Shown here: positions 1 through 64,000 of the stretch, piece after piece
How positions within the stretch are numbered: position 1 is the first letter of the stretch
How the letters are laid out: each line of letters starts with the position of its first letter
Assembly (NCBI GenBank): GCA_044892505.1
Contig: CM097882.1
Location: 104,284,001-104,348,000 of the forward strand
Source: Schmidtea nova
Taxonomy: Eukaryota
Reading direction: 5' to 3'
Length of the DNA stretch: 64,000 nt
The notes under the pieces: model-generated
Seen by the model: only the letters and a program-made list of their open reading frames with translations
What the model was told of the DNA's origin: nothing
Databases searched by the model: none
Translations under genes and position numbers: made by a program

Positions 1-900
1 GACTCATCGCGATGACTCAACGATGACTCATTTCAAATTTGAACTTTATGACGTCATCGATGACTCATTTCAAATTTGAATTTTAAATTTGAATTTCCAA
101 AGGTTAAATAAGGTCAAACCTTCAAACAAGAAATATCATTCGAAAGGTCTTTGAGAGGTGCACACAATGGTCATACCCTCGAAGGTTTATGGAGGGTCTT
201 CAACCTTCGAAGGGTCAAAAACCTTCAAATTTTTTCAAACTTTATAATATATATATATATTGATCGAAAGGTATTTGAAGGGTGAGTATGATGGTCATAC
301 CTTCGAAGGTCTTTGGTGGGTGCTCAACCTTCAAATAGTGCAGCACCTTCAACCTTTTTTAAACCTTGTGTGTAATATATCAAACAAAAAGTAATTGAGA
401 TGTGCACACAATCGTCATACCTTCGAAGGTCTATGGTGGATGCTCAACACTCAAAGGGTGCATAACCTTCAAACTTTTTCAAATCTTATAATATATATAT
501 ATTATTCGAAAGGTATTTGAAGGGTGAGTATGATGGTCATACCTTCGAAGGTCTATGGTGGGTGCTCAACCTTCAAAAGGTGCAAAACATTCAACCTTTT
601 TTAAACCTTGTGTGTAATATATCAAACAAAAGGTAATTGAAATGTGCACACAATCGTCATACCTTCGAAGGTTTATGGTGGGTTATCAACCTTCAAAGGG
701 TCAAAAACCTTCAAAGATTTTTAAACATTACAAGTTATATATCATTCGAAAGGTATTTGAGAGTTGAGTAATATGGTCAACCCTCGAAGGGTCCAAGGTT
801 CAAAATTTTAAAAACTATGTAATATGTATATCAAACAAAAGGTAATTGTTGGATGAGTTCAAAGGTCATACCCTTGAAGGTATAATGGTCAAGGTTCAAA
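1..900. repeat. TGACTCA cluster (1-70) followed by a ~120-bp-period array built around the palindrome ACCTTCGAAGGT
   Basis: The palindrome or one-off variants recur near 176, 299, 419, 540, 660 and 780. Downstream 950-1085 resembles 11020-11170 (gtgtgtgt...ttcctaccc...aacaaagacattgcaat), so this is likely the same element family as 8832-11500. Confidence 0.75.
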
Positions 901-1283
901 TTTTTAAAACTATATAATATGTATATCAAACAAAAGGTAATTGTCAGATGAGTATGGTGTGTGTGTTTGGAATTTTTTTTTCAACGACTATTTTAAAAAT
1001 TTCCTACCCAAATTTAAACAAGGACATTGCAATGCCGATAGACCTTAACAAAGACATTGCAATGTCAATGCAACGAAACAAAGACTAATGAAATATAACT
1101 TTTAATAAAATTTCTGTTCATGGCTATCTAGCGTGTGTGTGTGTTGTAACANNNNNNNNNNNNNNNNNNNNNNNNNNNNNNNNNNNNNNNNNNNNNNNNN
1201 NNNNNNNNNNNNNNNNNNNNNNNNNNNNNNNNNNNNNNNNNNNNNNNNNNNNNNNNNNNNNNNNNNNNNNNNNNNNNNNNNNN

Positions 1284-1481
1284 AATATGACCTTGACGTT
1301 ACTATGGCTCTCATCAACAACTCAACACATAAAACATTTAAACTACCATCTTGTTACCCGTCACTATGTAACGTTGGTACTGTAACAAGTGGGTGGGTAT
1401 TCGCAATCAGTGAGCGTCGTCAATACGAAACTATGATTGACCGAATATCTCCTGGGTCCAAGGGCTACCGATAGAAGGTTT
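1284..1481 (-). repeat. Copy A of a conserved ~200-250-nt dispersed element with hairpin structure
   Basis: The reverse complement aligns with 18846-19060 and 19167-19385 (aaaccttctatcggtagcccttggacccagg...caaggtcata). Confidence 0.85.
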
Positions 1482-1711
1482 CTCGCCCCTTTTTGTCGCT
1501 CCTATGCATTATTTACTTCAGAAAACTTCATTTTTATTTACTATTGAACCTCAGTTGCTTTTACTCAATTTATTCTATACGTTGCTTTATTTTATTCAAT
1601 CATTTAATCCAAAAAAAAATAAAAACAAGAGAACACTTTAATAAACAAAAAAAAACAACACAAACTACAAAAACAAATAAATACACGATAGGATATTAGT
1701 TATCTATCAAA

Positions 1712-2266
1712 TCATAAAGTAGTAATGTCTATTATATCTATAACTTCTTTGCGGACTCGTCGCAGCTGTCTCGCTTCCTGCCGACGTCTTCGGCGAGCTC
1801 TCACCCCTTTATTGGGCTTCTGCCTGGCTGTTTTGGCGGGAGCAGGAGGTGCCAATATCTGTTCCTCAACCCTCATTGGGAACAACTCTTGGGCCAGACA
1901 GGGTGGTTTTGGCTGGACGGCGGCAATGATACCACTGTCCAATCTTAGCCGTTCATTTTGTGTCTCCAAATCCCTGATGGTGACTCGGCACGCCCGCAAT
2001 TTCATTGCGTCGTCCGCAGCCTGCTGTAACAACATCTGGATTTGCTTGTGGAGTTTGTCGACGGTCTCTTTGTTTGACCATGTCGACTCCATCTCCCGGC
2101 ATCGCGCTCTGAACTTCTCCATCCGAGACGTCATAATCTGTAAGGCGTCCGTATTTGAAGTTTTCGCCCTCTCCATCTCGGCGAAACACTGGTCCACCCG
2201 GCGATTATGGCGGGCATTTTCTACGATCAGCTTGTGTATTTCTTCAAATTTCTGTTCAATATCCAT
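1712..2266 (-). CDS. Hypothetical coiled-coil protein with Arg-rich basic C-terminus (184 aa; possibly the last exon of a spliced gene)
   Basis: GC-rich open frame in AT-rich surroundings; splice-acceptor-like tttttag directly before the ATG; heptad-like E/K/Q/L region, then KPNKGVRARRRRRQEARQLRRVRK. Confidence 0.55.
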   Translation of the reverse strand: MDIEQKFEEIHKLIVENARHNRRVDQCFAEMERAKTSNTDALQIMTSRMEKFRARCREMESTWSNKETVDKLHKQIQMLLQQAADDAMKLRACRVTIRDLETQNERLRLDSGIIAAVQPKPPCLAQELFPMRVEEQILAPPAPAKTARQKPNKGVRARRRRRQEARQLRRVRKEVIDIIDITTL

Positions 2267-5200
2267 CTAAAAATCATACAATAATGACCCATTCCTAAAG
2301 TCACTCGACATTCAAATTTAAATATTCATTTCAAATTAATAAAATAAAATCATTTTGATCTAAGAACAATTATCAATTTTTTACAATCAACACAAAATTA
2401 TTCCCATTCATACGTTCACTAATGTTTATAATGTTTGCCCTCAAATATACCATCGCCAACTCAGTTCGGTGATCGAAGAATCTTTAATCTATCACCGAAT
2501 TGCGGGGTAATAAATTTTATTTATTTAGACCAAGCTATTATTATTTTCGGAATAATTTTGATTTTTATATTTTTGTGTTGATAAATTTAACTAAAACTTC
2601 GCTTATCTCTTATACCTAGTGTCTAACTTGCCATTCTCAATGAAATCTTACAAATTGTATTTTAAAATTTTAACAAACTTATATTTAAATTTTCACCGAG
2701 GCATTGGCCATGGCAACAGTATAGATTTTCTATTATTACTAAATTAATTTAGTTTTTCTAGATCTACCTCAGATTTGGAAATTGAGATGCCTTCAAATTG
2801 GGAATTAAATTTTAAATTAAAAAGTTTGGTTTTTATCGCCCTTTAGTCGATAACCGGAGCGTTCCCCCAAAGAAAAGAAATTCTACATAAGCGTGAAAGC
2901 TAAAGCTACTATTTCTGATTGGCCAATTTATAGTAAGTGAATTTCGAAGTCTATAATGAATTCATCGATTGATTTATTTAGTTCTACAGGGAGATTTGGA
3001 CATTTGAAATTTCAGCGAGGGCGATTTTTCCTCTTAAAAGGTAATTTGCAAATCTATTTCATCGTTAGTTAATTAATTAACCATTTTTAGATATGATTTG
3101 TCAGGATGATTGAAGCAAAATTGACATTCGTTGAATGTGGAATTAATTTTATCTCCGGTTAAAAGAAAATTTCGCCTACCAATGGCATGAAATTACATGC
3201 TCCGTTCGAATGGCCAAAAATATGCGGATATTTATTGCCGTTTTGTGCCGCAATGCTCCGGTGGAATTACCCTACGATCGGTATATTTTCAGAAGATACA
3301 TTTTATTTCTCAGTTAAATTTTATCAATAAAAATCGGGTTCTCAATATCTTAATTTTTCATTGGTATCAAATTTTTGTTAAATTTTATTAATAAATTCAA
3401 GTTCACAATTTTTCAATTTCCCATTGGGAATGTTTCAAATTTTATGGCTACCTTTTTTTTTATATTCATTTAGTGTAATTATCTTGACATTAATTTGGTA
3501 GGTATTTCATCCTACGCCAACATACTATTTGAAGTTTTATATAGTTTTAGATCTAAAAATTTTTTACACTTTGATCTGATTTGAGGTTTGTTATCGTAAA
3601 TCCTGGAGATTACATTATCCTACTGGGTAAAATTTATCGTACACTGTAACCACTATATAATGAATATATTTGATAGGAACTTTTAAAATTACCGGTGAAG
3701 GGAGCATGTGTGATTTGGTACAAAGAAAAATCATTGGGGATTCGGGATTTTTAGCCGTTAGTTCAGATGAGCTTTGTGAATAACGGGATCGCGAATTCTT
3801 AGGATACTTCTTGCGTGGATATGTTGTACGTTGTGGTTTATAGCATGTTTGAAATGAATGCCCTATTGTCATGATTTTATGTGGTTGTGTGTGTTTGTAT
3901 GTTGAGAATGGTGCCGCTGTAATAGACGATAAACAATGAATGTGATTGTATGAATATTTGTGGGAATTGTCTGGATGTACGATGCTAGGGAATATTGTGA
4001 GCTGAAATTATGTCGTGTATGTTGGTGAGTGTATGCATTGTTTATGGGATGATTTAATATAGAAAATCCTATTGATCGAAATGTGGTAGTGTGTATACGT
4101 TGGTGACTGAAGATCTTTTGTATGGGATTAAGTATGGGGATTGCTATTGAATGTAATGGGTGTAAGTTTTTGCAAATAGGAATACAATGTGATTTCGAGA
4201 TATCGTGGGAGTTTTCGATAAAAATAATATTTCATATACGTAAAATATTTTCCGAATTAAAATAATACTAATAATTTTATAATGATTTTTATAACTTTTT
4301 CAAATTTATATTTTATGAAAATAGTAAGATTCATAAATTTTTATACTTTATATTTTGAATTCAAATTTTTATATTTTAATATTAATCGAAAAATTTTCTG
4401 TGAAATCTCGAATTTGGAATTTTATAAGATGATAAAATAATAATATTTTCGATCTAAAAATTTCTGGGTTTCATTATAAGTTCTTAGGGATTTTATAAAT
4501 TAACAAAATCTTTTATATCGACAATATTAAAAAAAAATTTTTTGGTTTAAAAATTCTTTATCATAAAATTTTTCAATGTAGCAAAAAGTAAATTTTATCT
4601 TTTTAATCAAAAACGAAATCCACATAATAATAAAATTTTTATCGATAAATTCGGAAATCCAAATAAATATTCAATCTAAAAAATTTTTATATAAAATAAA
4701 AATAAAATGAGTTATAAATTTTTCAACGAATATTTTTGACATCAAGTAAAGTAAATTTCGGTTTCGTCCGAGCATGAATTTCCCAACCAAAGTGCGCGCG
4801 AATTTTTCGGGACACTTCACTTAGGAACTTCAGGCTCCCGAAAACAAGGTTTACTAGACAAAATTGTTTAGATAATAAATGGGGTTTAATTCGGATCATC
4901 AATACTTGTCCTAATAATTCATTTCATTTCGAAATCATTATATCAGTTTCGAGCATTATTTCATGTGATTCTTTTTCCAACATTAGCTTCCATTGACTTG
5001 CGCTCTCGGATAAGATGATAGTTGTTGCGAGAGTGAAGGCGACGACGAGTAAACTGTCCTTGTACAATTAATTTTCCTAATGGAAAAGATGTTGCTGGAG
5101 AGATTCGTTTTCACGTTTTCATGTAGTATTAATTTTCAATATATTAAAAATTATAAATTCGGATAAGCTACATTTATTATAAATAAATATCATTAGTATA

Positions 5201-6303
5201 ACACCTTGCCTTGGGCCAAGCCACTGTTCCCCAGTTGGGATGAAGTGATCATGGATGGTTAGGCTATTCACCTGAACTCGGAAAAATGGACTGATCGATT
5301 TACGTATCGAACCAGCGATCCGCTCAGGCTACTTCCACACGATCGGCACAAGGCCAGACACAGGCTTCAGGGGGTATGGAAAAAAAAATTTTTATTTAGT
5401 TACTTTTATCATTTTTTAAGATAATATCGTGAATTTAACTCTCTGAGATTTTGTGACAAACAAAAATAAAAAAAATTTATAAGTAAATATTTTAATATTC
5501 ATTCGATAAAAATAGCATAACAATAATAATATAAAATTATAAAAATATTACCGGTACGGGGTAATCGAACAGGCATGGTGTTCAATGACCCCGCGCCAAC
5601 AAAAGAATAAGACTTACGAATAAATTAAAATTTATAAGTTTTCTTTCATAAAATTCTCACAAAATTCTGTTAAATTCCATTTTGATGGCGGTATATATTT
5701 GATTTTGCGTTACCTTCAGTAGTGTAATAAAACAAATTGTTCTAGAATTTTCCATTTAATTTTTCTAAATTAATTCTAATGATTTTCCAAAAATTAAATC
5801 CATATTTTTGTGTAATAATTTTTTACAAAACACAAATAATTTATTTTAATTCCAAATTTTTGTTTTTGAATCGAAATTTGTTCGATTTGATTTAATTTAC
5901 GATATTTCGATCAATATTAGTTCTTTTTATTGTTAATGTGAATTATTTTGATAAAATCACAATTTTCGGCTAAAATTCTGTTAATTTTTTCTGCATGAAG
6001 GTTTTATAACACCATTCCGTTTTTTATGGGTATTTTCAATGGGTTTTCCGCCTTATTCTAACTTCTAAAAGTTCTTCTTTTGATGGCATTTGATTTTTTC
6101 TCTAGGTTTCAATGTAAGGGCTTTCAGACTCACAGCTAGCGCGTTCTCTACTGGTTGATGTGTTGTGAGTTCACTTCACCTTTTGTTGTTTTTCACTTAA
6201 TCGTTTCGATTTTTAAGGGATATTTGGGTTAAAACTGAATCCTGCGCGTTCTCTACCCATGGGGTTATCGCTTTATTAAAACAATTTTTGGTTTTTGCCC
6301 AAC

Positions 6304-6355
<52 letters not shown>

Positions 6356-6412
6356 TTAATATTAATAATAATAACTTAGAAAAAATATTATAATAATATT
6401 AATAATAACTTA

Positions 6413-6472
<60 letters not shown>
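6304..6472. repeat. (AAT)n and (AT)n microsatellites
   Basis: Directly visible: AAT run at about 6304-6370 and AT run at about 6415-6472. Confidence 0.95.
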
Positions 6473-6474
<2 letters not shown>

Positions 6475-7375
6475 CTAACAAAAATATAATAACTTAAAAT
6501 ACATATATCCAAAACTCATTAAAAAGACGGTAATAGTTTATTGATTTATTAATATTGAGAAACAGTAATCAAATTGTTGAATTTAAGTTGGAAGAGAAAA
6601 ATTGGGAACTTGAACAGAATAGAAGTTAAGGGTCGACGTGAAATACGAAAGAAATTTGTTAATTTAATCAGTTGCAGAAAAAAGAATTTGTGTTGCAAAG
6701 GACAAAGGAAGCTAAGCAGACGAGAATTTAAAGCTAAAGAATATTGAGAAAAAATCAAGTCAAAGCGCGGAAACAATCGAAATCAATTACCAATATTTAA
6801 TCAAAATCAGTGGTTAGTAGTTGTTGTTTTCTAGACATTATACATGTGAGCAATTTTTCACGTGAGATATACTTCACTTGTATAATTGTCAAAGGATATA
6901 TTGAATATATTGTGATAACTTGAATCGTGTAAATCAGTGTAATAATCAATAAAGTTTGTGGTATTGAAAGTGTTATTGGGGTCAATTAAAGGCACGCTTT
7001 GGAGTCAGATATTTGATTGGTAACATTTACCATTTCACCAACAACCCCAGAACCCAACAATATTATTATTCAATAAGAGACGGATATAATAATAATTTAA
7101 AACGAAATTTCCATATCCTGGTAATTGAAATCATATTATTCAATTATTTGCAATTTTAGTGTTTTTCTCTTTCATTTTTATTGACTACATTTTCCTGACA
7201 GTAAGAGCTCATTAACTGAATAATTTAAAGTATCCATTGATTAGATATTATTATAAGTGCTATTTTAAATCCTTACTGTAGGATGAAATTGATAAATTAA
7301 TTATATATTATAAAAATCAGTATGAGTGTTACAGTATGTATATGTTGTGTATGAATGTTGAAATTGCTCAAAGTA

Positions 7376-7380
<5 letters not shown>

Positions 7381-7451
<71 letters not shown>
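7381..7451. repeat. (AT)n microsatellite
   Basis: Directly visible. Confidence 0.95.
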
Positions 7452-7455
<4 letters not shown>

Positions 7456-7569
7456 TCCGAGATAATTAAAAAGGAAAAATATTTGTTTTAATAATATATA
7501 TTTAATTGAACGAAAGCGTGTTTTTAATTTATGTATAAGATAATTAATAATCAAATTAATATGGTGACC

Positions 7570-8211
7570 ACGCCAGGATAAAGGATAAAGGAAAAATGTT
7601 TGAATCTAACGTAATAAAAACACTTACAGGAACACATAAAATGGAGATAAAATATAGTAGCCCATATCATCATTCGGCAAACGGCGTGATTGAAAGACAA
7701 TTTAGAACTATTAGAGATGCTATTCAAATATCAATAAAAGATAAAATGCATAACAGTAATTGGGCCGATATATTACCAGAAGTAGAGTTAATGTTAAATT
7801 CAACAATTCAAAGCACAATTGGATTCAGCCCAGCAGAAGTAGTTTATGGAAAGAAAATTTACAGAGAATGGCCTTCGACAGTTTTGGCGAAATGGAAGTG
7901 AGTGCTTATATGAAAGAACAAAACAAAAGAAGAGAGATTCTAGATTCAAAATTATGCTTAAATGAAGACAAATTAATATATAACAACTCGACAAGAATAA
8001 ACCGTGAGTTCTCGATTGGGGATCTAGTTTTAGTTAAAAAGGACGTAAGAACGACGATAGGTTTGATGGTCCATGTGAAGTAATAGAAAAAAACCATGAT
8101 AAGAGATATAAAATAAAAATGCCAAATGATAAAATCTTGATTAGAAATATCGAATGGCTTAAGCGATACCATATAAGCAAATAATTGAAAATAAAAGGGA
8201 GGGGGTGTGAG
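7570..8211 (+). pseudogene. Gypsy/Ty3 LTR-retrotransposon integrase 3' fragment with GPY/F module, polypurine tract and first bases of the 3' LTR
   Basis: DKGKMF...SSPYHHSANGVIERQFRTIRD (D and E of DDE), WADILPEVELMLNST, FSPAEVVYG; frameshifted FDGPCEVIEKNHDKRYKIK; then PPT aaaataaaagggaggggg followed by TG at ~8206. Confidence 0.85.
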
Positions 8212-8831
8212 AGTAGGTAGTTAATGGCCCTTTGGCGCACTTCAAATTCTACCCACCCCCACCCCCCTAAAAAAATTCTCAGAGTTTACAGGCCACTATG
8301 TTATTCTGGCTATTTTTGTATTGGAAATTTATTGTCTGTCTTTTGTACAGGTGCGTTAGCGGGCCATTATGTTTTTGGGTCGATCTTTTGTATTTGAAAA
8401 TTTTTTTCGGTCTTTTGTACAGGGATTTTGAGCTCTGAGATTTTTCTCGGGCAAAAAGGGACTCTGGTATTTTTGTACATGGAATTTTAGTCTGGATTTT
8501 TTTTTGTACAGGGATTTTGGGCTCCGAGATTTTTTTCGGGCAAAAAGGGACTCTGGTATTTTGTACATGGAATTTTGGTCGGGGTTTTTTGTACAGCATT
8601 TTCTACTCCCAGATTTTTTCTAGGGCACAAAAGGGACTCTGGTATTGTTGAATTAAATTATAAATTTTAATGGTAAATAAAAACACGTGTAAATTTTTAA
8701 AACAAGTAAAATACATTGAAATTATTTTGAATAGGATTTTCAATTCCCAAAATTTCTCGGGCAAAAAGAGACTCTAGTAATTTTTATACAGAAATTTTCA
8801 AGAGATTTTTTATGGTAAATAAAAACACGTG
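8212..8831 (+). mobile_element. Polinton-type left terminus (AGTAGGTAG) with subterminal repeats (tttttctcgggcaaaaagggactctggta family)
   Basis: Begins AGTAG like the complete Polinton at 47105 and interrupts the Gypsy LTR. The same repeat family occurs at 43640-44295 and, inverted, at 44790-45050. Confidence 0.55.
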
Positions 8832-9250
8832 AGTAGGTAGGTGTGTGGAGCCGGGAACAAAGACATTATGACTCATTGCGTGGGCGGGAAAAAAGAATAA
8901 AGACCCCTCCCCCTCCCGGGGGGTAGAATTTTTTTTGATGACTCATAGATGACTCATACTTTTTTTTTCAAATTTTTTTTTCGCGCCAAAAATTTTTTCA
9001 AATTTTTTGTTTGCGCCAAAAAATTTTTTTTCAAATTTTTTTTTAACACAAATTTTTTTAACAAATTTTTTTAACACAAATTTTTTTAACACAATTTTTT
9101 TTAAAACAAATTTTTTAATGACTCATCCTTATGACTCATCCTTATGACTCATCCTTATGACTCGCCATTATGACTCATCGATGACCAACACCATGACTCA
9201 TCGATAACTCATTTCAATTTTTAAATAAGTCACGTCATCGATAACTCATA
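8832..9250 (+). mobile_element. Second Polinton-type left terminus (AGTAGGTAGG...GGGAACAAAGACATTA) with TGACTCA cluster
   Basis: Interrupts the previous repeat right after aaacacgtg (uninterrupted form at 8680-8695). Resembles the reverse complement of 41880-41919 (AGTAGTGAG...GGGAACAAAGACATTA). About 8 TGACTCA copies, three at 13-bp period. Confidence 0.6.
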
Positions 9251-11500
9251 ACAAAGACATTGCAATCCAAGTGCAACATTAACAAAGACATTGCAATCCA
9301 CGTGCAACGTAAACAAAGACATTTCATTGCCAAATTTGATAACAAAGAATATTCATTGCCAAATTACTTAACAAAGAATATTCTTTGCCAAAAACTAAAC
9401 AAAGACATTTCATTGCCAAAAAAACTAAACAAAGACATTTCAATGCCAAATTTCATAACAAAGACAATTCATTGCCAAAAACTAAACAAAGACATTTCAT
9501 TGCCAAAAACTAAACAAAGACATTTCATTGCCAAAAACTAAACAAAGACATTTCAATGCCAAAAACTAAACAAAGACATTTCATTGCCAAAAAAAACTAA
9601 ACAAAGACATTTCATTGCCAAATTTCATAACAAAGACAATTTATTGCCAAAAACTAAACAAAGACATTTCATTGCCAAATTTCATAACAAAGACATTTCA
9701 ATGCCAAAAAACTAAACAAAGACATTTCATTGCCAAATTTCATAACAAAGACATTTCATTGCAAAATTTCATAACAAAGACATTTCAATGCCAAAAAACT
9801 AAACAAAGACATTTCATTGCCAAATTTCATAACAAAGACATTTCAATGCCAAAAAACTAAACAAAGACATTTCATTGCCAAATTTCATAACAAAGACATT
9901 TCAATGCCAAAAAACTAAAAAAAGACATTTCATTTCCAAATTTCATAACAAAGACATTTCAATGCCAAAAAACTAAACAAAGACGTTTCATTGCCAAAAA
10001 ACTAAACAAAGACATTTCATTGACAAATTTCATAACAAAGACATTTCATTGCCAAATTTCATAACAAAGACATTTCAATGCCAAAAAACTAAACAAAGAC
10101 ATTTCATTGCCAAATTTCATAACAAAGACAATTTATTGCCAAAATAATTAAACAAAGACATTTCATTGCAAAAACACCTAAACAAAGACATATCAATACC
10201 AAAATAACTAAACAGAGACACGAACATTTACTAGCAGAACATTTACTATCAGAACATCTTTTGTGATGGTTTTTATCTGCCAAAGCTTATTACTCGAACA
10301 TTTATTACAATTCAAAGATTATATATGTACTCTTAAACATAGAAATTTTTCATAACAAAGACATATCATTGCCAAAACATCTAAACAAAGACATTTCATT
10401 ACCAAAAACACCTTAACAAAGACATTTCAATGCCAAAAATAACTAAACAAAGACTTTGCAATACATATGCAAGTTAACAAAGACATTGTAATGCNNNNNN
10501 NNNNNNNNNNNNNNNNNNNNNNNNNNNNNNNNNNNNNNNNNNNNNNNNNNNNNNNNNNNNNNNNNNNNNNNNNNNNNNNNNNNNNNNNNNNNNNNNNNNN
10601 NNNNNNNNNNNNNNNNNNNNNNNNNNNNNNNNNNNNNNNNNNNNNNNNNNNNNNNNNNNNNNNNNNNNNNNNNNNNNNNNNNNNNNNNNNNNNNNNNNNN
10701 NNNNNNNNNNNNNNNNNNNNNNNNNNNNNNNNNNNNNNNNNNNNNNNNNNNNNNNNNNNNNNNNNNNNNNNNNNNNNNNAATGCCAAAACAATACATATG
10801 CAAGTTAACAAAGACATTGCAATGTGGATCCAAGTTAACAAAGACATTGCAATACATATGCAAGTTAACAAAGACATTGCAATGTGGATACAAGTTAACA
10901 AAGACATATGTGCAAGTTAATAAAAAATATTCAAAAAATATTCAAAAATATTCAAAATTATTCAAGAGTTCAAAATTTTTTAAAACTATATAAATATCAT
11001 GCGAAAGATATTTGAGATGTGTGTGTGTATATTTTCAAACCTTCAAGATGTCAAAATCAAATAATTAAACTACCACAACGTAATATATATTTATTTTCCT
11101 ACCCATTTTGACGTTGCAATTCATGTGCAATATTAACAAAGACATTGCAATACATATGCAAGTTAACAAAGACATTGCAATGTGGATACAAGTTAACAAA
11201 GACATACATGCAAGTTAATAAAAAATATTCAAAAAATATTCAAAAATATTCAAAAATATTCAAGGGTTCAAAATTTTTTAAAACTATATAAATATCATGC
11301 GAAAGATATTTGAGATGTGTGTGTGTATGTTTTCAAACCTTCAAGATGTCAAAATAAAATAATTAAACTACCACAACGTAATATATATTTATTTTCCTAC
11401 CCATTTTGACGCTGCAATTCATGTGCAATATTAACAAAGACATTGCAAAACAGATGCAAGTTAACAAAGACATTGCAGTTGCAAGCCAAGTTAACAAAGA
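9251..11500. repeat. Tandem minisatellite of ~29-31-bp units with core AACAAAGACATT, two alternating subtypes
   Basis: aacaaagacatttcattgccaaaaactaa and ...gccaaatttcat units at 9250-10430; gttaacaaagacattgcaatacatatgcaa and ...gtggatacaa units at 10440-11220; interrupted by an N gap. Confidence 0.9.
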
Positions 11501-11597
11501 TAAGATGTCAAAAAAGACTAATTATTAATCACAAAGTGCATTCTCTTAGCCAATGATAAAAATAAATTAAATGAAAAAACATATATTTTGTATGACA

Positions 11598-12196
11598 TTA
11601 TATGTATATCACATGATATTCATCAATATTAATACCACAAGACTCACACTTATCAATATTTTTTAAACATTTTGAACAAATAATGACATGTCCACAAGGT
11701 AAATATAAAATGCCAACTCTATTTATATTACATATTGAACATGTGAGAAATCTTTGTTTGATTTCTTCCAATTTCTTGGTTACATTTACCTCTAAAATAT
11801 CCACATTCAGCATGAAAGTTCGAATAATAGTACGATTTTTTCCAAGTCGAAATTCCATACATGACCAGAAAATGGTATTCAAATTGAATTCAGTAGAATC
11901 GATATCATTAAGAATCATAAAAAAACTGGATAATTTCATCATGGATTTATCATATCCGAATGATTCTGTTAAACCGATAATTAATTTATTATTGAAGAAT
12001 TTGAATAATTTTGAAAGAATGTCGATATCGCATTTCTCAATCGATGTTAAAAGGTCATCAAGTATTAAAAAGAATTGGATATAATTGTCCAAAGTAATGA
12101 AATTATCTGTAACCTAGTTTAAAATAATTAATTTAAATATATATTTTTAAAACTAACTTTATTTTTTTCTTTATTTGTTACTTTATTCATTTTCAT
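11598..12196 (-). CDS. IAP/MDM2-type C3HC4 RING finger protein, no BIR seen (184 aa; predicted exons 12158-12196 and 11598-12113)
   Basis: CSIC-x11-CGH-x3-CSKC-x6-CESC followed by a C-terminal hydrophobic tail (HVIYI), the spacing typical of IAP RINGs. A 44-nt GT..AG intron (12157-12114) joins an in-frame ATG exon; the ORF-track start at 12092 is a TTG. Confidence 0.75.
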
Positions 12197-13994
12197 CAAT
12201 CAATACTATTTACAAGTTGTATTTATATATCAAAAATCAACCAATTTAATAACCAACCATTTTATTGACCAACCAATGATTGAAAGTTTTGCTAAACTGT
12301 TACATTGAAATAATGATGATAAGTGACATTGAAAATTAGGTAACAGTATATTTATTATTATTAGAAATATGTTCAAGTAATGAGCTTTTGCACATTAAAA
12401 CCATCACAGAATAGGTTCTGCTACTAGGGTTCTGCTCGCAATGTTTTGCTACTAAATGTTCTGTCACTATGATAAATACATGAAAGATTATCATACTATT
12501 GAGATAATCATACAAATTATTCTTAAATTATAGTACAAATATATCAAAAATATATGAAATATACAATACATACTTGAAATATTATCACAAAGTATCATTA
12601 CATACATGAAATAACATTATACTATTGTGCAAATTACATACAAAATATCATCATCATACTGAAATTACATAAAAAAATCACCAAAATTACACACAAAATA
12701 TGAAAAGTACATAAAAATTCGTCACATACAAAAACATTACATATATAGTGTGTATCAAGTGTGTATACACACTTGATAAAGGCTGTGCCGAAATATTGTG
12801 TTATTGTTTATAAAAAATTTTGATCTATAGCNNNNNNNNNNNNNNNNNNNNNNNNNNNNNNNNNNNNNNNNNNNNNNNNNNNNNNNNNNNNNNNNNNNNN
12901 NNNNNNNNNNNNNNNNNNNNNNNNNNNNNNNNNNNNNNNNNNNNNNNNNNNNNNNNNNNNNNNNNNNNNNNNNNNNNNNNNNNNNNNNNNNNNNNNNNNN
13001 NNNNNNNNNNNNNNNNNNNNNNNNNNNNNNNNNNNNNNTTTTTTTATCATTTCTATTATTCTTATATTTATATTAATGACAATAAGATTAGTATTATTAA
13101 TAATATTGCTATTTTTGTAATAATATCATTATTCTTGTATAATTTTATAGTTAATATAATTATAATTAATAATATTGTTATTATTCTTAAAAGTAGTTTT
13201 TATTAAAAGNNNNNNNNNNNNNNNNNNNNNNNNNNNNNNNNNNNNNNNNNNNNNNNNNNNNNNNNNNNNNNNNNNNNNNNNNNNNNNNNNNNNNNNNNNN
13301 NNNNNNNNNNNNNNNNNNNNNNNNNNNNNNNNNNNNNNNNNNNNNNNNNNNNNNNNNNNNNNNNNNNNNNNNNNNNNNNNNNNNNNNNNNNNNNNNNNNN
13401 NNNNNNNNNNNNNNNNNNNNNNNNNNNNNNNNNNNNNNNNNNNNNNNNNNNNNNNNNNNNNNNNNNNNNNNNNNNNNNNNNNNNNNNNNNNNNNNNNNNN
13501 NNNNNNNNNNNNNNNNNNNNNNNNNNNNNNNNNNNNNNNNNNNNNNNNNNNNNNNNNNNNNNNNNNNNNNNTTTTTTTATCATTACTATTATTCTTATAT
13601 TTATATTAATGACAATAAGATTAGTATTATTAATAATATTGCTATTTTTGCAATAATATCATTATTCTTGTATAATTTTATAGTTAATATAATTATAATT
13701 AATAATATTGTTATTATTCTTAAAAGTAGTTATTATTAAAAGGTTATTAGNNNNNNNNNNNNNNNNNNNNNNNNNNNNNNNNNNNNNNNNNNNNNNNNNN
13801 NNNNNNNNNNNNNNNNNNNNNNNNNNNNNNNNNNNNNNNNNNNNNNNNNNNNNNNNNNNNNNNNNNNNNNNNNNNNNNCATTAACATTAACATTAACATT
13901 AACATTAACATTTTTATTATTAATTTTTCATTATTATTATTTTTCTTGTAATATTTTTCACATTATTTTTCTTTTTCTTCTTTTTCTTCTATTT

Positions 13995-14025
<31 letters not shown>

Positions 14026-14204
14026 TTTTTATTATTTTTTTTTATTTTTATAAAGTTCAGTGAACTAAAATTAAATTGTATATCGAAAGTTATCAGTTGA
14101 AAAATATGTGGAACAGCCATTCGAAATGTTAGTCACTTAATTAAAACAAAAAATGCAATTCATTTTAAATTAAAATATTATCATATCTCTTGGTACAGGT
14201 AATA

Positions 14205-14600
14205 ATAATGGTATGTGTATGTTTTTACCTTAGCAACAACTTCCTCGGGGACTCTATATTGATGTGTGTCTTTACCTTAACTACAGGTTCCACGGGGAAT
14301 ACACCTTAATGTGTTTTTTTACGACAGCAATAGGTTCCTCGGGGATTATATATATGTGTGTTTACCCTGGCAATAGGCTCTAAGAGCACTCCATATTGAC
14401 GTGCGGTTTATCTTAGTAACGGGTTCCACACGGAATACACCCTAATGTGTGTATTTACGTTAGCAACAGGTTCCTCGAATGGTGTGTGTTGAACCTAGCA
14501 ACATCTTTCCCGGATACTAAATATTGATTTGCGTGCGTGTTTAACTTAGCAACCGTTGCTATGTGAAAAAACTGTACTCGAGTCCTCACTATTCCCTACT
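14205..14600 (-). mobile_element. Polinton-type terminus with ~45-50-bp subterminal repeats (cttagcaac core)
   Basis: Ends gtcctcactattccctact, nearly identical to the end of the complete Polinton (gtcctcactatcccctact, 62608-62626). It truncates a hAT transposase. Confidence 0.75.
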
Positions 14601-15250
14601 TAGAAACTGTTAGTAAAATATTTAAAGAAGTAACTAAATTATGGAAAAGTACTTCTAAGTTTTTTTCAAAAATAATATATAATGTTTCGATTGGAAACAA
14701 AATTGAAAAATTTTCAAACCCTTCCGATAATTGAATCACATTTATATCGGATTCTTCTTCTTTAGAAGAATGTTTTTCTAAATCGCAGCATTTTGTTGTT
14801 AAATTTGTTGAAACTATCAGGTTTATATCAGAAATATTATGTAGGGATTCACAAGTTTTGTTGTGCTTTGATATCTGATTAAATCTATCCTTACTGATTG
14901 TAAAGCCTGATCTATTGCTTTGAAATAGAATTCCACTTTGAATTTATGTTTGGGATCTAAAGTTATTTCATCTCTTCTCTCGTACGAAAAGAGTGGAAGC
15001 TTTCGACGACTTCTTATGGTCGAAGCTGGAGGAAATTAAGCTATTACATCAAAATTTCGGGCAATTTCTTCCTCCTCTGAAACAAAGTTTTCGAAACTGT
15101 CATCACTTCGCAAACCATTCAAAAGCTCTTTTGTGGAAATTAGTATTTGGATTGCTGTGGTTAAATAAATATTTAGACTTTGAAGATATTTGCTAAAAAG
15201 ATTATTTTTTTTTAAAATAGAGTACCAAACAAGTAAAGAGAAAATAAAAT
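14601..15250 (-). pseudogene. hAT (ZMYM1-like) transposase C-terminal fragment, broken by the Polinton terminus at the start of the hATC dimerisation domain
   Basis: Across frameshifts: LQSLNIYLTTA..LRSDDSFENF..RKLPLFSYE..DPKHKFKVEFYFKAIDQALQS..RFNQ..FHNLVTSLNILLTVS. Confidence 0.7.
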
Positions 15251-15827
15251 CAAATCTGAGAAAATGAGTAACTTTCTTTCTCATTTTCACAAAAATATAT
15301 TTTGGTGTGTTGTTGCTGAAAAACTTACAATACTATTATCCATCGCTCGTTCTTACACTCTAGGATCACAACACATATACATAAAAAAATTTACTGCCTA
15401 TGCACCCGTAAATACTTTAATTATTTACGTTGGTATTGTGCATGAAAGGTGAGTTCGGATCGACAGGTGAGTTCCTTTACAAGAACTATTCTCGATTTGC
15501 CACTGACGGTTCCCTAAGACCGATAGAAAGTCATACTTTACTCCCTTTTCTCACCTTTGCGCTGGTCTCTCATTTCGGGTATCATTCTCTTAATTATCTG
15601 TACCGATTCCTTCTCATTTATTCGTCGGAACACTAATCTTAATTACAGAAAAAACCGGATGAAATTAAAATTTAAGGCAAAACAAAACACCGGATAACAT
15701 CGATTTATACATGTAATTAATCACTACTACAGATTACATAAATTATAATTAGTTGTCCATTATTCACATTACAGATGATCACTGGGATCATTCGAAGAAG
15801 TAGAGTTCTCTTTTTCCAGTCGTTATC

Positions 15828-16247
15828 TCATTCTACGTCGGCGTGGAGCATGAGTGCGTCGTCGTTTCCTTGTCGTTTTATTTGTATCTTATGGAGTGGC
15901 GCTGTTACTTTCTGTAGGATTGGTACCGGGTACCAATCTGATAGGGTTATTGGCCATATTAATTCCTTCACGTCGTCTGCCACAAATCGCTGAGTAATTA
16001 TAATTATCTTCCTACAGTTTCTTAACTCGATTTTCATGGCTTCAAACTCCAACTTGTAATCTTCCGTAGCCCGAACCGCCCTTAATAGTTTGTCCTGCAC
16101 TGCCTTCATTTCAGCCGGTAAAAAATAACTACTCTCCAAATTCAATATTCTACGCTTTAAGTTTCCAATGATTTTCAGGGATGATTTCAGGTCCATTTCT
16201 CCCTTTAAATGTTGTTCGTTATCTTCTTGAGGAAACTCCGAATACAT
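15828..16247 (-). CDS. Hypothetical protein or exon (139 aa, coiled-coil-like)
   Basis: Open frame preceded by an acceptor-like ttttag; no family recognised. Confidence 0.4.
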   Translation of the reverse strand: MYSEFPQEDNEQHLKGEMDLKSSLKIIGNLKRRILNLESSYFLPAEMKAVQDKLLRAVRATEDYKLEFEAMKIELRNCRKIIIITQRFVADDVKELIWPITLSDWYPVPILQKVTAPLHKIQIKRQGNDDALMLHADVE

Positions 16248-16524
16248 TTAGTCTAAAATTATTTGATGGGTTATAGTTAGATATAGGGTTGATGAGCATT
16301 TATTCTGATATAATACAGATAAATGACACAGAAAATATAAGTTCGTCCACCACGATCATTCAATGTTTATCAGTTCGAGGCTAAAGGGCAGTGAGGAGAA
16401 TCGGTGGGCTCGCTAAATTAGGCCAAACTAAAAACAAACCGTCCTATCTGTCCGAACTCTTCTTGTGGTATCTTCCCGGTGTGGCGGATGATGAATTCAC
16501 CCAGAATCTTGCTCGGGGATTCTA

Positions 16525-16830
16525 CTAAATATTTGAGACAATCATAAGGTATTCTCGTTCGAGGTCGATCGGCCACTCCTGGCTTCCGTGCCAGATGACC
16601 TCATCAAGGCTATCTCTAAAAAGACTGAACGATGGTACCTCTCCGGTACTTGCAAACGCTTGGTGATGGTCGTTTACGATCTCCTTGACTAGATCCATGG
16701 GAATGCACTTTAATGGCATTGCCAAAATCAAGTGATTATCATACACAAGGGGTCGTTGATTGGGTTCCCTATTCGGGGCCGATTCCTCCTCTTTCACCAT
16801 GACCAAGTTTATCTGTTGGTATTTGATCAT
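16525..16830 (-). CDS. Hypothetical protein or exon (101 aa)
   Basis: Open frame with ttag before the ATG. LFRDSLDEVIWHG weakly resembles LFPSWDEVIMDG at ~5220-5260 (+). Confidence 0.4.
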   Translation of the reverse strand: MIKYQQINLVMVKEEESAPNREPNQRPLVYDNHLILAMPLKCIPMDLVKEIVNDHHQAFASTGEVPSFSLFRDSLDEVIWHGSQEWPIDLEREYLMIVSNI

Positions 16831-18845
16831 CTAATATAATAATAATAAGCTTAAGTTATGATTTCTAGTAATTTATTTTCCAGTCACTTGTTATTCACCT
16901 TTTGAATTACCCTTTTTGCTATTGTTATAATTTAATTTAGATTTTTTGAGTCTTATATCAAATCAATTCTCAGATCGTCCCCCCCCATTTTCCTCTTTTG
17001 TAACTATAACAAGTATTCCCTTCGCCTTTGAGGATACTTATAAGGTAATTATTCAATTTTATTCTATAATGGGAATCGATATTATTATAAATCGGCATTC
17101 GGCAATAAGAATAATTACATAATTTCAATTTTACTGCAGTTGATTTTCCCGACTCCTTTCTCTCATCTCGTCTCTAGTAATTGACTAAAAAAATCAGCTT
17201 AATGAATTTCACGACTGCTTTCAAATGGAAAATACATTATCGAAATTGGGACGGACTCCCCCTCTTCTCAGTCGACTCGGCATAATCCATTAGCGGGAAA
17301 TAGGTAAGTACTTTTAGATAACACTATTTCCCTCACCATAAAATCACCAGCTGGTGCTTAACCGCGAAAATGTACTTCTCACTAAAGGAATCGGTTCGCT
17401 CTGCTTGTCTGGTCTGAAACAGGAAATTCGTTTCTCTTCACAAAGATGTATTCAGCTACATTCATTCGGCACAGGGGAATCTCTTTCTATACATTTATTT
17501 CACATATTATTTATCTACTGCACCCTGATCTATCTCCTACTAAGAAATTTTACGCTAGTCGATGCAAGCTTATTGACATGGTTTCACTTTTCACGGATTA
17601 CCAGGCAACATGTAGATCCATTAATTCCTTGGAGCTGGTGAGTGAATTCAAATAGATTGATCCGTCGTTATGAGATGATTTGGCTGTATAAAAACGACGC
17701 GTAAAATATTACATAATCATATTACGAACTTACATTAAATTGTTTTGAGGGAAATAATTGACGAACTCGAGGATATCCGTGAAGGAAAATTGAACTATCT
17801 CGGTTGATTCTGGGAATGCGAAGCCTAAAGTTCAACAAGGTGGATTGAAATTATAAATAAGTAAAAGTAAATAATACTAAATTCAATTACTCGAATGAGA
17901 AGAAACGATTGGGGATGTTTGAATTTTCTGCCTCAAAACTAACACCTAAAATCAATAAAATATAATATAGGAAACAATGTTACTATACTGGGATTCGAAC
18001 AATTAGATTTCATTAATTTTGGATTCCGTCTGGCAATATAGATTTTTGAAAAATTAAATGCAAATTATCTTGGAAAAAACGAAAAGGGGCGTGTAAGAAT
18101 TAAATTCCTAATATAATATTTCACTTAGAATTTTAAAAATAAAATAAATTTTTTAATTTTAGGTAGAAATTTAAAGGTAAAATTATTATAATATTGGTAG
18201 AACCTTGACCGTTGCCGTTACTAAGGCCTCGGCGAAATTTTAAAAATTTTAATAAATCGAATATTTAGTAAAATCATAAATTCAGTCTAACATAGCAAAA
18301 TAGACATTAGGTATAGGGGATAAATAGAGTTTAGTTAAATTTACTAACACAAAAATATATAAATTTTAAAAAAATCAGAAAAATAATAGTAGTTTAGTCA
18401 AAATCAACAGAAATCAAATACCCAGAATAAATGTGTTGATAAAAGATTATTCGATCCCCGAATTGAGATTATGATATTATGTTTGAGTATGAGCTTGGTA
18501 AAAAACTAAAAATTCGAAATCGCTTGTGTTTCTTTGACAATATAATGTATAGTGATTGATGAAAATAATCGATTTTATTGTGCTATAGATTTTGATCGGA
18601 AAAATCGAGAATTTGGTAACAGTAGGGTACGAAAACATCTCGAAAAACCCGAAGAACTTTAATTTTCTCTGAACAAATGATTTTATTAATTTTATTCTGT
18701 TTGTTATTGTGTTAGATATATGTTATATATGTCCTTGCGTGAATTGTTGATATTTTGATATAGATTATTTATTTCGAAAGTCCGATTAAAATATTATGGA
18801 ATGGTTATAGATAGATTGTTGAAGGACGGACAAAAATGGGCATTA

Positions 18846-19385
18846 AACCTTCTATCGGTAGCCCTTGGACCCAGGATATATTCGGTCAATCATAGTTTCG
18901 AATTTCCGACGCTCACTGATTGCGAATATCCACCCATTTGTTGCATTACCAACGTTACATTGTGACGGGCAACAAGATGGTTAATCTAATGTTTTTAATG
19001 TTGAGTTGTTGATGTGATCCATAGCAACGTCAAGGTCATACTGGCGGTCAACAACCCACCAGTACTAATAAATTCATATTGATGTGATTAATTAGTTTAA
19101 ATTTCTGATTAAAACCTTATCGAATATTTATCATTTGTTTGTTGAAAATAGGACAAAATGTATACTAAACCTTCTTTCGGTAGCCCTTGAACTCACGGTG
19201 ATGTTCGGTCATTCATAGTTTCGATTTTTCGACACTCATTGTTTGCGGACATTCACTCATTTGTTGCATTACCAGCGTTACTCTGTGACGGGACAAGATG
19301 GTTTGAACTAATGTTGTCTGTATTGAGTTGTCGACGTGAGCCACATCAACGTCAAGGTCATACTGACGGTCCACAACCCACCATT
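18846..19385 (+). repeat. Copies B and C (tandem, ~320-bp period) of the conserved hairpin element
   Basis: 18846-19075 and 19167-19385 align with each other and with the reverse complement of 1284-1481. Confidence 0.85.
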
Positions 19386-19872
19386 TGTATCGCTTCCAAA
19401 TTTTTAAATTGCACCACTTTTTATAATTTTAATTTTTTGTAAAAACCCTTTTATTATTATTATTATGGTTAATTGCATAATATATGTTGAGTTACTGTAA
19501 TAACTGAAAAAAATAGTAAATGACATTAAAATTTTTATTACTCTAAGTTTCTAAGTTAAATTAATCTTAATTTTTAAATCAATTTTTATAAATATAATTA
19601 TAAAAATTGAAATAAATTGAAAAATATCTATATTTAAATAAATAAAATGGTAAATTTCGGTTTAACTTTATATTATTTAATTTTTTAATTAATTACTTTT
19701 TTACGTCTTGTTTAACTATTACTTTTAAATTGACTTTCCAATTGACTTTTCCTTCATTAATATTTAATTGAATCAATAACAAGTTATTGATTTATTTTAA
19801 TTTAATGACTTTTTAAATGTTTTTTTAATAGTAAAAGCAACTATAATTCTGAAGTTTTCTCTCTCTCTCTAA

Positions 19873-21316
19873 ATGGATCGAAAGGACTTTTCAAAGAAGG
19901 CTTCATTTTTTAAAACTAAATCAAAACCCGAGAAAAAAGAAAAACGCGAAAAGGAATCATTAAAACCAAGTCCAAGTGACACAAGTCTTTCCGAAAATGA
20001 GATAAATGATAAATTTGAAAAACTACTCGATGATATGAACATTCCACTTGACAAACGGAATGTGCTCCGTGAGAAACCTCAAGAACAGAAACTAGTGATG
20101 CTCAACTCCCGCATAACCTCACAAACAAAACCTGTTACATATTATGTAGATTTATTAAAACAAATTATCTCTGGAAATCTTACTGAATCGAAAATCTGTG
20201 AAAATCTCGATCAAATTCGAATATGTTTAAACAGCAATCCCGTTTCATGGATTAAAGAATTCGACAATCAAACAAATGATGGATTAAACTTGCTGTTAGC
20301 CGTTCTCAGTACACTGACAGAAACTGCTGACAGTTCCATTGTCTGCTTAAAATGTTTTCGTGCATTTGCTAACTGTGGATACGGTCTATTGAAACTTATG
20401 GATAGTGACAACGCTTATCTATTTATTGCACGATGTTTGCGGCCACAGAATATCCATTTGATGTATGTTGCTGTGGAAATATTGACAATTCTCACTTTTT
20501 TCGATTATAAATCCTATCAAAAAGTCATCGATGCATTGTTTAAAGCAGCAAAATTGAACAACTATGACAATCGGTTCATTCCACTGATTGAAAGTGCGAA
20601 AAAAAACGCCCAAATGGAAAACGAAAATGAATCATTAAGTTTGGCAACAATTCGGTTTATTAACGTTATTATTTCGCCACCGTTTCTCAATTCAAATGAT
20701 TCACCTCAATTAGATGAGTACTATCGGTTGCACTTGCGAAAGGAATTCGTTAATAACGGACTGATGCAAGTGTTCGATGAGTTGTTGTGTAATCCAAATT
20801 TGAAACTGACTCATGAACAAATCAATCAATTTCTATCAGAATATGAAACCGAAGAGGAAGATGTCAATGAAAAATCTGAAACGATCATTCGAGCATTCGG
20901 TGATGCTAGTGACATTTTCCGGATTATCAATCGTTCGGTGGCCAATACAAAATGTGAAGTCAATTTTCGATCGATTCTTGCGAATTTGCTCATCATTCGT
21001 GATGATGCGATTAGGGATGATTTGTTCCGGTTTATTGATGAAATTGTCCAGGAAATCATATTGCAAGACGATAGTGGTTTCTGTCCGGATCCAACGCTGA
21101 AGAAATTTGATAAAATAAATTTGAAAAAGTTTTACGATGGAAGTCAGGTTGAAGAATTGAAACGGCAACTGGATAATGAACGCTTGAAGAAAGATGAGTT
21201 GAAAATCAAATTGGAATTGTATAAAACGAAAGAGAAACTCGATGACAGTCAAACGGGTAATGCTTTCAAGAAAGCTAAAGAACTCTTAGGAAATGCTGAA
21301 AGTCAAAAAAATATTG
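19873..21316 (+). CDS. dia: Diaphanous-related formin, exon 1 (GBD/FH3-DID region)
   Basis: KFEKLLDDMNIPLDKR, LDQIRICLNSNPVSWIKEF, CLKCFRAFANCGYG, RLHLRKEF; the phase-1 donor ATTG|gtagat at 21316/21317 matches the phase of exon 2. Confidence 0.93.
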
Positions 21317-24300
21317 GTAGATTTCTTTTTAAATTTGTTTTTCTCATTTCAAATGGAAAAAAATGATTTTTATTTATTTAAATAATTATACAGTTCCATT
21401 ATAAGAGCGCTCGGAAAATTTTTAAATTTTGCATATAAAATTTGCTTTGCTCAAGATTTTTATTTTGAAAAATACATAATTACAAGTAGATCTTATTTTG
21501 CTATTTAGCAAAATATTTAAATTCAAAAAATGCGAGGGCTGGTAAGGATTATGAAACTAACTCTGGTGTCCTTATGCTTTTTTCATCCTTATAATTCAAT
21601 AAAAAACAATCAGGGAAATAATATTGACATAATAATAGCATAGTAACACAAATAGGGTCATTTTCGAACATTAGCCCTCTTAAACTCAAGTAGTATCAAT
21701 TTAAAAAAATTTTGCCAGTGGTTTTTACAACCCAGTCAAAAGAATAGAATGAACTTTCTGCTCATCATTATCAAGCTTCATAATTCAGGCTCAATTTTTT
21801 TAGCAAAATGAAACAAATTAGAGGAAACTTTGGTTTCAGAACATGATTTAATACACTTTTAACTAAATTTAATTTCAATGAAACGATGAATTATTATATT
21901 GAGACAGATAGAAACTTGGGAGAGATTTTAAATTACCAAATATAAAAAATAAAAAATCTGATGATTTTAATAGCTTAAATTTGACCTTGTTTTTTGAGTT
22001 GTCTTAACACAAAATAACAATTATTTTATCATTTTATTTACTCTTAAAAATTGAATTTGGTTCCTCCCTTGCAAATTCAGTGAGTTTTGTCTCTTTATGT
22101 TTAGTTTAAATAGCATTTAGTTGAAATAGTCACATAGCCCAGGACATTGATTCAGTTGTGTACGTCCGCTAACAAAATACCTAATGATTATATGTCCTCT
22201 ACTAAACAGTCCATGTACAAATCTCAGTCCACATTCCAAATATCCAAAGTATGTGTTCAGTTTATGGCCATGCTGGGTAAACTTTTCATACTGTATACGA
22301 AATCCGAGTATTTCGACTTAATATTTGCCGAATCCAAGTACGAACCTAGTACAATTTGGATCATGGAAATAAATTGTAATAAAATAATTGAAAACGTTAA
22401 ACTCAATTTTTACGAATAAAGTAATTTTTTACTGTTTAATTACGCATAAGAAGAAACTAAGTTATACCACATGGGAAACGCCACTACAACAGATTAAATT
22501 CATTAAATTTTGAGAAAATGAAATGAAATGGAATTCAATACTTTTTGCCTGTGTAAATAATTCCTATAAACCGAAGCAATTCCCGGTTATGTCCTAGAAC
22601 AGTTGTCAAAAAAATAAATATTTAAAAATTAGTTTATTTTGGAAATAGTCTATCTTCGTAATACATTTTTATTAACAACGTTTATTAGAAATATTATTTA
22701 ACTTATTAATTATATAAGTTCTTAAAATGACCCTTATGTCTGTAAATAACGGAACTACATAGTGTTACATAGAGTGTTTCAGGATATGAAATTAGAAGAC
22801 CGAAAAAGGTATTTTACGCAATAAGTCCAAATAGAGAATTCTATGCAACTATATAGGATATTAAGCTGGAAAATTATAATTGGAGCTATTTTTTCCTGAT
22901 AATCTATTATGAAATTTGTAAATATATTTCGAACAAAAAAGAACATATTTTCAAATATGTCGATATGAATAACGCCATTTTTATTGTGATTAATAAGCTA
23001 TTAAAACAATTCAATGATGATCAAAGCAGAAAAGTTTCCATATTCACAAGTAATAAATGCAATTGAAGGAGCATTTATTTTATTATGGATTTCTATCCGT
23101 AAAATATATTTTGTGTTATCTTTAACCATCAACTTAAAATAAATTATATTAATTTTATAAGATTTTTTAAGATTATTAAAAAAGCTCAATTCGAACTTGG
23201 TGTTATAATGGAATTTTAATAATCCGATAACTCAATGCACTTCAGCTGTATGTATGTACATGCTGACACGTGTGTGTACATTCTGACACGTATGTGTCAT
23301 TTATGTAAGTGTGTAGGCGGAAATGCGTGTAAATTATGCTTGTTTTTCCATAATAAATTATGAGCGTGTAGTCCGATATTTAATCTAATCGAGTAGTTTT
23401 TAATATTTTTTTCCGATACTAGTTAATTGATAATTTCATTCGAATTGTTTGTTTATACAAAATAGAAAAACGATTTAATAAACGCATATCAAGTGATCAA
23501 AATAAAAATTATGCGAGTAATAAATTCAAGTTAGGAATTCTTTTACGAATTTTGAATTTTATCTACGAATATTTTAATGGTATATATAATGAAAATGAAG
23601 TAGTTTCGATACACACACATATATATAATGAAAATAGTTCAAAGTTAATTCAGATAATTATTTTTGAAGATTATTAATTAATTTTGATTTTTCCTGAATT
23701 CATAGAGAATGAACACATTTCCCATTTTTTGATTGGTTGTCCTTATAGAACATTATGCCGTTTTTTCCTATTGGTTACTAAGGTAAATTACGACTCCTTC
23801 ACAGAGTTACGCAAATTAATTTTTAAAAGTTACAATAGGTTTTTAAGATCCTGTCATAACTTTATTTTAAACTCCATTAAATGAGTTCTCGCAAGTAGAG
23901 GAGGACACTTAATAACTCATGACAACAAAAATCGATAGTTTTTAAAAAGTCATAAGTTATCACAGTGGTAGGGGCTCGATAATTCATAGTGCCCCAGTAG
24001 TACTAATGTCATGCTGTTTTATATAGTTTCTGATGCAATTATCCGTTTTAACCAAAATGACCTAATAGGTACTTACTTTGACATGCATCTATCTCATAGA
24101 TTGTCAACGTTTCGCCATTATAAATAATACTGTGAATTAATACCTGCCATCTTGTTTAATTCTATTCTTTTTTAATCTTCAAATAATATGTTTTTTGAAG
24201 AGAAAAATATAGAATCCCATATTGTTCGGGTTTATAAGTTTTTGAAGAGGTGTTTAGCTATTTTGACTGTTTTTTGTTTCCCCCTAAGGCACCTATAAAT

Positions 24301-26690
24301 AAAATTCAGTTTCTTATTTTGAAATTTTGACATTTCATACAATTTGAAATTCATTTTACTTTTTTGTCAATTAGAAGTTTTAAATATAAATTCATTACGC
24401 CCCCAAAAAGTATATGCAAATATAGAATCAATGGCAATAACTTCTCTCTCAGAAATGTCATATTTTCTGTAATAGAAATCGATTTTGAACGTTATTTGTT
24501 ATTGTTATGTACATGAAAATCAATATGAACAACTGATATTCAATTTTGAAATCAGAATATTAGATAAAATGCATCGTTTATCACGACTGAATAGCAGATA
24601 TAGAGATGCTATTTGTATTGTAACCATTCAAACTGATAATATACATCACTTTTTGTATCAAATTCTTTCATGTCTAATAAGTTTACAAAATTCAGTTTTG
24701 ATTTTGGCCAGCGATTTATGACACGCAACCGACTGGGGGAACTGCAGTTAAATCTCTAAACATATGTTTTAGGAATTCATTGATTGTCACTCTAATGATA
24801 TAATCAGCATAGAACGATGTCGGATTATTAGCGGTCAGGTTGCTTTCCGGTGTTGAGTTTCTAAGGATTTCTGTGGTATTAATCAATAATACAATGCCCA
24901 GCAAATTGACACAATCTAACAACTGATCTCAATATAAACTTCAACTAAACTATTTCTCATTTTAAATATGTCTTCTAGGAGTAAATTATTTTTTATAATT
25001 CGATGATGCTTAATAATTCTCAAATTCAATAATTCTCTACCGAGACACACGAGTACCTGACCTGGTTTCATTTTTGCCAACCATAGATGATAAATTTTAC
25101 TGATTGTAGCTTTGAAAACTTGCTATTTCCATTATTCTGGGAACCAGATCAACAATCTTTCTATATTTTTTGGTGATTTCTCTATTTGTTTAAAGATAAA
25201 TGTTTACCATTCAACGGCAGTTTAATAGGCCGTTATCATTTCTATCATGCTTTCCATATTAAAATGATTAATACCACATACAAAGTATTAATTAGTTAGT
25301 TTTTTATTTTTACAATTACATTTTCTGGAATCCTTACATTAATTTAAAATTACTGAATTCGTTATTATCTTTTCATTTCCCCCGTCTAATTATTTTTTAA
25401 AAATACTGATTTCTACATATTGAATTAATTTTTACACTCAAATTTTTAATTTTTGCATCTTTTGAATTTATATTTATATCTAAATTAAAATTCATATGGA
25501 TTCTACTTCTGCACTCCTTTCCACAATCCAAGGAATGGATAATTAGCCGCATTTGCGCAATAATGATTCTGCCGTCTTAGTTTTTCTAATAATGTTTAGT
25601 ATTGAGATATGTATTTTAAAGAAAATACATTCTCTTTACAACAATATGCATACAGATTAACTAAAAAATATAACTTAGTATGAGTTTACGAGCTTTTTTC
25701 CTTGCAAATTTCTTATTAATCTTTTATGCTAAGTTTATTCAATTGTAAAAGTAGTCAGCACAAAACTATTTAGACTGTGGACGGTCGCCCGCGTGCGGTG
25801 TATAACTTTTAAAACACTGGAAACGATATTTTTTAAATAAAAATCTAAGTGCGTCGAAACAGCACTATTATTTTGCAATGAACATTGGATTCTTTTTTCT
25901 TGTTATATCAACTTATTATATGCTATTTCCCGGATTCGTCATGTTATCAACCATAGTAATAAATCTGTTGGGTTTTCAATAAAATTAGTCTGATATCAGC
26001 AACGTTCTGACTCGGGTCTTTTCTATAAAATCAATAATACTCATCAAGCAGATTAAATATTTTATTTATCAAATTTCACAAGTTTCTCAAGAATACAACA
26101 ATAGTTTCCGATTACAAATAATAATAATATTCTTTTACAAATCAAATTATTTCACAATGAAATATAATCGCAATTTCGTTCGGGCTCTCAATGACAATTT
26201 CTCCCTCTATTAATTTCTTTAGATATAACTGTCCTCATCAATTATTGTGGCAAAGTTCTCCTACTATGGGTTTCATACAGGAAACCCGGTTGATCTTAAG
26301 TTTTAATTCCGAGCTTGTCATTTTAATTTGTCTTACTGTCAAATTGACTTTTGTTTTTCTCTTTCATAATAATTCAATTAGTTAATATTTTACATTTTAC
26401 CTCCTTGGACCCCTTTTCAATTCAGCATTATTTAATATGCATTTGTCATTTAATATGCATTGTCATCTGTTTCCAGTTTTCCTTCTAAAATATCTTGATT
26501 TTTAAGCCTGTATTTCAATTAATTACTTTTGATAAATTATGTATCTCTTTGATTTCTAATTAACTTAAATTACTTTCTAATTATTTTATATATAAATATC
26601 AAATTTCACAAATCCGAACGCCATGTGCAATAGTTGCGGTTATGAAAATAAACATCAAAATCTATAAATAAAAATATTCATGAGCTATTC

Positions 26691-29485
26691 CAGCGGTTCT
26701 CAAACTTTTTGAGCTGCGGAGCCCTCCAAAGCCATAAATTTTTTTACGGAACCCCAGTGGTTCACTAATGACTAATTGTGTGTATATGCCAATCGATGAT
26801 GCCTAACTCCAAAGTGAAGTTTATTTTTTCATAATATATATATTTACAAATTCATAAATAAAAAGAATTAATGAATATATTTGTACTTCAACAAATTTAT
26901 TTGCAACAAAAATATACATAAATTATAAAAAACATAATAAAATAGGAAACAAGTCCACTCATCGCACTAATATCTAGTGCGATGAGTGGACTTGTTTCCT
27001 ATTTTCACATAATTCTTTTATGTCTGGCTTTATAGCCGAGAGTTGAATTCTCATGTCAGCTTCTGCATCAAATCTGTTGAGGTGTTTTGTTTTTGTTGCA
27101 GCATATGCAGAAAATCCAGACTCGCACAGATAAGTGGTAGCGAAAGGAAGAAGTATTTTAACAGCTTTCATTGATAAATCTGCATATTCTTGTCTTAAAG
27201 TGCACCAAAATTCTGGCAAAGATACTTTTTCAAATATGGGTAGTAATGATGAATCTGAAATCATGTCAATGAAGACTTCGTACTCCTTAACTGTAAATTC
27301 TTCTGGCTTTTTATGAACTATGAATGGGTTTCTAATCCATGTATAATTTTTAAGCTTTTCATTCTGCTCATCTGGAAAATACTGTTTTACTGAGCTTAGC
27401 ATGTCTTCCAAATGTTGACGAATTTCATCACACAACATAAAGTAGTCGCTTTCTTCAATGTCGCCATTAATTTCATCGAAGAATTCTTTAAGTATTGTGA
27501 AGCTATCTAGCTGACGAGAGCGAATGCAAATGATCCAAAACTCCATTATTTTTAAAAGCTTCAATCTTATCATTGGCTGTGAACACTGTTACTTGCTTTC
27601 CTTGAAGTGACATATTCACTTTGTTTATCTTTGAAAAAATATCGGCGAGGTATCCAAGTCGAAGCAGCCACAGTTTATCTGTCAGTTTTTCCTGTAAATC
27701 CATTCTGTTTTCCATGAAAAAAGTGCCCAATTCGGAACGGAGCCCGAATAGTCGAACAAGGACTTTCCCTCGAGACAACCACCGTACTTCGGTATGGAGC
27801 AATAAAGCTTTATGTATGCTGCCCATATCTTCGCAAAGAATCTTGAAAAGCCGTGATTGCAGGGGTCGCGACTTAATGAAATTTATGATCTTTATAGACT
27901 CGTCAAGGACATTTTTCAATAACATTGGCATTTTTTTTACTGCAAGTGCTTGGCGGTGAAGAATGCAATGGCTATTGGTGCAGTTTGGTGATAAATTCTT
28001 GATCTTAGCGACAGCGCCAGCAGTTTTTCCTACCATTGCCTTTGCACCATCAGTGCAGATATCAACACAATTTTTCCAATCTAAACCATGAGTCTTAAAA
28101 AAATTATCCACGATATTAAATATTTCGGCACCAGTTGTGTTATTTGGCAATGGTTCACTCAAAAGAAGATCCTCTTCAAGTAAATTTATGTGCTGATATC
28201 GGACAAAAACAAGCAAGACTGCAAGTCCAGCTACATCTGTGCTTTCGTTCATTTGTAGAGAAAAATTACAACACTTCAGACGAAATATCAATCGAGACTT
28301 CACGTTGGCAGCTAAATCTTTAATTCGACGAGCTACCGTGTCATTGGATAGCGGCACATCTGTAATTTCTTTTGCCAACTTTTCATCAAATATACATTTA
28401 GCTATATCGACTGCACAAGACTTGATCAATGTCTCAGCTATTGTATGAGCTTCGCCTGCTAGTGCAATACGATAACTAACAATGTAAGATGCTTCAGTGA
28501 CCTTCTCATTTCTAGTTTTAAAAGTTGAAACAATTAGGCTTTGGCGGTTTAAGAGCTCATCACGCATACGAATAAAATAATCAACTTTCTTATGTTTAAA
28601 CTCTGGATGTACGGTTTCCAAATGACGACACATTTTAGCGGGCACCATAGCACTATTTGTAAAAAGCTTGCTGCATAAGACACATTGAGGCACATTATTA
28701 GCATCTATAAAACCAAGAGATAAATAGCTTTCATCATATCTCCGTTTCTTAATGGCAGGCTCACGTAATTCACTCGCATTGGGAGCAGATTCCTCTTTTT
28801 CTAGATCTATGCAAGTTTCCACTATTGTGATATTTTTGGATGTAGACGGTTCAGGTGATTGCTGAGATCTTGTGTCTTTCGACGTACCTTTAATTAGCCA
28901 ACGATCCATCCTTTATAACGTATATACAAGTAGTGTAATTTATAGCAATTAATAAAATAAAACTCGGCTAATATATATAAGTAATTTAAAGAAATAAATA
29001 AAAGATAGCTACTACCTTAATATTCTTCAACTTCACTTGAAATAATTTTTTTGCTAAAATTCAGTGATTTTTAATAAAAATTAAAATATAATGCCACACG
29101 TATACTTAAGACAACTGTTGCAGTTTTAATGATTTTGTATTGTAACAAATACTCAAATCGTAATAACTATAATTGACCAATAGCATAACTTACTCACTGT
29201 ACTGTTAGTTCTCTAGTAGGCGTAGCACACTATATTGAGTTAACTGTTAACAGTTACATATTTTTTTAGTTCAAATTAAGTAAATCTGAATATTTCAAAA
29301 CAACAAATTAATTTCATATATGAATTAGTAATAATTATAAGTTAATTTTTTTAAAATTATAATTTAATTTTTAGGTGATTTAAATTTATAATTTTTATTT
29401 CAAATGTGATTATGGGATCCGCGGAGCCCTTTGAGATAGCTCGCGGATCCCCAGGGCTCCGCGGCGCATACTTTGAGAAACGCTG
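26691..29485 (-). mobile_element. hAT/Buster (ZBED5/SCAND3-like) DNA transposon, full length, in the formin intron
   Basis: TIRs cagcggttctcaaac / ctttgagaaacgctg; perfect 8-bp TSD AGCTATTC with central TA at 26683-26690 and 29486-29493; gcggagccc subterminal motifs at both ends. Confidence 0.95.
26974..28909 (-). pseudogene. Buster transposase, inactivated
   Basis: BED finger PQCVLC..HLETVH, CTDGA, HCILH, VRWLSRG, CESGFS. One frameshift near 27550 splits the ORF (468 + 199 aa), and the first catalytic motif reads LQMNEST instead of LQLDEST. Confidence 0.88.
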
Positions 29486-30519
29486 AGCTATTCAATTTCA
29501 TTCATCGTAACTATAAGCGAATATTATCAAATAGATCGTCAATTTCTTAATAGTCCTCTTAAATTTAGTGACACTTCATTATATTTTATATAACATAATT
29601 TTTATGTACAAGATTATATTGTTATGTAACTCGTGCGTATATATCTATCTATATCATTTCCATCATCTATCAGACAACAACATAATCTCAATGTCAACAA
29701 ATCTCTGCCGTCCTGGCTTCAACAATTAGCTCCAAAACAACTATTATAACGTCAATATTTAATTAACTGATTACATAATTTCACATAAAATATTGAGCAC
29801 ATTTGGCATGATCTATAAATTTGCTAATTAGTTTAATAAATTTTATTTGTTTCAATATGTTTTTAATGTCATTATCTCAATATATCAATGAAGATGGGCT
29901 TTATGGTTATTTTTAATCAAATTAGCTGAAGTGATCGGATTATTGAAATTCCATCAACACCAAGTTCGAATTGATCATATTATTAGTCAATTATTGTATT
30001 AATACATATTTTTAATTAATAATATTATTTTAACTTTGGTTAAAACGAATTTCCAAATATTTTACGGAAATTCGTAAATAATATAATATAAAAATAAAAT
30101 AAAATAAAATAATAAATAATATAATAATATAAATAAGCTTCAATACATCCTGTTTTATAAAGGTCAATTCTAATATTATAATTTAAGAATTTTATGTGAT
30201 GTATTATTAATATTTAATAGCAGTCAGGTTATTTAAATTTGCAAATATTATTGGATAGCGGATCCGTCAATTGTCTGCATTATCTGTTTAGAGGCATCGA
30301 GGACCAGTCTATGAAGGAGGGCACATTAAACCAAAAGATTTACAAATTTTATTATTTAATAGTTACGAGTATTATTTATTCTTTAAAATATAAACATAAG
30401 TCAAGCAAGATAGTGTCATAGCTACAAAAGTCGTGCTGCAGATAATAATCAGAGCTCTCAACTTACTGTCTAGGATTTGACTATTTATTTCCAACTGCAT
30501 TGAGGTCATCAATTATAAC

Positions 30520-31640
30520 TACTATGTTCCCCCGAAATTCAGCCCTAACATGGTATGTTTGCAATCCTTTAAAAAAATTATATTGGTGCTCCAACACCGA
30601 AATTCAGCCATAGCTAGTATTTTCCAATATTTATTAAATAAAAATTTCTTATCATCTTCTTATATATGATTACGCTCATCACTGATTCACTGATTCGCTG
30701 ATTCACTGATTCTATAACGCAAGTCAAGTGAAGGTGCTTATTGAATCGAGAAACATTTAGGATAAAAGGCGAAAGATTATATGGAAACATTTAGGATAAA
30801 AGGCGAAAGATTATAGGGAGACATTTAGGATAAAAGGCGAAAGATTATAGAGAAACAGGGAGACATTTAGGATAAAAGACGAAAGATTATATAGAAACAT
30901 TTAGGATAAAAGGCGAAAGATTATAGAGAAATATTTAGGATAAAAGGCGAAAGATTATAGAGAAATATTTAGGATAAAAGGCGAAAGATTATAGGGCAAC
31001 GTTTAGGATAATAGTAATTGTAAGGTGCCTAAGGCGCCCGTTGACAAATCATAAAATAAATGAACAATTTGATGTACGAAATTTTTATTAAAAATTCAAT
31101 TTCTTTTATTTTTAAGCAATTGAAAATTATTTCGGTTATATATATATGGCAAAAAAAATTGTTTTTATTGAAGAACGTCTTGAAAAACTACATTCCGTGT
31201 GAATTGTCTTTGATCATTCAATAAATTTCCTTGCTGTGGATTCGATTCAATAAGCACATTCACTTGACTTGCAACTCTTTATTTATTTTTAATTTTTATT
31301 TTGCAAAATAATCTTTTATGATTTGTCAACGGGCGCCTTACAATTACCTAGTTTTATATATTAATTCTAAATATACTAATATCAATATTAGACGTAATTG
31401 AATATAAAATAAACATTTTGGACGAACTGAGATACAAGTGTTTAACAGAATTTGCATTATGAAAAATTGAACAAACATGTTTTGATCGATTAATCTTATT
31501 ACTCATTTTTTATAACTTTAAAAATATTAAATTTGATTTCAAAAAATAAAAGACCTACCCGAAATTTAGCCCTAAGCGCATTTTGGCTAAGAATTTTGAA
31601 AAAAATTGACATCCGGGGCTGAATTTAGGGAAACACGGTA
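30520..31640. mobile_element. Probable Tc1/pogo-like MITE with a nested Helitron/Helentron-like insert and a 34-bp tandem array (30751-31010)
   Basis: Outer imperfect TIRs tatgttcccccgaaattcagcc / ggctgaatttagggaaacacggta; inner inverted pairs 30719-30749 with 31242-31272, and ~31012-31056 with ~31314-31350 ending in ctag-tttt; about 8 copies of acatttaggataaaaggcgaaagattat. Confidence 0.45.
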
Positions 31641-32893
31641 TCCAGTGTAGTATACTCATCCTTTTCTTTACGCTGCCTATAAATTGTCCTACGTAAAGCG
31701 AATACGGTTTATTTATTAGAAAATATGCGTATTTAGTTCAAAATTATCAAAATTTATATGCCTGTCAACCCTTTAAAAATTTGTTATAATAGATTAGTTT
31801 ATATAGTCACAATTTAATTTCTGAATTTTCGATGCTAAAATCCCATTGATGAAGCCGTTTGTCTGGCAGTGCAACAGAATCAATATCTGCAAATCTATGA
31901 TTACAGATTCCCGATTACTTGCTCACAAAATCAATATTACTGCCAACAGCAACATTCCATGTAGATATAATAAATATTTACCCATTAAATTCACATAAAT
32001 TTATTAACTGGCTAAAAATAATTGTTTTGGGCATCTATCTAATTTTATTTTATTTCACAATTTTATCGAACTATGACAGTCCGATATGAACCAAATCGTA
32101 AATAATTTGTTTTGATCTCAATTTGGTTTGGTGATGAATTCAGCACAGCATTCGCATTGATTATTGATCACGTTTGAATCATTTCACCGAGGATGTCTGC
32201 AAGCGTTTAATCAATTCGGTGTTTGCTGCCAGTTCTGTATCATCAATATGCTGGTTGAAATGTTCAGAAACTGCTGCACAATAATGCACGTCGCGATCAC
32301 AAATTCAGTGTTTCACAATTCGATACAACTCTTGCATATACAATTGTAGTGCAATAATCTCTCTGACCTGTTGATTATCGACTATTCCATGCACAAATTA
32401 TATACCTGTGTTTCCATTCTGGTGCCGGTGATGATTCATACGGGCATCATGCACAATGATTTCTGATGTTATTAGCACTGCTGCTGTTGCATGTGAGACC
32501 TCAAATTGAAATAGGCTGGGAAATATAAATATTTATTATCCTTATCACTTTACCAGGTCGTACACTTTTTCAAAAGTAAGTCGGCTTTGTTTGAAATGTG
32601 GAAAAATTAGAAATGCACTTGTCTATGAACTTGTCTACTTACGAGATAAGGGCTCTGGAATTAAAGCCTAATAAGACACGTTGATGCAGTATATATGGCA
32701 GTGGTTCTCTATCTTTTTAGGCGACGGTACCACATCAATTATATAATTGGTAATTTTTTGGAAATACTTATGGACACCATTGTTTAAGGGTTTTTTCCAA
32801 ATTTAATTTGAGATTCGCCGCTGGTAGCGCAATAATTTAAAATATAATTTAAATAAATATTTAACAACAAACGAGAATCCAAATATATATTTT

Positions 32894-32934
32894 GCACAAT
32901 ATATTTCGAGAACTTAATTCTCTTCATCAGGTGC
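32894..32934 (-). ncRNA. Minimal type I hammerhead ribozyme, inverted copy
   Basis: Exact reverse complement of 33578-33618. Confidence 0.75.
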
Positions 32935-33577
32935 TACCCAATCTTACATCGAAATATAAATCACATAAATCGATTTATTCGAACAAATTAGTATTAATTT
33001 TTAAAATAAAATATATATTTTAAATTTTATTATAGTCAAAAAATTTATATCGAATTTAAAAGTTTTTAATTTAAATAAATTAATCTTAAAAATATAATAT
33101 TCTTTTATTTTTATACAAAAAAATATTTTTTTTAAGAATATATTATAAATATTTTCATATTTATAAACAACAGAATGATTGAAAACGAAATCCATGATCC
33201 CCAATTGAAAATGCTCTAAAACTCGAGTACAGAAAAGACGGTCAGTCTTGTCCAAAGTATGTGGCATTACGCCCATTTTCTGTACTCGAGTTTTAGAGCA
33301 TTTTCAATTGGGGATCATGGATTTCGTTTTCAATCATTCTGTTGTTTATAAATATGAAAATATTTATAATATATTCTTAAAAAAAATATTTTTTTGTATA
33401 AAAATAAAAGAATATTATATTTTTAAGATTAATTTATTTAAATTAAAAACTTTTAAATTCGATATAAATTTTTTGACTATAATAAAATTTAAAATATATA
33501 TTTTATTTTAAAAATTAATACTAATTTGTTCGAATAAATCGATTTATGTGATTTATATTTCGATGTAAGATTGGGTA

Positions 33578-33618
33578 GCACCTGATGAAGAGAATTAAGT
33601 TCTCGAAATATATTGTGC
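33578..33618 (+). ncRNA. Minimal type I hammerhead ribozyme (Penelope-like element type)
   Basis: gcac-CTGATGA-a-gagaa(ttaag)ttctc-GAAA-tata-TT-gtgc: stem I gcac/gtgc, 5-bp stem II, palindromic ATATAT stem III region, NUH site AUU. Confidence 0.75.
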
Positions 33619-34335
33619 AAAATATATATTTGGATTCTCGTTTGTTGTTAATTATATTAGTGCCATGCTGGTTGTGTTATGTATTAAATAAATATGTAAG
33701 TCTTTTCTATTTAAAATAGGTCCTTATCACCCCGGTGATGTTTATCTGATTTTCCCTATTGAATCTTTATTCCTTTTTACTTCTCTTGTTGAATTCACTC
33801 AAAATATAAATATTCTAATAAGCTAGGATTTTTTTTTAAATCTTCAAAGAATTTTTAGTATTTCAAATCAAACTTGACATTGTCTCAATATTCAATATTA
33901 AGATTCAACATATATTTCCGGGAAATAATAATAAGTAATTATTGCTTCTAGTGACATAAAATAATCTCAATTAAAGGGCATTTTAAATCATTACATATTC
34001 TTTTATAATTATTTGGAAACATGCGCAGGGAGTCCCACTGTACTGATAATATGATGCGTATGTGTATTCTATCGCGTCAGCTGGGAAATCTTACATGTCA
34101 GCTAAAAAAAGATTAAAATATTTACTTGTAATAATGAAATCAGTGTAAATTCAACATATGGAGCTACGTAGGCAAACAAATTAATCGTATTTTATTCACT
34201 GAATGTTAAATTATTTTGGCCTAGATTTGAAGTGTCACTTTTTCAATTGGTAATTATTGGCAAAGAATATTTAAACCACTAAAATTAATTATTTATTGTT
34301 TTTGATTAGCTATTTTATATATTTTTTTTATTTAG

Positions 34336-36209
34336 AAAAAGAATCATCTCGTCCTAAGGATAGCAATCAAAATTCGCCAGTCGCTCCGCCACCTCCGGGA
34401 CCGCCTCCTCCTCCGGTTGGAGGATTAGTTGCTCCACCACCTCCAGGACCGCCTCCGCCTCCTGGTCCACCTCCTCCTCCGGTTGGAGGATTAGTTGCTC
34501 CACCACCTCCAGGACCGCCGCCTCCTCCGGTGGGAGGATTAGTTGCTCCACCACCTCCAGGACCGCCGCCTCCTCCGGTGGGAGGATTAGTTGCTCCACC
34601 ACCCCCAGGACCGCCTCCGCCTCCTGGAGGTGGATCTGTACCTCCTCCTCCTGGTCCACCTCCTCCTCCTGGAGGAATAGGAGTTCCACCTCCCCCTCCA
34701 TTACCGCCTGGAGTTGGATGCCCTCCACCACCACCTCCTCCAGGTGGTGTTAGAGCTGCACCATCAGCTGCAATACCGAAACCTCCAAGCACTCTAGAAA
34801 AATACGGATTAAAACGAAACATATATCAACCGGAACAACCAATGAAAAAAGCAAACTGGAATAAAATCAATGAAAAGAATTTGAGTGAAAATTCCGTTTG
34901 GCTGTCAATAAAAGAAGAAACTATTCCAACTGATATATTGAAAGAATTGGAGAACAACTTCTCCACTAAAATCGTAGCTGTAAAAGAGAAAGCAGTTAAA
35001 GCGACCGTTGTGAAAGAGCCTAAAATTCTTGACGGTAAAACAGCACAAAATATATCAATTTTACTGGGTTCGTTGCGAATGGAATATGAGAAACTGAAGC
35101 AGGCCATTCTGGAAATTGATACGTCTATCCTAACCCAGTCGATGATTGAGCAGCTAGTGAAGAATTTGCCAGAAGCCGAGCAAATGCAAAAGATTGCCGA
35201 ATTGGGAGATGTTTATAAAGATCTGATCGAGTGCGAGCAATTCTGCTATCATTTGTCGAATATCAAAAAGTTGAAACCGCGATTGGAATCCATTCTATTC
35301 CAGCTGAAGTTCGATGACAAGATCAACGAGGTCAAGCTCCAATATCATGAAGCAGAAAGTGCATTGAATGAAATTTTAAAAAGTGAAAAAGTAAAAAAAA
35401 TTCTCGAAATCGTTCTTTCTCTAGGCAACTACATGAACAGCGGTTCCCGCAATCAGCAGTCCATCGGCTTTGAATTGAATTTCCTCTGCAAGCTATCCTC
35501 AACCAAGGATAAAACTAACAATCGCTCATTGATTCATTTTCTAGCAGAGATAATCAGTCGGACCGCTTTCAATCCGGCAGATTTAGCGAAAGATTTGAGC
35601 TATATAGACAAGGCCAATCGATTGGCACTCGATGCCACTGCCAGCACGCTGACAGAAATCAAAACCGGCTTGAAGGCAATAGAAAATCAATTAAAGTCAT
35701 TCAAATGTTCCGCTGAAAATGATAGATTTTCCGAGATAATGTCACCTTTTGTTATGGCAGTTCAAGAGCAAATCGTTATCGCAGAAACCTTTCAGACGCA
35801 AATGAATACAGCTTTCCAGTCGGTGTCGGCATATTTCACATTCAACTCGTCCTCATACAAAATCGAGGAGCTGTTCAATGATATGGCTAAATTCAAAACC
35901 GAATTCATAGAGGCACACAAATTTAATGAGGAGAAGAAATTGTTGGAAGAGAGAGCATTGAAGGCAAAACTGGACAAGGAACGTCGAGAAAAAGAAAAAC
36001 AGATGCCGGTAATGTCGAAAACGACATCCGAAGAAGATAGTGGAGTTATTGATAATCTTTTGGCAGTTTTGAAAAGTGGAGATGGAGCGTTGTCTCCTAA
36101 ACGACGGAAACCGAAAGGCAAAGACGCTCGTCGACAGTTGAATCGATCTCGGTCTCGTGGGGAATTCAACGAGAATATGTCCAATAATTTAATAGAAATC
36201 GCTTCATAG
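34336..36209 (+). CDS. dia: Diaphanous-related formin, exon 2 (FH1 polyproline, FH2, DAD); spliced product ~1105 aa
   Basis: Acceptor tttag|aa at 34335/34336; poly-Pro repeats; KKANWNKI, ILDGKTAQNISILLGSL, LGNYMNSG, GFELNFLCKLSSTKD; DAD motif GVIDNLLAVLKSG plus basic KRRKPK. Confidence 0.95.
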
Positions 36210-37090
36210 AACTTAATATTCTAATCAGCATTGCCATATCAGACATTCCAAATCTATATTAGTGCTTCCATTGTAAAAATTGATTGCTTACTTTTATATC
36301 AAATAAATGTTTTGTTTTTACTTTTTATTTTATTTTAACCTCTTTTCTTTATTATTATTACTAGCTGTAACACGTGAAAAATCACGTTAAGTACCATCAC
36401 AATTTAAATGATATCTTATAGATCCGAAGTTCTATCTCAAAAATATACCGATACCGACAAACAATAAAATCTAATTTAAATATTACTTAAAATTTAAATT
36501 ACAAAATTACTTTAAATTTAAAATTACAAAGTTAATGACGTGTGGACGTACAACGATAATTATATAATTTGATTATTATTCATAAGCAGGGTAGTGTGAA
36601 GTGTTGAGCACAGTTGATTTTCAAGCGATTTATCCCTGAATTCAGTGGATCCTCCCGAAACATTATTTAAGGAGAGGAGTTACAGAAAATGCAATACTAT
36701 TGGGGTTTGTCTAAACAAGCACGAAATATAAAAAAGGACAATAACTATGTGCAAATAATAAAAACATGAAAATTTAAAAATTAATAATTAAAGTACAAAA
36801 ACTCATTAAAAATTAATATTGGGCGGGGAAACTAGTATGGGTCGATGTCGAATGATGAGACGAATCTAAATATGGTAATATAAAATCAAAAATGGGTCCC
36901 CAGAAAGAAATATTAAGAAAAAACAAATTAATTACCTATTGGAAAACTCTAGCTAATGGGAAATCCGAGCCAATAGGAAGCCCAAACAGTGTGAGAAACA
37001 CATGTTGTCAACAAATAAATTTAATTATCCAAGATATATTGTGTGTAGGGAAACCCCGAGTAAAAGAAAGCTCGAAATGCATGGGTAATT

Positions 37091-40019
37091 GATTTTGATT
37101 TAGGTCAAAATCTAGTGCACACACAAATGTAAAAAACGGATATTTATCTTTAAAATCTGCCATGTTGATTCCACAATTGATAATTTTATCAAATTATCCC
37201 ATATTTCTCAGAATACTTTGCATGTATGTTGTCGTATATTCATCACTTTCAAAATCCTGAGTATAGGTTTCACTGAAATCACTATATTTTGATAATGTTA
37301 GTGATGTTAATCCGAAATATTTGTATTTTGAACATGATTGAATATACAAACCATTATATTGAGCAGCAGTCTAAAAAGTGACAAGAATGAAACTAGGTAA
37401 ACGCCGATCACTGAACAATTTATCTTTATAGAATAATGATGAACCCATACTCCATCCATGAGCAACAATCTCTTTTGTTTTTATTGGATAAAAGGCATTT
37501 CTAGTATTAAGTCCCAATTGATGCCCAGCCAACATAGATGGTTCAACACGAACTCTTCTAACCACTAATTTAGCATATAATATTTGATAAAACGGAGCAC
37601 TACTCTTGGTAGCAGTTTCCAAACAAAATCGCGCAGGAGCTCTAAGCAATCTGATTTGGATACTATCACCAAAAATTAGATATTTAGGCTGGTCCATGAA
37701 ATCTAATTGGAGACTACGACACATTGAAAATATGTTCGATCCTTTGATAAACCTTTTCCATTCATCATCAGTTGCAACATATCCAATTGGCGTCAGACGC
37801 GTGTTGGGGTTAGTCTGAAGTGGTGCAAGTAAAATGAGAGAGCGCAAGAGGTTAAAGGAAGATCAATAAATTAAATTAAAAAATTAAAAAATAAGTATAT
37901 ATCGGGGGAAATTGGTATGTACGGATGGGAAATGAATAGATGAGAAATTCCCTTGAAAAGATATTCAGTAAATAGAAATTAATTAAAAATTTATGAATAA
38001 TTTATTAGCCATGTAGAAAACCCGAGTCAGGGGGAAGCCCGAGAGCATGGGAGATCCGGGCTAGTGGAGAGCCCGAGCAAAGGAAAACCCGAGACGAAAT
38101 CGAATGAACAAAGGTGCTGATCAAAGAAATCAAATTAGAACAAATTATGATAAGCAAAATCCCAATTACAGAAATTCATAATTGAATTTGACCGCAAGTT
38201 TGGAAAACATAACCAATTTGTAAACAAATTGGTTAACTATAAAAGCGGCAAGAAAAACAGAAAATGGCCAGTTTGGTCGAAGAGAATTTGCAGTAGTTTT
38301 AACGATAGAGTAAGTGGAAAGGAGATTATCGTACAGTAACATTAGCCAATCAATCGTATCAGAAAGGCCAATCTACCCTTGGTAGACCTTCCCCTATCGC
38401 TTAGGAATGCAGAAACAACAATGATTGTACTGATTTTAGTTGTTGTGAATTGTGAATTTGAATAAATAAAAATTTATTGCGTTGGATCTCAGTTATATCA
38501 TTACTAAAGGAGCACGAGGTGTCAGAAACTAGACCGACTCAAATTAATAACCCAACACACATAATTTTTGCATCAGTATTGTAATTAATTATTGTTTCAA
38601 TGAAAGCTTTTTGAGCATATTGACTGTTTCCACATTCCACCTTAAAACTATTAAAACTCAGAATCACATCCTTGAAAAGAGTATGAAACCAGTAATTGAC
38701 AGGTATAACATCAGATGTATCACCCAAAGCTTTCCCATCTTTAGCATTAATTTTTAATTGAAGAATCAATAGCGTATCATTGAAATCCCGATACTAAGTT
38801 TGACTAGAACTAATTTTAAACTCTATTGCATTATCGGTATTTGTAATTGTATTGAATTGAAAAATTTCCTCAAATGTTCCATACTCAATTACAACTTAAG
38901 GAGACTGTCGATCAAAAATACACAATTCAGATTTTCCACAGATCATTTTGATTCAAAGATAGTACCATGTCATTTCATTCGTTTGTTTATACGCACACCT
39001 TTATGCTTCTTTCTTTTTGGTTGTGTAAACGGTTTTGGTGCAACTGGTTCTTCTTTCTTTTGAAACATACCAGCTACACCTGGTGCAAATGTCCCGATTT
39101 CTACAAAAGCATTTGATTTTAATGCCGGTAAAATCTTTTGGTTAACCACAATCACATCTTTTGCTGTTTTCATACTGAAACTGCCAATTCGTTTAAGAAT
39201 GAGTAATGCAAATCTACCTATGGTTTTCAACTATCCTGAACCATAATGTTTACTCATAAAATATGGTAATTCGCCTCCACCTTGAGGAGAACTATACATT
39301 GAAATTATATCTTGTTTAGCCATCTATTTTTCTAAAATTGATTGTCAATTGAGTTTTTGAATCCTTAGCAAAATCAATAAGTTTTCCCCTATCATTCCGA
39401 ATATTTATTTCTATATTGCTTATAAATGATGTAGATATTGTTAAATACATTGGATTTTTGATATTTATATTGACAACTTTGCTCTGTTCATGTTTGTCCA
39501 CCCAAATAGATTTTAAAAACGGAACACATGTATCACCAACCAATATTGGATCAACAAAACTTGAACATTTGATTATGTAATTTTGGTTTTCTAACACCAT
39601 CATTTTCCTTCAACATTGATATACGTTGAATTATCCAATCTCAATATTTTCGTTAATTTAGCATCAAATATAACTTTATTAAGAGATTATTTAATAGCGA
39701 ATTTCATAAATTTATTTTCAACAAGTTACAGAGATTTGAATATTTCCGAGCAATTCGTCTGTAAATAATTTTACTATTGACTTATTTCTGTAATGTAAAA
39801 CTCATCCTCGAATACTTTGGTATATTTGATATTTTTACTATATACGAAAATCATCTTAATCATTTCTTCTAGACCATACGCAAATTTAGGAAGTGGTTTG
39901 ATTACTAGTGGTTGGGTGATGTTAGTATTCAAAATAGGAAACCCTAATTTCACCGCATTTCCATGACTGCTAAATTGAATATCAAATGCAAAATTCTTAC
40001 AACTAATATAAATGTGTCC
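37091..40019 (-). pseudogene. Decayed Polinton structural module: penton (39316-40019), pVI-like core protein (38970-39320), major capsid protein (38946 to ~37091)
   Basis: MICGKSELCIFDRQSP vs MISAKSELCLFDRPSP; LDFMDQPKYL, VRRVRVEPSMLAGHQLGLNTRNA; ILVGDTCVPFLKSIW..KNPMYL..NIEINIRND; same gene order as 52786-55431; stops and frameshifts. Confidence 0.9.
37802..38557. mobile_element. Solo LTR (Gypsy-like) inserted in the old capsid gene
   Basis: Ends TGTTGGG...CCCAACA. Removing it with one 4-bp TSD restores the frame (TDAKITRLTPIGY vs NDTKHTSLTPMGY). A related fragment lies at ~36700-37085. Confidence 0.75.
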
Positions 40020-40292
40020 ACCTAAATAACAAGGATGACAAGTTTTACGATGGAATTGATTAAATAGTATTCAAGAAAGATACAAAATGGTATATTGTCG
40101 TTTTGTTTCAAGGAATCAAATATGATGCCGAAAATAACATTTCTCGCGTTTGGAAATTAACTAATGCTATTGAAGCTCATAACTGATTATTATTATTGGA
40201 ACTAGTTTATGTTTAATTTATTTTGTTTAAATATATTTTACTTAGATTTATTTATTTATTTAAAAAAACATAATGACACAATTATAATACAT

Positions 40293-40753
40293 TTATTTTA
40301 AATGATTAAAAATATACAGAAGGGAAACAATTCCAATCAACAATAGCGGAAAATGATTACCAATCTCAGTTCGAAAAATTGATTTCCTTGCATATATTTG
40401 CAGAAATGTGTCTCATCCGCCATTCGCTTTGACCCATGGAATGATTCTTGCTGTATTGATTTCATTGAACCATTTTAGATATTTTTCTTCATAGTCTCCG
40501 GAATCTTTTGAAATCTCCATGGTATATATTATGATGACAACTATTTTAGTCCATGATATTTCTAGCTCAAAGACTTTGTTGACAACATCGAAGAATGATA
40601 GTCCAAAAGATTTTTCGTGAGATCGGAGAAATAAAACCGAAAAGGATGCTTGTTTCCCAGCTCAATTGATTGAAAAACCCTTTCTGTGAGACAAGCCCTT
40701 ATATTTTCGGATTTCTCTTCTTCGGTGAATAATACATTTAAAGTTTCATCCAT
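40293..40753 (-). pseudogene. Bcl-2 family protein (BH3/BH1/BH2 plus C-terminal TM); one frameshift and one nonsense codon
   Basis: ELGNKHPFRFYFSDLTKNL (cf. Bcl-xL AGDEFELRYRRAFSDLTSQL); after the frameshift FFDVVNKVFELEISWTKIVVII (BH1); IIPWVKANGG*DTFLQIY (BH2 W-x3-NGGWDxF, with TGA at 40413-40415); tail FPLLLIGIVSLLYIF. Confidence 0.8.
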
Positions 40754-41739
40754 CTTTATAAAACTAAAATAAAATTTATAAAGCATAATACTTATAATAT
40801 AAATCAACCAATAAAATTTAATATAACTTCTTATTGGTTAATTCAGTAAAACATACTTACTAATAACATTTACCAATTATTTGAAAAAATGGTAAGTTAT
40901 ACAGAAACGGCAAGAATACTATTTTGTTCCTCTTTAAATTGTACATCTGTGATGTAGCACAGAGAAAACACTTTGGAGGCTTTGTCTGTTTGGCAGCCAT
41001 TTTTGACCATGAAAGAGTGGTTTGACCAAAGATTTGATCAAGTCCAAAAAGATTGGAAATTTGATTCGTCTACAAAACTGTCGGATTAGAATTTAAAATT
41101 TACGCAGTTGACATGTTAAAACGCAAGCAAATGTTAACGCAGTACTTTTAAGACTTTAATATTTCTCGGATGAAGACAAAACCTATATCAATCTTATAGA
41201 AAATTAAATTCTCTACAAGATCGTATTTTTGAGATGTCTATTTGTTGCATTAGTCATCCATTAAAACCTAAATTTAATTTTCAATTGGTTTTTCGTTGTG
41301 ATCCCATTATTTAATTGAAATATTATAAACATCAAAGCTGTAGAGAAATTAATTTTCTACAAAATAGCTACGAGGGAAGCTGGAAGATTCTAAATATTTT
41401 TAAAGTTATTGGTTACAAAATATTGAAAATGTGAAATTAAAAATTTAGAAAAAATTTTAAATTTTAAACTTAAAATTGAAAAATATTTCAAATTGAAAAA
41501 ATTTAATAAAAAATGAAGATGGTAAATTTGTTTGAACATCATAACAAGTTAAAACCAGTTAAGTTTTTTTAATTATTGTGTTGAAATAAATTTTATGGGC
41601 TTATTAAGCGACTCAATTAATTGTCAATTTTCAAAGGATGAAAATCCTAATAATAGCATTTAAATAAAATATAATAAAATAATATTAAAAAAGTAATCTT
41701 TATATTAATTTCTTTAGTATATTTTGCATCGTGCCAATT

Positions 41740-41919
41740 TCTTTATTTAACGGACATAAAAATTTTTTTGACGATGACTCATAATGACTTTATCTAGTAT
41801 GGGGTAAGTCTTTGTTTTGACGATGACTCATTATCTTTGTTCTATAAAAAGCATAATTCATGTTGTCTTTGTTCTAGGGGGATAATGTCTTTGTTCCCAC
41901 GGACTCACATCTCACTACT
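41740..41919 (-). mobile_element. Polinton-type right terminus (reverse complement AGTAGTGAG...) with TGACTCA and AACAAAGAC motifs
   Basis: Ends ...catctcactact; shares GGGAACAAAGACATTA and TGACTCA with the 8832 terminus. Confidence 0.6.
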
Positions 41920-43639
41920 TATTAACTCTAAATTGTATTAAGTGCTCCTTATGATCATTATAAAAATTTAGAGTATGGGTCAGACGTTTAGGTCATGCAT
42001 GTAATGCATATATAGAATTTTATGATTTTATAATATTTTCCCATTATTTTGTGGCAGTTGTCGTCATGGTGCGCAGGTTAACATAATAATTATTTGAATC
42101 ATACTTTAAATGTTTCTAAGATATTTTGGAACCAAATAAACAATTATAAATTTGTTTTCTGTGGTATTTATTTTTAAAATATAGTATTACATTTATTGAT
42201 CTTTTAAAAATATTGGTTATATGGTCCTATTGAAAAGTGAAAATAGTGCAATAAAAATCTCATGGATCAACATTCCGCGTGTAAATTGTTGATAATAAAT
42301 ATTTGTACAGTCCGTTTGTGTTGATCTCATGTTGTTCACGATCATTTTTACCACGTGTTTGTTTAAATGTGAAACTTTTTGAATATGATAAAAAATTATT
42401 TAATATTAAAACTAATTGATTTAGAACGTATTCATTTCATAAAACGTTTTTTAATAAATAGAAAATTACGTAAAATTACGATCATAATTTTTCGGTAAAA
42501 TTGACATTAACAAATATGACCAACTAAAAACTCTTCAAATCTTCTTTCATTTCTTTATTATTCTTTTCTTTATATCTTTTGACATTTTGTCTTAGGTCCC
42601 TAACTGATGCAAATACATAAAAATTGTGATTTCGAACTCTTTATTCTCATTTATAGCATTGACTCACTTGACTACCTATTACATTCTGTTGTTAATTAAT
42701 AAATACAAATGGGAAAAAGGAATTCCTAAATTGAAAACAAAAACAAGAGAAAGATTCATTTCTCTACAGCTTGACAGAAATTACAAAATTGTAATGGGAA
42801 AGTAGGGAAACATCAAAAACGAAATTATCAAAAATCATTTATCTTGACAGACATCAGAGATAGCAAGGAACAATAAAAAGAGGTGAAGTGTGATGTTTGC
42901 AAGAAGCAGGAACAATCCTGTCTACTGTAGAATGATAGACTTTGATGGGGAAACCATTGCGATGAATTAGAATTTAAGGTAAAGAAATTAAAAATTAGAA
43001 AAGTGAAGTTAGATTGGAGAAATCAAAATTTATCATAGAGGAACTGATAAAGAAATTTATTGAGTCAAATAGAGGAAATAGTGGAATCAAAGGAAAATTT
43101 GAGGAAATTTAATTAAACGTGACTAAGTATGAATTAATCGAGTAAGAAAGGAGTCGAATCCTACAGAGTATATAACCCAGTCAAAGTAAGAGAACCATTA
43201 GAATGATTAACCAATTGTTTAATCCAAGTCAGTAGTCAGTTATCATAAATTTCAGGTATTATACGCTAGTGCTATTTTTATGTTATATTTTTATGGTTAT
43301 ATCTGAGATCTATAACTGATTAAAAAATATAATAATAATATCTTTATGTTATACCAGTAATACGATAAAATAATAATAAAATAAGATTATAATAATACTT
43401 TCAAAACTTTATAAATTTATAACAAGTCTTAATATTTAAACAAACATGAATTAAAAATACAAACTTTACTTTCTTAATTAATTCATGTTTTAAAGTTTAT
43501 AAAATAAAACTAATGAATATAATCAATTCATTAGTTATATCACATAAATTTCAATAAATCTTTGTATTGGGTTTCAGGGACGACTCGAACAAAAGCGGGG
43601 CCCGGTGCCAATTTTCTCAGCGGATTTCTCAGAGCGCCA

Positions 43640-45050
43640 CTATATTTTTTTTGTCGATCTTTTGTTTAGGAAAATTTTTGTCGGTCTTTTGTACAAGTGG
43701 TACAGAGGGCCACTATGATTTTAAGTCGATCTTTTGTATTGGAAAATTTTTGTCGATTTTTTGAATAGGATTTTCTACTCCGAGATTTTTCTCGGGCAAA
43801 AAGAGATACTGGATTTTTGTACAGGGATTTTTATACATGGATTTTTGGTCTGGTATTTTTGTATAGGATGTTTGGTCTAGTATTTTTGAATAGGATTTTT
43901 GGTCTGGTATTTTTGTATATAATTTTGAGCTCCGAGATTTTTCTCGGGCAAAAAGGGACTCTGGTATTTTTGTACATGGAATTTTGGTCTGGATATTTTG
44001 TACATGGAATTTTGGTCTGGTATTTTTGTACATGTAATTCTGGTCTGGACTTTTTGTACATGGAATTTTGGCCTGGTTATTTTGAATAGGATTTTTGGTC
44101 TGATATTTTTGTAAAAGATTTTGAGCTCCGAGATTTTTCTCATGCAAAAAGGGACTCTGGTAAATTTGAACTGAAATTTTTATGGTAAATAAAAAACATG
44201 TGTAAATTTTTTTTAAACTAGTAAAATAGATAGGAATTATTTTGAATAGAATTTTCAATTCCCACAATTTCTCAGGCAAAAAGGGACTCTGGTAATGATC
44301 AACCAAGAAGTGAATCAAACCAATCAAGAATCGAAAATCCAAAAAGAAAGCGACGCCGCTATGAACGCATGGCCGCCACAACCCAGTAATCCCTGCGGTA
44401 ACAGAGACCAAGCATCGAAGCTAATACCAGAAATTATGAAAAAAGTTGGAATTATTATTTCAAACATCATAAAAGACAATTCTAAAGAAATTATTAATTT
44501 AAATTCATTTTTGAAATTTATTAATAATTTTAGACCAATCAAATCTCAGAAAAAATGATTTTAATTTAAAATCGACCTCAATGACAAATGATTTTCAAGA
44601 TAATAAATCAGCGAATAATCAACCAAGAAGTGAATTAAATCAATCAAGAATCCAAAATCCAAAACCCTTTTTTATTAAGTTTTAAAAATTATGTCATTCT
44701 TTTGTCTTTGTAAAATTCTACATGTTTTATTGCCTATTTAACTTAACCATGTGTTTATTACCCTTTTCTTAAATATTCATTTTAAATTTCTGTTCAAAAT
44801 TACCAGTGTCCCTTTTTGCCCTAGAAATTGTGGGAATTGAAAATTCTATTCAAAATAATTTCAATCTATTTTATTAGTTTAAAAGATTTACACGTGTTTT
44901 TATTTACCATAAAAATTTCAGTTCAAAATTACCTGTCCTTTTTTGCCTGAAAAAATTGTGGGAATTGAAAATCTTATTCAAAATAATTTAAAGATAATTT
45001 ACTTGTTAAAAAGAAATTTTACACGTGTTTTTTATTTACATAAAAATCTA
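43640..45050. repeat. Subterminal-type repeat array (ctcgggcaaaaagggactctggta / ttttgtacatggaattttggtctgg), direct at 43640-44295 and inverted at 44790-45050
   Basis: Same family as 8290-8830. Confidence 0.8.
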
Positions 45051-45484
45051 TATTTCAGTTCAGTCAATAAATTATTATTGGAAGAGAGCGATGCATGACC
45101 TCGCATGCGAAGACATTGGTAGGTTCTTCCCATGAACGGGTTGGAAAAAGGAAGGAGCTGGTGCGGGATTTTATAGAGTTTCCCGCAGTTATCTCTTTCT
45201 TAGGCTTCTTTGATTCGATTTTTGATTGGATTTGATTGAATTTCTTTGATGAGATTGGATTTTTTCGTTGCAAATATATGCAAGGAAATCAATTTTTCGA
45301 ACTGAGATTGGTAATCATTTTCCGCTATTGTTGATGGGAATTGTTTCCCTTCTGTATATTTTTAACCATTTAAAATAAATGTATTATAATTGTGTCATTA
45401 TGTTTTTTTAAATAAATAAATAAATCTAAGTAAAATATATTTAAACAAAATAAATTAAACATAAACTAGTTCCAATAATAATAA

Positions 45485-45860
45485 TCAGTTATGAGCTTCA
45501 ATAGCATTAGTTAATTTCCAAACGCAAGAAATGTTATTTTCGGCATCATATTTGATTCCTTGAAACAAAAGGACAATATACCATTTTGTATCTTCTTTGA
45601 ATACAATTTAATCAATTCCATCGTAAAACTTGTCATCCTTGTTATTTAGGTTTAAATATTCTTTGCATTTTAAATCCTTATTGATTTGAACCAGAATTTT
45701 GTTGATGGCGGAAGAATCTTCATTTGATAATGCACTTTTATTAAATGAATATTAAGTTTTTCTCTGTTTCATAAGATTAGGTAATTGGAATTCAGAAGGT
45801 TTTCAAGAAAATATATTCGAAATCCATGATAAATTTTTACAGGCTTTAAATTTATTTGTT
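45485..45860 (-). pseudogene. Decayed homologue of the Polinton accessory gene at 57241-57774
   Basis: SAINKILVQINKDL...WYIVLLFQGIKYDAENNISCVWKLTNAI vs QNISEILLAINKEM...IKIIIQGFKETNNTVRPVWKIIESI; internal stops. Confidence 0.7.
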
Positions 45861-46249
45861 TCTTCATTTTCTTAAGTTGCATTTTAAAAATGAATAATTA
45901 CAGAGTTCTTTGTATTTATATCTGGTGACACATCGAATTATCCAATCAGAAATACGCATTTCTATTGTATTTACTTTGCACATCCAATCAGAAACATGCA
46001 TTTCAAATGCAGTCATACTGCATTCACACTGCTCAATTTCATTTGAATTTAATAATTTCTGTTTAAACATACAAACTATTTTCGGAATAATCTTTCTTCT
46101 TGCATTTCGATATATTTAAAAAACACATTTTTTAAACTTTAAAATAAATATATTTTTTTAATAATCAATTTTTTTTATTTAAAAACTATAAATAAAAAAA
46201 CAAATTTTAATACATTTATTCGAAATAAAACAAATACAATTATTTCAGG

Positions 46250-46620
46250 AAAAATTTATTTATTTTCCAAATAGTCTTTTTGGAGTTCACATAAAATTAT
46301 CTCCGATACACTTCTTTGACATCTCCCATCACAATTGCATGGGCATTGATTTTCATTAATATTTTTCAGCGATTCTGGTAGATCCAACCATTTGTTAAAA
46401 GATTTGATCAGTTTAGATAAACTGAGCCCTGTATAATTATAAATCTATTATGGAATAATTTCCGGAGCCAAAAAATCAATTTTTGATTAAAATCGGGAAA
46501 CAAGTTGGACAGCTTCCTTAATGCAATACCATATATTCGTTCTGGAAAATAAAATATTAATAAAATCAGGTAAAATATTAAACAACCATTTTTCTCTTCT
46601 ATAATCGAGTGCATTTTGAA
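46250..46620 (-). pseudogene. Decayed homologue of the Cys-cluster gene at 48489-48870
   Basis: SKIDFLAPEII..IYNYTGL...CPCNCDGRCQRSVSEIILCELQKDY vs NNLDYCAPELL..IYQYTGI...CACCHDFKRQQSVHILVAEMRKAY. Confidence 0.7.
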
Positions 46621-46724
46621 AAATGAAATATAAAGAAATCATAATAAGTTTATATACATATTTTATCCAATCAGAAACATGCATTTTCTCTGGATTGCTG
46701 TTTCAATATGTAAATAAAATCGTT

Positions 46725-47062
46725 AACTTTACCACGGCTGAATACATTTACACACAGAGGGTTATAATTGATTAATCTTAATGCGGGAAATAATTCGGGT
46801 TAGAATATGCATTTGGTTGTCTTTGCCAACTTGTAGAAATTTATTATACAACCAATATTTGTCGTGACTGTAACAGATTGAATTCTAAGATTTTCGATTT
46901 TAAATGGTAATTCATTAGCATCAATTGGATTTTTTTACACCCCATGTTGCGACATTTTCCAGAATTAAAGAATAAAATTGGATATTTCCAACTCCTGTCG
47001 ATAATTTGTTGAGGTTTTCTATTTGGAAATTTTATTTTTTTTCTATTGAGCATTAGCCGCAA
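46725..47062 (-). pseudogene. TBP-like pseudogene of the older Polinton
   Basis: IIDRSWKYPILFFNSGKCRNMGCK, a frameshift, then LRIQSVTVTTNIG..F*PELFPALRL..PLCVNVFSRGKV; homologous to 48921-49355. Confidence 0.85.
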
Positions 47063-47104
47063 TAATTTATATTAGTCAAAATTTGTGAAAATTTATGAAA
47101 TATC

Positions 47105-48428
47105 AGTAGGGGATAGTGAGGACACGGGGCCAAGCCATTTATCCCTAAACTGTATATATTACGTAATAATTATACAGTTGCCTACCCCCCCCACCCCCCC
47201 CCACCCCCCACCCCCCCAAAATTACGTAATATTATATATTATTACGTAATCATTACGTAATCATTACATAAGCATTACATAATCATTACGTAATCATTAC
47301 GTAATCATTACGCAATTATTACATAATCATTACGTAATTATTACGTAATTATTACGTCATTATTACGTCATCATTACGTAACTATTATGTAACTATTACG
47401 TAATTATTGCGTAATGATTACGTCATTATTACGTCATTATTACGTAATTATTTACAAAAAATATAAATTCTTACATAACACGAAATCCCTTACGCAATTG
47501 ATGATGTAATACTGTAATTTAATAATTTTTATTTATTTTTTCATAATTTTTACAAAAAATATAAAATAAATTAATTTTTTCAAATTTTTACCCAAAAATT
47601 TCAAAAATGCTCGGATTTAAATAATTTTTATACCAATCTACTGGGAATTCAATGGCGAACAAAAAAGGGTCAAAAAGTAAAAACATGAAAAATTGGTCTT
47701 CTATGGTAAATTTAACATGAAAAAACCTTACTTGGTTAAAAATGGTTAAAATTCAAGATCTTTTACATATAAATAACCATAATTTAACGCTCAACAATAA
47801 AAAGTAATATTAACTAGAAAAACAACAAAAAACACAAAGTATTTAAAAATAAAACTTTATTTAAATAAATCTTCAGGCAAATTGTTCATCAGCAGCATCT
47901 TCACGCACACCCATAACCACATCAATTCCCTTATAATGACCATAAGCCAGACTAACATTTTTTCCCACCCAAAGTCTTTTGTCGTCAAGATTAGTCAAGG
48001 CAATCTTAGAAGATTTATTAGTAAAGAGTTGATGATTCTTACTAACTATTCTCGACTGATCAACAGAAACTATTGAATTATTATTATAACAATCCAGATA
48101 CGACTGATGATTCAGTTTAGTATCCTTCAATGTTATACCCTTAGCCTTAATGCACTCTTCATCACCTAAAAGACTGTAACACTTTGGCCTAAGGAATACC
48201 CACTCATCATACTTGAATCCTTTATTCTCGTCTTTGAATTTACCAATGACGGAATCTAGGTTCCTACTGTATAATGGGTGATTCGGATCATAATTAGAAG
48301 TGTCAAGTAAGTTATCTCTTATCATGGCCGGTAAAAGAATATCAAACTTACAATTTCTAATCTCAAGAAAAAATGAATCGGTGTCACCAGCAACGATGTT
48401 AATTTCGCAGTTGAATTCGTTACGATAT
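47105..48428 (+). repeat. Left TIR (1324 bp), including an antisense copy of the last ~185 PolB codons (ORF 47873-48325)
   Basis: Reverse complement of 61297-62626 apart from a few substitutions and G-run length differences. Confidence 0.95.
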
Positions 48429-48488
48429 AAAAAACAATAAAAAACACAATTTTTAAAATTAATCTTTATTTAAATAAATCTTCAGCAA

Positions 48489-48870
48489 TTAATTTGTATT
48501 GTAAAGGTCATCATAGTATGCCTTTCTCATTTCAGCAACCAAGATATGCACAGATTGTTGTCTTTTGAAATCGTGGCAACAAGCACATCCATTGGTGCAT
48601 GAAACACGCATTGATTCTTTACAAACAATACAATTTTCAACGCACTTGACTCCAGCTCCTAGCACCATATCATAGTGCATTTCAAGCAACTCCTCGATAT
48701 TGATCCCTGTATATTGGTATATTTTATGTACCAACAACTCGGGGGCGCAATAATCGAGATTATTTTTAATCTTTGGATATAAATCTTGGATCTTCTTGAG
48801 AAGTACTTCGAGCAAATAAACTAAAAGAATTAATAAAAATAAAAATAAAAATACTCTTACTTTTTGACAT
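48489..48870 (-). CDS. Polinton accessory protein with Cys cluster (CxxC...CxC), two predicted exons
   Basis: ATG exon 48861-48870 plus a 40-nt GT..AG intron (48860-48821) joins in frame (MSKIYLLEVLL...); a decayed homologue lies at 46250-46620. Confidence 0.7.
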
Positions 48871-48920
48871 TTTCAAATTTTAACAATCAATGAGTAACAA
48901 TTAATTCAAACAAAATTTAT

Positions 48921-49355
48921 TTAATTAATTAATGTATTTATTTCATTAATTATATTTTCCACATAATTTTTAAAATCCAAAGTTTTAATTCCAAGCATAA
49001 CTACTTTTCCGCTGCCAAAGACATTGACACATACTGGATCAAATTTCTGTAGACGTAATGCTGGGAATATTTCTGGTTCGAACCAACAACGACATTTCTT
49101 TTGTAATTCATATAAATTAATAAATTTGCCGACATCGACCGTTACAGTAATTGATTGAATCTCTAAATTTTTAATCTTGAATTTCAAATCCCCCGGCTTT
49201 AACGGTTGTTTGCATCCCATTACCCGACACTTGCCAGATTTGAAGAAGATGATGGGGTACTTGCCGCTTCTGTCAATAACTTGTTTCGGTTTGCCACTCG
49301 GGAATATCATGCCGGGAACTAAACATTTACCTTTATAATTGATGTTGCTCAACAT
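48921..49355 (-). CDS. TATA-binding-protein (TBP)-like protein, minimised (144 aa)
   Basis: IQSITVTVDVGKFINLYEL..WFEPEIFPAL..VNVFGSGKVVMLGIK vs TBP IQNMVGSCDVKFPIRLEGL..SYEPELFPGL..LLIFVSGKVVLTGAK; first repeat IIFFKSGKCRVMGCK vs ALIFSSGKMVCTGAK. Confidence 0.85.
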   Translation of the reverse strand: MLSNINYKGKCLVPGMIFPSGKPKQVIDRSGKYPIIFFKSGKCRVMGCKQPLKPGDLKFKIKNLEIQSITVTVDVGKFINLYELQKKCRCWFEPEIFPALRLQKFDPVCVNVFGSGKVVMLGIKTLDFKNYVENIINEINTLIN

Positions 49356-49410
49356 TTTTGATTAATTAAACAAATATAAACAATATTAAATTAAACAATA
49401 ATTAATTAAA

Positions 49411-50034
49411 ATGGAATTAAGAAATGATGCCGTATATCAAATAGTAGGACCCAGCGGGAGTGGGAAAACCTTGTTTGTATGTAAATTATTACAATCAAAA
49501 ATGTTTAAATCGCAATTCAATAAAATTTATTGGCATCGGGGTGCTGATGAAGAACATGGATTGACTCAAGATCAGTTTTGTAAATTAAAAATGACTATTA
49601 TAAAAGGTTTTGACAAAAATTGGTCATCTAGATTACAACATGGTGATGTTATAATTATCGATGATTTGTACCAGGAAGCCAATAAAGAAAAAGATTTCAA
49701 CAATTTATTTACAAAAATTAGTAGACACTTGGGTGTTACAGTTATTTTCATTACTCAAAATTTATTCCATCAAGGTGGTAGTCATAGAACCCGGAATTTA
49801 AATGTACAATATTTGGTTATATTCAAAAACCCCCGAGATGCAACAATTATTGATTTTCTTGCAAGACAAGCATACCCTAATGATAGAAAATTTTTACTTG
49901 ATTCATTTCAAGATGCAACTAAAATTCCTCATGGATATCTGTTTTTCGACTTTACACAACAATGTCCTGATGATTTACGTATAAGAACTGATCTTTTCAA
50001 TGAAAAAGGTATAACAGTTTATAAACAAAATTGA
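49411..50034 (+). CDS. A32/FtsK-like genome-packaging ATPase
   Basis: Walker A GPSGSGKT, Walker B IIIDDL, ISRHLGVTVIFITQN, FKNPRD. Confidence 0.93.
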   Translation: MELRNDAVYQIVGPSGSGKTLFVCKLLQSKMFKSQFNKIYWHRGADEEHGLTQDQFCKLKMTIIKGFDKNWSSRLQHGDVIIIDDLYQEANKEKDFNNLFTKISRHLGVTVIFITQNLFHQGGSHRTRNLNVQYLVIFKNPRDATIIDFLARQAYPNDRKFLLDSFQDATKIPHGYLFFDFTQQCPDDLRIRTDLFNEKGITVYKQN

Positions 50035-50057
50035 AATCGTAAAATTAATTAATTAAA

Positions 50058-50222
50058 ATGTCATTCAAAAAAGTCGTTGTTCGACCCGTTATTGGAAAAT
50101 CCGATAAACAACAAAACTTAAAGGTAAAGAAGATGTCATTAAAGAAGACATCATTAAAGAAGATATCATTGAAAAAGAAGTCAAAAATCAAGAAATCAAA
50201 GAAGAAATGGATTAAATTATAA
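50058..50222 (+). CDS. Small Lys-rich protein (54 aa), candidate DNA-condensing core protein
   Basis: MSFKKVVVRPVIGKSDKQQNLKVKKMSLKKTSLKKISLKKKSKIKKSKKKWIKL, 22 of 54 residues basic; a shorter basic ORF sits in the same slot of the old copy (~63286). Confidence 0.5.
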   Translation: MSFKKVVVRPVIGKSDKQQNLKVKKMSLKKTSLKKISLKKKSKIKKSKKKWIKL

Positions 50223-50234
50223 ACAAAACAAATT

Positions 50235-50582
50235 GTGAAAAATCTGCTAATAATGAAAATTGAACGCAGTTTACCATATTTTAATGCCTTGATAAAGGCT
50301 CCAATTAATAAACGTATGATAATCTTACAGGCTTTTCCCCCATTTGTTATTGATGATTTGCTTGAGGTTATTGTTAATGTAATTCGTGGTAATGTAAATA
50401 TTAGTAAAGCCAAAAGATTACGGCTACAAAAACATAAAAGATCACTTTTATCACTAGTCAACACTAAAAATCGTAATCTTATGCGTAAGATAATTTATAA
50501 ACAAAATGGAGGTTTCCTAGGTACATTAATTCCAATAGTATTATCAGCTATAAGTGCAATTTCATCATTAAATGGGAACTAA
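50235..50582 (+). CDS. Putative virion protein with a protease site and an adenovirus pX-like C-terminal peptide
   Basis: KQNGG|FLGTLIPIVLSAISAI resembles pX MRGG|ILPLLIPLIAAAIGAV; the old copy reads KQQGG|FIAALLPLALSLLGG. Confidence 0.7.
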   Translation: MKNLLIMKIERSLPYFNALIKAPINKRMIILQAFPPFVIDDLLEVIVNVIRGNVNISKAKRLRLQKHKRSLLSLVNTKNRNLMRKIIYKQNGGFLGTLIPIVLSAISAISSLNGN

Positions 50583-50760
50583 AAATTCAATACCCGATAA
50601 ACATAATTTAGACTTGAATATATTAACATCTTGTTGTAACAATGAAGGAAATATTAACCAAAAAGAAGGTATCCAAAAATCAATTAAAAAAGATTTGGAC
50701 AAACCCAAAAGATCCCGATGGGTTTGCTGGGGTAAACAAAATTTCAAAAAGAGTAAATAA
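50572..50760 (+). CDS. Small putative myristoylated/palmitoylated protein overlapping the integrase 5' end
   Basis: MGTKNS..SCCN..KRSRW; the frame is conserved in the old copy at 63832-63990 (MGNNSS..SCCN..KRSRF). Confidence 0.55.
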   Translation: MGTKNSIPDKHNLDLNILTSCCNNEGNINQKEGIQKSIKKDLDKPKRSRWVCWGKQNFKKSK

Positions 50761-51750
50761 TTCAAAGAAAGATACCCAAAAATGGTTATCTGATCAATTA
50801 GCATATAGTTTAAATAAACCAATGTTGAAAAGATTTCCTACACGAAGTTACAAAACAATTGGTGTTGATGATTTGTGGCAAATGGATTTAATGGAAATGA
50901 TACCTTTTTCAAAAATAAATAATGGATACAAGTATATTTTGACTTGTATTGATGTGTTTAGTCGCTATGCACGTGCAGTTCCAACAAAAACTAAATCTGC
51001 AAATGAAATGGCTGAAGCTATAAAAACTTTATTTGCAGATGGGCAACCTCGAAATTTACAAACTGATTTGGGTAAGATTTTAATTTAATTTAATTTAATT
51101 TAAATTTTATTCTAGGTAAAGAATTTTATAATAGTAAAGTTAAAGAAATTATCAAGGGTATTAATCATTACTCTGTATTTTCACAATTCAAGGCAGCTGT
51201 TGTTGAAAGATTCAATCGAACTCTGAGAGATAAATTGAAAAAATACTTTGTTTTTCAAGGAAATAAAACTTGGATAAATGTTTTGCCTAAATTGATTTAT
51301 AGTTATAATTATTCTCCCCATAAAGGAATACAAGGAAAGCGACCCATTGATGTTTATTCTACAAATAATATGGATAGTTGGTTATCTGAACAAAGAAAAT
51401 CAATAAAGAAAAAGCCAAAATACAGGGTCGGTGATCATGTTAGAATCAGTAAAATCAATGGATCCCCCTTTATCAAGAATTTTGACAATAATTGGAGCGA
51501 TGAAGTTTATCAAATCTCGAAAATCAATACAAATCAGAACCCGGTCATGTACTTTATTACCGATTCTGAAAATAATGAAATCAGTGGGAAATTCTATGAA
51601 CAAGAGTTACAAGTCATTCCAGCCCCATCAGTATTCAGAATTCAAAAGATTTTAAAAACCAGAATGGTTGGCAAATATAAACAATATTATGTTCAATGGC
51701 ATGGGTATGAAAAACCCACTTGGATATCTGAAAACCAATTGATTAAATAA
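50642..51750 (+). CDS. Retroviral-type (c-int) DDE integrase with C-terminal chromodomain-like region; one 44-nt intron (51072-51115)
   Basis: WQMDL, QTDLG|KEFYN after splicing, VVERFNRTL, YYVQWHGY. Confidence 0.93.
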
Positions 51751-51755
51751 ATATT

Positions 51756-52793
51756 ATGAAAGAAAACCAGTTTTATATGATTTTGCCTAGCAATGCATGT
51801 CCTCTTATTTATCCTAATAATGAAGCTAGTAATTTTAATGTAGAATTTCAAAATCCGATTTATTTAAATAGTAATGACGATTGGGAAGTTGCTTTGATTG
51901 ATTTTACTTTTGTGTATAATTTGTTCCCGTATTATAGTAATTCTTTTATTCAAATTGAAACTAAAAGAGAAATTCAAGAAATTAGTTATTTGAGAATCAA
52001 TAATCAAAAAAAAACATTCCAAGTTATAGTTTCTCAACCTAGTTCAGACACTGATGTATTTATTGAAAAATATGAATATTTGGTGTTTGTTTGCCCACAT
52101 GTTCCATTTAAAATTACATTTCCAGATCTTGAACATGCAAAAAGTTTTGGATTGGAAAATGCAACAATTACAAGTGAAAATGATCATTATCGCTTAAAAT
52201 TACCAAAATTCACTAATGATAATAGTGTTGAACAATTTGGAATTTTATTAAATTATGACATTAAAACTGTTAATGATTATTATTTTCAAGAAGAATTATT
52301 CATAACATCATTACCAGAACTGCAAGGATATTTAATGAAAATTAATCCATCTCCATTTAAAGAAATGAAACTTGTCAATAATGAATTGGTTAAAATTATT
52401 CTTCAGGATAATATTTCAAAAATTACTTTTGATTCAAATTTAACCAAATCTCTGGGTCTACAGAAACAAACATATAATGATACAGAAATAATCGGTGTAA
52501 AAATCCCCAAAATTTTACAACTTCATCAGCAAATGTTCATTTACAGCAACATTATCGAACCAGTAACTGTTGGAGATGTACGAGTTCCCCTCCTAAAATC
52601 AATTTGGATCAAGAAATATGACCAAGGTGAAGTTGTACAAATTGAAATAAAGAATCCAATGTATTTGCCGATTTCAACATCAACTATAAACAACATTGAA
52701 ATCAATATTCGTGATGACAGTGGAAAATTAATTAAATTTTCAAAAGATACAAAGACTCATTTGACTCTACATTTTCGTAAAATAAATGATTAA
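51756..52793 (+). CDS. Minor capsid protein (penton) 1
   Basis: FYMILPSN...WEVAL and IYSNIIEPVTVGDVRVPLLK...NPMYLP...IEINIRDDSG motifs. Confidence 0.85.
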   Translation: MKENQFYMILPSNACPLIYPNNEASNFNVEFQNPIYLNSNDDWEVALIDFTFVYNLFPYYSNSFIQIETKREIQEISYLRINNQKKTFQVIVSQPSSDTDVFIEKYEYLVFVCPHVPFKITFPDLEHAKSFGLENATITSENDHYRLKLPKFTNDNSVEQFGILLNYDIKTVNDYYFQEELFITSLPELQGYLMKINPSPFKEMKLVNNELVKIILQDNISKITFDSNLTKSLGLQKQTYNDTEIIGVKIPKILQLHQQMFIYSNIIEPVTVGDVRVPLLKSIWIKKYDQGEVVQIEIKNPMYLPISTSTINNIEINIRDDSGKLIKFSKDTKTHLTLHFRKIND

Positions 52794-53808
52794 AAAGGAT
52801 TTTTATGTAAATTTACCAAGCAATTCTTGCCCATTGACACATCCTAATAATAAAGCTGGAAAATTCAATGTTGAATATCAAAACCCGATTTATTTGGATG
52901 GTAGTTGGGAAGTTGCTCTTATGGATTTTACTTTTGTGTACAATGAATTTCCGTTTTATAATAGTTCAAGTATAAAATTTACTAGAAGTGAATTACATTC
53001 TAGTTATGAATATTTCAATTTTAACCAACAAAAGAATGAATATGATATTAGTCACGATTCCAACTATTATTTGATGTATATTGATGGCAATATTTTAAAT
53101 GTAAATTGTAAATATTTTCCATTTCAAATAATATTTGATAATGTTGAAGAAGCTAGAAAATTAGGGTTTCAAGAAAAAGCTGTGACATTTAATGATGAAT
53201 TAAACAAAATTAAAATTCCTGCAAATGAAAATAAAAAACTTGATGATACTATACGATTTACTATAACTTATACTTTTCCTGTTGAATATACAGATAATTT
53301 CAAAGACGATTTAATAATAAATAATCTTACTGAATTATCTGATCAAATTGAAACTTTTTATCCACATCCATTTAAAGTGATTGATATTAAAGAAGGAAAA
53401 TTAATTAAATTAATTCTTGAAGATGATATAACTAGTGTAAAATTTAGTTGGAATTTAGCAAATTCGTTAGGATTAGTTGAACAAGAATTCTTTGACAAAA
53501 TTATTGATGGTGTATATTACCCACAAGTTTTAAAACTTCATCAACAAATGTTCATCTATACGAATATTATTCAACCAATTCTTGTTGGTGACATGTCAGT
53601 TCCCCTATTGAAATGTGTTTGGGTTGAAAAACATAAAAAGGGTGATTTGGTTCAAATTGTTGAGAAAAATCCAATGTATTTACCGGTCAGTTCCACATAT
53701 ATAAACAATATAGAAATCAATATTCGTGATGACAGTGGAAAAATAGTTAAATTTGCAAAACAAGACAAGACTTACTTGACATTACATTTCCGTAAAATAA
53801 ATGAATAA
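52786..53808 (+). CDS. Minor capsid protein (penton) 2
   Basis: Same terminal motifs as penton 1 with a divergent centre. Confidence 0.85.
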   Translation: MIKKDFYVNLPSNSCPLTHPNNKAGKFNVEYQNPIYLDGSWEVALMDFTFVYNEFPFYNSSSIKFTRSELHSSYEYFNFNQQKNEYDISHDSNYYLMYIDGNILNVNCKYFPFQIIFDNVEEARKLGFQEKAVTFNDELNKIKIPANENKKLDDTIRFTITYTFPVEYTDNFKDDLIINNLTELSDQIETFYPHPFKVIDIKEGKLIKLILEDDITSVKFSWNLANSLGLVEQEFFDKIIDGVYYPQVLKLHQQMFIYTNIIQPILVGDMSVPLLKCVWVEKHKKGDLVQIVEKNPMYLPVSSTYINNIEINIRDDSGKIVKFAKQDKTYLTLHFRKINE

Positions 53809-54208
53809 TCCAGATATTATCAGTTTCTATAGCAACAGTCAATCAGGTGGAGAATTACCGTATTTTGTAGGTAAGCAATATGGAACTGGTTGGTTAAAAA
53901 CGATAGGTAGATTTGCATTACCAATTCTTAGACGTATTGGAAATTTCGGTATGAAAACTGCCAATGATGTGTTAAATAATAATTCAAAGATTTTACCTGC
54001 ACTAAAGTCCAATGCCATTTCTGAAATTAAAGATTCATTACCCGATGTGATTCATCATTTGCCACAAGTAATTAATAAAGTAACTGATGTGTTTAACGAA
54101 AATAAAACTGAAAATAAACAAAATGGCGGAATTCTTAAACGTAAAAGAAATATGAAGAAACATATAAACAAAAGAATGAAAGGATATGGAACAATATTTG
54201 AAAAATGA
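53801..54208 (+). CDS. Conserved Polinton core protein with QxGG sites and an amphipathic helix (pVI-like)
   Basis: QSGG|ELPYFVGKQYGTGWLKTIGRFALPILRRIG; QNGG| followed by a basic tail. Confidence 0.7.
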   Translation: MNNPDIISFYSNSQSGGELPYFVGKQYGTGWLKTIGRFALPILRRIGNFGMKTANDVLNNNSKILPALKSNAISEIKDSLPDVIHHLPQVINKVTDVFNENKTENKQNGGILKRKRNMKKHINKRMKGYGTIFEK

Positions 54209-55431
54209 TTAGTGCAAAATCTGAATTATGTCTTTTTGACAGACCATCTCCACAAGCAGTGATTGAACATGGGGCATTTGAAGATATTTACCCAACAAAT
54301 TCAATTACAGATGCTGGAACATCATCTATTCAATTTTACATCAACGGATCTCAAACTGAATATTTAGATTTGAACGATACTTTACTATCTCTTCAGGTCA
54401 AAGTTGTAAACAAATCGGGTGAAAATTTAGGATTGGATGCTGATGTTACTCCCAACAATTTCTTTTTCCAAACTCTTTTTAAAGAAGCCGAATTAATTTT
54501 CAATTCTACTAAAGTTGAAGGAGGAAATGATACATTTACACACAAAGCCATGATTGAAACTATTCTCAACTACAATAATGATACAAAACACACATCTTTA
54601 ACTCCAATGGGATACAATGAACATGATCTTACTAGAAAAACATGGATTGCAAAATCAAAACCATTTTCAATTTGTTCTCCATTACATTTCGATTTCATGG
54701 AACAACCCAAGTACTTATTACCAGGTGTAAGTGTTCAAATTAAATTGACGAGATCAAACCCAGCCAATAGTTTAACATGTACAAAAATTGAACCTATAAT
54801 TGAATTATTAGAGGCAAAATTAATGGTTAGAAGAGTTCGAGTTGAACCATCAGTTTTGGCTGGGCATCAAATTGGACTTGGTACAAGAAATGCAATTTAT
54901 CCAATAAGAAATAAGGAAGTCGTAGAATTTTCATTGCCAATGGGATCTTCGTCATTTTATAAAGAACAAATCTTTGGTGATAGACGATTACCAAACTTTA
55001 TTCTTGTAGCATTTCAAGGTAATAAAAGACACGGTGGTTCCTTTACTGAAACTTATTCTATTTACGATCATTTTAATGTCAAATCATTAACTTTATCGAA
55101 AGGAAGTGATTATCGTGAAAAATATTCTCAAGATTTTGAAAATGATAATTGCAGTACTAGTTATATGCAATCTATTATCCGTAACCTTGGTTACCTAAAT
55201 AAGAGTATGAATTGTGGTATTTCATTAGCAGATTGGAAAACCAAATATCCTTTTTTCACCTTCGTTTTGGCTCCAGATTTTGATCTAAATCAAAGTCAAT
55301 TACCACAACAGGGTAATTTAAGACTTGATATTAAATTTGGTACACCATTGACTGAATCAGTTTCTGTAATTGTATATGGAGTTTTTGAAAAGGAATTACA
55401 AATTACAGCTAATCGAACAATACTGGTTTGA
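54205..55431 (+). CDS. Major capsid protein (double jelly-roll), 408 aa
   Basis: KSELCLF, EYLDLNDTLL, TLFKEAEL, LHFDFMEQPKYLLPGVSVQIKL, LRLDIKFGTPL; its position between pentons and protease fits. Confidence 0.9.
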   Translation: MISAKSELCLFDRPSPQAVIEHGAFEDIYPTNSITDAGTSSIQFYINGSQTEYLDLNDTLLSLQVKVVNKSGENLGLDADVTPNNFFFQTLFKEAELIFNSTKVEGGNDTFTHKAMIETILNYNNDTKHTSLTPMGYNEHDLTRKTWIAKSKPFSICSPLHFDFMEQPKYLLPGVSVQIKLTRSNPANSLTCTKIEPIIELLEAKLMVRRVRVEPSVLAGHQIGLGTRNAIYPIRNKEVVEFSLPMGSSSFYKEQIFGDRRLPNFILVAFQGNKRHGGSFTETYSIYDHFNVKSLTLSKGSDYREKYSQDFENDNCSTSYMQSIIRNLGYLNKSMNCGISLADWKTKYPFFTFVLAPDFDLNQSQLPQQGNLRLDIKFGTPLTESVSVIVYGVFEKELQITANRTILV

Positions 55432-55524
55432 GCAGAGCTCAAACATTACTGGTTTGAGCAGAGCTCAAACAATACTGGTTTGATTAAATGGTTATAAACT
55501 AATTTGACAAAAATTTATCATCAA

Positions 55525-55908
55525 ATGAAGTAAGATTTTAATTTTATTTAAATTTTTATTTTTATTAGTTCTATTCAGATTGAATATATTGCTAGAAAAT
55601 TATTGGGATCGGAATTTCTTGGTGTTTTTCCGTTGGATAAAATTCCATATATTGATGTAAACAAAGCTTTGATTGTCAATACTCAATCATCAAACCTTAA
55701 TGGTGAACATTGGATTGCAGTTTATGTAAAACCCGATAAAATACACGTGTTTGATCCAATGGGATTTTATTATCCGCCGCTATTGATTAAAAAACTATCG
55801 TCAATGATGATGCCAATTGAATATAACAGAATCCGATACCAGAATCCAATGACAAAAACATGTGGTCAGCACTGTATAGCGTGGTTAATAAAAATGTTTA
55901 ATAAATAA
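55525..55908 (+). CDS. Adenain-like cysteine protease; one 39-nt intron (55530-55568)
   Basis: Spliced start MN|SIQIEY..FLGVFPLD; catalytic GEHW, FDPMG, Q...CGQHC. Confidence 0.92.
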
Positions 55909-57240
55909 ATATTTGTATTGAATATTTGTATTATTTTTAATTCATAATTTTAATTAAATTAGTTTTGTTTAATATTTTACGTTGCGGTAATCTAATTCGT
56001 GTGCTCGTGTGTGTATCCATGGAAATTTTGGTGTGTTGTGTATCATGTAATAATTAAGTATATAAACGAGAAAAAATCATTTTAAAATCACTTTTTACTT
56101 GATCCCAACTTTGGTAAGTTAATTTTTGTTAAAAATCTTTTGAATTAATTTTTATTATTTTTAGAATTTTGCGATATCGAATTTAAAAAATTATGAATTT
56201 TAACGAAGAAAATATGAATTTTAATGAAAAAAGCAATTATTTTGTAAATATCCTAAAGAAAAATGTCAAATGTAAGTATTGTTACAATTGTATTTAATAT
56301 ATTATCATTCTAAAATTAAATTCAAATTAATTGAATATTAGTTAATTTGAATTTAAATTTAGAAAGTTATATAATTATTAATTTTTAATGTTAATTTAAT
56401 ATTTACTGATAATATTTTCTGATTTTAATATTTATTGATTTTAATATTTATTGATAATAATATTTACTAATGTTTATTAACTTTTATTTTTTAATGATAG
56501 TTGTTATATTTTATTATTTTAATGTTAATTTAAATTATTTGAATATTTAAATAATAAACTATTTGAATTATTTAAATATCTATTTAATTTGAATTAATAA
56601 TGATTTTTGGAAATTTACTGATAATATTTACTGATTTTAATTTTTATTGATTTTAATATTTATTGATAATAATATTTACTAATGTTTATTAACTTTTATT
56701 ATTTAATGATAGTTGTTATCTTTTAATGTTAATTTAAATTATTTGAATATTTAAATAATAAACTATTTGAATTATTTAAATATCTATTTAATTTGAATTA
56801 ATAATGAATTTTGGAAATTTAAAGATATTTTAATTAATTTTAATTATTTGATTATTTAATTTGAATTTATATGCAAAATCAAGCAAAATGAATTTTGGAT
56901 AATATAAAAGATATGTTAATTAATTATTTAAATAATACATTAGTTTAATTATTTAAATATTTATTTAATTTGAATATTAATTTTATATGCAAAACTAATT
57001 ATTTAAACAAAATGGATTTTGGATAATATAAAAGATATGTTAATTAATTTTAATTATTTAAATAATACATTAGTTTAATTATTTAAATATTTATTTAATT
57101 TGAATATTAATTTTATATGCAAAATTAAATATTTTAACAATATGAATTATGTTATTAAACATTTAAATAAAAAACTAATCTATTTTATAATAGTTGTAAG
57201 CTAAATATTTGAATAAAAGACAAGATTTGAAAATTAAAGT

Positions 57241-57774
57241 TTATTCATATAAAATAGATTCTATTATCTTCCAAACTGGTCTGACTGTATTGTTTGTTTC
57301 TTTAAAACCTTGTATTATTATCTTGATTTGAAACATTGAATTTTCTTCATGATTTTCAAAATTACAATCTTTATTAATATTCATGAAAGTAAAATTTTCA
57401 TTAAATCGCATTTCTTTATTGATTGCTAGTAAAATTTCACTTATATTTTGTCTATCGATATCTCCAATCTTTCCAACTTGAATGTTGTATAACGATTGTT
57501 TCAATGTAACTGGTTCCTATAAATAAAATAATAATTGTTTTTTAATAAATTAATTAATTACCTTAAATGAATATGTTATTGGGAATTTTAAATATTCCAT
57601 CGAATATTGAAGAAATTGCACTGCAGGATTTCTGATCAAATTAGCTGCCGAAATAGAATTTTCTTCAAGAATAATTTTCATAACTTCTTGTTTGGTCATC
57701 TTTTTCGATCCTAAAATAAAAAATTAAAAAATATTCATTTTTAAATAATAAAACTAACTTTTAAGTTGAAACAT
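57241..57774 (-). CDS. Polinton accessory protein (146 aa, three predicted exons); possibly OB-fold SSB-like
   Basis: Exons 57759-57774, 57562-57710 and 57241-57516 join in frame through 48- and 45-nt GT..AG introns; homologues at 45485-45860 and 40022-40186. Confidence 0.7.
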
Positions 57775-58033
57775 TTTTAAAATGAAATCTATATTTTGTT
57801 AGATCATTTATATATGTTTTCTAAATTTTATATTATCCAATCAAAATTCGTTTAACATTTTATTTGATTTTCATTGATTATTATTTATGTGTGCAGATAC
57901 ACGCTTTATTGATATTTTTTAATTGATTGTTAATTTTATATATGCATATTTTTAATATTTTTTATTTTTTATAGGCGGATTATATCCCCAATATTGTCAT
58001 TCATCTTATCATGATGAAACCTGTCATGATTCG

Positions 58034-61000
58034 ATGGAGCGATATTATTCTTATACACATAACCGCATCTCTTACCTTATTTGTCCCATTTGTAAATCGA
58101 CTTCTGTTTCTTCTTATGTAGACTTTTATAAGCTTCATTGTGAACATTTGAATCAATTTCAATGTTCTAAAAAATCGATTNNNNNNNNNNNNNNNNNNNN
58201 NNNNNNNNNNNNNNNNNNNNNNNNNNNNNNNNNNNNNNNNNNNNNNNNNNNNNNNNNNNNNNNNNNNNNNNNNNNNNNNNNNNNNNNNNNNNNNNNNNNN
58301 NNNNNNNNNNNNNNNNNNNNNNNNNNNNNNNNNNNNTGTGATCCCACCCCAAATAAATTAATTAAATTAAATGAAATAGTTGTTCTTTCTGACGACGACG
58401 ATATAGTGATTGTTTCTGATGACGATGATATAGCTGTTCCCTCTGAAATAGTTGTTCTTTCTGATGATGAACCCATCATAGATGTTCAATATGGTGGGTC
58501 CCTTCTTCCTAATGTTAAATTTGATTTGAGAAAATCTCACGCCGTTGTGAAAATGGATGTTTCTCACTTGGTTTTGAAAACTTTAATTTTACCTGATATT
58601 TTAATTAATAAATTAAATAATGTTATTAATGAGATGGGTTCAGTGAAAATACAATTTTGTATTGATGTAGAGTTTGAAAAAGATGGTGAATTTCAATCAT
58701 TTATCATTTCAAACTCTGCGAGACCCATGAGTGATACCTTTTTTGACGAGGGTATTGCTCTTTTAAATGAAAAGATATCATTAATTAACGATAAAGGGAG
58801 TAATTGGGTTATTAACAAAGTTAATGAAATCCATTTCGTTGTAACAAAATTTGCTCAAATTAGTCGATTGAGTGGCAGAGGTCATATTGAAACCCCTCAA
58901 TCTTTACAATTAAAATATTGTACAGTAAACGTAAGAAATTCTGACGACTTGTGTTTCATTTATAGCATTTTAGCTATTTTAAAATATGATGAAGTTGATG
59001 GACATAGATATAGGACTAGTAGTTATAATCTTTCTGATCTTGACTTTGTCCGTTCTGATTTACCGATGAGACTTTGTAATATTCCGAAATTTGAGGCTAA
59101 AAACCCTGGACTTGCTATTAACGTTTTTTCATATGATGAGGATGCTTTACTTGATACATTGGCAAATCCTGAAGTTTTTAAACACCCTTGTGTCGATATA
59201 ATTCATAGGTCGAAAGTTGTTGGTGGTACTCCTATTAACTTGATTTTGTTGGAAAGTGGTGATGCATATCATTATATTGCAGTCACCGATCTAGATAGGC
59301 TTTTGAATTATCGCAATCACCATTTTTCAGATACTCGAGTACAAAGTATTTGGTGTCATCGATGCTTGAATGGATTTCGAAAACAGGAAGCATTCGATTG
59401 TCATCAACAGTTGTGTGCTAAAAATCAATTAGGCACAACTCTTTATACTCTGCCTAGAAATAAAAATTTGAAATTTAGTAATTGGGGCAAAACAATTACC
59501 CCACCTTTTGTTGTTTACGCCGATTTTGAGGCAATCTTACCTACTGATGAAAAATATTTTCAAAGACATGTCCCAATATCTGCCGGTCTTTTACTTGTAA
59601 ATAATTTCACTGGAGAAAAGATTTACAAGAGTTTCTTAGGTCTTGATTGCGTTACTAATTTTCTTACTGAAATTAGTAATATTTCTGAAACTATTGTTTA
59701 TCCCTTTTATAGAACTAATTACAAGAAACCTCTTTTTATGACATCGGCTAATCAACAATCTTTTGATTCTGCTACTATTTGTTATCTTTGTAAGAAAACT
59801 TTAGTACAACCAGTTAGAGACCATGATCACTACACTGGTGAATATTTGGGAGCTGCTTGTAATTCTTGTAATCAATCCCGTCGTTTATACAAGTTTTTAC
59901 CCGTTATTTTTCATAATTTAAAGGGTTATGACTTGCACCATATTCTTAAATATGGTTTGGCTAATTTTTCAACTTGGAAAATTTCTTGCATTCCTACAAC
60001 TAGCGAAAAGTTCTTGACATTGTCTGCAAGGGTTGGTGATTTAACAATTAAATTCATCGATTCTTGTCAGTTTGTAAATTCTAGTTTAAATGACGCTGTT
60101 AAGACTCTTACTTGTTTGCCTTTGACTAGATCTGAATTCACCGGGACTATTGTTGACTGTAAGGGTATTTTTCCTTATGATTTTGCAACATCTTTAGAAA
60201 TTCTTAACAACACTTATGAGTTGCCACCAATCTGGAAAGGTGTTAAACAAGACGAATATGACAAGGCATTGGTGATTTGGAGGGAATCCCAGTGTCAAAC
60301 TCTTTGTGACTATATGATGGTCTACCTTAAACTGGATGTTTTTCTTCTTGCTGATTTCTTTCAACAGTTTAGGGCTAAATCTATAGCTCACAATAGACTT
60401 GAGCCTTTGAATTTCTTGGGGATTCCAGGTATGTCGTGGGCTTCTGCGCTTATTACCTTGGATGAACCTATTGAGTTGCTCCAGGATATGGAAATTTATA
60501 ATTTTTTCGAAGGGGGGATCCGTGGTGGATTGACATTTGTCAACAAGCATCACGTAGTATCCTCCGAAACGACTGAACTTTTATATATTGACATAAATAA
60601 TTTATACGGGTGGGCTCTAAGTCAAAAATTACCTTATGGTGAATTTAGTTGGATCACAGATCAAAATAAATTAAATAAATTAATTAAATTAATGGATGCT
60701 GATTTGGCTATTTTGACTTATGGCGTGACTTTTGAAGTGGATCTTGAAATCCCTTCAGAAATTCACGATAAATTAAATGATTTTCCGGTTGCAGCAGAGA
60801 AAATGTGTGCTCCCGGTTCAAAAGTTGAGAAGTTAATGCTTACGCATTATCCAAAGTTCAACTATGTTGTTCATTGGAGGCTTCTCAAGCTTTTTGTTTC
60901 TTTGGGTGTTAAAATAACACGAGTTCATCGGGCTGTTCAGTACAAACAGAAACCCATCTTTAAAAAATATATTGATACGAACACTGAACTTAGGGCAGCT

Positions 61001-61852
61001 TCTTCTACGGCTTTAGATAAAAACTATTACAAACTTTTAAATAATAGTCTTTATGGGAAAACGGTTGAAAATCTTAAGAAACGACTCAATTTACGACTAT
61101 GTAATTCAGCATCAAAACTGATTACATATACTTCAAAACCTACCTTTAAAAAAACTTATAGAATTGATGATGACCTAGTTTCTGTCTTGCTTAATAAGGA
61201 CTCTGTGTGTTTAGATAGACCCAGCTACATTGGTCAAACTGTACTGGATTTATCTAAACTTAGGATGTACCAGCTGCAGTATGAAGAGTTACAAAAATAT
61301 CGTAACGAATTCAACTGCGAAATTAACATCGTTGCTGGTGACACCGATTCATTTTTTCTTGAGATTAGAAATTGTAAGCTTGATATTCTTTTACCGGCCA
61401 TGATAAGAGATAACTTACTTGACACTTCTAATTATGATCCGAATCACCCATTATACAGTAGGAACCTAGATTCCGTCATTGGTAAATTCAAAGACGAGAA
61501 TAAAGGATTCAAGTATGATGAGTGGGTATTCCTTAGGCCAAAGTGTTACAGTCTTTTAGGTGATGAAGAGTGCATTAAGGCTAAGGGTATAACATTGAAG
61601 GATACTAAACTGAATCATCAGTCGTATCTGGATTGTTATAATAATAATTCAATAGTTTCTGTTGATCAGTCGAGAATAGTTAGTAAGAATCATCAACTCT
61701 TTACTAATAAATCTTCTAAGATTGCCTTGACTAATCTTGACGACAAAAGACTTTGGGTGGGAAAAAATGTTAGTCTGGCTTATGGTCATTATAAGGGAAT
61801 TGATGTGGTTATGGGTGTGCGTGAAGATGCTGCTGATGAACAATTTGCCTGA
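58034..61852 (+). CDS. Protein-primed DNA polymerase B polyprotein (N-terminal extension, terminal-protein region, endonuclease VII-like insert)
   Basis: VYADFE exonuclease motif, RDHDHYTGEYLGAACNSCN, FHNLKGYD, YIDINNLYGWA, KLLNNSLYGK, GDTDS, KCY, KAKG. An N gap at 58181-58336 leaves N-terminal continuity unproven. Confidence 0.95.
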   Translation: MERYYSYTHNRISYLICPICKSTSVSSYVDFYKLHCEHLNQFQCSKKSIXXXXXXXXXXXXXXXXXXXXXXXXXXXXXXXXXXXXXXXXXXXXXXXXXXXXCDPTPNKLIKLNEIVVLSDDDDIVIVSDDDDIAVPSEIVVLSDDEPIIDVQYGGSLLPNVKFDLRKSHAVVKMDVSHLVLKTLILPDILINKLNNVINEMGSVKIQFCIDVEFEKDGEFQSFIISNSARPMSDTFFDEGIALLNEKISLINDKGSNWVINKVNEIHFVVTKFAQISRLSGRGHIETPQSLQLKYCTVNVRNSDDLCFIYSILAILKYDEVDGHRYRTSSYNLSDLDFVRSDLPMRLCNIPKFEAKNPGLAINVFSYDEDALLDTLANPEVFKHPCVDIIHRSKVVGGTPINLILLESGDAYHYIAVTDLDRLLNYRNHHFSDTRVQSIWCHRCLNGFRKQEAFDCHQQLCAKNQLGTTLYTLPRNKNLKFSNWGKTITPPFVVYADFEAILPTDEKYFQRHVPISAGLLLVNNFTGEKIYKSFLGLDCVTNFLTEISNISETIVYPFYRTNYKKPLFMTSANQQSFDSATICYLCKKTLVQPVRDHDHYTGEYLGAACNSCNQSRRLYKFLPVIFHNLKGYDLHHILKYGLANFSTWKISCIPTTSEKFLTLSARVGDLTIKFIDSCQFVNSSLNDAVKTLTCLPLTRSEFTGTIVDCKGIFPYDFATSLEILNNTYELPPIWKGVKQDEYDKALVIWRESQCQTLCDYMMVYLKLDVFLLADFFQQFRAKSIAHNRLEPLNFLGIPGMSWASALITLDEPIELLQDMEIYNFFEGGIRGGLTFVNKHHVVSSETTELLYIDINNLYGWALSQKLPYGEFSWITDQNKLNKLIKLMDADLAILTYGVTFEVDLEIPSEIHDKLNDFPVAAEKMCAPGSKVEKLMLTHYPKFNYVVHWRLLKLFVSLGVKITRVHRAVQYKQKPIFKKYIDTNTELRAASSTALDKNYYKLLNNSLYGKTVENLKKRLNLRLCNSASKLITYTSKPTFKKTYRIDDDLVSVLLNKDSVCLDRPSYIGQTVLDLSKLRMYQLQYEELQKYRNEFNCEINIVAGDTDSFFLEIRNCKLDILLPAMIRDNLLDTSNYDPNHPLYSRNLDSVIGKFKDENKGFKYDEWVFLRPKCYSLLGDEECIKAKGITLKDTKLNHQSYLDCYNNNSIVSVDQSRIVSKNHQLFTNKSSKIALTNLDDKRLWVGKNVSLAYGHYKGIDVVMGVREDAADEQFA

Positions 61853-62626
61853 AGATTTATTTAAATAAAGTTTTATTTTTAAATACTTTGTGTTTTTTGT
61901 TGTTTTTCTAGTTAATATTACTTTTTATTGTTGAGCGTTAAATTCTGGTTATTTATATGTAAAAGATCTTGAATTTTAACCATTTTTAACCAAGTAAGGT
62001 TTTTTCATGTTAAATTTACCATAGAAGACCAATTTTTCATGTTTTTACTTTTTGACCCTTTTTTGTTCGCCATTGAATTCCCAGTAGATTGGTATAAAAA
62101 TTATTTAAATCCGAGCATTTTTGAAATTTTTGGGTAAAAATTTGAAAAAATTAATTTATTTTATATTTTTTGTAAAAATTATGAAAAAATAAATAAAAAT
62201 TATTAAATTACAGTATTACATCATCAATTGCGTAAGGGATTTCGTGTTATGTAAGAATTTATATTTTTTGTAAATAATTACGTAATAATGACGTAATAAT
62301 GACGTAATCATTACGCAATAATTACGTAATAGTTACATAATAGTTACGTAATGATGACGTAATAATGACGTAATAATTACGTAATAATTACGTAATGATT
62401 ATGTAATAATTGCGTAATGATTACGTAATGGTTACGTAATGATTACGTAATGATTATGTAATGATTATGTAATGATTACGTAATAATATATAATATTACG
62501 TAATTTTGGGGGGGGGGTGGGGGGGGGTGGGGGGGGTGGGGGGGGGTAGGCAACTGTATAATTATTACGTAATATATACAGTTTAGGGATAAATGGCTTG
62601 GCCCCGTGTCCTCACTATCCCCTACT
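61297..62626 (-). repeat. Right TIR (1330 bp), overlapping the PolB 3' end
   Basis: Pairs with the left TIR; contains the 11-bp ATTACGTAAT array and G-runs at 62508-62546. Confidence 0.95.
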
Positions 62627-62694
62627 AATATCTGGTATTTATAGTTCATTAATTAAATCAATATAAACAATATCTATTACTTTGTAATTAGAAA

Positions 62695-63262
62695 ATTGAA
62701 TTAAGAAATGATGCAGTTTATCAAATCGTTTGTCCGAGTAATAGTGGAAAAACTTTATTTGTTTGTAAATTACTCAAATCGAATCTGTTTGAATCAAAAT
62801 TTCATAAAATTTACTTGCACAGAGGTGCAGGCAAAGAACATGGATTAACACAAAACAGTTTCTGTAAATTGAAAATGACAATAGTCAAAAGATTTATATC
62901 AGAAAGGCAATAAAGAAAAAGATTTCAATAATTTATTTATGAAAATAAGTCGTCATTTAGGTGTTACGGTTATTTTCATCACACAAAACTTTTTTCATCA
63001 AGGTGGTGCAAATTGTAGACGAAATTTAAATGTCCAATATTAGATTATTTTCAATGATCCAATAGATCAGACTGTTAATGCTTTCCTGGCGAGACAGGCA
63101 TATCCTAATAATCGAAATTTCTTAATTGAATCGTTTCAGAATGCAACTAAAAATCCCCATGGGTACTTATTTCTCGATTTCACACAACAATGTCTAGATG
63201 AATTAAGACTTAGAACCGATATTTTCAATGAAAAAGGAATAACCGTATATAAACAAACATAA
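62695..63262 (+). pseudogene. Packaging ATPase pseudogene of the older Polinton
   Basis: ELRNDAVYQIVCPSNSGKTLFVCKLL; start codon lost, a deletion removes Walker B, and there are frameshifts. Confidence 0.88.
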
Positions 63263-63402
63263 TATCATTATAAAAAAATATAAAAATGGCATTCAAAAAC
63301 TTTATGATGAAGAAACTTTCAAAGAAAAAAATCAAAAAAGCTGTCGAATTATGAACTTTTTCCTATAAAGAAACAAACAAAGAAACGAAGAAATAAAAAG
63401 AG

Positions 63403-63443
<41 letters not shown>

Positions 63444-63498
63444 AAGAAAAGATGGATTCGAATAAAGACAAATATCAAGAAAATAAAAAAAATATAAA

Positions 63499-64000
63499 AT
63501 GACAAAGTTACAAAGAAGATTACCGTATTTCAATGCATTATTAAAGGCACCGAAATTATCGAGAATGAAAATTCTTCAATCTTTTCCTACTTTTCTTGTA
63601 GATGATTTAATGGAAATTATTGTAAATGTTGTAAGAGGTAATGTCGATATTAGCAAACAGAAAAGAGAAATATTGAAAAAACATAGAAAATCGTTATTGA
63701 AGTTAAAAACAAGAAACGAATGAAACAAATTATATAAAAAACAACAAGGTGGGTTTATAGCAGCATTGCTACCATTAGCATTATCATTACTTGGTGGAGC
63801 TGGATTAATAGGACAGTAACGACAATAAACAATGGGAAATAATTCATCATTATCTAACTTCAATCTGAATTTCAAATCAAGTTGTTGCAATGTAGGAGAT
63901 ATGGACCAATCTAGAAAACGAAGTAGATTTCGGTGGAGTCGCAAAATTTTAAAAAAAACCCGAATTCGAAAAAAAGAAACCCAAAATTAGTTGAGCAGTC
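63499..64000 (+). pseudogene. Older Polinton continuation: pX-like gene (internal stop), MG..SCC small ORF, integrase 5' fragment
   Basis: LPYFNALLKAP..DDLMEIIVNVVRGNV; IWTNLENEVDFGGVAKF* vs IWTNPKDPDGFAGVNKI. Confidence 0.85.

What the first reader, a model, noticed from the sequence alone, without database searches (positions are those of the whole stretch)
48921..49355. Polinton-encoded minimal TATA-binding protein
Seen: an intact 144-aa ORF with both TBP repeats recognisable. Three DNA-intercalating Phe positions are clearly kept (IFFKSGK, EIFP, VFGSGK), and the TFIIB-contacting stirrup is kept as FEPE. The long basic helix between the repeats is replaced by a short linker, and repeat 1 is shortened. 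A second, decayed orthologue (46725-47062) shows this is a family gene. It lies head-to-head with the ATPase/integrase/capsid cluster across a 55-bp spacer containing TATAAA. Established: TBP homologues occur in giant viruses but are not among the canonical Polinton genes as I recall them. Inference: the element supplies its own basal factor, which might recruit TFIIB/Pol II to late promoters while lacking surfaces used by host regulators, or might act as a dominant-negative on host TBP.
Basis: partly seen in the sequence, partly recalled or inferred. Interest (0 to 1): 0.9.

Follow-up and report, generated by a model that had tools for sequence, protein, structure and literature searches.

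The report
Polinton clade's own minimal TBP
A virus-like transposon (Polinton/Maverick) carries a conserved, cut-down copy of the TATA-binding protein, and its packaging and capsid genes are each preceded by the same TATA-type box, which suggests that the element brings its own promoter-recognition factor.

Summary
ORF 48921-49355 (-) is an intact 144-aa TBP-fold protein (Pfam PF00352 E=2e-13; AlphaFold pLDDT 97; the top 44 PDB fold hits are all TBPs). Repeat 2 is complete. Repeat 1 keeps only its beta-strands and has lost both helices. The gene lies in a 15.5-kb Polinton (TIRs, 6-bp target duplication, pPolB, integrase, ATPase, protease, double-jelly-roll capsid). That element is itself inserted into an older copy, and this nesting explains the 'second decayed orthologue'.

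The gene is not a one-off. More than 80 metagenomic loci carry 144-171-aa relatives under purifying selection (dN/dS about 0.18). All 8 evaluable long contigs picked by ATPase or capsid, not by TBP, also carry it.

It usually sits 24-37 nt before the start codons of the ATPase, core-protein and capsid genes across the clade. It is missing before the TBP gene itself.

Best reading (about 0.5): an element-encoded core-promoter factor for these boxes that recruits host TFIIB and Pol II. Binding is untested. Starrett et al. 2021 already labelled a 'TBP' gene in related elements without analysing it. Interest 0.72.

The parts
48921..49355 (-). TBP-like gene (TBPL), 144 aa, intact. Residues 1-48 are a strand-only remnant of repeat 1, 49-61 a linker, 62-143 a full TBP repeat.
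49356..49410 (.). 55-bp, 93% A+T divergent spacer between TBPL and the ATPase gene
49375..49383 (+). TATAAACAA box, 27 nt before the ATPase ATG.
49411..50034 (+). Packaging ATPase (Pox_A32 / FtsK-HerA type), 207 aa
50020..50028 (+). TATAAACAA box, 29 nt before the ATG of the small ORF at 50058
50058..50222 (+). Small 54-aa ORF. Relatives have a 53-79-aa gene in the same place.
50218..50226 (+). TATAAACAA box, 26 nt before the in-frame ATG at 50253 of the PX-like gene
50235..50582 (+). Gene with a weak adenovirus mu/pX core-protein match (PF05829, E=1.5e-5). The likely start is the ATG at 50253.
50496..50504 (+). TATAAACAA box upstream of the integrase region (137 nt before the ATG at 50642)
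50642..51750 (+). Integrase (rve core plus chromodomain). It is read in two frames here, whereas relatives have one ORF of about 344-396 aa: one break of the frame-change type. A short intron is not excluded.
51676..51684 (+). TATAAACAA box, 71 nt before the ATG of the 345-aa gene
51756..52793 (+). 345-aa gene of unknown fold, paralogue of the next gene (45% identity)
52685..52693 (+). TATAAACAA box, 92 nt before the ATG of the 340-aa gene
52786..53808 (+). 340-aa paralogue
53700..53708 (+). TATAAACAA box, 92 nt before the ATG of the 135-aa gene
53801..54208 (+). 135-aa gene, conserved in the clade
54163..54171 (+). TATAAACAA box, 33 nt before the capsid gene ATG
54205..55431 (+). Major capsid protein, double jelly roll (AlphaFold pLDDT 90). 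Foldseek top hits are the iridovirus, PBCV-1, mavirus and Sputnik MCPs, E about 1e-15.
55603..55908 (+). Adenovirus-type cysteine protease (PF00770, E=9e-6). No box upstream.
58034..61852 (+). Protein-primed family B DNA polymerase (PF03175, E=1e-30). It contains a masked N run at 58181-58336, left as it is. No box upstream.
47105..48428 (.). Left terminal inverted repeat (99% identical to the right one). It holds C-rich 11-nt tandem repeats and a 150-aa ORF (47873-48325, -) that copies the PolB C-terminus.
61297..62626 (.). Right terminal inverted repeat. It overlaps the 3' end of PolB.
47099..47104 (.). 6-bp target-site duplication AATATC, left copy. The right copy is at 62627-62632.
48489..48815 (-). 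108-aa ORF downstream of TBPL, no family match. A weak copy lies in the older element (46262-46522).
46725..47029 (-). Decayed TBPL copy of the older host element: at least one frame change, and both ends not detectable.
62695..63256 (+). Decayed ATPase copy of the same older element (one frame change), preceded by its own TATAAACAA box at 62662-62670. The young element sits exactly between this gene and the decayed TBPL copy.

Best explanation
The ORF encodes a truncated paralogue of the TATA-binding protein (TBPL). It is a hallmark gene of one clade of Polinton/Maverick virus-like elements.

Most likely it is the element's own core-promoter recognition factor, working as follows:
1. It is expressed from a promoter that lacks the box.
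2. It sits on the 8-9-bp TATAAACA(A) boxes that precede the ATPase, core-protein, integrase and capsid genes.
3. It kinks the DNA with the retained Phe residues.
4. Through its retained C-terminal stirrup (E-P-E-I/L-F-P) it brings in host TFIIB and RNA polymerase II, so transcripts start a few nucleotides before each ATG.
5. Because both helices of repeat 1 (and probably strand S2 with the N-terminal stirrup) are gone, it should escape the host partners that dock there (TFIIA, TAF1, Mot1, NC2, Brf1).

Shown here: the fold, the truncation, conservation, purifying selection, clade-wide linkage to the element, and the motif with its strand bias, spacing and gene-class distribution.

Inferred: that TBPL rather than host TBP reads the box, TFIIB recruitment, the early/late split, and escape from host regulators.
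For: **Fold and residues**
- Pfam TBP E=2.3e-13; PDB sequence hits are all TBPs or TBP-containing fusion chains.
- AlphaFold pLDDT 97, and the top 44 Foldseek PDB hits are TBPs aligned over the whole core.
- Retained residues: F38, F97, F113, E93, E95 and I/L96 in at least 58 of 61 members.

**A functional, element-linked gene**
- 12 word-indexed hits and 57 clusters with E<1e-30 in an exhaustive profile search.
- 77 metagenomic loci, with lengths of 144-171 aa even in the distant branch.
- Median dN/dS 0.18 over 41 pairs.
- Most contigs longer than a few kb carry Polinton genes beside it.
- Long contigs chosen by ATPase or capsid, not by TBP, carry a PF00352 gene in 8 of 8 evaluable cases.

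**Cognate-looking cis element**
- TATAAACAA occurs 15 times in the window against 4.1 expected. Eight of these lie in the element, all on the module strand.
- In the related loci there are 85 hits on the module strand against 2 on the other, with about 5 expected.
- Median distance to the next ATG-ORF is 29 nt; 91% lie within 120 nt against 28% for random positions.
- Share of genes with the box (up to 1 mismatch) within 130 nt upstream: ATPase 18/22, PX-like 9/11, 135-aa gene 8/8, capsid 10/10, TBPL 6/59, protease 2/10.
- Anchored on TATAAA alone, position 7 is C in 89% and position 8 is A in 89%, against 20% and 40% in control upstream regions.
- Replicated in independently chosen loci: 65 against 2, and 0 of 6 before TBPL; 8 against 0 in a distant 42%-GC relative.
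- The motif has the length of a TBP footprint (8 bp, from established knowledge of TBP-DNA structures). It departs from the canonical TATAWAWR at one position only.
Against: - No binding, expression or transcription-start data exist.
- TATAAA is also what host TBP binds, so the box needs no special factor.
- ATAAACA also fits the forkhead RYAAAYA consensus.
- A second class of boxes lies about 70-100 nt from the ATG, which a strict TATA-to-start geometry does not explain.
- One distant relative (L092) has the TBP gene but no exact 8-mer on the module strand; only the 7-mer is found there.
- No TBPL-free Polinton clade could be fetched as a control, so co-variation of gene and box is untested.
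- The fourth intercalating Phe is not in register, and a central Asn of repeat 2 is Ser in 58/61, so DNA binding could be weakened rather than retargeted.
- The E-P-E stirrup is ancestral to both TBP repeats, so its retention may be structural.
Confidence: 0.5

Rival explanations
1. Host TBP reads the element's TATA-type boxes. The element's TBPL acts instead on the host: it competes for host TATA boxes or for TFIIB without supporting full complex assembly.
For: - The TFIIB-type stirrup and three Phe are retained, while the repeat-1 helices used by many host partners are lost.
- The box contains a perfectly canonical TATAAA.
- TBPL is in a different promoter class from the module genes.
Against: - It does not explain why positions 7-8 (C, A) of the box are as conserved as the TATAAA core across elements whose proteins are only 40-50% identical.
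- A general squelching factor would be costly for an integrated element. The young copy here is carried with near-identical TIRs and with all genes except the integrase still in a single reading frame against their relatives.
Confidence: 0.15
2. The motif is not a TBP site at all. It would be a host forkhead-type factor site (ATAAACA fits RYAAAYA) or a 3'-end/polyadenylation signal of the preceding gene. TBPL's target would then lie elsewhere.
For: - The sequence fits the forkhead core consensus (own knowledge).
- The boxes lie between or at the ends of tandem genes.
- There is no direct link between the protein and the motif.
Against: - The tight 24-37-nt spacing to the downstream ATG and the strict sense orientation are those of a core-promoter element.
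- The first gene of the module (ATPase) has the box in a divergent spacer with no upstream gene on that strand.
- Several boxes lie about 100 nt inside the preceding coding region, where a cleavage signal would truncate the mRNA.
Confidence: 0.15
3. TBPL is a DNA-bending architectural protein for replication, integration or packaging of the element. It would act, for example, at A+T-rich sites near the termini, and would not be a transcription factor.
For: - TBP-fold domains bend DNA.
- Protein-primed replicons often use bending factors at their origins (own knowledge).
- The gene often sits near an element end.
Against: - No TATAAACAA box lies in the 1.3-kb TIRs of the window element.
- The stirrup residues that contact TFIIB in cellular TBPs are nearly invariant.
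- The only conserved candidate sites track gene starts.
Confidence: 0.08
4. It is a captured host gene fragment with no function, a passenger.
For: Polintons pick up host genes. Relatives carry Bcl-2-like and TRAF/MATH genes at the same spot.
Against: - dN/dS is 0.18.
- The truncated architecture is the same over the whole clade, down to 31-37% identity.
- It is present in 8 of 8 evaluable contigs chosen without regard to TBP.
Confidence: 0.02

Closest known systems
Cellular and archaeal TATA-binding protein (Pfam PF00352)
   Same: - Same fold over both halves of the saddle.
- 21-26% identity to solved TBPs.
- The Phe of S4 in both halves, the Phe of the C-terminal stirrup and the E-P-E stirrup motif are kept.
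   Different: - About 145-170 aa against a core of about 180 aa.
- Repeat 1 lacks helices H1 and H2, and probably strand S2.
- The fourth Phe is not in register.
- The central Asn of repeat 2 is Ser in 58/61.
- It is encoded by a mobile virus-like element.
TBP-like proteins of giant viruses (Nucleocytoviricota, e.g. the mimivirus, phycodnavirus and asfarvirus B263R types)
   Same: They are virus-encoded TBP-fold proteins. Foldseek against BFVD gives E down to 5e-8.
   Different: - They are full-size or larger (190-500 aa).
- They are only 10-18% identical, less than cellular TBPs are.
- They serve viruses with their own RNA polymerase. This element encodes none.
Late-gene TBP mimics of beta- and gammaherpesviruses (BcRF1 / UL87 / ORF24) with their TATT-type late promoters
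   Same: This is the nearest functional analogue (own knowledge). A viral TBP-fold protein reads a non-canonical TATA variant placed before late, structural genes and recruits host Pol II. The proposed pairing of TBPL with TATAAACA before capsid and packaging genes has the same logic.
   Different: - Structural similarity is only weak: Foldseek E of 4e-3 to 2e-2 for herpesvirus entries.
- Those proteins are far larger and act within a multi-protein viral complex.
- The element type, the motif and the truncated architecture are all different.
'TBP' gene labelled in non-animal MELD/Polinton-like viruses by Starrett et al. 2021 (PMC8502044, Fig. 5)
   Same: A TBP-similar gene drawn in Polinton-like elements with adintovirus-like PolB and integrase. 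TRAF-like genes are labelled there too, as in loci L084 and L090.
   Different: - It is only a figure label. No architecture, distribution, selection or promoter analysis is given.
- I could not establish whether it is the same family, because figures and accessions are not held.
Metazoan TBP-related factors (TRF2/TLF)
   Same: They are TBP paralogues used for subsets of promoters (own knowledge).
   Different: As I recall, they have two full repeats and have lost the intercalating Phe residues and TATA binding. Here the Phe residues are kept and a repeat is truncated. Not tested here.

Membership tests
TBP family (PF00352) | Sequence match to the TBP repeat above the curated threshold | tested here: met
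   50.2 bits against a cut-off of 22.9, E=2.3e-13, residues 64-139. All 12 first-round homologues also carry PF00352.
TBP family (PF00352) | Two complete tandem repeats (S1-H1-S2-S3-S4-S5-H2, twice) forming the saddle | tested here: not met
   - Only one Pfam stretch.
- The model has no helix in residues 1-61 and four strands instead of five.
- The N-half is still homologous to the S3-S5 part of the repeat: hhalign 92%.
TBP family (PF00352) | Overall fold superposes on solved TBP cores | tested here: met
   Foldseek: the top 44 PDB hits are all TBP, E about 1e-8, TMq 0.65-0.77, with alignments spanning 164-178 columns of targets whose TBP cores are about 170-190 residues.
TBP family (PF00352) | Four DNA-kinking Phe residues (two per repeat; positions from established TBP-DNA structures) | tested here: inconclusive
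   Three are in register and nearly invariant (F38, F97, F113). The position in register with the fourth is mostly Pro, Lys or Ser. F18 (47/61) lies four residues upstream of that position and might substitute.
TBP family (PF00352) | Acidic C-terminal stirrup that contacts TFIIB/TFB | tested here: met
   At the sequence level only. E93 58/61, P94 55/61, E95 59/61, I/L96 59/61, aligned to the E-P-E-Q-F-P stretch of archaeal TBPs.
TBP family (PF00352) | Binds TATA DNA and nucleates a pre-initiation complex | not testable with these tools
   No binding or expression data. There is only the indirect motif evidence.
Polinton / Maverick element (the carrier) | Protein-primed PolB plus retroviral-type integrase | tested here: met
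   PF03175 E=1e-30; rve E=2.5e-8 plus chromodomain. The integrase has one frame break.
Polinton / Maverick element (the carrier) | Terminal inverted repeats and 6-bp target-site duplication | tested here: met
   1.3-kb TIRs at 99% identity. AATATC on both flanks.
Polinton / Maverick element (the carrier) | Virion module: packaging ATPase, adenovirus-type protease, double-jelly-roll major capsid protein | tested here: met
   - Pox_A32 E=2e-6.
- Peptidase_C5 E=9e-6.
- Capsid model pLDDT 90, with Foldseek E about 1e-15 to the iridovirus, PBCV-1, mavirus and Sputnik MCPs.
- The minor (penton) capsid protein was not identified.
Herpesvirus-type late-gene vTBP system | Homology to BcRF1/UL87/ORF24 and their partner proteins | tested here: not met
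   Only weak fold matches (E of 4e-3 to 2e-2). No partner genes were recognised: neighbouring small ORFs have no Pfam match. This is an analogy of logic, not membership.

The most novel reading that the evidence does not exclude
The clade carries a self-contained, orthogonal core-promoter system. A TBP has been pared down to one and a half repeats. Its remodelled first half would read the non-canonical 3' half of the box (the conserved C at position 7 of TATAAACA), so the element's morphogenesis genes would answer to its own factor and not to host TBP. The loss of the repeat-1 helices would at the same time insulate it from host TFIIA, TAF1, Mot1, NC2 and Brf1 control. This would be a two-tier (early factor, late box) programme in a Polinton, comparable to herpesvirus late transcription but built from about 145 residues.
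Probability: 0.3. Interest if true: 0.85.

Novelty: new variant of a known kind. Interest (0 to 1): 0.72.

Why it matters
How Polintons/Mavericks switch from silent passengers to virus-like gene expression is unknown. No element-encoded transcription factor is part of their accepted gene set.

A hallmark TBP paralogue paired with a conserved box before the packaging and capsid genes would give this clade a defined, testable regulatory circuit. It would add a third, independent case of viruses adopting the TBP fold for their late genes, after giant viruses and herpesviruses.

It would also provide the smallest natural TBP-fold protein that still keeps the DNA-kinking and TFIIB-facing residues. 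That is useful for asking which parts of TBP are the minimum needed for promoter recognition.

The box is a practical annotation aid as well: it marks gene starts, including very small genes, in these elements.

Tried and rejected
**Searches that led nowhere**
- IMG/VR scans found only one distant TBP hit with the TBPL family profile, and no relatives with the capsid protein, the capsid profile or the ATPase. No TBPL-free control clade could therefore be assembled.
- Rfam and tRNA scans of the window found nothing.
- The bacterial-type promoter/terminator scan is uninformative here.
- The capsid profile against PDB sequences found nothing. Only the fold comparison identified the capsid.
- Neighbouring small ORFs in the window and in relatives have no Pfam match, except a Bcl-2-like gene in L087. 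No TFIIB-like or other partner was found.
- A literature search for the 9-mer returned only unrelated papers.

**Weak or unresolved results**
- The k-mer search upstream of TBPL genes gave only modest signals: TCATAATT just before the ATG in 15 of 59, and TTTGTTT about 50-60 nt upstream in 22 of 59. I treat these as leads only.
- The TATAAA in the spacer is not significant taken alone.
- The host organism could not be identified. I therefore kept to the stricter rules throughout.
- Phylogenetic placement against archaeal, eukaryotic and giant-virus TBPs was not attempted, because the library hits are unlabelled. PDB E-values (archaeal 1e-11, eukaryotic 1e-8 to 1e-5) do not settle the origin.
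Full report
**1. The observation**

The minus-strand ORF 48921-49355 is intact and encodes 144 residues. An ORF of this length is unusual in DNA of about 30% G+C. It matches Pfam TBP (PF00352) with E=2.3e-13 and 50.2 bits against a cut-off of 22.9, in a single stretch at residues 64-139. All 35 hits among PDB sequences are TBPs or TBP-containing fusion chains, with archaeal ones best at about 1e-11.

Pfam does not see a first repeat, but three other results do:
- NCBIfam archaeal TBP models align residues 14-141 to profile positions 40-176.
- A profile of the family's N-half aligns to the S3-S5 part of its C-half, at hhalign probability 92% and E=6e-7.
- An AlphaFold model built on 61 family members is very confident (pLDDT 97, pTM 0.86). 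It shows four strands and no helix in residues 2-48, a linker at 49-61, and then a complete S1-H1-S2-S3-S4-S5-H2 repeat.

Foldseek places the whole model on full TBP cores. The top 44 PDB hits are all TBP, with E about 1e-8 and query-normalised TM 0.65-0.77.

Residue counts over 61 members:
- The stirrup is kept: E93 58/61, P94 55/61, E95 59/61, I/L96 59/61.
- The position in register with the fourth Phe is not Phe. A nearby F18 (47/61) might substitute, but I could not inspect coordinates.

Which TBP residues kink DNA and touch TFIIB comes from my own knowledge of the yeast, human and archaeal complexes. It was not tested here.

**2. The carrier and the 'second orthologue'**

Inverted repeats of about 1.3 kb at 99% identity bound a 15,522-bp unit, 47105-62626. 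It is flanked on both sides by the hexamer AATATC, which is the 6-bp target duplication typical of Polintons.

The unit holds these genes:

| Gene | Evidence |
|---|---|
| TBPL (minus strand) | see section 1 |
| A32-type packaging ATPase | PF04665 |
| Small 54-aa ORF | position conserved in relatives |
| Gene with a weak adenovirus pX/mu match | PF05829, E=1.5e-5 |
| rve + chromodomain integrase | two frames here, one ORF in relatives: one break |
| Two paralogous genes of about 340 aa | 45% identical |
| 135-aa gene | conserved in the clade |
| 408-aa double-jelly-roll major capsid protein | model pLDDT 90; Foldseek E about 1e-15 to iridovirus, PBCV-1, mavirus and Sputnik capsids |
| Adenovirus-type protease | PF00770, E=9e-6 |
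| Protein-primed PolB | PF03175, E=1e-30 |

Immediately outside the left end lies the decayed TBPL copy (46725-47029). Immediately outside the right end lie a decayed ATPase copy and a decayed pX-like copy. So the young element has inserted into the TBPL-ATPase spacer of an older relative. The 'second orthologue' is that older element's gene. A third fragment with capsid-module genes lies at 37023-40052.

**3. A family gene of a whole clade**

- The word-indexed search returned 12 proteins of 103-181 aa, all with PF00352.
- The exhaustive profile search found 57 clusters with E<1e-30 and many more that align end to end at 140-180 aa.
- One metagenome scan gave 77 loci. Most contigs longer than a few kb carry Polinton genes next to the TBP gene.
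- Gene length stays at 144-171 aa even in a distant branch with only 31-37% identity.
- Median pairwise dN/dS is 0.18 over 41 pairs.
- To avoid selection bias I chose long contigs by their ATPase (7) or capsid protein (2). Eight of the nine carry a PF00352 gene. The ninth ends just before the place where its closest relative has the gene.
- Gene position varies: co-directional upstream of the ATPase in 18 loci, head to head as in the window in 7, or downstream of the protease.
- IMG/VR holds essentially none of this clade.

**4. The box**

While reading the upstream regions I noticed the same 9-mer, TATAAACAA, before several genes.

Counts and strand bias:
- It occurs 15 times in the window against 4.1 expected; no shuffle out of 100 reached 15. 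Eight occurrences are in the young element, all on the strand of the ATPase-to-capsid module. Three more are in the older copies, again in sense.
- In the related loci, 85 occurrences lie on the module strand and 2 on the other, with about 5 expected from composition.

Spacing:
- The distance from the motif's end to the next ATG-initiated ORF has a median of 29 nt, with a sharp cluster at 24-37 nt.
- 91% lie within 120 nt, against 28% for random positions.
- A second, smaller cluster lies at about 66-92 nt.

By gene class, allowing up to one mismatch within 130 nt upstream:

| Gene class | With box |
|---|---|
| ATPase | 18/22 |
| pX-like gene | 9/11 |
| 135-aa gene | 8/8 |
| Capsid gene | 10/10 |
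| 340-aa genes | 7/12 |
| Integrase | 6/13 |
| TBPL | 6/59 (none exact) |
| Protease | 2/10 |

PolB mostly lacks the box: one hit among seven related loci, several of them cut short by contig ends, and none in the window.

Further tests:
- Anchoring on TATAAA alone, the next two positions are C (89%) and A (89%) before module genes, against 20% and 40% before TBPL and protease genes. The unit is therefore an 8-9-mer, not just a TATA hexamer.
- The independently chosen contigs replicate this: 65 against 2, with none before TBPL in 6 of 6.
- A distant 42%-GC relative has 8 against 0. Another distant relative has only the 7-mer.
On its own it would not be significant.

**5. Mechanism**

The box has the size of a TBP footprint. 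It differs from the canonical TATAWAWR at position 7 only. It is at a distance from the ATG that would put a Pol II start site a few nucleotides before the start codon (own knowledge of TATA-to-start spacing).

The clade encodes no RNA polymerase but does encode a TBP paralogue that keeps the DNA-kinking and TFIIB-facing residues. The most economical reading is that TBPL reads these boxes and recruits host TFIIB and Pol II to the packaging, core and capsid genes. TBPL itself, with PolB and perhaps the protease, would be in a box-less class.

The nearest functional analogue is the TBP mimic of beta- and gammaherpesviruses, which reads TATT-type late promoters (own knowledge). Herpesvirus entries appear only as weak fold matches, so this is analogy, not membership.

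I put this reading at about 0.5, because nothing links the protein to the box directly. Host TBP could read the box. ATAAACA is also a forkhead-type core. And I could not obtain a TBPL-free clade to test co-variation. The rivals and what would refute them are listed in their own sections.

**6. What is known**

In the searchable library no paper discusses a TBP gene as a Polinton gene. The one exception is Starrett et al. [quoted passage not shown] They label TRAF-like genes too. TRAF/MATH genes lie beside TBPL in L084 and L090, so it may be the same lineage. The figure and accessions are not held.

The presence of such a gene is therefore not wholly new. Its truncated architecture, its hallmark status in the clade, its selection and the box are, as far as I could search, undescribed.

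**7. Limits and slips**

- The host is unknown, and I kept to the stricter rules.
- The masked N run inside PolB was left as it is.
The consensus lines printed by the alignment tool were not used.

Noticed in passing
window 47099-47104 / 62627-62632, with 46262-47029 and 62695-63759: The young 15.5-kb element is nested inside an older relative, exactly in that relative's TBPL-ATPase spacer, with the target duplication AATATC. The older element continues past the window's end.
   Followed up: yes
window 47178-47533 and 62203-62536; 47873-48325: The 1.3-kb TIRs contain arrays of a C-rich 11-nt tandem repeat. They also include the 3' end of PolB, so the left TIR carries a 150-aa ORF that duplicates the polymerase C-terminus.
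   Followed up: partly
window 37023-40052 (-): A third, decayed fragment of the same Polinton family (capsid, 135-aa and 340-aa gene remnants), with a sense TATAAACAA at 38983-38991 before the capsid remnant.
   Followed up: partly
window 51756-52793 and 52786-53808: Tandem paralogues (45% identical) of an unknown 340-aa protein. Relatives have one to three copies (three in L087). This may be the penton or another capsid component; no family or structure match was obtained.
   Followed up: no
L087:3563-3940 (-); L084:7923-8912; L090:854-1858 and 5476-6447: Accessory genes next to TBPL in relatives: a Bcl-2-family gene (PF00452, E=5e-10) between TBPL and the ATPase gene, and TRAF/MATH-domain genes. 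This suggests a hot spot for captured host-interaction genes, and an animal host for some relatives.
   Followed up: partly
upstream of TBPL genes in 59 loci: TCATAATT lies 1-9 nt before the ATG in 15 of 59 loci, resembling an initiator. TTTGTTT lies about 50-60 nt upstream in 22 of 59. These may form a second promoter class for TBPL.
   Followed up: partly
window 19873-21366 and 34296-36209: Host formin pieces: GBD/FH3 in one 497-aa ORF and FH1/FH2 in a 637-aa ORF, 13 kb apart. Between them lie two unannotatable minus-strand ORFs (26974-28909) and a perfect 380-nt palindrome (32857-33655). This could be one gene interrupted by insertions, or two genes.
   Followed up: no
window 56380-57134: Very A+T-rich (about 16% G+C) direct repeats fill the gap between the protease and PolB genes.
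   Followed up: no
window 39982-40402 and 45269-45689: A 421-nt inverted repeat pair (94%) brackets about 4.9 kb that includes a repeat-rich 232-aa ORF (43713-44411). It is possibly another mobile element.
   Followed up: no
window 50235-50582: The C-terminal part of this gene matches the adenovirus mu/pX core-protein model just at threshold (25.2 against 25 bits). This hints at an adenovirus-like DNA-condensing protein in the clade.
   Followed up: no
L084:1-2937: A relative of the element lies beside an LTR-retrotransposon pol gene and has a fragmentary TBP gene (56 aa called). This relative is therefore an integrated, decaying genomic copy rather than a free virus.
   Followed up: no
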